A stretch of 64,000 bases of DNA from Macrostomum lignano (Eukaryota). Every line of letters starts with the position of its first letter. Position 1 is the stretch's first letter. Positions 1 through 64,000 of the stretch are shown here, piece by piece. The stretch covers positions 232,755 through 296,754 of the forward strand of contig NIVC01000129.1 in NCBI GenBank assembly GCA_002269645.1, read 5' to 3'. A program made the position numbers and the translations under genes. Below the pieces are notes generated by a model that saw only the letters and a list, made by a program, of their open reading frames with translations, did no database searches and was not told where the DNA came from.

Positions 1-21
1 CATTCTGAAATTAAATTTTAG

Positions 22-180
22 TTATTCGCGAGGCTGTCAACCTTGGATCTGACTATGCCACTCAAATTTTTCGCGGCTTTGTTGACAGCTTCTTGAATCC
101 TCCATCAGCCACCCTAGATCAGTGGCGCCTGGTGAAACTGGAAATGCTAGAGAATGGCTACTTTGAGGAGGAGTTTTCAG
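22..180 (+). CDS. DUF3715 (TASOR/TEX15-type pseudo-PARP) protein, first visible exon; gene continues upstream of the window
   Basis: ttttag acceptor at 20-21 and cag|gtaaga donor at 181. Reads IREAVNLGSDYATQIFRGFVDSFLNPPSATLDQWRLVKLEMLENGYFEEEFS and joins 2234 in phase 1. Resembles the start of TASOR DUF3715 (..SSYLEP..LVHNELLEKEFTEKRREL). Not in the ORF track. Confidence 0.8.
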
Positions 181-876
181 GTAAGATTTGACATCTCAGC
201 AGCTCCATTCCATCTTGATCCTTGGCCTACTCTTATCCTAAATTTATGAGCCTTTGATCAGCGAGGCTAGATTCGTCTCATTGGTAGTTCCGCTTTTTTA
301 AACTCGGGTTTACAAGTCTACATATTTTTAAGGAAATATTCGATATGCACTACTAAAAGTATCATGTAGCACAGAAAGTAAACTTGCAAAGTTGCTTATA
401 ACTATATCAATAAATGCCTTTGCGAGGGGACACTTGTGCAACATTATTTTTGTCCTTAAATATCCCAGATTCATATGATCGCATTGTTCTATCCTATTAG
501 CTGTGCGATTTGCTGGTATATTTTGGACACAGTTCAATGTATAATTTATGTAATGCAAAATTAATGGCGATTAATATACAAATGACTGTTAGCAAATGTT
601 TGAATTTGAAACTGTTTAACTTTTGGTTTGAAATAACTGCCTGCTCGTCAACTTGCGCAAAGCTGCTCAGATCTTCCCCTGTCCAGGAGGAATTTTCTTT
701 GCTTTCTTAGCTTGCGCAAGGGCTTGGGTGTGGCTAGATTAATAACTTTGTTATGGGGGCATTTCGTTACATTGTGAGCAAATTTTTGGCTTAGAATTTG
801 CTAATTGGTCATTTTTGCAACTGGAGTGTCCGAACATGCTGTTATTATGATTTTTACACATTGCTTCTACGGTTTT

Positions 877-1700
877 ATCTGCCTCTCCTCTCCCCCTCTG
901 TCCTTGAGAATCTGCCTCTCCACTCCCCCTCTGTCCTTGAGAATCTGCCTCTCCGCCTCCCTCAGTCCTTGAGAATCTGCCTCTCCTCTCCCCCTCAGTC
1001 CTTGAGAATCTGCCTCTCCACTCCCCCTCTGTCCTTGAGAATCTGCCTCTCCGCCTCCCTCAGTCCTTGAGAATCTGCCTCTCCTCTCCCCCTCAGTCCT
1101 TGAGAATCTGCCTCTCCTCTCCCCCTCTGTCCTTGAGAATCTGCCTCTCCGCTCCCTCAGTCCTTGAGAATCTGCCTCTCCTCTCCCCCTCTGTCCTTGA
1201 GAATCTGCCTCTCCTCTCCCCCTCAGTCCTTGAGAATCTGCCTCTCCGCTCCCTCAGTCCTTGAGAATCTGCCTCTCCGCCTCCCTCAGTCCTTGAGAAT
1301 CTGCCTCTCCTCTCCCCCTCAGTCCTTGAGAATCTGCCTCTCCGCCTCCCTCAGTCCTTGAGAATCTGCCTCTCCTCTCCCCCTCAGTCCTTGAGAATCT
1401 GCCTCTCCGCCTCCCTCAGTCCTTGAGAATCTGCCTCTCCTCTCCCCCTCAGTCCTTGAGAATCTGCCTCTCCTCTCCCCCTCAGTCCTTGAGAATCTGC
1501 CTCTCCACTTCCCCTCTGTCCTTGAGAATCTGCCTCTCCACTCCCCCTCTGTCCTTGAGAATCTGCCTCTCAGCTCCCCCTCTGTCCTTGAGAATCTGCC
1601 TCTCAGCTCCCCCTCTGTCCTTGAGAATCTGCCTCTCAGCTCCCCCTCTGTCCTTAAGAATCTGCCTTTCAGCCCCCCCCCTCTGTCCTTAAGAATCCGC
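877..1700. repeat. Intronic minisatellite, unit about 33 bp (TCCTTGAGAATCTGCCTCTCCTCTCCCCCTCAG)
   Basis: Direct tandem copies inside the 181-2233 intron. Confidence 0.95.
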
Positions 1701-2233
1701 TCTTCCTCTCCGCTCCTGAGGTCGTTGTAATCACTGAATCCTCAAATTAATTCTCAGCCTACTCGTCAACTTGTTAGAAGCACAATCAATTTGCTTTTAA
1801 CAAGGGCTTGGGTAAGGCAAGAGTATGTACCGGATGCTCAGGTCTCGTTTCATCTTAATGTCAAAGATGGATCATTTGGCGTTTGAAAGATAAAATGCAT
1901 CTTTCAAATTTGAGCCAAGGCCTCTTGCATCCGTACAACAAATAGTTTTTGTATCAATTTTTCTTGGAATTGTGCCCTCATTAAGTGCTTCATTCACTCA
2001 TTAAACGAAATATCAAGGGTCTATGCCGCCTTTACCCAGTCAAATAAGACATCAAAGGGTTTTGCCGCTATTTTGCGACTTTTTTTTCCAATAAAATAAA
2101 GACATCAAAGGGTTATGCCGCTATTTTGCGACGCCTTTTCCCAATAAAATAAAGACATCCAAGGGTTACGTCTCCTTTTTTTAAACTAGCCAAACATCCA
2201 TTTGTCTTGCCTCTTGCCACTATTTTTCACCAG

Positions 2234-2637
2234 AGAGGCGGGCCGAGTTCTCGCGCCAAGGCCTGGCTCAGGACGAGCTGTCCACTCACTATGGCTTCCT
2301 GGCCGCGGCTAGCGAAGAGCTGGTCGATCTAACGCTACGAGAAGGCCTCAAAGTTCGCTTCTGTCCAATTAACTCGCTTGGCTACTGCATTTCCGGTGTT
2401 CACCTGTGCGTACACGGCGACGTCTGTCTGCAGGAGGCGGCGCTGGAGACTGGAGACGATGGCGAGCAAATTGTACTGGTTGCGTTCAAGTTCATGTTTG
2501 GCAGGACCCGGCGAGTGACCCCCGTCACGCCTAAGGATATGGCTATTATAGCGCCTAGTCCTGGGTTCAACTGCCACATTCCCGATGTCAGGCCTGGCAG
2601 GACCGACTCTTTGTCTGACCAATACCTCAGATCATTG
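2234..2637 (+). CDS. DUF3715 protein, core-domain exon
   Basis: ttttcaccag acceptor and ttg|gtgagt donor. Reads ERRAEFSRQGLAQDELSTHYGFL..GLKV..GVHLCVHGDVCL..VAFKFMFGRTRRV..IAPSPGFNCHIP, colinear with recalled TASOR motifs (ELSESYAFL, GVYLSRYADLL, VIFKIMKGK, LDPTPKHECHVS). Confidence 0.85.
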
Positions 2638-2652
2638 GTGAGTTCTGCAGTG

Positions 2653-2998
2653 TCAGTCAGTAGGTGTCTCAGGCCATCATATCTGTGTGTCAGTCAGTAG
2701 GTGCCTCAGGCCATCATATCTGTGTGTCAGTCAGTAGGTGCCTCAGACCATCATATCTGTGTGTCAGTCAGTACAGTAGGTGCCTCAGACCATCATATCT
2801 GTGTGTCAGTCAGTAGGTGCCTCAGACCATCATATCTGTGTGTCAGTTAGTAGGTGCCTCAGGCCATCATATCTGTGTGTCAGTCAGTAGGTGCCTCAGG
2901 CCATCATATCTGTGTGTCAGTCAGTAGGTGTCTCAGGCCATCATATCTGTGTGTCAGTCAGTAGGTGCCTCAGGCCATCATGTCTGTGTGTCAGTCAG
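2653..2998. repeat. Intronic minisatellite, 37-bp unit (GTCAGTCAGTAGGTGCCTCAGGCCATCATATCTGTGT)
   Basis: About 9 tandem copies filling most of the 2638-3023 intron. Confidence 0.95.
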
Positions 2999-3023
2999 CC
3001 CTCATTCCCTTGTCTGTCCGCAG

Positions 3024-3917
3024 GCCTACCTGTACGAGTTCGAGAACTCTTTCTACCACCCGGTGCCCCGGCCCCGCCAGTGCAGCCCCCTGGCCGCTCT
3101 CTACCTGCGTCGCAGGCGCGGCAGCGGAGTTCCACCGAAACCGCCGCAGTTTCTGCCGACCGCCGGTCGCTTTCCCTCCGCGGCTGTCACGGCCTCGTTG
3201 GCCTCGTCTCTGTCCTCTCGGCAGCCGTCAATTCCATCCATGCCTCCGCCAGGCGTGATGATGTCGATGTCGGGTCTGATCTCAGCAGCCAGTAGTCAGG
3301 CTCAAACTGCTGCCGTTATGAGTCAGCAGCCAATGTTGCGGCTCGCCCCGGATGTGGCTAGTGCAGTTGGCAGCGTTCTGTCCGAGCTGCGGCATGCCTC
3401 ATCAACGACCGCCAGTGCGCAGCGGCAGCAGCAGCAGCAGCCTCCGCCTCCGCCTCCGCCGAAACTTGACGGTATTCGCGGCTTTTTAAAGAATGCGTCT
3501 GGCTCTGCTGCAGCAGCAAGCGGCAATGCGAGCGGCAGCAGCACTAGCAATAATAATAAAGTGCAACCGCTGATGCGGCAGCAGACTTCAGCGCCGATTG
3601 CCGCCTCTTCAACGCCTCTGTTAGCAGTTCGGCAAGCGTCGAAGCAGTTGCAGCAGCAGCAGCCGCCACCTCCGCTAGCCGAGCCGCCAAGACGAAACGC
3701 CTTCCTGACTGCTAGTGCAGCCGCCTCCTCCGCCGCTGCCACAACAGCAACTGTCGGTGCCACCAGCGCGGCTAGTTCAACTGGCGGCAATCGGTTTCAT
3801 CCCTACGCCCGGCTGTATACGGCGGCCGCATCGTCCGTGTCTAACAATGGTAGCAGCAATCAGCAAAGCGCGTCAACTGTTGGTCGAAAGTCTGGCTTTG
3901 GAGTCGGTCGAAGATAG
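3024..3917 (+). CDS. DUF3715 protein, terminal exon (domain end plus low-complexity tail)
   Basis: ccgcag acceptor, phase 0. AYLYEFENSFYHPVPRPRQCSPLAAL matches TASOR YYFYEY..RRRPRHVCPYAVV and is followed by an S/A/Q/P-rich tail. Stop at 3915-3917; AATAAA at 4022. Confidence 0.85.
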   Translation, partial: AYLYEFENSFYHPVPRPRQCSPLAALYLRRRRGSGVPPKPPQFLPTAGRFPSAAVTASLASSLSSRQPSIPSMPPPGVMMSMSGLISAASSQAQTAAVMSQQPMLRLAPDVASAVGSVLSELRHASSTTASAQRQQQQQPPPPPPPKLDGIRGFLKNASGSAAAASGNASGSSTSNNNKVQPLMRQQTSAPIAASSTPLLAVRQASKQLQQQQPPPPLAEPPRRNAFLTASAAASSAAATTATVGATSAASSTGGNRFHPYARLYTAAASSVSNNGSSNQQSASTVGRKSGFGVGRR

Positions 3918-4225
3918 TACATAAATTTTTGTAAAAGATTTATAATGACCGAATAGATAGCCAGAGAATAGCATTTAATTGTCGTTGGTTTCATTATGCA
4001 GAACAGTATAGTACAAAATTCAATAAATTATGTACTACAATATTCGTATTCGAGATCTTAAACTAATTGGTCTTGTGGTTATACTGGTGGAATTGTTTAA
4101 AACACGATAGTTTTGTATTCTTTTGATAAAAAATCATGACACCACGTAGTTAAAAATAATTTAAATTTAAAACTGTTATCTGATTAAGGCTTTCCACTTT
4201 TTTACCAAGTAACTTGTCAGTTTGG

Positions 4226-4642
4226 AGCAGGAGTGAGGCTTGTGTCTCAGTGGAGGTTGGGGCAGGAGTGAGGTTGGTGTCTCAGTGGGGGCTGGGGCAG
4301 GAGTGAGGTTGGTGTCTCAGTGCGGGTTGGGGCAGGAGTGAGGCTTGTGTCTCAGTGGGGGCTGGGGCAGGAGTGAGGTTGGTGTCTCAGTGGGGGCTGG
4401 GGCAGGAGTGTGGTTGGTGTCTCAGTGAAGGCTGGGGCAGGAGTGAGGTTGGTGTCTTAGTGGGGGTTGGGGCAGGAGTGAGGTTGGTGTCTCAGTGGAG
4501 GCTGGGGCAGGAGTGAGGTTGGTGTCTTAGTGGGGGTTGGGGCAGGAGTGAGGTTGGTGTCTCAGTGGGGGCTGGGGCAGGAGTGAGGTTGGTGTCTCAG
4601 TGGGGGCTGGGGCAGGAGTGAGGTTGGTGTCTCAGTGGGGGG
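4226..4642. repeat. G-rich 35-bp minisatellite (GGGGCAGGAGTGAGGTTGGTGTCTCAGTGGGGGCT)
   Basis: About 12 tandem copies. Confidence 0.95.
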
Positions 4643-5169
4643 TAGGCATGTGTGATGTTGGAGAAGAAATGCTATGTTAAAAATTGATTGCCACAATTTT
4701 ATCACTGGCTAATCGACAGGCAAGCGTACCTGTTTCTCTTTTAGTTCTGTATATTGCAATTACCTTCTACATATTGCACTATTATCTATGAAATATATCG
4801 TTTTGCTATTCTCAAGCCATTAAGCCATTTATACAATTCCTCATACGAGCTAAAATGCTTTTCGTGTCCTTAAGTCCTGATTTTTTTACCTTTTTAGGAA
4901 TTTTTTCTAATTGGTTCCTGATAATGGGGTCAATAAATGCATATTTGTTGATACAAGTGGGAAGCTTGGCAACGCGTGTTAAATTTTTTGTCGGACGAAT
5001 GCATTAGCGTGAAGTGCCTTCTATAGCTGATTACTTATGTCGTTGAAAACAATGGATCTTGGATTGGCAGTAGCTGAAGCACGCAGGACTGTGGAAACAG
5101 ATGGGATTCAGTGGGCGGAGGAAAATTCCTTGTTTTCACAACTGGGTAATCGCAGAAAGTGTGCGCTGT

Positions 5170-5452
5170 TTAAATTAGGCGCCGCTATCCTAAATTTAGC
5201 GCCGCTGTCCTAAATTAGGTGCAGCTATCCTAAATTAGGCGAAGCTATCCTAAATTTAGCGCCGCTTTCCTAAATTAGGTGCAGATGTTCTTCTAAATTA
5301 GGCGCAGCTATCCTAAATTAGGCGAAGCTATCCTAAATTTAGCGCCGCTGTCCTAAATTAGGTGCAGATGTTCTTCTAAATTAGGCGCAGCTATCCTAAA
5401 TTAGGCGAAGCTATCCTAAATTAGGCGAAGCTATCCTAAATTAGGCGAAGCC
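5170..5452. repeat. About 20-bp minisatellite (TAAATTAGGCGCAGCTATCC)
   Basis: Tandem copies with variants. Confidence 0.9.
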
Positions 5453-5829
5453 TTTTTGAATTAGACGCATCGTCCTGTCTAAAACAAACACTTTAGATTT
5501 AAAGCATTATTCATAACCAAGTTGATGAGCACCGACTCACCGTCAGGCATTTTAAGTGCGAAGTCACACCTAAAGCCTAACAGCCAAGTGACAGGTAAAG
5601 TGTTGACTCAAAACAAATGAAAAGGCTTCGCTTGGCTACCAGCTGCTTTTAGAGAAGTATTTGAGCACTTGTCAATCAGCCATCAGTTCGCTCGTGCGAG
5701 TATTTGCCGGCGTGTAATTCAAGCAGCTGCTGGAATGCGACCCTCTTCAGCTGTGCACCCATTTGCATAGGCCGGACCCTCTCAACGCCCCTGTCTGCAG
5801 AAATTTTTTTCATTCGTCACTATCCACGA

Positions 5830-6138
5830 GCTATCTATCCATTTATCTGTCTATCTCTCTATCTATTTACATGTATATATCTATCCATCCATTTATCTAT
5901 CTATCTTTTCATATATCTGTCCATCTCTCTATCTATTTACATGTATATATCTATCCATCCATTTATCTATCAATCCATCCATTTATCTATCTATCTTTTC
6001 ATATATCTATCCATCTATCTATCCATCCATTTATCTATCTTTTCATATCTATCCATCCATCTATCTATCCATCTATTTATCTATCCATCTGTCTATCTAT
6101 CTATCTATCCTTCCATCCATCTATCTATCCTTCCATCC

Positions 6139-6169
<31 letters not shown>

Positions 6170-6215
6170 CATCTATCTATCTATCTATCTATCTATCCAT
6201 CCATCTATCTATCTA
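5830..6215. repeat. (TCTA/TCCA)n compound microsatellite
   Basis: Seen directly. Confidence 0.95.
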
Positions 6216-6382
6216 TTTGTCAGTCCATCCTGAAGCACAGAACCTGTTTCCCAGTCAGTTAGCCGAGTTAAAGCTTGGCAGGACGGATCTCATTGGTCGT
6301 CTTGCCTAGCATTTTAGCAGCTGGAATCAGTTGGGCTTAAAAAATATTCTGCGAGAAAGAGAATCTCTACTCCAACAGCAGA

Positions 6383-6649
6383 ATGCACCTGATAGCTATT
6401 ATTCTGGCCTACCTGCCGAACTATGTTGTCATGGCAACTGCCAATGGCAACTGCGGTACCGGGTTCGATTCTCGATGGAGTTTTTCCAAACGCCTCATCC
6501 GAGACTGCCTGGCAACCCAGCATCAGCTACGGCTGCCCTGGCCGGGCTGCTTGCATCCCGGAGGTGCCTACGCTGGTGCATCTGAGCAGCATCTGTGGTT
6601 GATGCAGCTCTTCTGCGCCCAGGCCTGCGACGCCCGTCCTGATTGCCAG
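6383..6649 (+). CDS. Secreted PAN/Apple plus C-type-lectin-like protein, exon 1
   Basis: Hydrophobic N-terminus MHLIAIILAYLPNYVVMATA; PAN-type CAQACDARPDCQ motif; cag|gtacac donor, phase 0. Confidence 0.65.
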
Positions 6650-8141
6650 GTACACTGACCACTCACTGTCTGTCATGTTCGATTCAGATTGTTAATTCAA
6701 GAAAATGGGTCTCGGGCTTGCGTAGTCAGGGCTTGCGTGTTGCACTTTTTCAAGACGCGAAAGTCACATCGCCTACAAGATATAAGCATCCACTTTCATT
6801 AAACCTACTAGACTTCATGGCACCTTAACGCCATGTCAACCGTAATAGAAGCGCCCTGTCAACCATAAAAGACGTAAGACCATTTTCGTCTCCGGCGTTA
6901 AAATCAATTCTTTCTGGCTTGGTTAGACTATTGGTAATGGGAGTCCATGAGAATTGCCCGCAGGAGATTTTCCCGCCGACTTTTTCCCGCCAAGATTTTG
7001 TCAGCGTTGCCTTCTAATGCTTATTAAGTCTTAATGAAGAGATTTAGGGAACAAAACGGCATGACATGCATGAACATGAATTAATAGCTCACAGATGTAC
7101 CCATGGCTGTATATAGAAAGGAAAAGCTACAAAAAGAATGTGCATTTAATATGCAGTTACCATCGAAACGTTTTGATAGGGTTTGACTGCGGGCAATTGT
7201 CGGGCTCCCGCAGCGCTCATTAGTCTTCTTCGGCTGGCTTTGACTATCAACTGCCTCGTTTCAGTCTGCCGCCTCGCCTTTGTCTTCCGTATGGAATGGA
7301 TGGCGGCTGCTACAGTTCTGTCACGAGCTGTTGCATTCCATTGTAGGCCTCTATTGTTCTATCTATTTGCTCTATCTGCTTTTTGTGCCACTTTAATACC
7401 TTAATCTGATGGCCTCGCCTCACTTTGCCGCTCCATGCAGGGCTTGGCGTCTTCTATGCGGCCCATTCTGTCGGATCTTAAAGCCCTATAAAAGAATTGC
7501 GCTGTGTCAACCATAAAAGACTCATGGCGGAATCGCTGCTGTGGAACTTGGGGAGAATTGCTGAGATGTCTTATCTGATATCTGATAAGACATTTCAGCT
7601 GATATTTTAGGCTACATACATCATTCTTCTTAAGATAGCTCGTACTAATTAAAAAGAGACTACAAGGTAAAAAACCTGACATTTACGAAGTACTTTATTC
7701 CAAAATAGCTTTTATTTCCTTTTTGCCCCCTCAACGAGGTGCACAGGTTGCTATAGTAACGCATAAACTTCTTAACACCTAAAATTCGCATCGCCTAAAT
7801 TTTTTTATTTAACGCTCTTACTGTTTAGCGGACTTGAAGATTATGCTAAGAAGTTAAGAACTGTCGAGAACCAACACGTCTTATAAGCGTAATATTTGAA
7901 GTCTCGGGTTATAAGGGTGAGATTTTCCATGAAATTTCTGCTTCTCCAAGGTGCGGAATTCCAAAAGTTTTAGCCATTGGTTTCTACATACCCGTATGAA
8001 TTATTTATTCTTAAGCGTTTTCTAAAAGCAAGATTTTATTGGCTTTTTATACGAGAAAACTACGGACTGCATATGATACTCTGTGAAAATGGGCCTGCAA
8101 TTAATTGTTATAATTCTTGGAAAAATATAGCTTTCTGCAGC

Positions 8142-8888
8142 CCATTTGGGCCTACGTGCATTGAACTTAATCCAAGATACGTACGTTTTTCAATGCAACG
8201 GAGCTTTTGTCAATGGCAGCAAGGCTTGGCATAGCAGCATTTAGTTTGGTCCAACAAGCATCAATTTGGTCCAAACGCTCGTGAGCCATTCGGCAAATTC
8301 ATGCCCCTCGCAACCGTCTGCATGCAGGTTGTTGCGTACCGCTGGAATGTCAGCGTCTCTACCCGTCAGTCGCTTTTCCAGAGCTCTGGCTGCCGATAGT
8401 CGAAATTTGATAGCCAACTAGAACTGTTCCTTCAACTTCTGCTGCATTTCTACACCGTCAACAAAGGGTTCGTCTCAACTGCATCGAGTAGCAGTTTGAC
8501 CTGAGGCTCTCGAGCAACTTGCCTTGGCGATTGCCACCCCTTCGCAGGCGATCTCTGCCAGGAGAGTTTCAACGCACTGATGGATGCTGTAAACCATCTT
8601 TTCTTTTACATTCAGCAGCCTTGCAATGCCCTTTGGGTGTTCACTTCTGTCGAGTGCTTCGATCACAAGCCAATGACATTCGTTTGACAGCCTGGCACAT
8701 GGTCCAAAATTCTGGGCTGATCTTACTCCGCAGCAGTTGCAAATGAAGCTATGGACCAAATTGATGCTTGTTGGACCAAGTTGAATGCCTGCTGTGCCAG
8801 CCTTGCTACCATAGCTACCATATCGCTACCAAAAGCTCCATTACATTGGCAAACGTATCTTGAATTAAATGCGCGCAGGCCCAAATGG
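8142..8888 (-). mobile_element. Internally deleted, degenerate Tc1/IS630-type DNA transposon with long imperfect terminal inverted repeats
   Basis: 8142-8273 and 8752-8888 are inverted copies (e.g. GGTCCAACAAGCATCAATTTGGTCCA / TGGACCAAATTGATGCTTGTTGGACC). The minus strand between them encodes a frameshifted HTH region (IEALDRSEHPKGIARLLNVKEKMVYSI..KLLLDAVETNPLLTV). Exact termini and TSD not found. Confidence 0.65.
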
Positions 8889-10421
8889 TTTAACTTCCAT
8901 GGCGAAAGCTTTGATGAGAGAAATTAAACAAGATCATGTTCCTCGGGGAAAATCTGAAGCTGAGTCTGTTTGAACTCTTTACGTGCTCGATATTACTTGG
9001 CCTTTCCAAGTGAATCCCCGTGTAGATGGTGTCTTTCTTAGCGAAACTGGGATTGTACATTCAGAAGGGAGCAGTACATTTCTTGTACATTTCGTTGAAG
9101 ACCAATTTTTGCTGCGAAATTCATCAATTGGATAGTTATTTTAGTACAAAATTACCAATATTGGACATTCGCATTTGTTTTTTTCCAAGGTTGCAACTTA
9201 TAAAATTTGTTTTTTAAACTTTTAACAAATAAATATCTAATCGACCTGTGCAAGTTTCATGAAAATCGATTAAACCGTTTGTTTTAAATCAATAACATGC
9301 CTACTATACTATCTAGATACCTGAGGCAAATCATTTTCAGTATACACTAAATGGACTAGCAATCTACGCCCCCATTGGGGAGGCGACAACGAAAGGAGTA
9401 GTTTTTTCAATAAACTTAATGCAGCTTTTTACCTTGACAGTCGCTATTGCTTATAGTATCTTAGAAAAAAATAAGGAAAAAAGCATCCCCTGAGAGCTTT
9501 TAACGGTAAGCAAAGCCTCTTTATCCGGCCCTCAGATCCTTTGAAATTTCCCGATAACAATTCGGCCCGCTCAAGGTTTGTGTCTCTTCTCCTCTCTCTG
9601 CTATCTTTTCTCTCGTCTCTCATCTTCTCTTCTTTCTTCTCCCCCTTCTGGCCTCTCCTTTCTCCTATTTCGTCTTCTCTCCCCCCCCCTCTGGCCCACA
9701 GTCATTCTCTTTGTTCTTTACCTTGCTCTTAAGGCAAAACATTTGCCGGCCTCTGCTTCAAGTCATGGCATAACCCTATACTCTCTCCCTTTGATGCTTG
9801 GCCTACCAACAATTCTACCAATAATATTGACCCTTGGCATCTCAGCAACCCCCCATGAGCCACAGCATTTCAGGCAACGAATCTATGTAACCAACGAAGG
9901 CGTCGATTTAATCAGGCTTAAAATAGGCTGACGGGTGAATAACGAATTAGCCATGCAAATACGGTTGACAATTTAACAGACGACTACGATACTTTTAATG
10001 TCAATATAAGATCCATCCACCATTTTGCAGCGTTCACAAAAACTGAACACACTGGGAAAAACCCCGTCTGGTTTCATGCTGAATATCAGGGTCTGCGCAG
10101 TTGCTAAGATAATTTGTTTACAAACTCATACAAACTCTCGACAGTGTAAAGAGCTGCTACATGCATAGATTTCTTGTTTGAGTTTCACAATCGGATTGAA
10201 TTTCGCTCAAATAATAAAGACTCAGATTCTACAAAGTAAATTTAGAGAGTGGAATTTGACAATGCAGTCGAGAAGCCTCATCTAAAAAGTACACTAAAGA
10301 CACAGACCAACTGCGAAATTTTGCCGGAACTTTGCTTGACCTTGCCGGTTTTCAGTTAGACTGTAGCTTCATTCTATAACGTTTTTTTTTCAATCACTGG
10401 CCCATCGTGCTCACCACGCAG

Positions 10422-10877
10422 GGCTTCATTGCTGAGCTCCAGCTGCTCTCCTGCCGCCTGCTGCAGTTCAATGCATGCAGCCAGCCACCTTGGCTGACCA
10501 TGACTCCGGACAGGTGCGCTGCACACGCTGCCATTGTAACCGCCTACATTCGACCGGACCTTTGCCTCGGCTTCCGGTTTGTGCAGCCGGCCTCTGGCAA
10601 CTCTGACAATGCCATGGTGTACCTGCGCACCGAGGCGACTGGCAGCTTTGAGGAGCAGCAGGCCGCCTGCGCCTCTCTGGGATCGGCTGGCCTCAGCAGG
10701 CTGGCCCAGATTGACGGACCGCGGCCTCAGGAAGCCCTGGCTGACGCTCTGCGCTCGGTCGGCGCTCTGACTCCGGAAAGCAATTCGACCTCGATTGTGG
10801 CCGCCGAGGAGCTCTGGGTGGCTGCCAGGAAGAATGCCACGGGAACCGCCTGGGTGTGGGCCTCGTGCGGTGGAAAG
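10422..10877 (+). CDS. PAN/CTL protein, exon 2
   Basis: cacgcag acceptor after a poly-T tract. GFIAELQLLSCRLL completes the PAN C..GF..C.L pattern. SFEEQQAACASLG..RLAQID..LWVAARK..WVW is CTL-like. aag|gtgagt donor. Confidence 0.7.
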
Positions 10878-10981
10878 GTGAGTTCTCACGTTCATGAGTT
10901 TGTGATTGAGTTCATGATTCAATAAGCTGATAGGTGAGCAAGTTACATGTGTACACCGCACCGCACCCTGCCCGCACTCAG

Positions 10982-11082
10982 GTGAACTCCACTCTGTGGA
11001 TCTCTGATGAGCCGAACAACTCCGGGTATGCGGCCAGACTGAAGCTCAGAGGTCTGGCTGATTGGAAGGCCGGCGCCAAGCT

Positions 11083-11179
<97 letters not shown>

Positions 11180-11188
11180 GAGACACTA

Positions 11189-11261
<73 letters not shown>

Positions 11262-11308
11262 CTAAGACAGACAGACAGACATTGTTTCTTCATCCATCAA
11301 AAAATTGA
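10982..11308 (+). CDS. PAN/CTL protein, exon 3 (3' end uncertain; runs into a (GACA)n tract)
   Basis: cactcag acceptor, phase 0. [13 protein letters not shown] carries the CTL W..EPN motif; the frame stays open through the microsatellite to a stop at 11306-11308. Confidence 0.55.
11083..11281. repeat. (GACA)n microsatellite
   Basis: Seen directly. Confidence 0.98.
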
Positions 11309-12629
11309 TAATCAAATTGATAATAACTGATAATTGATAATCAAATAATTGATAATCAAAAAATGTATCAATTTCAGACTTGTAGTCTCTTGTTTTACCC
11401 ACGTATGCGCTATCTACTACTAAAATCAGAATGGCTATGGCGAAATCGCCTTTTCACTCTTTTTCTCAAGTTAAACTAAAAAATATATGTTGAATACATA
11501 CTTTTAATTTAAGGACAAAGCCAAAGTCCTGGCATTGTAGAGAACTAAATAATACAGTAAAAAATTCTTTGCAAGATACATGTATCATTACGAACCCTTG
11601 TTCGATGAGGTTGGTATTTGGATAAATAGTTATAAATTTTCCAATTTTCCTAATAGCGGGACAGAAATTCAGGGTTTAATGTCTCCCCTTACCCCTGTAA
11701 CGATGTCGGTGACTCATCGCGTTTAATACCCAGACTGAACACAAGAATGGCTGCAACTGGGAATCCTCCCTCTTTGCCTTTCCTAATCCTAACCCACCCG
11801 CCGGTCTGCTTACTCCTTCAAAACACTCGCGGGGTCGGGTTTCCCCAGTCAAGCTTGGCTCACTCATCATCTGTTCGCCTCTCTGCCCCCCTCATGCCCC
11901 CGACCATATTGTGTGTTGTAAAAGTAGCCCTTCGTTGAATGCTGGCCTGGCAAAATGTACATTGCGCATGAATGCTCCCCCCAGCAATGTACATTGTAGG
12001 GGGTTGGGGTGGGTTGGGGGCGGGCGGCCCGCCGCCCCACCACCCCACCAGCCCAAGCCCAGCTCTGCTTCGCGAATCCGATGCGATGGTGTTCGATATT
12101 TGCTCCCCAATTGCCCCCCCCCCGCCTCGACGTCCAAGACGAAACGGAACGAAGGTTAAGCAAGCCTTTTTTAAGTTTGCCATTATTCAACGATAAAGCA
12201 TTTCCCTGCTCCAAATCGATTGAGCTGAGCAGCTAGGCAAGGTTAGGGAGAACAGAGGGAGAGACTAAACCAATTGCATAGGGATTAAATTTCCTGTGTT
12301 GCGTAATGCCTTTCTATCTTTATTAACGTACAAGTTTGAGTCAGCTGAGTCAGATTCAGAAGAGGTCGATTATAAAGTGAAGATCTTGCAAGAAGCTACA
12401 AGAGACTGAAGGTAAGGGAAAATTAAAAATTATTTTACATTCACAGATGCTCATTTAAGTTAGTGATTAAGTAAATACGTACCATTTATTTACACCGTAT
12501 TTTTGGTTGTAAAAAAAATTATTTTTTTAATAATTTTATTTATTATTTTATTTTAGTTTATGTTTTATTTCGTAACGTTATAGGCCTAATAAACAGTGTA
12601 GATTTTGCTTTTTTGTTTCAAAATCAACC

Positions 12630-13418
<789 letters not shown>

Positions 13419-13796
13419 GATTGGTGCAGCATCTGCCGCAGCCGATATGCAGGTAATAAAATCCCTAAGCCAGGCAATGCGGTAAAAGGCATAGCCGTGC
13501 ACACAGAACTTGGCGGTTGCGTACGGGGTCGCAAAGAAAAATAATGCAGCCCCTCTTCGCTTTGAACCCTCTTCGAGAGTGTATCGGACTGTCTGACCCA
13601 AATAGTGGATACTTGGCTATAGTATTATAGAGAGCCGGAGCAATGCTGAACTTTCTATGCAGTGTAGTTTTTTCTGATTTGCTTCCACTCCAATCGACTC
13701 GTTATCGTTTTCTCGCTAATTGCGCCTTAAAGCAGCAGGTTAAATGAAACTGCTGATCATTATTATTGCAAACACCCTTTCTCTACCCACTTCACG

Positions 13797-14042
13797 TCTA
13801 CCCACTCCCCATCTACCCACTCCCCATCTACCCACTCCCCGTCTACCCACTCCCCGTCTACCCACTCCCCATCTACCCACTCCCCGTCTACCCACTCCCC
13901 GTCTACCCACTCCCCGTCTACCAACTCCACATCTACCCACTCCCCATCTACCCACTCCCCGTCTACCCACTCCCCGTCTACCCACTCCCCATCTACCCAC
14001 TCCCCGTCTACCCACTCCCCATCTACCCACTCCCCCGTCTAC
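13797..14042. repeat. 15-bp minisatellite (CTACCCACTCCCCRT)
   Basis: Tandem copies. Confidence 0.95.
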
Positions 14043-14261
14043 CCACCTAATATCTAACCAGATCCTCAGTGCCCATTCATTTTTACCTATTAATAAAATA
14101 AGTTCTTACTGTAGAATAACAAGCTGATGTATAGTTTGACTTAAATGCTCAATAGGGCTACTTGTATTTTATTCATCAGTAGTATATAAATTATAGAAAA
14201 AACGCATTTTTGTTAGCCGATATATGCGTGTACTTATTTTACTGCTTAACGGCATTGAGAA

Positions 14262-15440
14262 AAACTGCATTTGGCGCCTCTCTCTAAGCTGCATTTGGCG
14301 CCTCTCCCTAAGCTGCATTTGGCGCCTCTCCCTAAGCTGCATTTGGCGCCTCTCCCTAAGCTGCATTTGGCGCCTCTCCCTAAGCTGCATTTGGCGCCTC
14401 TCCCTAAGCTGCATTTGGCGCCTCTCTCTAAACTGCATTTGGCGCCTCTCTCTAAACTGCATTAGGCGCCTATCCCTAAACTGCATTTGGCGCCTCTCCC
14501 TAAACAACATTTGGCGCCTCTCTCTAAACTGCATTTGGCGCCTCTCCCTAAACAACATTTGGCGCCTCTCCCTAAACTGCATTAGGCGCCTATCCCTAAA
14601 CTGCATTTGGCGCCTCTCCCTAAACAACATTTGGCGCCTCTCTCTAAACTGCATTTGGCGCCTCTCCCTAAACAACATTTGGCGCCTCTCCCTAAACTGC
14701 ATTTGGCGCCTCTCTCTAAACTGCATTTGGCGCCTCTCCCTAAACAACATTTGGCGCCTCTCTCTAAACTGCATTTGGCGCCTCTCCCTAAGCTGCACTT
14801 GGCGCCTCTCTCTAAACTGCATTTGGCGCCTCTCTCTAAACTGCATTAGGCGCCTATCCCTAAACTGCATTTGGCGCCTCTCCCTAAACAACATTTGGCG
14901 CCTCTCTCTAAACTGCATTAGCGCCTCTCTCTAAACTGCATTTGGCGCCTCTCTCTAAACTGCATTAGGCGCCTATCCCTAAACTGCATTTGGCGCCTCT
15001 CCCTAAACAACATTTGGCGCCTCTCTCTAAACTGCATTTGGCGCCTCTCCCTAAACAACATTTGGCGCCTCTCCCTAAACTGCATTTGGCGCCTCTCTCT
15101 AAACTGCATTTGGCGCCTCTCCCTAAACAACATTTGGCGCCTCTCTCTAAACTGCATTTGGCGCCTCTCCCTAAACAACATTTGGCGCCTCTCCCTAAAC
15201 TGCATTTGGCGCCTCTCTCTAAACTGCATTTGGCGCCTCTCCCTAAACAACATTTGGCGCCTCTCTCTAAACTGCATTTGGCGCCTCTCTCTAAACTGCA
15301 TTTGGCGCCTCTCTCTAAACTGCATTTGGCGCCTCTCTCTAAACTGCATTTAGCGCCTCTCTCTAAACTGCATTTGGCGCCTCTCTCTAAACTGCATTTG
15401 GCGCCTCTCTCTAAACTGCATTTGGCGCCTCCCTCTAAAC
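14262..15440. repeat. 24-bp minisatellite (AAACTGCATTTGGCGCCTCTCYCT)
   Basis: About 49 tandem copies. Confidence 0.97.
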
Positions 15441-15919
15441 GGAACTAAACCGTATACTAAGTTTGCCTCCCCCAAGAAGAAAAATCCCAAATTAAAAAGA
15501 AACCGTAGTACTTTAATAAATATAATATTTTATTGTATATTTTACATCATCAATTCAGAACGAATTGGTCATACGGTCGACTGCAGCAGTGCTACAACCT
15601 GCGTGTGCCGTGCGCTCCCACCCCTGAGTGACTCATGCTGTCAACAGAAGTTCTGTTTATCCCCTTCCACAAAAATCCCATCTGATTTTCCCTATACAGC
15701 TTACTCGCTACAGGCACGGCACGGCCCCCCGCTGGGTGTTTACAAAAGTTATGGCGCTGGCAATGGCCCCGGTGTTTTGATAGATCCCCCTCTCTGCCTT
15801 GTCGCTGCTGTCAACTCTCTCCCTGCCTCTGCTCCATAGCCCTATGTGTTACGTCACTTCCTGAGCCAAGGCAATAATGCAAGTAGTGGAATAACGGCTT
15901 TCACGACACTATATTAGAT

Positions 15920-16640
15920 ATTGGCGCCATCCAAACTGATTTGGCGCCATCCAAACTGATTTAGCGTAATCCAAACTGATTTGGCGCCATCCAAACTGAT
16001 TTGGCGTAATCAAAACTGATTTGGAGCCACGCAAACTGATTTGACGCCATCCAAACTGATTTGACGCCATTCAAACTGATTTGGCGCCTTCCAAACTGAT
16101 TTAGAGCCACCCAAACTGATTTGGAGCCATCCAAACTGATTTGGCGCCATCCAAACTGAATTGGCGCCATCCAAACTGATTTGGAGCCATCCAAACTGAT
16201 TTGGCGCCATCCAAACTGAATTGGCGCCATCCAAACTGATTTGGCGCCATCCAAACTGATTTGGCGCCATTCAAACTGATTTGGAGCCATCCAAACTGAT
16301 TTGGCGCCATCCAAACTGAATTGGCGCCATCCAAACTGATTTGGCGCCATCCAAACTGATTTGACGCCATCCAAACTGATTTGGAGCCATCCAAACTGAT
16401 TTGGCGCCATCCAAACTGAATTGGCGCCATCCAAACTGATTTGGCGCCATCCAAACTGATTTGACGCCATCCAAACTGATTTGGCGCCATTCAAACTGAT
16501 TTGGCACCATCCAAACTGATTTGGCGCCATTCAAACTGATTTGGAGCCACCCAAACTGATTTGGAGCCACCCAAACTGATTTGACGCCATTCAAACTGAT
16601 TTGGCGCCATCCAAACTGATTTGGCGCCATTCAAAACCAT
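15920..16640. repeat. 20-bp minisatellite (CCAAACTGATTTGGCGCCAT)
   Basis: About 36 tandem copies. Confidence 0.97.
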
Positions 16641-17284
16641 TTTAGCGCCCACCAATCCTTTTTTCGACTTCACACTCCCAGGCCAAGCTGCAACAGTCTT
16701 CCAGGGTCTCCTACAGTTAACAGCTGTTGCTGTGGCCACAGATAAGAGAAAATAAAGTAAAAGTTGATAGGTTCCATCCATACTAAAGGCTCTTATCTCC
16801 TTAACAGAAAGCTCTGGGGACCACTATAGCCACGCGTTTGGGTAGTGCAGGGAAGTGGCTTATCGAAATAGGGGAAGCCGACTGCAGACTGTTTATGCCA
16901 TAGGGAAATTTCCAATTTCACAAGACCAGTGCAGTTGCTGCGCAGAAGGATGACGTGTCTCTGTCTGCACTGCCGCCCTCGCACTCTCCTCATCCCCCTC
17001 CTTTGCTCCACAGTTCTCTTCCCCATTCCTATTCCACTCCGTCTGAACCCAGACTGACCTGAACCCGAGACATTTTTGTTTCTATTTTTGAATCGTCGTC
17101 CTTTGCTTAGCGAATTTCTACAAAAACTGAAATCTTATTGTATTTTTCTCATGTTGTTTTGGAATATTTGTCTAGGTTAGGAAATCGTTTTGCGCTACAT
17201 ATCGGTAGGCAAGATCAGGATGCCAACTTAATGATTTCTTGAGAGTTTTTAAGGGTTTCAATATTGGTAGCCTCCTAAATCTCA

Positions 17285-17810
17285 TAAATGGCACCTCTTA
17301 ACTCCTACAAATGGCGCCTCCTGACTCCTACAAATGGCGCCTCCTGACTCCTACAAATGGCGCCTTCTGACTCCTACAAATGGCGCCTCCTGACTCCTAC
17401 AAATGGTGCCTCCTGACTCTTACAAATGGCGCCTCCTGACTCTTACAAATGGCGCCTCCTGACTCCTACAAATGGCGCCTCCTGACTCTTACAAATGGCG
17501 TCTCCTGACTCCTACAAATGGCGGCTTCTGACTCCTAAAAATGGCGTCTCCTGACCCCTAAAAATGGCGCCTCCTGACCCCTAAAAATGGCGCCTCCTGA
17601 CTCCTAAAAATGGCGCCTCCTGACTCTTAAAATCAACGCCTCCTGACCCCTACAAATTGCGCCTTCTGACTCTTAAAAATGGCGCCTCCTGACTCTTATA
17701 ATCAACGACTCTTGACTCCTAAAAATGGCGCCTCCTGACTCCTAAAAATGGCACCTCCTGACTCTTATAATCAACGCCTCCTGACTCTCACAAATGGCGC
17801 TTCATGACTC
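17285..17810. repeat. 23-bp minisatellite (TCCTACAAATGGCGCCTCCTGAC)
   Basis: About 22 tandem copies. Confidence 0.95.
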
Positions 17811-18242
17811 CTATTTGTGTGCTTCTGACTCACATTTCGATATCCAATATTCGGCCCTTGATTTCGAGGTCGCGTCGGGAATCGAGCTCATGACCTCTAT
17901 TCGAAGCAGCCAGATTGAGCTAAATTTTTTTTCAGCCCACAGTTTTTTACTTGAACCCTGACCCCGTGGGATTATTTCCCCTTTCTCTTTCCAAGAGAGC
18001 GATATTCCGACTCATTCGACTGAAATCTCAAGTTGCTAGGCCAGTCAAGCTAGAGATTCTCCTGTCCAATCCGATGGCTAAGTCGAATTTTCTATTCAAG
18101 CTTCGCCAATGGCGAAAATTGAAAGGCACCGATTCGACCTGACCCTGTAAGCCTGTAGCTTTATAGAAGAGATGCTGTGGCTGCCCCCAACTGGCCTCTG
18201 ACTTGCGTGCTTAAAATCAGACAAGGCGCTTATTGAGTCTTC

Positions 18243-18343
18243 ATGCCTTTTGCGACTGGGCTTCATCGAGTGCCTCAGCACCTTGCTGCTGCCCAGCAAG
18301 GCCACATGCAGCAGCAGAGGCTGCTTTTACTGGATAAACTTGC
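18243..18343 (+). CDS. Possible upstream exon of the espin-like gene
   Basis: MPFATGLHRVPQHLAAAQQGHMQQQRLLLLDKL, with a gc|gtgagt donor in phase 2 that is compatible with the 19119 exon. 5' boundary uncertain. Confidence 0.4.
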
Positions 18344-18359
18344 GTGAGTTGAGAAAGTC

Positions 18360-18980
18360 GCCAACCATTCCAACAAAATCGCCCCCAATGCCAACAAAAT
18401 CGCCCCCCAATTCCAACAAAATCGCCCCCAATTCCAACAGAATCGCCCCCCCCATTCCAACAAAATCGCCCCCATTTCCAACAAAATCGCCCCCAATTCC
18501 AACAATATCCCCCCAATTCAAACAATAGCCCCCCAATTCCAACAAAATCGTCCCCAATGCCAACAAAATCGCCCCCTAATTCCAACAAAATCGCCCCCAA
18601 TTCCAACAAAATCGCCCCCATTTCCGACAAAATCGCCCCCAATTCTAACAATATCCCCCCAATTCCAACAATATCCCCCAATTCCAACAATATCCCCCAA
18701 TTCCAACAATATCCCCCAATTCAAACAATAGTCCCCCAATTCCAACAAAATCGCCCCCCAATGCCAACAAAATCGCCCCCCAATTCTAACAAAATCGCCC
18801 CTAATTCCAACAAAATCGTCCCCAATTCTAACAAAATCGCCCCTAATTCCAACAAAATCGTCCCCAATTCCAACAAAATCGCCCCCAATTCCAACAAAAT
18901 TGTCCCTAATTCCAACAAAATCGCCCCCAATTCCAACAAAATTGTCCCCAATTCCAACAAAATCGCCCCCAATTCCAACA
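18360..18980. repeat. 21-bp minisatellite (CCAACAAAATCGCCCCCAATT)
   Basis: Tandem copies. Confidence 0.95.
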
Positions 18981-19118
18981 AAAACTGTACACACTGTGTG
19001 AGCGTGTTGCGTGTGCGTGGTCAGGGGTCAGGCGCCTCCTCGCCATGGCCTGGGATTCCGTGACAGCGGGCGGCCGCAGCCCCCCGCACACTAACTAACA
19101 AGCCCCTAATCCATGCAG

Positions 19119-19291
19119 AAACGAGGAGGCTCTCCGCTCTCTCGAGGAACTTGACGCTGTACTCCGAAGTCACGAGCGCCTTCTGACAGCGCCTGCCAGC
19201 AGTTATTCGACGCCCGAAACTCGGGACGGCCAAGCCGCAATGTCCACCAGCGTCGCCAACAGTTCAGCCGAAATCTCCACTTCCATTTATG
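19119..19291 (+). CDS. ESPN: Espin/forked-like protein, exon
   Basis: catgcag acceptor and g|gtaaga donor. NEEALRSLEELDAVLRSHERLL..; joins 20317 in phase 1. Confidence 0.65.
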
Positions 19292-19512
19292 GTAAGAAGG
19301 TTGAAAAACTATCAATCTTATTTACACTAAAAATTAAATCCAAAAAAGAGAAATAAGGAGCGGTACATCCTACTTATTAGTAAATGGAAAGCAAATATTG
19401 CTCGATTTTCTTGGTGAAGCAAAATTCAGCTTTAGGTTCCTAATTTCTTAATGCAGATATTAAAACAGATTCCATCTTAATTGTTATTTGAACTCTTAAC
19501 TAGATCTATTTT

Positions 19513-20250
19513 GAGTGAGATTCTCAGGTATCCGAGTGAAACTCTCAGGTATCCGGGTTGAGATTCTCAGGTATCCGAGTGAGATTCTCATGTATCCGAG
19601 TGAGATTCTCATGTATCCGAGTGAGATTCTCATGTATCGGAGTGAAATTCTCAGGTATCCGAGTGAAATTCTCAGGTATCCGGGTTGAGATTCTCAGGTA
19701 TCCGGGTTGAGATTCTCAGGTATCCGGGTTGAGATTCTCAGGTATCCGAGTGAGATTCTCAGGTATCCGAGTGAGATTCTCAGGTATCCGAGTGAAACTC
19801 TCAGGTATCCGGGTTGAGATTCTCAGGTATCCGAGTGAGATTCTCATGTATCCGAGTGAGATTCTCATGTATCCGAGTGAGATTCTCATGTATCGGAGTG
19901 AAATTCTCAGGTATCCGAGTGAAATTCTCAGGTATCCGGGTTGAGATTCTCAGGTATCCGGGTTGAGATTCTCAGGTATCCGGGTTGAGATTCTCAGGTA
20001 TCCGAGTGAGATTCTCAGGTATCCGAGTGAGATTCTCAGGTATCCGAGTGAGATTCTCAGGTATCCGAGTGAGATTCTCAGGTATCCGAGTGAGATTCTC
20101 AGGTATCCGAGTGAGATTCTCAGGTATCCGAGTGAGATTCTCAGGTATCCGAGTGAGATTCTCAGGTATCCGAGTGAGATTCTCAGGTATCCGAGTGAGA
20201 TTCTCAGGTATCCGAGTGAGATTCTCAGGTATCCGAGTGAGATTCTCAGG
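19513..20250. repeat. Intronic 21-bp minisatellite (GAGTGAGATTCTCAGGTATCC)
   Basis: About 35 copies, highly homogeneous toward the 3' end. Confidence 0.97.
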
Positions 20251-20316
20251 TAACCAGGTGATATAATTAATGATTAGCGTGAGCTCATGCACCACCTCAC
20301 CCCCTCCCTCTCCCAG

Positions 20317-21345
20317 ACGTGCTGTCCCAGTCGCCGCAGGCAGCAAGCGCAGACTCAGGTCTGTCCGGTCGCAACCGGCTGGCAGCGGCGGCGGCCAAGA
20401 CGCCGCACGCAACTTTGCGCCCGGTGAACTGCCTGCCGCTGCCTTCAGCAGCTCTCTCAGAGTGCGGCAAGCAGCAGCCACGGCAGCCGTCATATCAGCA
20501 GCCGCAGCAGCAGCAGCAGCAGCAAACCTGCAGCAGTTTTCTCCGACGGGCCGTCGCTCCCGACAGTCCGTCGATGCCAGCCGTTGGACGACCTTCGCCG
20601 CCGAGCATTCCTCGACGGGCTCCGTCGACTCGACTGTCGGGCAAAAGCGAACCCGAAGTGCAACCGCAGCCTCCGTCGCTGCCGCCTCCGCCACTGGAGT
20701 TCGAGGATGCCACCAGGGACGAGGAGGACATCGACTCAGACATCGAGACCGCGGTGCCGTCTGTCTCGGAGATCCTGAACCTCTTCAACAAGCAGAACGT
20801 GCTGTCCAAAGCGAAGAAGCCTTCAAGCTCCAAGCAGCCTGCGGAACAGCCAACCCAGCTGGTGCTGCAGCCGGCTCCCCAGCAGGGGGGCCAGCTGCAG
20901 CAGCAGCGCTTCATCCTTCAGCAGGTCGCTTCCGAGTCTTCCAGTCATCCATTAGTTCAGCAGCAGCAGCAGCAGCAGCAGCAGTTCACCCCGTCTCCAG
21001 CAGTGCCTCACCAGGCTCCGCAAAAGCTGGAGTATCGCCCGCTGCCTCCGCCACCTCCGACACCTCCGCCACCGCCCACGCCACCCCAGCAGAAGCAGCA
21101 GCAGCAGCAGCAGCAATATCTGGTACAACAGAAAAAGGAACTTGTGGCAGAAGAAGACGAGGATCAGACCTACGCGGTACCTTATCAGTTTGCACCTGAA
21201 GGTGGCGATTATTGGCAACAACAGCAGCAGCAGCAGAAGACGCAGTCATCCGCAGCATCTTCGGTTGTGTCCCAGCTGCAACTGCTGAAGCAAAGCTTGT
21301 TGTCAGGCGTTGCCAGGGCCACCTCTGCTGGGTCTGCTAAGAAAG
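20317..21345 (+). CDS. ESPN: Espin/forked-like protein, large P/Q-rich exon
   Basis: ctcccag acceptor and aaag|gttagt donor (phase 1). Polyproline and polyQ tracts, VPSVSEILNLF. Confidence 0.75.
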
Positions 21346-21354
21346 GTTAGTAGA

Positions 21355-21562
<208 letters not shown>

Positions 21563-21839
21563 TGCAAGTACAGCATAAGCTGCAGTTTTTGATCAGGGCA
21601 TACGTAGTCTAAAAACTTACGATCCACAGCGCGCACAGACGTCACCCATCTAGCAGGACCTGCAATCAAATTAATAATTCATGAACTGGTCGCATCCTGC
21701 TGGTTTTCTACTCTTATCTAACATGCATGCTTCTCTCAGTCTTAGCAACCGGGCCAGCTGCTGGGGCTGAACTCTTGCTACACAGTTCCTTTCCCCATCA
21801 CTATCACTCTCTCCCGTTCACCCCCCGCCTGACTCGCAG

Positions 21840-22064
21840 TGGGCAGGTCAAACTCCGAGTGCAAGCCTCCGCCGCCGCCAAGGAATGGAGCTTCAGCCCA
21901 GGCCGCAATAATTACTGCCGCCCCATCAACCGACACCTCAGCATCCGTTCAAGTCAGCCGCAACCCCAGCGGTGGAGGCCCCGGCCAAGCCGCTATAATT
22001 GCTCAGCTGCAGCAGGGCGTGTCGCTTAGAAAGTCGGCGAGTAGCAAGTGCTCAGCTTCATCAG
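21840..22064 (+). CDS. ESPN: Espin/forked-like protein, WH2 exon
   Basis: ctcgcag acceptor and g|gtaagt donor. AIIAQLQQGVSLRKS is a WH2 helix plus LKKT-type motif. Confidence 0.75.
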
Positions 22065-22136
22065 GTAAGTGGGGGCTGTTTTCGGACTCTTGTGACTTTC
22101 AAAATTTTGTTTGTTTCAACTTGTTTGTATGCAATC

Positions 22137-22541
22137 TTCCTTATCTCCTCTTCCCTGTTCCTTATCACCTCTTCTCTGTTCCTTATCACCTCTTCTCTGT
22201 TCCTTATCACCTCTTCCCTGTTCCTTATCTCCTCTTCCCTGTTCCTTATCTCCTCTTCTCTGTTCCTTATCACTTCTTCCCTGTTCCTTATCACCTCTTC
22301 TCTGTTCCTTATCACCTCTTCTCTGTTCCTTATCACTTCTTCTCTGTTCCTTATCTCCTCCTCTCTGTTCCTTATCACCTCTTCTCTGTTCCTTATCACC
22401 TCTTCTCTGTTCCTTATCACATCTTCTCTGTTCCTTATCACCTCTTCTCTGTTCCTTATCACCTCTTCTCTGTTCCTTATCACTTCTTCTCTGTTCCTTA
22501 TCTCCTCTTCCCTGTTCCTTATCTCCTCTTCCCTGTTCCTT
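22137..22541. repeat. Intronic 21-bp minisatellite (CCTTATCACCTCTTCTCTGTT)
   Basis: Tandem copies. Confidence 0.95.
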
Positions 22542-22874
22542 AACCCCTACTTATCTTCTCTTGGAGTTTGGAAAACTTTTTTACCTCAAAGGCCAGATAG
22601 AGGACCTATAGAGCATGACTGCGGTCGAGAGGAGGGGAGAGAGGAGATGGATTAAGAAGAGAAAAGTGAGATAGAGAAAGGAGAGGCAAGAGAATAAAGG
22701 AGAAGAGATGAGTGTAGAGAAAAGAGGAGAGAGGAGAGGAGATAAGGAAAGAGAAAGGAGAGGATATGAGGAGAGAAGAGAGAGGAGAGGAGAGGAGAGA
22801 GGAGCTGATAGAGAAGAAACTATTTTAATCCACAAGCTAGGTAAATAATTTCAATGTCCCAAAAACCACCGCAG

Positions 22875-23027
22875 GTTCCGCAGGCGACTGCAGTCAGTCA
22901 CACGCAGCTCCAGCTGGCGACCTCTTCGATCCAAACGAACTGCCGCCGCCCCCTCCGAGTCTTTTGCTGAAGCCGGTTCACAGCAAAGACCCCGAACCCG
23001 CCATACCGGCTGCTTCTGTAGCTACAG
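22875..23027 (+). CDS. ESPN: Espin/forked-like protein, exon
   Basis: ccgcag acceptor and g|gtgaac donor, phase 1 at both ends. GSAGD..FDPNELPPPPPSLL. Confidence 0.7.
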
Positions 23028-23121
23028 GTGAACATTTAATACGAAACCGCAACTGACTACTGTTAGGGATTCATCAGTAGTATGACATTTTACCAGATTT
23101 TTTTAAACACCTTATTACAGT

Positions 23122-26010
23122 GTGACACAAATACTTCATCACCTTCTGACACAAATACTTTATCACATGACCCAAACACTTCATCACCTTCTGACACAAA
23201 TACTTCATCACCTTCTGACAAATACTTCATCACCTTCTGACACAAATACTTTATCACATGACCCAAATACTTCATCACCTTCTGACACAAATACTTCATC
23301 ACCTTCTGACACAAATACTTTATCACATGACCCAAACACTTCATCACCATCTGACACAAATACTTCATCACCTTCTGACACAAATACTTCATCACCTTCT
23401 GACTCAAATACTTCATTACCTTCTGACACAAATACTTTATCACATGACCCAAATACTTCATCACCTTCTGACACAAATACTTCATCACCTTCTGACACAA
23501 ATACTTTATCACATGACCCAAACACTTCATCACCATCTGACACAAATACTTCATCACCTTCTGACACAAATACTTCATCACCTTCTGACACAAATACTTC
23601 ATCACCTTCTGACACAAATACTTTATCACATGACCCAAATACTTCATCACCTTCTGACACAAATACTTCATCACCTTCTGACACAAATACTTCATCACCT
23701 TCTGACACAAATACTTCATCACCTTCTGACACAAATACTTCATCACCTTCTGACACAAATACTTCATCACCTTCTGACACAAATAATTTATCACATGACC
23801 CAAATACTACCTCACCTTCTGACACAAATACTTCATCGCCTTCTGACACAAGTACTTCATCACTTTCTGACACAAATACTTTATCACATGACACAAATAC
23901 TACCTCACCTTCTGACCCAAATACTTCATCACCTTCTGACACAAATACTTCATCACCTTCTGACACAAATACTTCATCACCTTCTGACACAAATACTTCA
24001 TCACCTTCTGACACAAATACTTCATCACCTTCTGACACAAATACTTCATCACCTTCTGACACAAATACTTTATCACATGACCCAAATACTACCTCACCTT
24101 CTGACACAAATACTTCATCGCCTTCTGACACAAATACTTCATCACCTTCTGACACAAATACTTTATCACATGACCCAAATACTTCATCACCTTCTGACAC
24201 AAATACTTCATCACCTTCTGACACAAATACTTCATCACCTTCTGACACAAATACTTCATCACCTTCTGACACAAATACTTTATCACCTTCTGACACGAAT
24301 ACTACCTCACCTTCTGACACAAATGCTACCTCATTTTCTGACACAAATACTACCTCACCTTCTGACACAAATACTACCTCACCTTCTGACACAAATACTA
24401 CCTCACCTTCTGACACAAATACTTAATCACTTTCTGACACAAATACTTCATCACCTTCTGACACAAATACTTTATCACTTTCTGACACAAATACTTAATC
24501 AACTACTGACACAAATACTTCATCACCTTCTGACACAAATACTTCATCAACTACTGACACAAATACTTAATCACCTGACACAAATACTTCATCAACTACT
24601 GACACAAATACTTCATCACCTGACACAAATACTTCATCACCTGACGCAAATGCTTCATCACCTTCTGACACAAATACTTCATCACCTTCTGACACAAATA
24701 CTTTATCACCTTCTGACACGAATACTACCTCACCTTCTGACACAAATGCTACATCACCTTCTGACACAAAAACTTAATCAACTACTGACACGAATACTTC
24801 ATCACCTGACACAAATTCTTCATCACCTGACACAAATACTTCATCACCTGACGCAAATACTTCATCAACTACTGACACAAATACTTCATCACCTGACACA
24901 AATACTTCATCACCTTCTGACGCAAATACTTCATCACCTGACACAAATACTTTATCACCTGACGCAAATACTTCATCAACTACTGACACAAGTACTTCAT
25001 CAACTACTGACACAAATACTTTCTCACCTTCTGACACAAATACTTAATCAACTACTGACACAAATACTTCATCACCTGACACAAATTCTTGATCACCTGA
25101 CACAAATACTTCATCACCTGACGCAAATACTTCATCAACTACTGACACAAATACTTCATCACCTGACACAAATACTTCATCACCTTCTGACGCAAATACT
25201 TCATCACCTGACACAAATACTTTATCACCTGACGCAAATACTTTATCAACTACTGATACAAGTACTTCATCAACTACTGACACAAGTTCAACTACTAACA
25301 CAAATACTTTCTCACCTTCTGACACAAATACTTTATCACCTTCTGACACAAATACTTCATCGACCACTGACACAAGTTCAAATACTGACACAAATACTTT
25401 CTCACCTTCTGACACAAATACTTTATCACCTTCTGACACAAATACTTTATCACTTTCTGACACAAATACTTTATCACCTTCTGACACAAATACTTTATCA
25501 ACTACTGACACAAGTTCAAATACTGACACAAATACTTTCTCACCTTCTGACGCAAATACTTTATCACCTTCTGACACAAATACTTCATCAACTACTGACA
25601 CAAGTTCAACTACTGACACAAATATTTTATCACCTTCTGACACAAATACTTCATCAACTACTGACACAAGTTCAACTACTGACACAAATACTTTATCACC
25701 TTCTGACACAAATACTTTATCACCTTCTGACACAAATACTTCATCGACCACTGACACAAGTTCAAATACTGACACAAATACTTTCTCACCTTCTGACACA
25801 AATACTTTCTCACCTTCTGACACAAATACTTTATCACCTTCTGACACAAATACTTTATCACTTTCTGACACAAATACTTTATCACCTTCTGACACAAATA
25901 CTTCATCAACTACTGACACAAGTTCAACTACTGACAAATACTTTATCACCTTCTGACACAAATACTTTATCACCTTCTGACACAAATACTTCATCAACTA
26001 CTGACACAGA
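23122..26010. repeat. Intronic 24-bp minisatellite (CTGACACAAATACTTCATCACCTT), about 2.9 kb
   Basis: Tandem copies with 21-bp and other variants. Confidence 0.97.
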
Positions 26011-26137
26011 CACTTCATCACCTTATAATGCATCTAATACTAATATCTAATCTAATACCTTTCCCCACCTGAAGAAAAACATGTTTCGTTAACGTTCCGA
26101 CACCTCAACACAACAACTAAAATCTGAAAACTTTCAG

Positions 26138-26544
26138 CAGTTCCGCAGCCAGCCGTCATGCCGTCAGACAGCAACCACAGCAGCCGCCAGCCGGACGACT
26201 CCAGCGGCCAGCCGCAGCTGACAGACGCTGAGCTGGCCTCGGTGCCCGGCTACTCAGCCATCCCGCCCGGCACCCCGGATTGGAAGCGCGCCCTGCTCGA
26301 GCGTAAGAATCGCGAAGCCATCGACTCTTTTCTGGCCGCTAAAGCCGAGGAGGAGCGCCAGGAGCGCTGGCAGCGCGCCGTGCCCGAGTGGAAGCGCCAG
26401 CTGATCGATCAGCGCCAGGCGCGCGCCAGGGAGGAGGCGCTGCCCATTGAGGAGAGGCGCCGGCGCGAGGCTGAGGAGGCCGAGAAGCTGGCGGGCATGC
26501 CGGAGTGGAAGAGAAACATCATTCTGAAGAAGAAGGGCAACTGA
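26138..26544 (+). CDS. ESPN: Espin/forked-like protein, terminal exon with actin-bundling module
   Basis: ctttcag acceptor, phase 1. Three W-motifs (PDWKRALL, PEWKRQLI, EAEKLAGMPEWKRNIILKKKG) resemble the espin C-terminal module (PEWKRQVM, EARLASMPAWRRDLL, PWQRQVILKKG). Confidence 0.8.
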
Positions 26545-26604
26545 GCTCAATGAGTTGTTCCCAAATGCTTAGTGATGAGTTCTTAGCTCTCAATGGTGAA
26601 TTGT

Positions 26605-27245
26605 GAGATTTCAAAATCATAGGACTGTGAATCGCTAGATTGTGAATGGTAAGATTGTGAATCGCTAGATTGTGAATGGTAAGATTGTGAATCGCTAGAT
26701 TTTGAATGGTAAGATTGTGAATCGCTAGATTGTGAATGGTAAGATTGTGAATCGCAAGATTGTGAATCGCTAGATTTGTGAATCGAAAGATTGTGAATCG
26801 CTAGATTGTGAATCGCTAGATTGTGAATGGTAAGATTGTGAATCGCTAGATTGTGAATGGTAAGATTGTGAATCACTAGATTGTGAATGGTAAGATTGTG
26901 AATCGCTAGATTCTGAATCGCTAGATTTGTGAATCGCTAGATTGTGAATCGAAAGATTGTGAATCGCTAGATTTGTGAATCGAAAGATTGTGAATCGCTA
27001 GATTGTGAATCGAAAGATTGTAAATCGCTGGATTTGTGAATCGAAAGATTGTGAATCGAATGATTATAAATCGCTAGATTGTGAATGGTAAGATTGTGAA
27101 TCTTACTATTGTGAATCGCTAGATTTGTGAATCGCTAGATTGTGAATTGCTAGATTGTGAATCGAAAGATTGTGAATTGCTAGATTGTGAATCGAAAGAT
27201 TGTGAATCGCTAGAATGGTAAGACCGTGAATGGTAAGACCGTGAA
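26605..27245. repeat. 15-bp minisatellite (GATTGTGAATCGCTA / GATTGTGAATGGTAA)
   Basis: Tandem copies with alternating variants. Confidence 0.95.
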
Positions 27246-27914
27246 CCGTGTGACTGTTAATCAAAATCTGTGAAGCAAAGCTCGTTAGTTACTGTGAATA
27301 AAAAGAGCTAATTATTCGAAACCCAGACCGTGAATCGCAGTACTTGAGCCATCATGAGCAAATTATCGTGTCGCGAAGCCGCTTGCCTTCAATTTTTAAT
27401 ATTTTGATTGCCCATTGATCAAATTTTGACTCACTGATGATAAAATTTCATCCAACATGCATCGATGCTCTTATTCGATTCTGCAAAAAGTGAATCAGTT
27501 TCCTCATTCTTCTCACAAATTTAAATTCAATCTTTGCATGCTCGTTAAAACAAAAAATGCTAACTAAATTAGTTAATAAATTATTTGTTTGATCTTGTCA
27601 CGTAAATTTTCCCTTTAATTATTCAATGTCATTGGTAATTTGCGGAATTCTGATTCAACAGTTTTTTATCTAAACAGAAATTTCAGAAGTTTTGCTTTTT
27701 TAAAACTTTTCTATCGTGAAATTTTCTGGCCAGTGCTTTTTCTGAATGGCTGAGTCCAAATTTTTCTAAAAATGATAACAAGCCATCTTTAGCAAAGCTC
27801 GCAAACTGTTTGATTTAAAATATTCAAATACACTGTACATCCATCGCTGCAATGACGCTCTGAAATACTTTAATTGTTCAAGAATTTCTAAAAATTCTTT
27901 TTATCCTTTCGAAT

Positions 27915-30900
27915 CTTCATCACCTGGGAAATCCCAGTCTCCATCACCTGGGAAATCCCAGTCTCCATCACCTGGGAAAGCCCAGTCTCTATCACCTGGG
28001 AAATCCCAGCCTCCATCACCTGGGAAATCCCAGTCTCCATCACCTGGGAAATCCCAGCCTCCATCACCTGGGAAATCTCAGTCTCCATCACCTGGAAAAT
28101 CTCAGTATCCATCACCTGGGAAATCCCAGTCTCCATCACCTGGGAAATCTCAGTCTCCATCACCTGGGAAATCTCAGTTCTCCATCACCTGGGAAATCTC
28201 AGTCTCCATCACCTGGAAAATCCCAGTTCTCCATCACCTGGGAAACCCAGTCTCCATCACCTGGGAAATCCCAGTCTCCATCACCTTGGAGGAAATCCCA
28301 GTTCTCCATCACCTGGGAAACCCAGTCTCCATCACCTGGGAAATCTCAGTCTCCATCACCTGGGAGGAAATCCCAGTCTCCATCACCTGGGAAATCTCAG
28401 TCTCCATCACCTGGGAAACCCAGTCTCCATCACCTGGGAAATCCCAGTATCCATCACCTGGGAAATCCCAGTCTCCATCACCTGGGAAATCTCAGTCTCC
28501 ATCACCTGGGAAATCTCAGTTCTCCATCACCTGGGAAATCTCAGTCTCCATCACCTGGGAAATCCCAGTCTCCATCACCTGGGAAATCCCAGTCTCTATC
28601 ACCTGGGAAATCCCAGCCTCCATCACCTGGGAAATCCCAGTCTCCATCACCTGGGAAATCCCAGCCTCCATCACCTGGGAAATCTCAGTCTCCATCACCT
28701 GGGAAATCTCAGTCTCCATCACCTGGGAAATCTCAGTCTCCATCACCTGGGAAATCTCAGTCTCCATCACCTGGGAAATCTCAGTCTCCATCACCTGGGA
28801 AATCCCAGTCTCCATCACCTGGGAAATCTCAGTCTCCATCACCTGGGAAATCTCAGTTCTCCATCACCTGGGAAATCTCAGTCTCCATCACCTGGAAAAT
28901 CCCAGTTCTCCATCACCTTGGAAACCCAGTCTCCATCACCTGGGAAATCCCAGTCTCCATCACCTGGGAGGAAATCCCAGTTCTCCATCACCTGAGAAAC
29001 CCAGTCTCCATCACCTGGGAAATCTCAGTCTCCATCACCTGGGAAATCTCAGTTCTCCATCACCTGGGAAATCTCAGTCTCCATCACCTGGGAAATCCCA
29101 GCCTCCATCACCTGGGAAATCTCAGTCTCTATCACCTGGGAAATCCCAGCCTCCATCACCTGGGAAATCCCAGTCTCCATCACCTGGGAAATCCCAGCCT
29201 CCATCACCTGGGAAATCTCAGTCTCCATCACCTGGGAAATCTCAGTATCCATCACCTGGGAAATCTCAGTCTCCATCACCTGGGAAATCTCAGTCTCCAT
29301 CACCTGGGAAATCTCAGTTCTCCATCACCTGGGAAATCTCAGTCTCCATCACCTGGGAAATCCCAGCCTCCATCACCTGGGAAATCTCAGTCTCTATCAC
29401 CTGGGAAATCCCAGCCTCCATCACCTGGGAAATCCCAGTCTCCATCACCTGGGAAATCCCAGCCTCCATCACCTGGGAAATCTCAGTCTCCATCACCTGG
29501 GAAATCTCAGTATCCATCACCTGGGAAATCTCAGTCTCCATCACCTGGGAAATCTCAGTCTCCATCACCTGGGAAATCCCAGTCTCCATCACCTGGGAAA
29601 TCTCAGTCTCCATCACCTGGAAAATCCCAGTTCTCCATCACCTGGGAAACCCAGTCTCCATCACCTGGGAAATCCCAGTCTCCATCACCTGGGAGGAAAT
29701 CCCAGTTCTCCATCACCTGAGAAACCCAGTCTCCATCACCTGGGAAATCTCAGTTTCCATCACCTGGGAAATCTCAGTCTCCATCACCTGGGAAATCTCA
29801 GTCTCCATCACCTGGGAGGAAATCCGAGTTCTCCATCACCTGGGAAATCCCTATCTCCATCACCTTGGAGGAAATCCCAGTCTCCATCACCTGGGAAATC
29901 CCAGTCTCCATCACCTGGGAAATCCCAGTCTCCATCACCTGGAAAATCCCAGTCTCCATCACCTGGGAGGAAATCCCAGTTCTCCATCACCTAGGAAACC
30001 CAGTCTCCATCACCTGGGAAATCTCAGTCTCCATCACCTGGGAGGAAATCCCAGTCTCCATCACCTGGGAAGGAAATCAGAGTTCTCTAACACCTGGGAA
30101 ATCCCAGTCTCCATCACCTGGGAGGAAATCTCAGTTCTCCATCACCTGAGAAACCCAGTCTCCATCACCTGGGAAATCTCAGTTTCCATCACCTGGGAAA
30201 TCTCAGTTTCCATCACCTGGGAAATCTCAGTCTCCATCACCTGGGAAATCTCAGTCTCCATCACCTGGGAGGAAATCCGAGTTCTCCATCACCTGGGAAA
30301 TCCCAGTCTCCATCACCTTGGAGGAAATCCCAGCCTGCATCACCTGGGAAATCCCAGTCTCCATCACCTGGGAAATCCCAGCCTCCATCACCTGGGAAAT
30401 CTCAGTCTCCATCACCTGGGAAATCCCAGTCTCCATCACCTGGGAAATCTCATTCTCCATCACCTGGGAAATCTCAGTCTCCATCACCTGGGAAATCCCA
30501 GTTCTCCATCACCTGGGAAATCCCAGTCTCCATCACCTGGGAAATCTCATTCTCCATCACCTGGGAAATCTCAGTCTCCATCACCTGGGAAATCTCAGTC
30601 TCCATCACCTGGGAGGAAATCCCAGTTCTCCATCACCTGGGAAACCCAGTCTCCATCACCTGGGAAATCTCAGTCTCCATCACCTGGGAAGGAAACCCAG
30701 TCTCCATTACCTGGGAAATCCCAGTTCTCCATCACCTGGGAGGAAATCCCAGTTCTCCATCACCTGGGAAATCCCAGTCTCCATCACCTGGGAAATCTCA
30801 TTCTCCATCACCTGGGAAATCTCAGTCTCCATCACCTGGGAAATCCCAGTTCTCCATCACCTGGGAGGAAATCCCAGTTCTCCATCACCTGGGAAACCCA

Positions 30901-30995
30901 GTTCTCCATCACCTGGGAGAAAATCCCAGTTCTCCATCACCTGGGAAACCCAGTTCTCCATCACCTGGGGAGGAAATCCCAGTTCTCCATCACCT
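27915..30995. repeat. 24-bp minisatellite (CTCCATCACCTGGGAAATCYCAGT), about 3.1 kb
   Basis: Tandem copies, including higher-order duplicated blocks (about 29049-29303 and 29314-29616). Confidence 0.97.
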
Positions 30996-31124
30996 ATGAA
31001 CGGCAGTCTCCGCAACTCAAATCTGTGAATCCTAACACTCAATCCGAATTGGCTAACTAACTCCGTCCAATGAAAACGAGCCGATGTATTTGAAAAATTT
31101 ATATACTGCGATCTCCCGCAATAG

Positions 31125-32133
31125 TGGCAGCTTTTGTGTCAGTGGCAACACCTCCCATGCAATGCCGCACGATAGCGTGGACCTCTGGATCTCCATCCTT
31201 TATCTGTTCAGCATTCTTTTAGTAGCTGCTTTCGCTGGCCTGTTCGCGTATTTATGTATTAAGCTGACCGAACACTTCGACTTGGACTCCTCTAGGTGAC
31301 GTCATTTCCGTTGTATTGCTGTGATTACATGTACAGTACCTATATACGCCATGGGATGCATATTCCCTCCCTCCTTTCCTTCCTTCCTTCCTCCCTGCCT
31401 CCCTTCCTCCTCCTTCCTTCCCTTCCTCCCTCCCTGCCTCCCTTCCTCCTCCTTCCTTCCCTTCCTCCCTCCCTTCCTCCCAGCCTCCCTTCCTTCCTCC
31501 CTTCCTCCCTGCCTCCCTTCCTCCCTTCCTTCCTCCCTGCCTCCCTTCCTCCTCCTTCCTTCCCTTCCTCCCTCCCTTCCTCCCTGCCTCCCTTCCTTCC
31601 TCCCTTCCTCCCTGCCTCCCTTCCTCCCTTCCTTCCTCCCTGCCTCCCTTCCTCCTCCTTCCTTCCCTTCCTCCCTCCCTTCCTCCCTGCCTCCCTTCCT
31701 TCCTCCCTTCCTCCCTGCCTCCCTTCCTCCCTTCCTTCCTCCCTGCCTCCCTTCCTCCTCCTTCCTTCCCTTCCTCCCTCCCTTCCTCCCTGCCTCCCTT
31801 CCTTCCTCCCTTCCTCCCTGCCTCCCTTCCTCCCTTCCTTCCTCCCTCCCTCCCTCCTCCCTCCCTCCCTTTCTTTCTCTTTTCCTTCCCTCCACCCTCT
31901 TCTTCCTTCCTTTCTTTCTTCCTCCCTTCCTTCCTCCCACCCTTCCTCCCTTCCTTCCTCCCACCCTTCCTCCTTTCCTTCATCTCCCTCCCTCCTTCCT
32001 TCCTTCCTTCCTTATACCCAGCTGCAATTGGCCCACAGCCAAGAGACCAGTAGCGTGGAAGTGGCCGATTCGAAGACAGAAGACAATGGTGCCACATGCT
32101 GCAGCTCCATTGAACTGGATGAAAATTGCTTAA
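31125..32133 (+). CDS. Possible small single-pass membrane protein (exons about 31125-31295 and 32022-32133)
   Basis: Hydrophobic helix LWISILYLFSILLVAAFAGLFAYLCI; ag|gtgacg donor; cccag acceptor after a pyrimidine tract. No family recognised. Confidence 0.3.
31365..32012. repeat. Polypyrimidine (CCTT/CCCT) compound repeat
   Basis: Seen directly. Confidence 0.95.
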
Positions 32134-32509
32134 GGTGATTATCTAAGTCCCTTTGACATATTTATTTGAAAATTCAATTCGAATCAATCACACGTATTGT
32201 GCATGTGGAAGTTGAGCTTGGAAGTTGTTTCTATTATTTTTCAGCAAAAAATACCCAATTATCTCGACTTCTGCAGTTTTCCGAATAGGCCGGAATTTCG
32301 CCGTCCCTAACGGGTACTCGTAAACTCAATCTTACCATTATAAACTTACAGACATTGCGCGCGAGATAATACTTCTCACGAGTTGAAAATAATAGATAAA
32401 ACTTCAAATTCAAATTGCAATTGCAATAAAACAAAACTGCCCCCTTCCAGACTACTGAGGGACGAGTCGGATAAGGGCGGCTCTGCTTCTGTAGCTGGAG
32501 GATCGAGTG

Positions 32510-33212
32510 GGCTCGAGGTGCATCACCTCGAGCTGTTGCATAATAGAACCTGTTACCAGGGATGACATTGGATGACAGAGAGAAGTACGATTCATCGTCC
32601 ATGACAATGTCCAGTCCGCCGTCATCTCCTGCCAGCACAGCACGGTAGAGCCTGTCAATCCTCACACGCTGACGCTCTTTCTGCTCAAACGACACAAATG
32701 GCACTTTTTCTTTCTTGTATGCACTTAGTCCCTGCTTCTTGAGAATCTCGTTGACGTACGGCTGGCTGATGTCATATTTGCGTGCAATTTCGCGCTGGGA
32801 CAGACCCGTCCTGGCATCATTTGACATCTTCTCCATCAAAGTGGCAGTGACCTTGGTAGCTGGTCGTCCTGACCCCTCCTTCCGTAGCACAGAATCTTCT
32901 CCAGTTGCTGAGTAGCGATCCAGAATTCCATAAATGGTTGATCTTGGGACACCAAGCTCAGCAAAATATTTTGCGATTGCATTGTTGCTCAGCCCAGGGT
33001 GCTCAATTTTATATTGTACAACCAGTTTACGCCGCTGCTCTTCATTTAGAGACTGCATCTCAGACGTGACGGGGCAAACAAGTGAAAAAAACAACTTAAG
33101 TTGTGAGGAAGACCCCCAGTATTGCTCAAAAGCATCAGCTCAATAAATTTGCCTCGTTAAATTTTGTCTATGGCAAAAACTAACCATGTCCAGATTTTTA
33201 CCAATCACCCAG
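32510..33212 (-). mobile_element. 3'-truncated Tc1/mariner transposon
   Basis: ORF from ATG 33058 has two HTH regions (NNAIAKYFAELGVPRSTIYGIL, GSGRP, LSQREIARKYDISQPYVNEIL) and the first catalytic Asp (VMDDESYF), then loses homology at about 32510. Terminus TA|CTGGGTGATT at 33212; no partner TIR found. Confidence 0.8.
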
Positions 33213-33230
33213 TATTTTTATATACTAGGG

Positions 33231-34882
33231 CAGGGAATCCTATTTGTTTCACCAGGAACCGACACTGGTCCCGCACCACCCCACCTCCCCTACAAGTTGA
33301 GGCCCAAGCCTTCGAGCCTTCGAGACTCGGGAGTTTTTGTGAGGAAACCCTTCCTTGTAGGGAGGGTTCCCACAAATGGGGACGAAAAATAACAGAAGAG
33401 TAATTTTTAGTTGAGAGTTAGGGAGAATAAATAACAGAATGGGCAGGAGATCCTCGCTGCGCTGCTGTGTATGTACGAGTTCGTGGAACAAAGAGCCTTT
33501 CCTGGGGGACGGAAGTGCATAGGAAAATTAATGTGCGTTCTTCCCTCACACTGTACTCTACTGCACATTCACTGTTCTTTGCCCCTATATACGTTGCGAG
33601 TTTGTCTCGAAGAGCACTGACTCGCAATCTTCTCAATTCCACTCTATCGCATTTTGAAACTACCTGATCGTTCCCACTATGGGCTACAAGTGCTGCGTTC
33701 CTCTGTGCGTCACCAACTATGCTCGCTATGAGAAGAATCCAACCGTGACTATCCACAAGTTTCCATCATCTACGCAGTTGGTGCTCCTGAATAAGTGGAT
33801 CACGGCCATTCCACGCGTGTGGACCGATTCCGAGTTGGAGCAGCTGAGAACAAACCCTAACCACAGCTACAGGGTCTGCTCGCTTCACTTCCCTGAGAAG
33901 TACTTCGTGATCAACTCTCGGGACTCCAATCCCCACCGCAAACGGACCGAAGCAGATGGTCAGCCTGCAGGCAAGCTAAAGCTTCGGCGTCTAGCCGCTG
34001 ATGCCCTGCCTTGCATCTTCCCAAATGCACCCTCCTATCTGAACAAGACCATCACTGAGGAGCGCCCCACTCAGCTGGCATCGGCCGAGACCCGCCGGGA
34101 GAACGACACGAGGCGGTGCGAAGAAGAAGCGACAGACTTCTTGCAGAAGGATGACATTGTGGACTTCCAGGCCCTCGTGTCGTTCGAACTGCCTGACCAT
34201 TTGCAATGCTTTCACAAGCAGACCTCTGTCTCAACTTTATGCTTTTTTGTTACTCGGATGTGTCTTGCTGAGACCCCTAAAATTGCAGTGTCATTAACGG
34301 TGAGTAACTCTTTGCATTTTACTGTCACCATTGATGGAGCAGATCCGGTGAGTTCCGCGACATGCTGAAACAGAAGTGTCCTTGCGGAAGACCTGGGGTT
34401 ATTTTCTCCTCCAGGATCCTCACCCCAGCAGTCAGAATCTTTTTGAATAATTTCGTGAATGAGACCAACGACAACTTGAAGAACGAGAAAGCTTTAAAGA
34501 GAAAGAAGGTAAAGTTATCGGGTGAATGAGTCTGTCTGTAGTCCTACTGGAGTCATAATGAGTCTTCAAGAATTGCTTTTCAGTGGGAGTTCTTGCCTGT
34601 CATTTGCCAGTGCAATGGAGGATTTTTATATTGATTTATTCTCCAAAACTGAGCAATATAGAATAGAAAAAATATATTAAATTAAAAAGCAATGCAGCAA
34701 ATATTTTCTTCGACACTGTCTTAATTATTTTTGTTTACTTCTTTTCGATGATTCCTTATGCGAAAGGCATGCTAACCAGGCAAGAAATTGGGGGAATGGG
34801 GAGGGGACTTGGGCCTCAACTTGTAGGCCCCACTTTTCAGTGTCGCTTCCTGGGGAGCGCAGCGAGCCAATAGGATTCCCTG
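33231..34882 (+). mobile_element. Internally deleted P-superfamily DNA transposon
   Basis: 14-bp TIR CAGGGAATCCTATT / AATAGGATTCCCTG with further subterminal inverted matches (CCTACAAGTTGAGGCCCAAG); 7-bp TSD ACTAGGG at 33224-33230 and 34883-34889; THAP ORF inside. Confidence 0.85.
33679..34368 (+). CDS. THAP-domain truncated transposase (229 aa)
   Basis: C2CH THAP motif: CCVPLC..HKFP..W..IPR..RVCSLHF..ALPCIFP. The transposase C-terminus survives out of frame at about 34346-34529 (EFRDMLKQKCPCG..IFLNNFVNETND..KRKKVKL*). Confidence 0.85.
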   Translation: MGYKCCVPLCVTNYARYEKNPTVTIHKFPSSTQLVLLNKWITAIPRVWTDSELEQLRTNPNHSYRVCSLHFPEKYFVINSRDSNPHRKRTEADGQPAGKLKLRRLAADALPCIFPNAPSYLNKTITEERPTQLASAETRRENDTRRCEEEATDFLQKDDIVDFQALVSFELPDHLQCFHKQTSVSTLCFFVTRMCLAETPKIAVSLTVSNSLHFTVTIDGADPVSSATC

Positions 34883-35039
34883 ACTAGGGCCCTATGCCAC
34901 ATTTGGCATCAGTTTTGCACTACAGGCCAGATTTGGGTATCATTTTTGTGTTTTTCCATTTATGATTTGACTCCAGTTTTTTTTTACTTTTTCATCATAT
35001 GGCTTCATTTCTAACCCCCTTGATGTTCTAGATACAACA

Positions 35040-35840
35040 CTCTAAGAAAATGGAGTGAGATTCTAAGCCTCCCCACAAGCGATGCAGAAGCAGCAGCACA
35101 ACACCCATGCCCATGACCACCGCATTGAGATGGGCAATGCAGTCGTTGCGAGGGACTTTGCTGCTGATGGCAGCTGGAAGCCTGCTGTTCTGACCGACTG
35201 CTCCAGGGCTGTGTCTCTTGCCAGTTTGACGATGGTCGAGAGGTCCATCGGCACATCAATCAAGTGCCTGCGGCGCCTTCCAGAGTTGAGCAACCGCTAT
35301 GCTGCCGAGGTGCCTGACGATCAACCAGAGGCCCCTGCGGAGACGCCTGGCCAGGCGCCAGAGTTGAGCTCTGCGGCGCCACTTTGACGTTCGACCAGGG
35401 CAAGAGCTTAACCTGACCGGCTGCGCTACCAGTGACTATGGACTGTTCCTCTATGGACTGTGAACTGATTTGCGTCTTTTATTCCCGTTTTTATCCAACG
35501 CTTAATCTTTGTGGGAGGAGTGTGGTGACTTGGCTGAGCAAATTTTTGTTTGTTTTGTTAGCTTGTTTTTACTCCGTGTTTTGAGGTGGTGTTTTACCAG
35601 TTTCGCTGCGTGCTCCCTTCTGCGATATTTCGCTGTACATTCTTATGTACGCTCTGCATTCTGGTCGCTCTTGCTCTCCACCCTTAAGCCTCTTACACCC
35701 AATGTATCGTGCTCAATACTTACAATATAAATTGCAGTCGCTGACTCGCTTTCCTCGTATCAAGCGTCTCGTTCTACAATCTAAAGTGAAGTCTTTACAG
35801 TTTATAATGTTAATAAATGCTCAACCAAATCCGTATCACA
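35040..35840 (+). mobile_element. 3' remnant of a Gypsy-type LTR retrotransposon (integrase tail, PPT, LTR)
   Basis: 35082-35387 QKQQHNTHA..MGNAVVARDF..WKPAV, followed by RSTRARA.PDR, is typical of a Gypsy integrase C-terminus. PPT GGGAGGAG at 35513-35520; LTR TGTGGTGA..TATCACA at 35521-35840 with AATAAA at 35812. Confidence 0.7.
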
Positions 35841-38800
35841 ACCCTTAACTCAACCTCTGTTTTCAGCTGTTTAGCTACTTTTTCTCTTTGTTTTCTTGCT
35901 TATTGGTTGAAAAGTTAATCTTGTATCATTAATAGCATTTGATAATACACTAGTGTGCTTGTGGTGGATTTACTGTTGCGGTGTTCTTTTAATTCAATTA
36001 TTTTAAGTTCTAAATCGTTGTCTTGTTTCACAATCATTTAATCCTGGACATGGTTGTTGGTTGTATAGTTGTTGGGTCAGAGAACTGAGTCTGGTGGATA
36101 TGTATCTAATTTCGAGGGGAAATCAATTAAACTAGTTATAATAGAGGCTCACCATAACTAGGCTCATATACATTACCACTGCAATGCACTAACATGCTAG
36201 GAATGACATGGGATCTTTAACTCGATGGTTTCAATTCGTGTCATGTCGTTTTCCCATTCACCTTTTCTTTTTCATGTAATACCGAATTGTACATGTACAG
36301 TACAAGTCTATAGAAAGTGAAAGTGGCACCTACATGTAGTCAATCTGTAAGAAGCAATATAAGCTTTATAATAAGTGATGAGGACGCACTTTTTCCCAAA
36401 TCCCGCGCTAGCACATGGGCTCTAAACTTACTTGCCTACTAACAGTGGGCAGTGGGCATTTTTATCCTTTTTCTGCGAATTTTCATAGAATCTATACTAG
36501 ATATAATGTCTGGCCATACTAGTAGTCATAATAACATAGGCGCAGCTTTTTGGGTCATAAATCATCGCTTTCGTAGCTGATCTGACAGCCACCTGCGCCT
36601 CACTCAGTGTTGAAGCGGGCGCCAGATGGTCTGAGAGGATGCGGGCGGTAGCTTTTTTCTCATCATTTTGACAGGCCATCAAGATTTATGAGGTCAGAGC
36701 CTATTGTTCGGATTCACTCAAGCGTGTGACAGCTTTGACAGCTATGCGTTTTACCCCTAAAAGTACCTTGGGATTAGCGATTAGCGATTTCTCTTCATTA
36801 TCTTCACTTTCTATTTAATAAGAGCTTTCTAATGTATATTTTTTCATTAATTTCTGTCAATCCTACGCGAAAAGTCATAAATCATTTTGTTGCGATTTTG
36901 AGTGATTTATGGCCGCACCTGTCATCTTTTTACGACCCTGTGGGAACTGATAGGATCTCTCGGTCACGTGATTCTGGGTAGCAACGAGCTTAGCGAATCA
37001 GAAAATTCGGCGCTCATTTTAACAAAACGGCTCAGCCAATCAGAATCGACGTGTTCCGTTATAACAAACTGCGGTCCAGTTGGCGGCTATTTAAACCGGA
37101 GTTTTTGGCCCGCTCGGACGCAACTTCTTCTTATTTTGGCTCGGGCCCAGCGCGCAACTTCTGGTTCCCGGAGCACGACCGTCGTTTCTTGATCCCCGGA
37201 TTGCAACTTCCCCCATCATCATCAAGGACGAGTCCCCCGGTCGACAGCAGCGAACATCCAGTTAAGAGCATCACCTGCTAGCTAACAGCGAAGATTGTGA
37301 CAGCATCATCCCGAGTCTACAGCTGCAGAGCATCGAGCCGATTCGGTCACTGTGGAATACCTGGTCTCCGGCTGTTGAGTTTCTGATTGGTTGGGTGAGA
37401 GGCTACCTAGACTTGCTTGATTGGGTGATCCCTTTTCTGTCCCCTGTTGCAGTAGCTGAATTAGGCGCACACTTTTGCTCATTTTGCTCAGTAGTGCTGT
37501 TGCTGAGGCAGGAATCATTCAATAATACTGCTAGTAGTCTAAGACTCCAATTCAATCTAAAGTGTGGAGTGAACTAAGGAGAAGGTTAAATCTAACAGTT
37601 ATCTTTGTCGGCTTTATTTCTTTGTTCGCCGATGGCTCAGATGAGTAGCTAAGCTAGTAGGCGCCGGTCACAGTGGACCAATGGCAAGGCAGTTCTCAGT
37701 CGACCAATCTAACAAATCAGTGAGCAAAACTGCCAAAAGTGCAGAATCGGCGCCAGAGATGTACTTTGTGCACTCTAGGGTAGCCAAGCGGCTCGGGTAA
37801 ATGAATCATGCGGTCTCTGAAGTTCGAGTTAGTCTATCATCAGCGCTATGAGAGGCTAGTTGGCGCGTTGAAGGCTAAAAGTACATATCTTCGTATTTAG
37901 CAATGTAATAGTACATGTAGCTACCCCATAGACTCGCCACCGCACGAATCCCCTGCACAAGTCCCCTCTGTACCTGCATGGCCAACGCGATCTAGTCCCA
38001 GCAGTGTCCCTTATCATCGGCTATGACTTCGAGATTGACAGCAAAAAGACACTAGTTGGCAGGTAAGTGCAAAGCCCCTTCTAGTCGGAAGCCCGATTTC
38101 GAGAGTCCCGGTGTGGTGAGCCAGGGCGCACGGGCTGGTGGCAGCAAGTTAGTTGATCTGCGGATTAGCTAATTTCTACTTTCAAAATTCTCCCTGCTCG
38201 TCTCTCGCTGTCCCTCTCTTAGCTATAGGACCTAGACTGCTCGCCACACGATCAAGCTACCATGGGGCTGACCATCTGACAGGAGTGGGGGGCCAGGTCT
38301 CTAATTGATTTATTTCTGAGCCTGAGGCCCGAAGGCTTCCCTAACAAGGAGCCCGAAGGTCGAAACCCATCATAAGCTAAATAGAAAGTATAGTGCAAAG
38401 CTACTCGGCATTACCGCGGTCAGCCGACCTCGGCCCGAGGTCGTCGGCCCGAGCTAGAACCGCCGTCAACCCGCCGAGCTCGGCCCGATCTCGGCGGACC
38501 GAGCTCGGGCCGAGCTCGCCTTTGCCACTGGGATGTATGTATACCGTAGTATATGTGTAAAGTACATGACTGATAAATAAAAGTAAACAAATCAGATATT
38601 ACATTTAGGTAATCAAAAGGAATAATGGATCGAATCAATTTTTAATAAAACTACAATATACTCGTACATGCACAGTACCTTCTGACCCTCTCTCAGCGTT
38701 GACATCGCAATCGACTCAGCAATTCTTCCCGTTAAGCCTTGTTGACATCTCAAAAATTCTTCCCAAGATGCTCCTTCAAAATGTACTTTTAGACATGTTA

Positions 38801-41435
38801 TTTCTATTTTATGTTTGACATGACGCTTAATATTTCTGTTTTACATGACGCTTCTTTTTTGACATGGCGCATCTTAATAATTCACGTTTGACATGATCCG
38901 CTTAATATCATGATGGCTACTTATATGGAGCACAAGGTTATTTAGTTGTCAGTCAATGAGAGTTTCGAGGCAAGGTCGTGCTTGCGGCCAGGCCAAATCG
39001 AGCGCTTGTATTTCGGAACTGAAAGAAGGCATACACACTGAAAGACTGGTATTGATATACTGGCTTACAACTCGAAGGATTAACAAAGTTTGGACATAGA
39101 CACAGTTTAAGCACATACGTATTGGCTGCATTAACGGATCAAAGCATAACACTTAATTCTTTTATGTACAGTGTATGTGTTTTATTTTAGTTTAAGATCA
39201 TATTAAAAAAGCTTAAAATAAAAAAACTTACTATTTCAATTTCGAACCAAACGTTACTGCATATTAGCAGTTCAGTCTGTTGACGTCTAGGCTAGCTCTC
39301 ATCTAACCGATGACATAAATTTTAGAACTTTTACCCTCAAATGCTTCAAACTCGGTTAAAGTACAATAAAATTGTTACACAAAGCATAATGTAATCTTTA
39401 TCAGAATCTACTTTAAGTAAGTCAGTTTTTAGCACTCTTATCCCGCATTTCAAGCCGAAAAGTAGGCTTGGCCTTGCACAAAAGCATGTTTTTCGAATAT
39501 TCTAATTAAGCATTGAGCAATTTCTTTAGCAACGACACTTGTACCCGTTGCAGGAAAATTTCTAATGGAACGGTGCAACTTTTATGAAAATCAGTTTAGC
39601 GATTTTTCATATTTTCATTTTTATTGCATACGTACATAGCTATGGAAAACCTTCTTATACTTTTAGCAATATATGGAAGGAATTAGAAAGAATTGAAGGA
39701 AAGATTGCACGGATCTTTTATAGACTCGTCATCTTCAGTGAAACAAAAAAAGTCTTTTTATGTTGTTTCATGTTAACTCGTGTGATAGGTGCGTCTCGAT
39801 GTTTATTGGAAACAATAGACTATAAAACTAAATTTACGACTTAAAGTATTTTAAGCAGCAAAATAAAAACTCAATATACAGTTTTTTATGCTTTTTGAGT
39901 ATTTTTTCTGTATGCATGCTTTGATCGATCCCTACCCTACGCTGTTACCTTAGCTTAAACCAACTTTTGTCGATATATTTTTACCGCCTTTAGTGTAAAA
40001 ATATAGATTATTTTACACTACAGAATTAAGAATATTGAATCTTAAATGCTTCTAATCAAGCCTAGATGCTTAAAGCCTATGCCTACAATGCTTCATGTCA
40101 AGCCTAGATGCTTAAAGCCTATGCCTACAGTACAGAGGCCCTTAAATTGAATTTTACTTACTAATAAAACTATAATAATGGCTTTTTCTATTATACCCTA
40201 TACTATAAACTATAAATATATTAGTTATTATTAAATAAACTAAATAGAAACAAAAGCTGTATTTTTTAAAGAAAGTAATTAAAAATATAAAAGTGAAAAA
40301 TTGTCCAGGCTTATTGCAATTGCAACTAATCTAAAAGTGGCCTTTTTAAGTAAGACAATTGTTATTATTTTAGTAACCATGTAAATAGAAATATAGGCCT
40401 AGGCCTAGTTATTTTATGGTTAACACATAAGAGATTATCTAGGCCTATGATCTATAGACATTCTTTCGTTTTACGATCCCTGAGCAGGTCAAGTTTTGTC
40501 TTACGATCCCTATTTAAAAAAGTTGAAACTTGAAAAGACACTCTAGTTTATCAAAAAAGTATGTTTCTTCACATTTATTTTCCAAGAACAAATCATTGCA
40601 ACTCATTTTCCAGTCAACCTAATTCATCACTGCAACTCACTTTTCAGTCAACTTGAGGATCGTTGGCGTAGCATTAGTTATGAAAGCACGTAGCTTATAT
40701 TCACTTTCATCATACGATCACTTAAATGGTAAAGTTATAGTTATATGTAGATGATCGCAAGACAAAACCGAAAGAGCTTGTCATATGAGAGAGATCATAT
40801 GACAAAAGTGAATAGATTACACATTCATCCCTGGCGAAGTTGCACCAGTTCATGGCAGCTTCCGATTCGAACTGATACATCTCCATCAATGACCTGCAGG
40901 GGTTTAAGAATGCAATTGTATTCATTGTAAGATTCGCGAGCACCGCTGTCGCCCCATGCGCTGCGCGCCCCGCCCCCCTTCACTTTCGTCATACGATCCC
41001 CCCATGCATTGGATATATGTGTTATACAGAGTGGTGATCGTATGACAAAAGTGAGGGGGGGCATGGGACAGTGTCGGCGCCCAAAAAGGCCATGCAAAAA
41101 GAGCCATGTAAAAAGTGGGTGGCTTTTGGTTTGCAGACATATTAGAGGCTGCAATTGATTGTTTGGTTGAAAGGGCTATTATAGCGATAATCTCCTACCA
41201 TTTTGTCATACAATCCCTCCAATACAGTTTTATTATTGGTGTGATTGTAAGTCGAAATCTACAAGCTCTTTCGGTTTCGTCTTGCAATCATCTGCATATA
41301 ACTTCACCATTTAAATGATCGCATAACAAAAGTGAATATAAGGACAGGCTTTTAACTTCTAGTGATAGATCGAAATTCGATTTTGATTTCAATATTCTGA
41401 ATTCCAATATACTAAAAATGAAAATCTTGCTTGTT

Positions 41436-41950
41436 TGTTTGTTTGTACGCAATCGATTAGAGAAAAAATGGCTGGACCGATTTTCATGAGACTTGCACTG
41501 TTCGATCAGAAATTTTCCCGTGACGGTACATGCATCGTGGCTAATAAATTGCTCGATGCTAAACGCATAAAATATTCGAAAAACATGCTTTTTTGCAAAG
41601 TTCAAGCAAACTTTTCGACTTGAAATGCATTGTAAGAATGCTAGAGAAAAAACTGACTGGTTGAATTATGATTCTGAAATAGATTGCATCATAACTGAAT
41701 TGTAACTCCGACTTGAATTGCGTCACAGTATTGAAAATGCTGTGTGGAAGCGTAGCACCAGACTTGATTTAGATTGCGTAACCATATTGTTAACTGATAC
41801 TGACTGACTGAGAAATTGTTTATGTCATAACTGCCTCGTGTGATTTACTCTATGCTTGGAGTTTTGAAACTCCAAATAGAAGTGCTAAAATTCATGTTAT
41901 CAAAACGATGAGAGCTAGCCTAGAGGTAAACAGACTGACTGCTAAATGCA
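41436..41950 (+). mobile_element. AT-rich dispersed repeat, probably a non-autonomous Helitron/Helentron-type element (copy A)
   Basis: (TTTG)n followed by ATGGCTGGACCGATTTTCATGAGACTTG. Aligns by eye over about 500 bp with the reverse complement of 51478-52050. The class assignment is inference. Confidence 0.55.
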
Positions 41951-42014
41951 GGGACGATGGTTCAAATTTTTAAAGAGTTTTTTTAATTAAAGTTTTTTAA
42001 CGCCAAGAAAACTA

Positions 42015-42530
42015 AAAAATCATGGAAGCGTCATGTAAAAAATCATAAAAGCGTTATGTAAAAAATCATAAAAGCGTCATGTAAAAAATCTTAGAAGCGT
42101 CATGTAAAAATTATAGAAGCGTCATGTAAACAATCATAGAAGCGTCATGTAAAAAATCACAGAAGCGTCATGTAAAAATCATAGAAGCGTCATGTAAACA
42201 ATCATAGAAGCGTCATCTAAACGATCATAGAAGCGTCATGTAAAAAATCATAGAAGCGTCATGTAAAAATCATAGAAGCGTCATGTAAACAATCATGGAA
42301 GCGTCATGTAAAAAAATCATAGAAGCGTCATGTAAAAAGCATAGAAGCGTCATATAAACAATCATAGAAGCGTCATATAAAAAATCATAGAAGCATCATG
42401 TAAAAATCATAGAAGCGTCATGAAAAATCATAGAAGCCTCATTTAAAGACTAATGAAAGTGTCATTTAAAAAATTAAGAAGCATCATGGTAGAATAAAAG
42501 AAGCGTCATGTCAGACATGAAAGGTGTCAT
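42015..42530. repeat. 22-23 bp minisatellite (AAAAATCATAGAAGCGTCATGT)
   Basis: Tandem copies. Confidence 0.95.
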
Positions 42531-42539
42531 GTAAAAATT

Positions 42540-43700
42540 AAATGCAGCTATAATGCTGTGCTAGGGAGAAAGACTGAGACGTCAAGGCTCTCAGAGAATA
42601 ACTAAGATTACGGGGGGGGGGGTTTCTGAGATGTTAAAGCAAAAGTCAGAAGCTACTTCAGAGTTCATATACTTTACTCAATTTTTTTATTACATTCTTT
42701 GTTGGCTCGCCACGGGGGGGGGGGCGCTGATAGAAGAAGAGTCATGTAAAAAATAAAAGTAGCACTATGTATACATAGAAGAAAAGTCATGTCGAAGTTA
42801 AAAGATTAATTTGGGAATTGCTACAATGTCAAAGCTTGGTGGAAATTGTTATAGTGCTGTGATTCTTAAAAAAGGAATCACTAAAATGTCAAGGCTTAGG
42901 GGAGAAGAATTGCTGAGATTTCAAGGCTTTAGGTTGGGTTAAAGTAACAGGGGATTTTTTAGATTTCAAGGTTTATGGGGGCCATCGCTGACATGTCAAG
43001 GCTTACGGGGGGAATAGCTGAGATGTCAAGGCTCACTGGGGTAAAAATGAGATTTCAAGGCTAAAGCCAGAAGCTACATGTAGTTTATTAAAAACTTTTT
43101 GTTACATTATTTGATGCCTCCTCAGGGGAGAGATCGCTGATAAAAAAACCGTAATGTAAAAAATAAAAAAAGCTTCATGTCGAAGTTAAGAGATTGATTT
43201 GGGAATTCCTACGATGTCGAGGCTTGCAGGGAATCGCTATAATGCTGTAGTAGTGCTATAATGACTCTTAGAGAGAATTACTGAAATTTCAATGCTTTAG
43301 GGTTAGGTTAGGGTTAGGGTTAGGGTTAGGCTAGGGCTAGGGTTAGGGTTAGGTTAGGGTTAGGGCTAGGGTTAGGTTTAGGTTAGGGTTAGGTTAGGGT
43401 TAGGGTTAGGGTTAGGGTTAGGCTAGGGTTAGGGTTAGGGTTAGGGTTAGGGTTAGGCTAGAGTTAGGGTTAGAAGGTTGACAGATATTTTTAGATTTCC
43501 AAGGCTTATTGGGGGCATTGCTGAGATGTCAAGGGGGGAAGTTGATATGTTAAAGCTTGTGGGGGGGTTGGAATTACTGACATTTCAAGGCTGACAAGTT
43601 TTGACAGGAGATTTTTTAAGATTTCAAGGATACCTGTAGCTTATTAAAAAAACGTGTATTGCATTTCTTTGGCTCCCCAACGGGGGGGGGCGTAGATTGC
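42540..43700. repeat. Diverged higher-order repeat (about 3 copies) built on the GCTGAGATGTCAAGGCTTAGGGGGAATT motif
   Basis: Recurring blocks at about 42680, 43095 and 43655. The same short motif forms the array at 54070-54895. Confidence 0.7.
43297..43473 (+). repeat. Interstitial telomeric repeat (TTAGGG)n, about 30 units with TTAGG and CTAGGG variants
   Basis: Seen directly. Confidence 0.97.
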
Positions 43701-43947
43701 TAGTTCAAAACTAATTTTACATCAAAATAATTTCAATTTTGATTTCAAATTTCAACACCATTCATCGAAAATCATTTCAAAATTTTGGTTATATTTTAAC
43801 AATTTAGACATTGATGATCATGCTACATGAGAAAGAAAATCTATAGGAAGTGAACTTACTTACTTACTTACTACTGACGGGGGGCGCAGGCGCCGCGAAT
43901 AGGCCGCGAGGCCCCTATCGCAACCCCAAGGTAAAGGAGCACAAGGA

Positions 43948-49029
<5,082 letters not shown>

Positions 49030-49849
49030 TTAGCCAGCAGCCAACTACTTAGCAGCCACCTGCCCCGCAAAAAAGCAGCAGGGGGGATCCGTCCCCCACC
49101 AGCAGACCAAGACGAGGAAGCTAGCCGCTTCCACGCCAGGCCAGAACGAAAAGGAGGGGGAAGAGCCTCCTCGAAAAACGAAAAGCTGGCGGATGTCACA
49201 GAGTCCCTCGGTTTAAGTTGCCGTTTGCCCCCCTATATAGGAAGTGAAAGGAAGTGCGGTTCAAAGACTCAGTGGGGAGGTGAGAATCGCCTTTTCAAGT
49301 AAGTTAAATCTTAAGTATTCTGGTTTAAACATATCAAAGATACTTTTTATAAAACATGTAAGCTCATACATGCAGAGGCAAGGTGTTAACCTTTTTGCAT
49401 GATTAGCAAAAAAGTAAAAATTTGTTAAGCTCAAAAATTTTGATTTCGATTTCGATTTCAATTTTGATTTTAATTTTAAGGAACCGAAAATTTCGATTTC
49501 GATTTCAATTTGAAAATTTATTTCAATCCATCACTACTAACTTTTATAAGACACAATATTTTTTGTTAAAACTAGCAATCTAGTGTGGCCCCCTTTCGGG
49601 GTGCCTAATAAGAAAGGAGCAAAAATAGTTCATGGAAAACAATAAAAAAATAAATAAACATATTTTCTTAAACACCAATTCCTTTTTTACTTTTAAAAAT
49701 CACCTTATTTGTGTAAAATTGTCATGGGCAAAGATGTTTGCAAAGTGAAAGAATTACTTTTTCTCTAAAATTAACAAATAGACAGCTTCCCCTAAATAGA
49801 AAATATTCACAAGACAGCAAGCACCCCCCTTACCTTTAAAGTAAACAAT

Positions 49850-50485
49850 CGCAGATAGCAAGCATCCTCTAATGCTCATAGCAAGCATTACCCCAGATAG
49901 CAAGCATCTGCAGATAGCAAGCATCCCCCAGATAGCAAGCATCCCCCAGATAGCAAGCATCTGTAGATAGCAAGCATCTGCAAACAGCAAGCATCCCCCA
50001 GATAGAAGCATCTACCCAGATAGCAAGCATTCTACAGATAGCAAGCATCCTCCAAATATTGTAGAAGTATCCACCCAGATAGCAAGCATCCTGCAGATAG
50101 CAAGCACCCCCAGATATTATAGAAGCATCCTGCAGATAGCAAGCACCCCCCCCCCCAGATATTATAGAAGCATCCTGCAGATAGCAAGCACCCCCCAGAT
50201 ATTATAGAAGCATCCTGCAGATAGCAAGCACCCCCCAGATATTATAGAAGCATCCTGCAGATAGCAAGCACCCCCCAGATATTATAGAAGCATCCTGCAG
50301 CTAGCAAGCACCCCTCATATTATAGAAGCATCCACCCAGATAGCAAGCATCCTATAGATAGCAAGAATCCCTAAATAGCAAGCATCCCTAGATAGAAAGA
50401 ATCCCATACATGTAGCCAGTATCCCCCCTTCCCAAATAGCAAGTATCCCCCCTTGAGAGCAAGCATCCTCCAGATAGCAAGCATC
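49850..50485. repeat. About 19-20 bp minisatellite (CAGATAGCAAGCATCCCCC)
   Basis: Diverged tandem copies. Confidence 0.9.
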
Positions 50486-50689
50486 CACAAGACTGCAAGT
50501 AGCTAGTTCAAATGTTACCTCCACTAATGCAATAATCGCTTTCTCAGGTTGTGCAACAATCCACGTCTTAGCAAGCGCAATAATCTCTTGTTTAGACAGC
50601 GCAATAATTAGCTTCTCAGCTAGTACAATAATCCTATACTCATCAAGTCTAAAAATTGATGTCTCAGCTAGTGCAATAGCCCTTTCTAA

Positions 50690-51375
50690 AATAGTCCAAT
50701 AATCTTTGGCTTATCAAGTGCAATAATCCTTGGTTTATTAAGTGCAATAATCATAGGTTTATCAAGTGCAATAATCCTTTCTTTATCAAGTGCAATAATC
50801 CTTGATTTATCAAGTGTAATATTCTGTGGCTTATCAAGTGCAATAATCCTTGGTTTATCAAGCGCAGTAATCTTTGACTTATCAAGTGCAATAATTCTTG
50901 GTTTATCAAGTGAAATAATCCTTGGTTTATCAAGTGCAATAATTCATAGGCTTATCAAGTGCAATAATCCTTGGCTTATCAAGTGCAATAATCTTTGGTT
51001 TATCAAGTGCAATAATCCTTGGTTTATCAAGCGCAGTAATCCTTGGTTTAACAAGTGCAGTAATCCTTGGTTTATTAAGTGCAATATATTTTAAGTTTAT
51101 CAAGTGCAATAATTTTTAGTTTATCAAGTGCCGTAATCCTCGGTTAATCAAGTGCAATAATCCTTAGTTTATCAAGTGCAATAATCCTTGGTTTTTCAAG
51201 TGCAATAATTTTTAGATTATTACACAAGTGAAATAATCCTTGGTTTATCAAGTGCAATAATCCTTGGTTTATCAAGTGCAATAATCCTTGGTTTATCAAG
51301 TGCAATAATCCTTGGTTTATCAAGTGCAGTAATCCTTGGTTTATCAAGTGCAGTAATCCTTGGTTTATCTAGCGC
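50690..51375. repeat. 24-bp minisatellite (TATCAAGTGCAATAATCCTTGGTT)
   Basis: Tandem copies. Confidence 0.95.
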
Positions 51376-51477
51376 CATAATCTAGGTCTTTTTAATTAGT
51401 TTTTTAATAAAAGCTTTCAATAAAAAACTTTATGCTACTTGTATTCTTTTATACACTATTATGATTTAAACCCAGGT

Positions 51478-52050
51478 TGCTGCATTAGCAATCCAGTGTG
51501 TTTACATCTAGGCCAGCTCTCATTGAAATTATAAATGAAGTTGTAGCACTTATATAATTCAACACTCACACCAAGTCAACTGAGTAAAAGTCACACAAAG
51601 CAGTTATGACATAATCAATTTCTTAGGCAAGTCAGTACCAGTCTATTAAAGTTAGCATTGTGGTTACACAATATAAATCAAGTTATTGTGCTATGCTTCC
51701 ACACTGCGTTTTCAATACTATGACGCAATTCAATTCAGTGTCAAAATTCAGCCAGTACATAGACGATAAATAAAAGGCCTATTGTGATGATGCAATCTAT
51801 TTCAGAATCAGAATTCAACCAGTCAGTTTTTTCTCTAGCATTCTTACAATGCATTTCAAATCAAAAGAGCTAACTTGACCTTTGCAAAAAAGCATGTTTT
51901 TCAATTTAATCCCTTTAGCATCAAGAAATTTCTTAGCCACATTGCATGTACCATCATGAAAAAATTTCTGATCAAACAGTGTAAGTTCGAACAATATCGG
52001 TCCAGCCATTTTGGCTAAAATCGATCACACACATACCAACAGACCATTTT
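51478..52050 (-). mobile_element. AT-rich dispersed repeat, copy B (inverted relative to 41436-41950)
   Basis: Its reverse complement shares, for example, TTGAAATGCATTGTAAGAATGCTAGAGAAAAAACTGACTGGTTGAATT with copy A. Confidence 0.55.
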
Positions 52051-54069
52051 TAGTATATTGGAAGGACAAGCATACAAACCTTAGAGTTTGAGTTTGAACT
52101 TAAAAAAATGGGGCAAAAAATCAAGTTTTTCGAATATTTAATCCCGAAAAAATGAAGCAATTTCTTAGCAAAATTTTCTGTACCAGTGCACCATAAATAC
52201 GCATCGAATGCAGCAAACCCCACAAAATTCGGACCACGCAAAGTCAAGTTAAACGAAGGTTCCTATAGATATATAGATAGGTAGATAGGTAGGTACATAG
52301 TTTTAATTTTTAATATATTGGATTGGAATGGATGACACACTTAGAAGTGGTCCCATTTTGAAGTTCGATTTTAAGAGCAATTTTCCATTCTCTGTAGGGG
52401 GATCGTATAACAAAAGTCCCGACTCCCATAGGGACAGTGCTATCTGATTGTAAAACGAAAGAATGCCAATTTATACTTGTTATTTTTACAGTTACTATAT
52501 AGATATAGGAAGCTAAATGGCTATTTTTATAGTCATGCTAGGAAAAGAATGTCAGTTAAATTCCCATGTAATATTTAACTATTACCTTAACTTTAAAGTA
52601 AGCTATTGCAATAGGAATCATTAGAAATTACTTTTGAATTGATACATTTATTAATGAGAATGTCATTTCTTTATTGTTTTTAATTTAACCACTTTTGTAT
52701 TTTTTACTACAAGTTGGCTATTTCATTTAGATAGTTTTTGTTTAAAGTATTGACTATAAAAACAACCACCTTACTATTAATATAGTCACTGTAATAATAA
52801 CAACTGCCTTTAAGAAAAGTAGGCTTATTTTATATATTTATTCTAGTAATATAATATTTTCCTAAATTTGTAAAGCACACTATCACTAGGCCCTAGCAGC
52901 TAGCCTTTGGATACCTTAGGCAACAAAACCCTATTGGAATAAAAGTGGAAAACCTACCGACATGCAACATAGGATCTAAAATTATAGTTTAGAAATGCAA
53001 TGTAACATAAAACATGTCAACTTTTATATCCAATACAGGCATAGTACTAATTAGCTGATGAGACATTTAGCTTCAAAAATAGTCAGTTACTCTTACCCTT
53101 TACCTAAGAATGCACCATGCCACAATACCACCTGCCTTGACTCTACTCTGATGTGACACTAGAAAATTCCAATATTGCAACACATGGTTAGACACCTTTT
53201 GTCTACTTTTTCCAATAGGGCAACAAAAATGACAGCATTAAAAGCTGGTAGCTAGCAATTGGAAAAGCATATTTTATAACTAAGTATAGAGATTTTCTAA
53301 ATGATTATAAATTTTTATTAAATTTTTGAAATATTATAAAAGTTTATAAACTGACTAAAACAGTTTCTTTTTTGTTTTGAAATTGCAACAAATCAGATAA
53401 AAATTATCAAATTGGCAGGTTTTAGTCTAGAAACTTTTACAGGATACCTTTTAGTTTCAAACTCAAATTATTTGCAGAACACTTACTTATAAAATGGTAA
53501 AAAGTGAAACTTAATATAAGTCTATTTATCCATAATACAGTATAATAGCCATCCTTTATAGCAATCTATGGATGGCTATTAAAGAGATCTAAATTTCTTT
53601 AGACTTTAGATCTATGGCAAAAAGAAAATCTTTGCTAGAGTTGTCATAAAGGCAATATGATTTTAGCTAAGAATTAAGTCTAGAAAATCTTTGCTATAGT
53701 TGTTAACAAGGCAGTATCATTTGAGCTGGTAGTAAAGCTACAATATGCTATTGATCTATTTTTTTGCCTCGACAATGTTGTGCTAGCAAATTAAATTAAA
53801 GTTGTAAAGCCAAACACATGCATCTTAAACAAAGCAAGTTGCAGTGCAAAAGAAAGGCTGAGGATAGTAGATTGCCAGGCAAAGGAGATGGAAGCAGAAT
53901 GGCAAGCTAGACTGGAAGAGTTGTGCCAGTATGTTTCTGAGAGCCGGACAAAAGAGACTGAAGCTGAACCTGCTTCATCACAAAAACTCTTATGTTTGCA
54001 GCTTCAAGGCTGCCATTAAAAGGCTAGATGAGGATCCAAGACTGCAGAATGCATCCCATGTGTTTCAAG

Positions 54070-54895
54070 GCTTTGGGTAGAAATCTAGTAATGTCAAGTT
54101 TTGGGAGGAATGGCTGAGATCTCAAGGCTTGGGAGAATTTCTGAAATATCAAGGCTTTGGGGGAGTTCCTGAGTTGTCAAGTCTTGGGTGGGGATTGCTG
54201 AGATGTCAAGTCTTGGGTGGGGATTACTGAGATGTCAAGTCTTGGGGAATGGCTAAAATGTCAAGGCTTAGGAGGGAATTGCTGAGATGTCAAAGCTTGG
54301 AGGGATTCTGAGATGTCAAGGTTTAGGAGGGAATTGCTGAGATGTCAAGGCATAAGAGGGAATTGCTGAGATGTCAAGGCGTAAAAGGGAATTGCTAAGA
54401 TGTCAAGGCCTAAGGGGGAATTGCTGAGATGTCAAGGCCTACATGGAATTGCTGAGTTGTCAAGGCTTGGTGGAGAAGTTCCAAAGGTGTCAAGTTTTGG
54501 GGTGAATGGCTGAGATGTCAAGGCTTATTGTGGGAATTTCTGAGATATCATTGGTAGAATTGCTGAGATGTCAAGGCTCACCAGGTAGAATTGCTAAGAT
54601 ATCAAGGCTCAGGGGGAAATCAATGAGATGTCAAGGCTTGCTGGGGTAATGGCTTATTGTGGGAATTGCTGAGATATCCAGGCTCATGGGGGGAATTGAT
54701 GAGATGTCAGGCTTACCAGGACAATTGCTGAGATGGCCTAAGAGGGAATTTATGAGATGTCAAAGCTTAAGAGGGAATTTATAAGATGTCAAGGCTTAAG
54801 AGGGAATTTATGAGATGTCAAGGCTTGGGGGAATTATTGAGATGTCTAGGTTTGGTGGGGGAATTGCTGAGATGTCAATGCTTACTGGAGGAACT
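54070..54895. repeat. About 28-bp diverged minisatellite (GCTGAGATGTCAAGGCTTAGGGGGAATT)
   Basis: Tandem copies. Confidence 0.9.
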
Positions 54896-55435
54896 GTAAT
54901 TTATTATTAATAGATATTATCATTTTAGATAATTAGTAAGGTTATTAATTACTCTTGGGCCAACGTAAAAACCACTTGGCATTATTTTTAATTGGCGTAG
55001 GCATAAACTATCTAATGGGTATTGCTGTAAATTTTAATTTTTATGTCCCACAAAGCGGGTCTAATTTCTAGTTTTAGCTAATTTCAAACAGAAATGCTAT
55101 AAAACCTTTACTTGGCAATTTGAAATCACAATAGTCATAAGCGGGCTTTTGTGCATGAATATTTCTTATAACATGAATATTTTTGAATGGCTGTGTTAGT
55201 TTTATTTAATCTAAATATGTTTTGTCTTTATCATTAATTAGTGGTTGAAATTGTATCAATCCAGCTTGGAAGTTTTAGGAGAAAGTTTTTTTGTATACCT
55301 TAAAAGTTGATGGTTTCTAAGAAACAGTTTCTGGCCCTTCCTAAGTAGGTATTATCTATTGTATTCATAGTATTAACACAGCTATACAGTACATATTGCA
55401 CGTTCGATTGTCATCCATGCCTACACAAATTGCAG

Positions 55436-56212
55436 TCTCGTCAGTCATCCAGGCCGGGCAGCGTCCACTCGGTGCACACGCCCGAGCCGCCGCCGCCGCC
55501 GATGCCGCCCCACTCAATGCCCGGCGGCTGCTCCAGCTCCGGCTACCGCTACGCCCCTGGCCCGCCGCCGCCATCCTCAATGCCAATGATGCCGCACACT
55601 CACCATCACCATCCCAATCATCTTCCTCCGCCGCCTCCCCATCATCACGGCCCGCTTCCTCATCAGGGCCTGCCGAGGCCGCCACCGGCTCCGCTGCACC
55701 ATCACCATCCCGGAACTGGCGGCGGCCCCGCCGGCTTTCACGCCGGTCCGGCGCCGGCCATGCCGCCGATGCCGCCCCATCATCACCGTCCCATGCATCC
55801 CCACCACCCGATGCCGCCGCCACCGCCGCCCCCGCCGCCGACAGCCGACTTGCGAGTCCACGAGATCAACAAGCGCCTGTCGCAGCGGCCGCGGGACACG
55901 CCGATTCAGTGGTGGCACAGCTTCGCTAACGAATTCTTCGAAGACGACGCCGTTATGATTTTGTCAATTGGCCCGCTGCCAGACGAGCCCGGCCCGAAGT
56001 CCTACGTCATTGGCCGGGTTCTAATACCCAGATTCTTTCAATACCTGCTGGAAGGCTGCGATGAAGCCTATTTCTGGCTGAGAGCGCCTCACGAGTCGTT
56101 GCTGGGCCCGCCGCCGAGGCCGGGGCCGCCAGTACCACCACTTCTGGTGCTGTCCTGCCAGGCTGGGGAGCTGGTCACCAGCTATTATCGGGTGCAGCCG
56201 GTCATGTGCAAG
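55436..56212 (+). CDS. LDB1: LIM-domain-binding protein (LDB1/2, Chip orthologue), exon with dimerisation domain; start uncertain
   Basis: DLRVHEINKRL..WWHSFANEFFEDDA..GPKSYVIGRVLIPRFF..EG matches the LDB dimerisation domain. Candidate acceptor ttgcag at 55435; aag|gtatga donor. Confidence 0.9.
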
Positions 56213-56226
56213 GTATGAGAGACTTT

Positions 56227-56514
56227 AATAATGATAATAATTGATTACACCTGCCCTAATGGCCACATGTGGCCACATGTGCAACCGACAGCTCAGCTAA
56301 GGGTGCGTACGGCTGTTCAGTCCAAGGACTGGGGGTCGCCACACACACCCTCAATGACCCCAGCTAATGCTAGCACCCATTTTACAGCTGGGTGAACTGA
56401 AGCAATGCAGAGTTAAGCGTCGTGCTCAAGGACAAGAACACAAATTTTTCCGAGTTCTGGGTCGAGAATCGAACCTCCAACCTTTCAGTCGTGAGTCCGA
56501 GAGCTACAACCCCC
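56227..56514 (-). mobile_element. tRNA-derived SINE with a V/Meta-type central domain, in the LDB intron
   Basis: Minus strand: B-box GGTTCGATTC, then GTCCTTGAGCACGACGCTTAAC..CACCCAGCTGTAAAATGGGT and an (ATT)-like tail; A-box partly missing. Confidence 0.7.
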
Positions 56515-57195
56515 TATAAAGAGACCTATAGAGTTGTAATTCATTCAGCCTGGGCGGCTTCTGTGTTCAGTTCCCTTTTGCATTGTCAGCGGCTACACTC
56601 TTTGTGCATTGAGGATATTGGTCCACGCGTGGGCGAGAATTCCCATTAAAAAGCCATACCGTAAAAAAAAATCGCTTTAAAGTCTCAACTCTCAAGTGAC
56701 TCAAGCGACTAGTGACTTTTTAACGACTCAAACGTGTCTAATGCAACAGAGAGGCGACTGTTGCATCAGTTGCACCATCGTAGGTATAAGATTCGCAAAA
56801 GAATTCGCCTAATAATTGTTGTGTTGGCGCTTAACTTTCGCTAGATAAGCAACTAGATATGCCCAAGAGTCACTTGCGTCTCCCCAGAGTTGCAGACAAT
56901 AAAGCACCTCGAACTGCTCAAAGTGACTCTTTGACGATTTTTTGCGACTTGCACCGTGACGTCTCATCGTTTTCAATTCGTTTAAGAGTCACTTCTTTTC
57001 TATTTTACCTGTGTTACTTGAAACGACTCTGGCGCAGCGACGCAAGAGACCCAATCTGTGACCGCCTTAGGTACCGCTTTCGTCGGGAATACTCAAAACA
57101 AATTTCGCTAAAAGACCCCACAGGGGGGCAGAGAGCTAGTCACAGTATACTAAATTCTGACATGCCATCTCCCAACACGTATCTCACTGTTCCAG

Positions 57196-58305
57196 GTACT
57201 GACAGACGTGGCTTTGAACATCGAATTCATCATGGATGACCAGATGCGAGTCCGCCTATGGAGTATGGAGGTGCGCGGATTCCGTGAACTAGTGCCCCGC
57301 CTGATGCTGCAGTCGCCGCCGCCGCCTCATCATCAGCATCCGCATTTGCAGCATCACCCGCCGCCCGGCCCTTCCAAGGCTCTGTTGGACATGGCGTCCA
57401 AGAACATGACTAGGGCCGGCCTGCCCAACGATCTGGTGCATTTCGCCCGCCTGTCGGCCATCCTGCAGCCCATGCAGGAGCTCATGGCCATGCAGAGACA
57501 GTTCGGTCACGCGCCGCGCCAGTGTCTGCACAACGTGCTCTACCGCAAGTGGCAACGCGAGACCGGGAGTAGCGGCGGCGGCGGCAGCAACGGACCGCCG
57601 ACTGCCAACGGCGGCCCGTCGTCCGCAGCGTCCGGCGATTCGTCAAAGTCGAACGGCAAAGGCGGCGGTAAAGGCGGCGGCAAGGCGGGCGCCGGCAAAG
57701 GCAAGAAACGGAAAGCCGCTTCGGCCGCTTCCGGTGACGGCGCCGCCGGTCAGGGCGCCAAGAAGGCGGCCAGGGCGAGTCCTTCATCGGCTGCTAATGC
57801 GGCAGCGGCGGCGGCGGCAGCGGCAGCTTCCACCGGCATACTGGGACCGGCCGACGTGATGGTCGTGACGGAGCCAACCATGATGGGCTGCGGAGGGGGC
57901 GCAGAAGCAGACGAGAGGCTGATCACTCGGCTGGAGAATTCGCAGTTCGACCCCAGCCGATCCACGTCCTCGGCCTCGTCCGGATTCTACAACAATATGA
58001 ATCACCTCGGCCATAATAATAATAATAATATTCATGATAATAATGGCGGCAACGGCAAGATGGGCATGCTGCCGCCGCCTCCCATGATGATGATGCACCA
58101 GCAGCACCCGCATCATCATCAGCTTCAGCAGCAGCCGCCTCCGCCGCGCCCTCCGCCGCCTCCTCCGCCTCCGCCGGTGTCCAGCAGCGTCCAGCAGCAA
58201 CCGCCGCCGCCCCCGCACATGGCACCATCGCCGGCTGGCAGCGTGGGGTCTTGCCGGAGCAAGCCGAACACCCCCATGAGCCTCAGCCATCCATCGCCGT
58301 GTTAG
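57196..58305 (+). CDS. LDB1: LDB/Chip, terminal exon (LCCD, NLS, LIM-interaction domain)
   Basis: ttccag acceptor, phase 0. EFIMDDQMRV, SKNMTRAGL, ILQPMQELM..PRQCL..LYRKWQR, KKRKA and DVMVVTEPTMMG..DERLITRLENSQFD. Confidence 0.92.
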   Translation, partial: VLTDVALNIEFIMDDQMRVRLWSMEVRGFRELVPRLMLQSPPPPHHQHPHLQHHPPPGPSKALLDMASKNMTRAGLPNDLVHFARLSAILQPMQELMAMQRQFGHAPRQCLHNVLYRKWQRETGSSGGGGSNGPPTANGGPSSAASGDSSKSNGKGGGKGGGKAGAGKGKKRKAASAASGDGAAGQGAKKAARASPSSAANAAAAAAAAAASTGILGPADVMVVTEPTMMGCGGGAEADERLITRLENSQFDPSRSTSSASSGFYNNMNHLGHNNNNNIHDNNGGNGKMGMLPPPPMMMMHQQHPHHHQLQQQPPPPRPPPPPPPPPVSSSVQQQPPPPPHMAPSPAGSVGSCRSKPNTPMSLSHPSPC

Positions 58306-58484
58306 TTTTAGCTGATTTCTGATTTCTGATGAATTTCTGTCATTTTTTAGCTGCTTTGTTGCTTTTTTTGCTTGCGTTGCAGCGGAACTGGGGACAGTCG
58401 CTGTTATTTTTATAGCAGTTACGTTGTACTTTTACAGCGTTTTAGTGCATGCTGCTAGAGTTTACAGTGTACTGCGATTGTGTA

Positions 58485-59015
58485 CTTCACTGGTTACAGA
58501 GTGTACAGTAGTACTGTGTACTCACTAGTTACAGAGTGTACAGTAGTACTGTGTACTCACTGGTTACAGAGTGTACAGTAGTACTGTGTACTCACTGGTT
58601 ACAGAGTGTACAGTAGTACTGTGTACTCACTGGTTACAGAGTGTACAGTAGTACTGTGTACTCACTGGTTACAGAGTGTACAGTAGTACTGTGTACTCAC
58701 TGGTTACAGAGTGTACAGTAGTACTGTGTACACTGGTTACAGAGTGTACAGTAGTACTGTGTACACTGGTTACAGAGTGTACTGTAGTACTGTGTACACT
58801 GGTTACAGAGTGTACAGTAGTACTGTGTACACTGGTTACAGAGTGTACAGTAGTACTGTGTACACTGGTTACAGAGTGTACAGTAGTACTGTGTACACTG
58901 GTTACAGAGTGTACAGTAGTACTGTGTACACTGGTTACAGAGTGTACTGTAGTACTGTGTACACTGGTTACAGAGTGTACTGTAGTACTGTGTACACTGG
59001 TTACAGAGTGTACAG
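58485..59015. repeat. 33-35 bp minisatellite (GTACAGTAGTACTGTGTACACTGGTTACAGAGT)
   Basis: About 16 tandem copies, each containing the inverted repeat ACAGTA-G-TACTGT. Confidence 0.95.
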
Positions 59016-60510
59016 TTGTACTTACAGGCAAAGCATGCTATCGACTAACGAACAAAGAGCCAAGACAGAAACGCTAATCTAATTCACTCTTTGTTTGCCG
59101 CGATTTTTTTATCCGTTTTTAAAGTTGCAGAATTTTTTTTAAAATGTAGTTTCTATCGATATTGTGTAATTAAAAGCTCTTACAATGTTTTTAATAATTT
59201 AATTTCTTTGTCTCAATCAAGCAGTTTGGAATCTCTCTTTTATTTATCTAGCCGTGGCTGTTTGAACTTTTGTGTGCAATAAATTACATGTCAGAAATGG
59301 AATCATGTAGTTCCTTGTCTTGTATATGTTAGTGTGCATATATATGCAGTAATCAGTGTAAGAAATTGTCTCTACATGTGCAAAATTACAGTTTCTGCTG
59401 CTTGTTTATTGTTGTTTATTGTCGTCTGTTTTTGAGTGTCCGAGTCCCCCGAGACCAGCCTTGCCAACCCCAGTGACTGCACCAATTAAACACCTGTCCT
59501 TAACTATGCTAATCAATCAACAGCTTACGTCTCATTCGCAGTTGATATTAATTTACAAACCGGGGCCACAGATATGCGCACAAGATACTACTTATCTGCT
59601 GTGTATGTTTTTTAAAAAACAATTTTAAGTAGTCTGCGCGCAATTTTGCCATCTAAATTTGTATTTTTCCTGCTACAAAAATGCAGCTAATTTGGATCCT
59701 GCGTTTTTTAATAGGATCGTTTTTTACCTGCCCTTTTTAATGCTGCACCGCCTTGAAGGTGTGCCCAGGTAATATTTAATCAGCTCTCTGTAGCAGCTTG
59801 AATGAATGAATACTCCTGATTTGCACTTTTATCTGTAGTTCATCCCCAGAGCTCGCTTGTTAATAACCGCAGCTGTTCTCATATATTTAATACACTTAAC
59901 GCATCCCTGTCTAATTAACCTGCTCTGATTTTTGTTCATTGTGCATTCACTTTGACGCTGTTAAAGTGACTTGTTTGTACAGAAAATTTTATTTATTTAT
60001 ATATTTATTTAACGACTAAAATGAATATTATACACGAATTCGGGCTTGCGCGTGTTAAAGTGCATATGCATATATTTATTGCTAGTAATGTGTCTATAAC
60101 TAACTATAAGCTAGTTTATTAGAGAAGTTTCCTTTCTTTTCGTTTCAACAATAAGCACAACCAGCGCAGCTCATACTTTCTTGATCGTCGGGCACGTGCA
60201 CTCCCTGTGCCTTGGGGACTGGCCCCAAATGGCATGATTATTTTGATGCTGAAAGTTTAATCTAATTCAGAAATTGTTAAATTGTTAAATAGCGTTTTAA
60301 CAAACTTAGTTCAGTTTGACGTTTACTAAAAACTTGGAAATATTCTAGACTCTCAAGAGACTTAGTGCGCTCGTATACTCCTGGCATGTTAAAGTCCAGG
60401 TATCAATCTTAAACAGCTTTTGTCTATGGTAGCAATTTGGCCATAGCGGCTCTATAGTTTCACCCTAGCTTTTCATTTAGACATGATCAATAGTCACAAG
60501 CAGTGAGGAC

Positions 60511-61813
60511 TAGGGAAGGGAATACAAAATCCCCCGGGTTTTGCCAATCCCGGGATTCTCGGGATCGGGATATCCCGGACTTCGAAAACCCCGGGGATTC
60601 TCGGGATCGGGATATCCCGGACTTCGAAAACCCCGGGGATTCTCGGGATTGGGATATCCCGGACTTTTTCAATCCCGGGAATTCCTCGGGATTGGGATAT
60701 CCCGGACTTCGAAAACCCCGAGGATTCTCGGGATTGGGATATCCCGGACTTTGCCAATCCGGATCTCGACAAATTGGGCCGGGATCCCGGGATTAAAAAA
60801 AGTTTCTAATCTTTGTTGGCGCAATTTTGGTTTACGAAGCCATCTAGACTGGTTTTAAAGGGCTTTCAATAATAAATTAGAACAGAATAAGATTTTGCTA
60901 ACAAGAAAGTTGAAGAAGCTGACAGTGAGCTCTGAATTGGAGTGTGATGTACGGGCTGGCGTAATAGACGTGCTTTTTTACATGCCAGTATCAGCTCAGG
61001 AAGATCACACTTGATTGTGATGTAACCTAGGGAATGATAGCTTAGATTTGGATCTATGACCAGAGGTACTGACACCAGGGTAGAAGGGGATCAGACCTCA
61101 CCCGCCCTAAATGGAGAACTGGTAGCTTGGGTTGTGGTCCGATAGCAAGTTCCCACTGTTCTGATCCCAACTACGGCCAATGAGGTTTGAAGGTAGGGAC
61201 TGCTTAAAGTACATGTAGTTCTGCCACCACCTCTATGCTGGGCATCCTGACAGTGTTGAGAATGAGGTCTTTCGCATAGGGGGGCTTCTGATCTAGGCTG
61301 AGACCCCTTGATTTTAGCTGGGTTTGAGATTGAGGGAGAGTTCAAATGAACAAGTGATTTGACTCCCGTCTGGCAAGCTAATAGCGCTGTGATCGGAAAC
61401 AATGAGGAATTGCCTTCTATTACTTTAGGCTCTGTGCACAGGTTTTTGAATAATAATTACATTAGTCTGCGAGTACCATATGCATACAGTTGCACGTACA
61501 TTGTTACACCTGAAATCTCCTACGATCTGCCAACAGCTTCAGTTTTGTATCCCTGCAGCCCTAGCCTTCTCACTAGCCTGCATGCTACGCGTAAAAAGAT
61601 TAATAAATCAAAGCAGGACAACTGGGTTATGAATTTTCACCTGACGAGATACATGTACTACTATTCGAGAATGAATGATTGAATTATTGCAAAGCGGGGT
61701 CGTGATCCCGATGATCCATTCCCGGGATTTTCGAATCCCGGACGAGTGTGATCCCGGGATTCAGAATCCCAGGATTTGGGCCTAATCCCGGGATCCCGGG
61801 ATTTTATTCCCTA
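60511..61813. mobile_element. Candidate non-autonomous hAT-like element with subterminal ATCCCGGGAT palindrome arrays
   Basis: Ends TAGGGAA..AAAATCCC / GGGATTTTATTCCCTA, with palindrome clusters at 60530-60795 and 61700-61805. No TSD found. Confidence 0.5.
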
Positions 61814-62694
61814 GATCAAATTAAATTATGCTGCTGAGCCAGTCATGCCATAGTCAAAAGCTCATTACAGTCAGCCTAATGGTGTTGAAATGAAGTTGAA
61901 AAGCACGGCAGGCCACCCACTGAGATGTCTATGGCCAAGAGCCCCTTGGTTTTCAGCAAGTGCAAAGCCAAGACATGTCTCTGGTAAATCCTCTCGAGAG
62001 GCCTCAACAGCAGACTATTCAAACTTTAACACGCATCTCTTAAACACTTATTTGAAGTTTGATGACCTTCAGAAAGGATTTTTGATTTTGCCAAGTTACG
62101 GCATTTATTTGGTCTGCACTTGTATATTTGCGCTCTAATAATTTTCGGCCGTTATTATTAAATTGATAAGAGATAATTTGTGCTAATAAAAAGTTTTACT
62201 ACTAAATGAGGGCAGAGTTCAGTTAAAACTTCTGGTTTAAGAACCAGACTGAAATAAAAAGGTGTTGTTTTAACTTAATTAAGACTTTAGGGTATCTAAT
62301 TACTTTAAGTTCGTAAGTTTGCGTTTTAAAGATGCTTGCTGGCTGGACTTAAAATAAAGACTTTTTAATTTCAAGATGCTCTCTCCACAGAATATAAATA
62401 AATTCAATACATCGTGCTCAGGATCATCGGCAGTATAGAGATCTCCACTCAATCTGCAATTTAAAATCTGCCATCCTGCTGCGTGTTCAGTCTGGCATAC
62501 TTCTCTGAGACCCATTCAGGGTGCACGCTGAATGTTGAGCGCTGGGCTGGTCGGGCGTTCTGTGGGTCGGTGCGGCCGGGTTTGGTTCATCGATACGGAA
62601 GTGAAAAGCATGTGTATGAATATGAATATCCGGCTAATGATTAATCTCTCGTCTACCAGATATTGTGCTACCTATCTGAGCAGCAACTTTCAGG

Positions 62695-63058
62695 ACCCCT
62701 AGTTGCTGGGCCAGCCTCCCAGGGTGTAGTTTCTGGGCCACCAGCCTCCCAGGGTGTAGTTTCTGGGCCACCAGCCTCTCAGGGTGTAGTTTCTGGGCCA
62801 CCAGCCTCCCAGGGTGTAGTTTCTGGGCCACCAGCCTCCCAGATCCTCAGTTGCTGGGCCAGCCTCCCAGATCCTCAGTTGCTGGGCCAGCCTCCCATAT
62901 CGTCAGTTACTGGGCCACCAGCCTCCCAGATTCTCAGCTGCTGGGCCACCAGCCTCCCAGATTCTCAGTTGCTGGGCCACCAGCCTCCCAGATCCTGAGT
63001 TACTGGGCCACCAGACTCTCAGATCCTCAGTTACTGGGCCACCAGCCTCCCAGATCCT
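62695..63058. repeat. About 30-bp minisatellite (CTGGGCCACCAGCCTCCCAG core)
   Basis: Tandem copies of two variant types. Confidence 0.92.
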
Positions 63059-63084
63059 CGTGCCGCCCCACGCAGCCCACCAGA

Positions 63085-63209
63085 AACCCGGCTCCGGGAT
63101 AAGCGTAATCCCCGCAAGCGGCCGCCTGCATCCGCGCCAGCTGCTCCCGCTTGGCGCGCCGGAATTCGTTGTCGCCCATCGTACCGAACAGCGCCTGCGG
63201 ATCCGTTCT
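63085..63209 (-). CDS. Possible isolated exon of an unidentified minus-strand gene
   Basis: cctcacctgcag acceptor; TDPQALFGTMGDNEFRRAKREQLARMQAAACGDYAYPGAGFL with GC3-rich codons. No family recognised. Confidence 0.3.
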
Positions 63210-63460
63210 GCAGGTGAGGAAAATAATCGAACAGAGTCAACTTGATGACGAATGACGTGTACTCCTAAGTTAATTGATTAACTGTATTCAAGACTATATA
63301 AGCTCTGCTGGATAGAGTAATTTGAATCTGGCACAAATCCCCATGATTAAACCGTGACGTCAGTTTCTTGCATCTGGCGGCATTACAATAAAATGTTCCC
63401 CAACTCCACAATGTCTTAATGTACATGTAAGTCTGGCGCGACTAGCCTAAGTCTAGTGCG

Positions 63461-64000
63461 ATTTTCCTACATCTGACGCCATTTTCCTACATCTGACGCC
63501 ATTTTTCTACATCTGGCGCCATTTTCCTACATCTGGCGCCATTCTCCTACATCTGGCGCCATTTTCCTACATCTGGCGCCATTTTCCTACATCTGGCGCC
63601 ATTTTCCTGAATCTGACGCCATTTTCCTACATCTGGCGCCATTTTCCTACATCTGACGCCATTTTCCTACATCTGACGCCATTTTCCTACATCTGGCGCC
63701 ATTTTCCTGAATCTGACGCCATTTTCCTACATCTGGCGCCATTTTCCTACATCTGACACCATTTTCCTACATCTGGCGCCATTTTCCTACATCTGGCGCC
63801 ATTTTCCTACATCTGGCGCCATTTTCCTACATCTGACGCTATTTTCCTACATCTGGCGCCATTTTCCTACATCTGGCGCCATTTTCCTACATCTGGCGCC
63901 ATTTTCCTACATCTGGCGCCATTTTCCTACATCTGGCGCCATTTTCCTACATCTGGCGCCATTTTCCTACATCTGACGCCATTTTCCTACATCTGACGGC
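63461..64000. repeat. 20-bp minisatellite (ATTTTCCTACATCTGGCGCC), runs off the window
   Basis: At least 26 tandem copies. Confidence 0.97.

Follow-up and report, generated by a model that had tools for sequence, protein, structure and literature searches.

The pseudo-PARP domain known as DUF3715 is essential in TASOR (FAM208A), the scaffold of the HUSH complex, where it acts after the complex has been assembled and targeted, and it also occurs in TEX15, a nuclear factor of the vertebrate piRNA pathway that is essential for piRNA-directed DNA methylation. In TASOR, the loop that connects the two final strands of the fold has 14 residues, compared with 5 in PARPs, and is needed for silencing, and residue Tyr305 is essential for function in human cells. 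The TASOR domain is needed for silencing, dispensable for HUSH assembly, and binds ssRNA weakly (PMC7532188), and TEX15 domains can substitute for those of TASOR in silencing (PMC10578480). The TEX15 architecture is specific to vertebrates (PMC10578480), and DUF3715 proteins without the downstream domains of TASOR or TEX15 have already been reported across invertebrates (Schöpp 2023, PMC10578480; 2026 cnidarian preprint, bioRxiv 10.64898/2026.09.07.749791).

In a 64-kb window (the whole stretch of DNA that was analysed), a sequence-only reading had recognised a stand-alone gene of this type in what it took to be an invertebrate and very repeat-rich genome, which is indeed that of the flatworm Macrostomum lignano. 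The gene, BOX15_Mlig032307g1, is real, intact, transcribed and constrained, and is already annotated in GenBank. Here we describe its structure, its relation to other DUF3715 proteins, and the function that may be proposed for it.

Gene structure and annotation

The three exons within the window (coding exons 2 to 4, Table 1) have the borders and the compatible phases that the sequence-only reading had assigned to them, with canonical AG/GT splice sites, and join into a single frame of 484 aa followed by a stop. As that reading had also remarked, two of them are poorly represented in the list of open reading frames, from which coding exon 2 is absent and in which coding exon 3 is only partly covered (ORF 2494-2700), while coding exon 4 lies within ORF 2928-3917. 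The GenBank model PAA64525.1 contains this spliced product at 100%, residue for residue across both junctions, and because the GenBank models of this assembly were derived from RNA-seq assemblies (PMC5730564), junctions 180/2234 and 2637/3024 are RNA-supported via that model.

The gene exists as two homeologues that are 97% identical. In the homeologous locus (L001), coding exon 1 is located at 10001-10025 and is followed by an intron of ~92 nt, the sequence before the acceptor is the same as positions 1-21 of the window, and positions 10119-10277 are 98.7% identical to coding exon 2, whose first 2 nt complete a split codon. Coding exon 1, the sole upstream coding exon, contributes nine residues, MDKYSSRRV. 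Intron 2 shares about 86-88% identity with its counterpart in the homeologue, and the homeologue's intron 3 reaches 669 nt because it holds more repeat copies.

Table 1. Features of the Macrostomum lignano pseudo-PARP gene, in window positions.
Feature	Position	Strand	Description
Coding exon 1	left of window, ~92 nt away		25 nt, ATGGACAAGTACTCCTCGCGAAGAG, 9 codons including split Val
End of intron 1	1..21	+	final 21 nt; acceptor AG at 20-21
Coding exon 2	22..180	+	N-terminal helices and first strand of pseudo-PARP fold
Intron 2	181..2233	+	2053 nt; donor GTAAGA at 181, acceptor AG 2232-2233
Tandem repeat in intron 2	877..1711		33/98-bp minisatellite
Tandem repeat in intron 2	2027..2168		53-bp repeat
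Coding exon 3	2234..2637	+	DUF3715 core; includes HYGFL and GVHL (2395-2406)
Intron 3	2638..3023	+	386 nt; donor GTGAGT at 2638, acceptor AG 3022-3023
Tandem repeat in intron 3	2650..2998		37-bp minisatellite, almost the entire intron
Coding exon 4, first part	3024..3116	+	last two strands of fold and extended TASOR-type beta8-beta9 loop
Loop YLYEF...RPRQ	3027..3080	+	beta8-beta9 loop
Coding exon 4, tail-coding part	3117..3914	+	low-complexity basic tail, 266 aa
Stop codon TAG	3915..3917	+	same place in homeologue
Polyadenylation signal AATAAA	4022..4027	+	105 nt 3' of stop

The second copy (A0A267GDX0) carries the UniProt name 'TASOR pseudo-PARP domain-containing protein'. A 241-aa model (P0004, 87% identical) that could be taken for a third paralogue was rejected, because it comes from an older assembly and represents this gene with a frameshift. 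Full texts and the supplements of M. lignano papers yielded neither expression nor RNAi data on Mlig032307, Mlig000758 or DUF3715. As a genome observation, the locus adds little: it had been annotated before, UniProt recognises its domain, and invertebrate proteins with DUF3715 alone are on record. The gene is thus no discovery.

The pseudo-PARP domain and its lost NAD site

The Pfam DUF3715 profile (PF12509, curated cut-off 28.5 bits) matches aa 57-209 over its full length (1-150 of 150) with an E value of 4.1e-21 and 76 bits, and PDB 6TL1, TASOR's pseudo-PARP domain, is matched at the sequence level with E 2.5e-14. An exhaustive search of representative sequences was productive, giving 227 homologues at E<=1e-3; word-indexed searches, whether started from the complete protein, from its domain, or from a profile, returned almost nothing beyond Macrostomum and TASOR fragments from fish and frog. 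The AlphaFold (AF2) model of the domain (pLDDT 91, pTM 0.88) has 6TL1 as its top PDB match in Foldseek (E 1.6e-20, TM 0.84/0.89, rmsd 2.4 Å), and PARP10 and tankyrase follow with TM ~0.65. Both the profile comparison and the fold comparison thus agree with the domain assignment made from the sequence.

In a profile alignment to PARP15/14, which is marginal (E about 0.02) and covers the His and Tyr positions, the catalytic His is replaced by Leu (HYGFL) and the NAD-site Tyr by His (GVHL), and because of these two replacements NAD+ binding and ADP-ribosylation are predicted to be impossible. GVHL, which aligns with GVYL of TASOR, had been singled out in advance as a change at the NAD-site tyrosine of PARPs, and it does occupy that position. 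It is not special to this protein, however, as GVHL is also found in Lingula and GVHV in Pomacea, and the site is non-functional in TASOR. One might argue that the protein is an active, divergent mono-ADP-ribosyltransferase, given its PARP fold, the His in GVHL, and an invariant Glu in YLYEF. However, this is opposed not only by the loss of the catalytic His and of the NAD-stacking Tyr but also by its best structural relative, TASOR, which is a proven pseudo-enzyme with an occluded pocket, and the AF2 secondary structure suggests that the invariant Glu lies where the long loop begins, past the strand of the PARP catalytic Glu. We regard such an activity as extremely improbable. The N-terminal ~220 aa are a DUF3715/'RDTS' pseudo-PARP domain that is predicted to be catalytically dead.

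The beta8-beta9 loop, YEF-ENSFYHPVP-RPRQ, belongs to the TASOR length class and keeps the family signature YxYE ... RPR ... P, with Y189, E192, P204, R205, and P209 invariant in the multiple alignment A1. By multiple alignment, the equivalent of TASOR Tyr305 is Phe in Macrostomum and M, T, I, L, or F in the short spiralian proteins. An initial phmmer alignment that placed Y305 against Asn was rejected, because the register of the multiple alignment (YEY/YEF) gives Phe.

Protein length, tail and affinities

Database entries for DUF3715 proteins often reach 1,500-4,500 aa, one Pomacea gene has both a 493-aa and a 1,228-aa model, and GenBank marks the BOX15_Mlig032307g1 entry as 'partial' at the 5' end. 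On these grounds, the short protein could be an artefact, either an incomplete model or a decaying remnant of a long gene of the TASOR or TEX15 type, with its other exons located elsewhere or recently lost. However, the homeologue has an in-frame TAA 18 nt upstream of the same exon-1 ATG, so that the protein is truly short, with ~493 aa, and the 'partial' flag is explained entirely by 12 codons of 5'-UTR that stay open in the other copy. A search for upstream exons that might restore a full TASOR or TEX15 architecture yielded only the nine-residue exon. The stop, the AATAAA, and the frame of the tail are kept in both copies, and the sole indel, of 15 nt, is in frame. Between the copies, the pseudo-PARP domain has five synonymous and no non-synonymous changes, a sign of strong purifying selection, and the tail has 7 synonymous and 11 non-synonymous changes in addition to the indel. 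Further, tblastn of nine long proteins (TASOR, TEX15, mollusc, brachiopod, and amphioxus) and five short spiralian proteins found only the DUF3715 exons, with 60 kb downstream searched, and at least five further spiralian species have proteins with a comparably short architecture. An artefact is therefore very unlikely.

The further folded domains of TASOR had been reported missing, and this agrees with our searches: a Pfam scan of the protein gave DUF3715 and no second domain, and the entire window encodes no SPOC, DomI, PIN, or TEX15 domain. Pfam may lack a model for TASOR SPOC and DomI, a gap that tblastn and C-terminal clustering cover. The definition of a 'TASOR-like' protein as one with SPOC and DomI after DUF3715 (PMC10578480) does not extend to the Macrostomum protein, in which, as in the window, no homology to downstream parts of TASOR was detected. 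PF15326 of TEX15 gave no match in the protein at E<=1, whereas it does recognise P0006, a short fragment of a true TEX15.

What follows the domain is, as anticipated, a tail of about 265 residues rich in S, A, Q, and P before the stop. It counts 266 aa, of which 71% are S/A/Q/P/G/T/N, is net basic (22 K+R vs. 4 D+E), is predicted to be disordered (pLDDT below 50 for aa 221-484), and has no detectable homologue apart from the tail of the second copy. The tails of the short spiralian proteins carry one or two copies of the motif NPxLxxIVxxINAKP, whereas a motif HMM found no match in the Macrostomum tail; for the motif peptide itself, the PDB holds no relative. Three segments picked by eye as possible copies, KLDGIRGFLKNAS, APDVASAVGSVLSEL, and RFPSAAVTASLASSLSSR, were rejected as evidence and retained as a lead only, with the HMM silent and the PSSM maximum at an unrelated site with p ~0.05. 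Separately, MAFFT and AF2 put a pair of weak helices (aa 240-251 and aa 296-312) at positions corresponding to the motif, which we likewise record as a lead only.

Domain profiles scored highest for the short spiralian group (163 bits), followed by the long mollusc proteins (134), TEX15 (131), and TASOR (108), where the short-spiralian profile was built from annelid, nemertean, and brachiopod DUF3715 proteins of 430-660 aa and control sequences showed no bias toward it. In a neighbor-joining tree of 47 taxa, 54% of the bootstraps join Macrostomum with the short spiralians and leave the TASOR, TEX15, and mollusc groups outside, and 6% place its domain inside the TEX15 clade. The placement is poorly resolved in this bootstrap, and the grouping therefore rests on the profile scores. 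With a margin of ~30 bits in these scores and weak support from the tree, the Macrostomum gene appears to group with short spiralian proteins made of DUF3715 and a disordered tail, and not with TASOR or TEX15 proper. In six short proteins from annelids, nemerteans, and a brachiopod, as well as in the Pomacea isoform, Pfam detects no domain besides DUF3715.

Proposed function and comparison with known systems

Macrostomum lignano supports RNAi and transgenesis, and it combines a very repeat-rich genome with a piRNA pathway in its somatic stem cells. Macpiwi1 and piRNAs silence transposons in this species (PMC4604429). By analogy with TASOR and TEX15, we consider it fairly probable that the ~493-aa protein, with its non-catalytic DUF3715 domain and basic disordered tail of the short spiralian type, is a transposon-silencing adaptor or effector, although the silencing role as such is pure inference. 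In this model, the protein would act non-enzymatically in nuclear, RNA-directed transposon repression, the folded pseudo-PARP domain would supply the conserved silencing surface, and the basic disordered tail might make the nucleic-acid or partner contacts, replacing the SPOC/DomI/PIN scaffold of TASOR. The piRNA pathway, active in germline and neoblasts, might serve as the upstream guide.

Alternatively, the pseudo-PARP might have a role outside silencing, such as that of an RNA-binding antiviral or RNA-decay cofactor similar to ZAP/PARP13, or of a transcription-factor hub similar to plant RCD1. The ssRNA binding of the TASOR domain is weak, the basic tail resembles an RNA-binding IDR, the Y305 essential to TASOR is lost together with all HUSH-assembly domains, and there are marginal sequence matches to ZAP and SRO1. 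However, the fold match to TASOR is far above that to any other PARP, the TASOR-specific long loop with RPR is retained, and both DUF3715 lineages that have been tested, TASOR and TEX15, silence transposons and are interchangeable. We therefore hold a non-silencing role to be a tentative and somewhat unlikely alternative.

The sequence-only reading had gone further and proposed a minimal, divergent HUSH/TEX15-like factor. Its minimal architecture is borne out, as DUF3715 is followed by low-complexity sequence only, whereas a strictly HUSH-like nature is unlikely, given that the HUSH-assembling parts of TASOR are absent and that, of the DUF3715 groups compared, TASOR is the one that the domain resembles least. 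A broader and rather doubtful possibility is that short proteins with DUF3715 and a basic disordered tail represent an old, minimal spiralian RDTS silencing effector, which would act downstream of PIWI/piRNA or of a different sensor of nascent RNA and without a HUSH-type scaffold. If so, the Macrostomum protein would be a tractable entry point, through RNAi and transgenesis, to the molecular activity of the pseudo-PARP domain. A naturally minimal protein of domain and tail could be a simpler system for the domain's stand-alone role.

Compared with TASOR, the Macrostomum protein has the same fold, a degenerate NAD site, an extended beta8-beta9 loop that contains RPR and is similarly long, and a hydrophobic Phe at the position of Leu130, where the L130P mutation is lethal in mouse. 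It differs in the Tyr305 and GVYL substitutions and in the lack of SPOC, DomI, the Periphilin-binding region, and DomII/PIN, so that HUSH assembly in the manner of TASOR would be impossible. The N-terminus of mouse TEX15 is its best single match outside Macrostomum (E 1e-25, 34% identity), and DUF3715 is combined with long disordered sequence in both, but TEX15 proteins have 2,000-3,200 aa and the Macrostomum protein lacks PF15326. The cnidarian 'DUF3715-only' homologues ('truncated Tex15', bioRxiv 10.64898/2026.09.07.749791) are likewise non-vertebrate and have DUF3715 as their sole recognisable domain, although they belong to a different phylum and are likened to the Macrostomum protein by description.

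The uncharacterised short spiralian proteins, namely those of Owenia fusiformis (CAH1772610.1, 661 aa), Helobdella robusta (XP_009021406.1, 532 aa), Tubulanus polymorphus (XP_074655125.1, 578 aa), Lineus longissimus (XP_064643369.1, 539 aa), and Lingula anatina (XP_013395306.1, 622 aa), are only about 27-30% identical to the Macrostomum protein. They nonetheless share with it an N-terminal DUF3715 as the sole Pfam domain, followed by a low-complexity tail of 200-440 aa, and the loop motif YL[YF]E...RPR[QH]..P. The pseudo-PARP gene is not a new kind of system, but an ordinary member of these little-studied short invertebrate relatives.

Gene structure and complete protein

The gene BOX15_Mlig032307g1 is already annotated, and its domain is already recognised in public databases. 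Its three coding exons in the window have canonical borders and join into a single open frame, which begins with the final 2 nt of a split codon and encodes 484 residues followed by TAG. The three-exon structure put forward in the sequence-only reading is thereby confirmed, as is its remark that two of these exons are missing or incomplete in the ORF list; the list misses the first, covers the second in part and contains the third within a 329-aa ORF. Two proteins come from the Macrostomum lignano assembly GCA_002269645.1: PAA64525.1 (BOX15_Mlig032307g1, 505 aa, flagged "partial") contains the window protein with zero differences, and PAA83647.1 (BOX15_Mlig000758g2, 488 aa), which UniProt names "TASOR pseudo-PARP domain-containing protein", is 97% identical to it. 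Because the GenBank gene models of GCA_002269645.1 derive from RNA-seq-based transcript assemblies (StringTie/TACO, TBONE, TransDecoder; PMC5730564), both in-window junctions are junctions of an assembled transcript. That the gene is an annotation artefact is very improbable. A0A1I8FKM2 (241 aa, 87% identical) was considered as another paralogue and rejected, because it is this same gene as modelled, with a frameshift, in an older assembly.

The window starts 21 nt 5' of the acceptor of the second coding exon. To the left of the shared exons, the homeologue (a second copy at locus L001, contig NIVC01000412.1) opens its coding sequence with an exon of 25 nt (ATG GAC AAG TAC TCC TCG CGA AGA G) followed by an intron of ~92 nt, with an in-frame TAA 18 nt 5' of the ATG. 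In the 5' leader of the window copy, which lies outside the window, a 2-nt (TA) difference from L001 9983-10003 removes this in-frame upstream stop, so that 12 codons upstream of the same ATG stay open, and for this reason GenBank marks PAA64525.1 as 5'-partial. Therefore, the complete protein is MDKYSSRRV plus the 484 aa read in the window, about 493 aa. Upstream exons carrying a full TASOR/TEX15 architecture, which the sequence-only reading had named as evidence against a stand-alone gene, are not borne out, given the short first coding exon and the stop before the homeologue's ATG.

Between the two copies, the domain (225 codons) has 5 synonymous changes and no non-synonymous one (dS 0.031). 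At that rate, neutrality would predict about 15 non-synonymous changes, and judging from these counts the domain is under strong purifying selection in both copies. Over its 259 codons, the tail shows 7 synonymous and 11 non-synonymous changes (omega about 0.57) as well as a single in-frame indel of 15 nt; it is only loosely constrained, yet its frame and stop are kept. Intron identity is 86-94%, and the number of minisatellite copies varies between the two genes (intron 3 spans 386 nt in the window copy and 669 nt in the homeologue). More than 40 minisatellite arrays, with periods mostly of 15-35 bp and lengths up to 3 kb, fill introns and intergenic DNA of the window.

Features of the DUF3715 gene and other elements in the window
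Feature	Position	Strand	Basis
Coding exons	22-180, 2234-2637, 3024-3917	+	splice-site borders and joined open frame
Splice borders	AG 20-21, GTAAGA 181, AG 2232-2233, GTGAGT 2638, AG 3022-3023	+	read from sequence
Stop codon TAG	3915-3917	+	end of joined frame
AATAAA	4022-4027	+	downstream of stop
Minisatellites (examples)	877-1711, 2650-2998, 4223-4641, 14262-15440, 23123-26024, 27914-30995	n/a	tandem arrays
Q/P/S-rich open frame, 343 aa, possibly coding	20319-21350	+	no Pfam match
ORF with helix-turn-helix DNA-binding domains only (transposase N-terminal type)	32234-33094	-	adjoins THAP ORF
THAP-domain ORF	33679-34368	+	E 3e-12
Interstitial telomere-like array, ~30 TTAGGG-type repeats	43297-43473	n/a	about 470 bp past retrotransposon ORF 3' end
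Non-LTR retrotransposon	43948-48879	-	813-aa ORF: reverse transcriptase E 1e-30, RNase H E 7e-13
Retrotransposon ORF pieces upstream of 813-aa ORF	46287-46958, 47192-47764, 47764-48879	-	frame breaks between
LIM-domain-binding (LDB/Chip) gene, two long exons	55430-56218, 57208-58305	+	LIM_bind and LID domains

The adjoining THAP and helix-turn-helix ORFs, at which no catalytic DDE part was seen, may be DNA transposon remnants or domesticated genes. Other long frames overlap the 343-aa frame, which lies in GC-rich low-complexity DNA, and the LDB/Chip exons are bordered by low-complexity coding sequence that is very rich in proline and histidine.

The DUF3715 domain and the tail

The Pfam DUF3715 match (E 4.1e-21) extends across all 150 profile positions, in agreement with the domain originally assigned. 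By sequence, the sole solved relative is the TASOR pseudo-PARP 6TL1 (E 2.5e-14), whose GVYL aligns with GVHL. An AlphaFold2 model of residues 1-220 from a 12-sequence alignment reached a mean pLDDT of 91 and a pTM of 0.88, and Foldseek against the PDB ranked 6TL1 first (E 1.6e-20, TM 0.84/0.89, rmsd 2.4 A), followed by the catalytic domains of tankyrase and PARP10 (TM ~0.65). A profile of the alignment found 6TL1 at 2e-59, and PARP15 and PARP14 marginally, at E about 0.02; in these marginal alignments, the catalytic His (FHGT) corresponds to the Leu of YGFL and the NAD-stacking Tyr (GTYF) to the His of GVHL, as had been supposed for the tyrosine. That the protein is an active enzyme is scarcely credible. 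GVHL itself carries little meaning, because the TASOR pocket is occluded and its "active-site" residues are mutable without effect (PMC7532188), the same His is found in Lingula (GVHL) and Pomacea (GVHV), and the catalytic His is also lost.

The functionally important feature of TASOR is its beta8-beta9 loop of 14 residues: silencing is abolished by the Y305A mutation or when 307-312 are deleted (PMC7532188). The Macrostomum protein has a loop of comparable length, framed by Y189, E192, P204-R205 and P209, which are invariant in 12/12 aligned proteins, and the equivalent of Y305 is Phe, this position being M/T/I/L/F/Y among invertebrate proteins.

No second Pfam domain was found in the protein. 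The tail of 266 aa consists of 71% S/A/Q/P/G/T/N, with 22 K+R vs 4 D+E. In the full-length AlphaFold model, pLDDT is <50 for residues 221-484, with two weak helices only (240-251 and 296-312); the alignment is shallow for the tail, and the low confidence supports disorder but is not decisive. In an all-against-all comparison of the C-terminal parts of 148 DUF3715 proteins, the only homologue of the tail was that of its own homeologue. In tblastn searches of the whole 64-kb window, nine long queries (DUF3715 proteins of the TASOR, sponge FAM208A, TEX15, mollusc, brachiopod and amphioxus kinds) and five short spiralian queries matched the DUF3715 exons and nothing else. The further downstream domains of TASOR are thus absent from the protein and from the window, as originally claimed. 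Taken together, the analyses show that a conserved pseudo-PARP domain of the TASOR type, non-catalytic, is joined to a basic tail predicted to be disordered, with the scaffold domains absent.

Short spiralian relatives

Searched exhaustively with HMMER, 1.84 billion representatives yielded 227 proteins at E<=1e-3, and the nearest relatives outside Macrostomum are only 30-35% identical. The best single named match is the N-terminus of mouse TEX15 (E 1e-25); the next are short, from Owenia (661 aa), Pomacea (a 493-aa isoform), Tubulanus (578), Helobdella (532), Lingula (622) and Lineus (539). Lingula also has a long DUF3715 protein of 1,965 aa. C-terminal homology defines clusters of TASOR (43 proteins, sponge FAM208A included), TEX15 (33) and very long mollusc proteins (17).

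In six short annelid, nemertean and brachiopod proteins from outside the window (P0007, P0011, P0012, P0015, P0034 and P0040), DUF3715 is the sole Pfam domain (6/6), and all six carry the tail motif NPxLxxIVxxINAKP once or twice. Among the best 150 of the 227 matches, none of the TASOR, TEX15 or mollusc DUF3715 proteins has this motif; it has no relative in the PDB and no Pfam match, and may represent an undescribed partner-binding helix. No copy was detectable in the Macrostomum tail, whose two weak helices were placed at motif-equivalent positions (MAFFT, AlphaFold). As a lead, the tail-motif result speaks against simple one-to-one orthology with the short spiralian proteins.

In the NJ tree, Macrostomum adjoins Lingula and the short annelid/nemertean/brachiopod clade with poor support. 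Across 200 bootstraps, its sisters included a 2,508-aa protein (34%), Lingula (21%) and the short clade (18%); a grouping with the short clade that left out the TASOR, TEX15 and mollusc groups appeared in 54%, and a position within TEX15 in 6%. Group profiles are clearer on placement than the tree: the Macrostomum domain scored 163 bits with the short-spiralian profile, 134 with mollusc, 131 with TEX15 and 108 with TASOR, and nine unaffiliated control sequences did not generally favor the short-spiralian profile. We conclude that the gene most probably represents the flatworms within the spiralian short DUF3715 set and that its domain lies furthest from TASOR among the groups compared.

Proposed role and comparison with TASOR and TEX15

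An early origin of DUF3715, TASOR-like proteins in invertebrates and a vertebrate-specific TEX15 architecture have been described (Schöpp et al., 2023; PMC10578480), and a recent preprint reported DUF3715-only homologues in 21/28 cnidarians (bioRxiv 10.64898/2026.09.07.749791, 2026). The value of the Macrostomum gene lies in its being a possible minimal model for the activity of the domain, rather than in its discovery in itself.

Transposon silencing in M. lignano proceeds via Macpiwi1 and piRNAs in the germline and neoblasts (PMC4604429). We hypothesize that the Macrostomum protein might serve nuclear RNA-directed repression as an adaptor or effector without enzymatic activity, with the tail providing contacts to nucleic acid or to partners. 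It is fairly probable that the gene encodes a genuine short pseudo-PARP protein that belongs to the spiralian group and acts in silencing. The main alternative, a pseudo-PARP with an unrelated role in RNA or transcription, is conceivable but rather unlikely. The protein cannot be a HUSH scaffold in the manner of TASOR. The TASOR domain itself binds ssRNA weakly and is required for silencing after assembly and chromatin targeting (PMC7532188), and the human and zebrafish TEX15 domains can substitute for it (PMC10578480).
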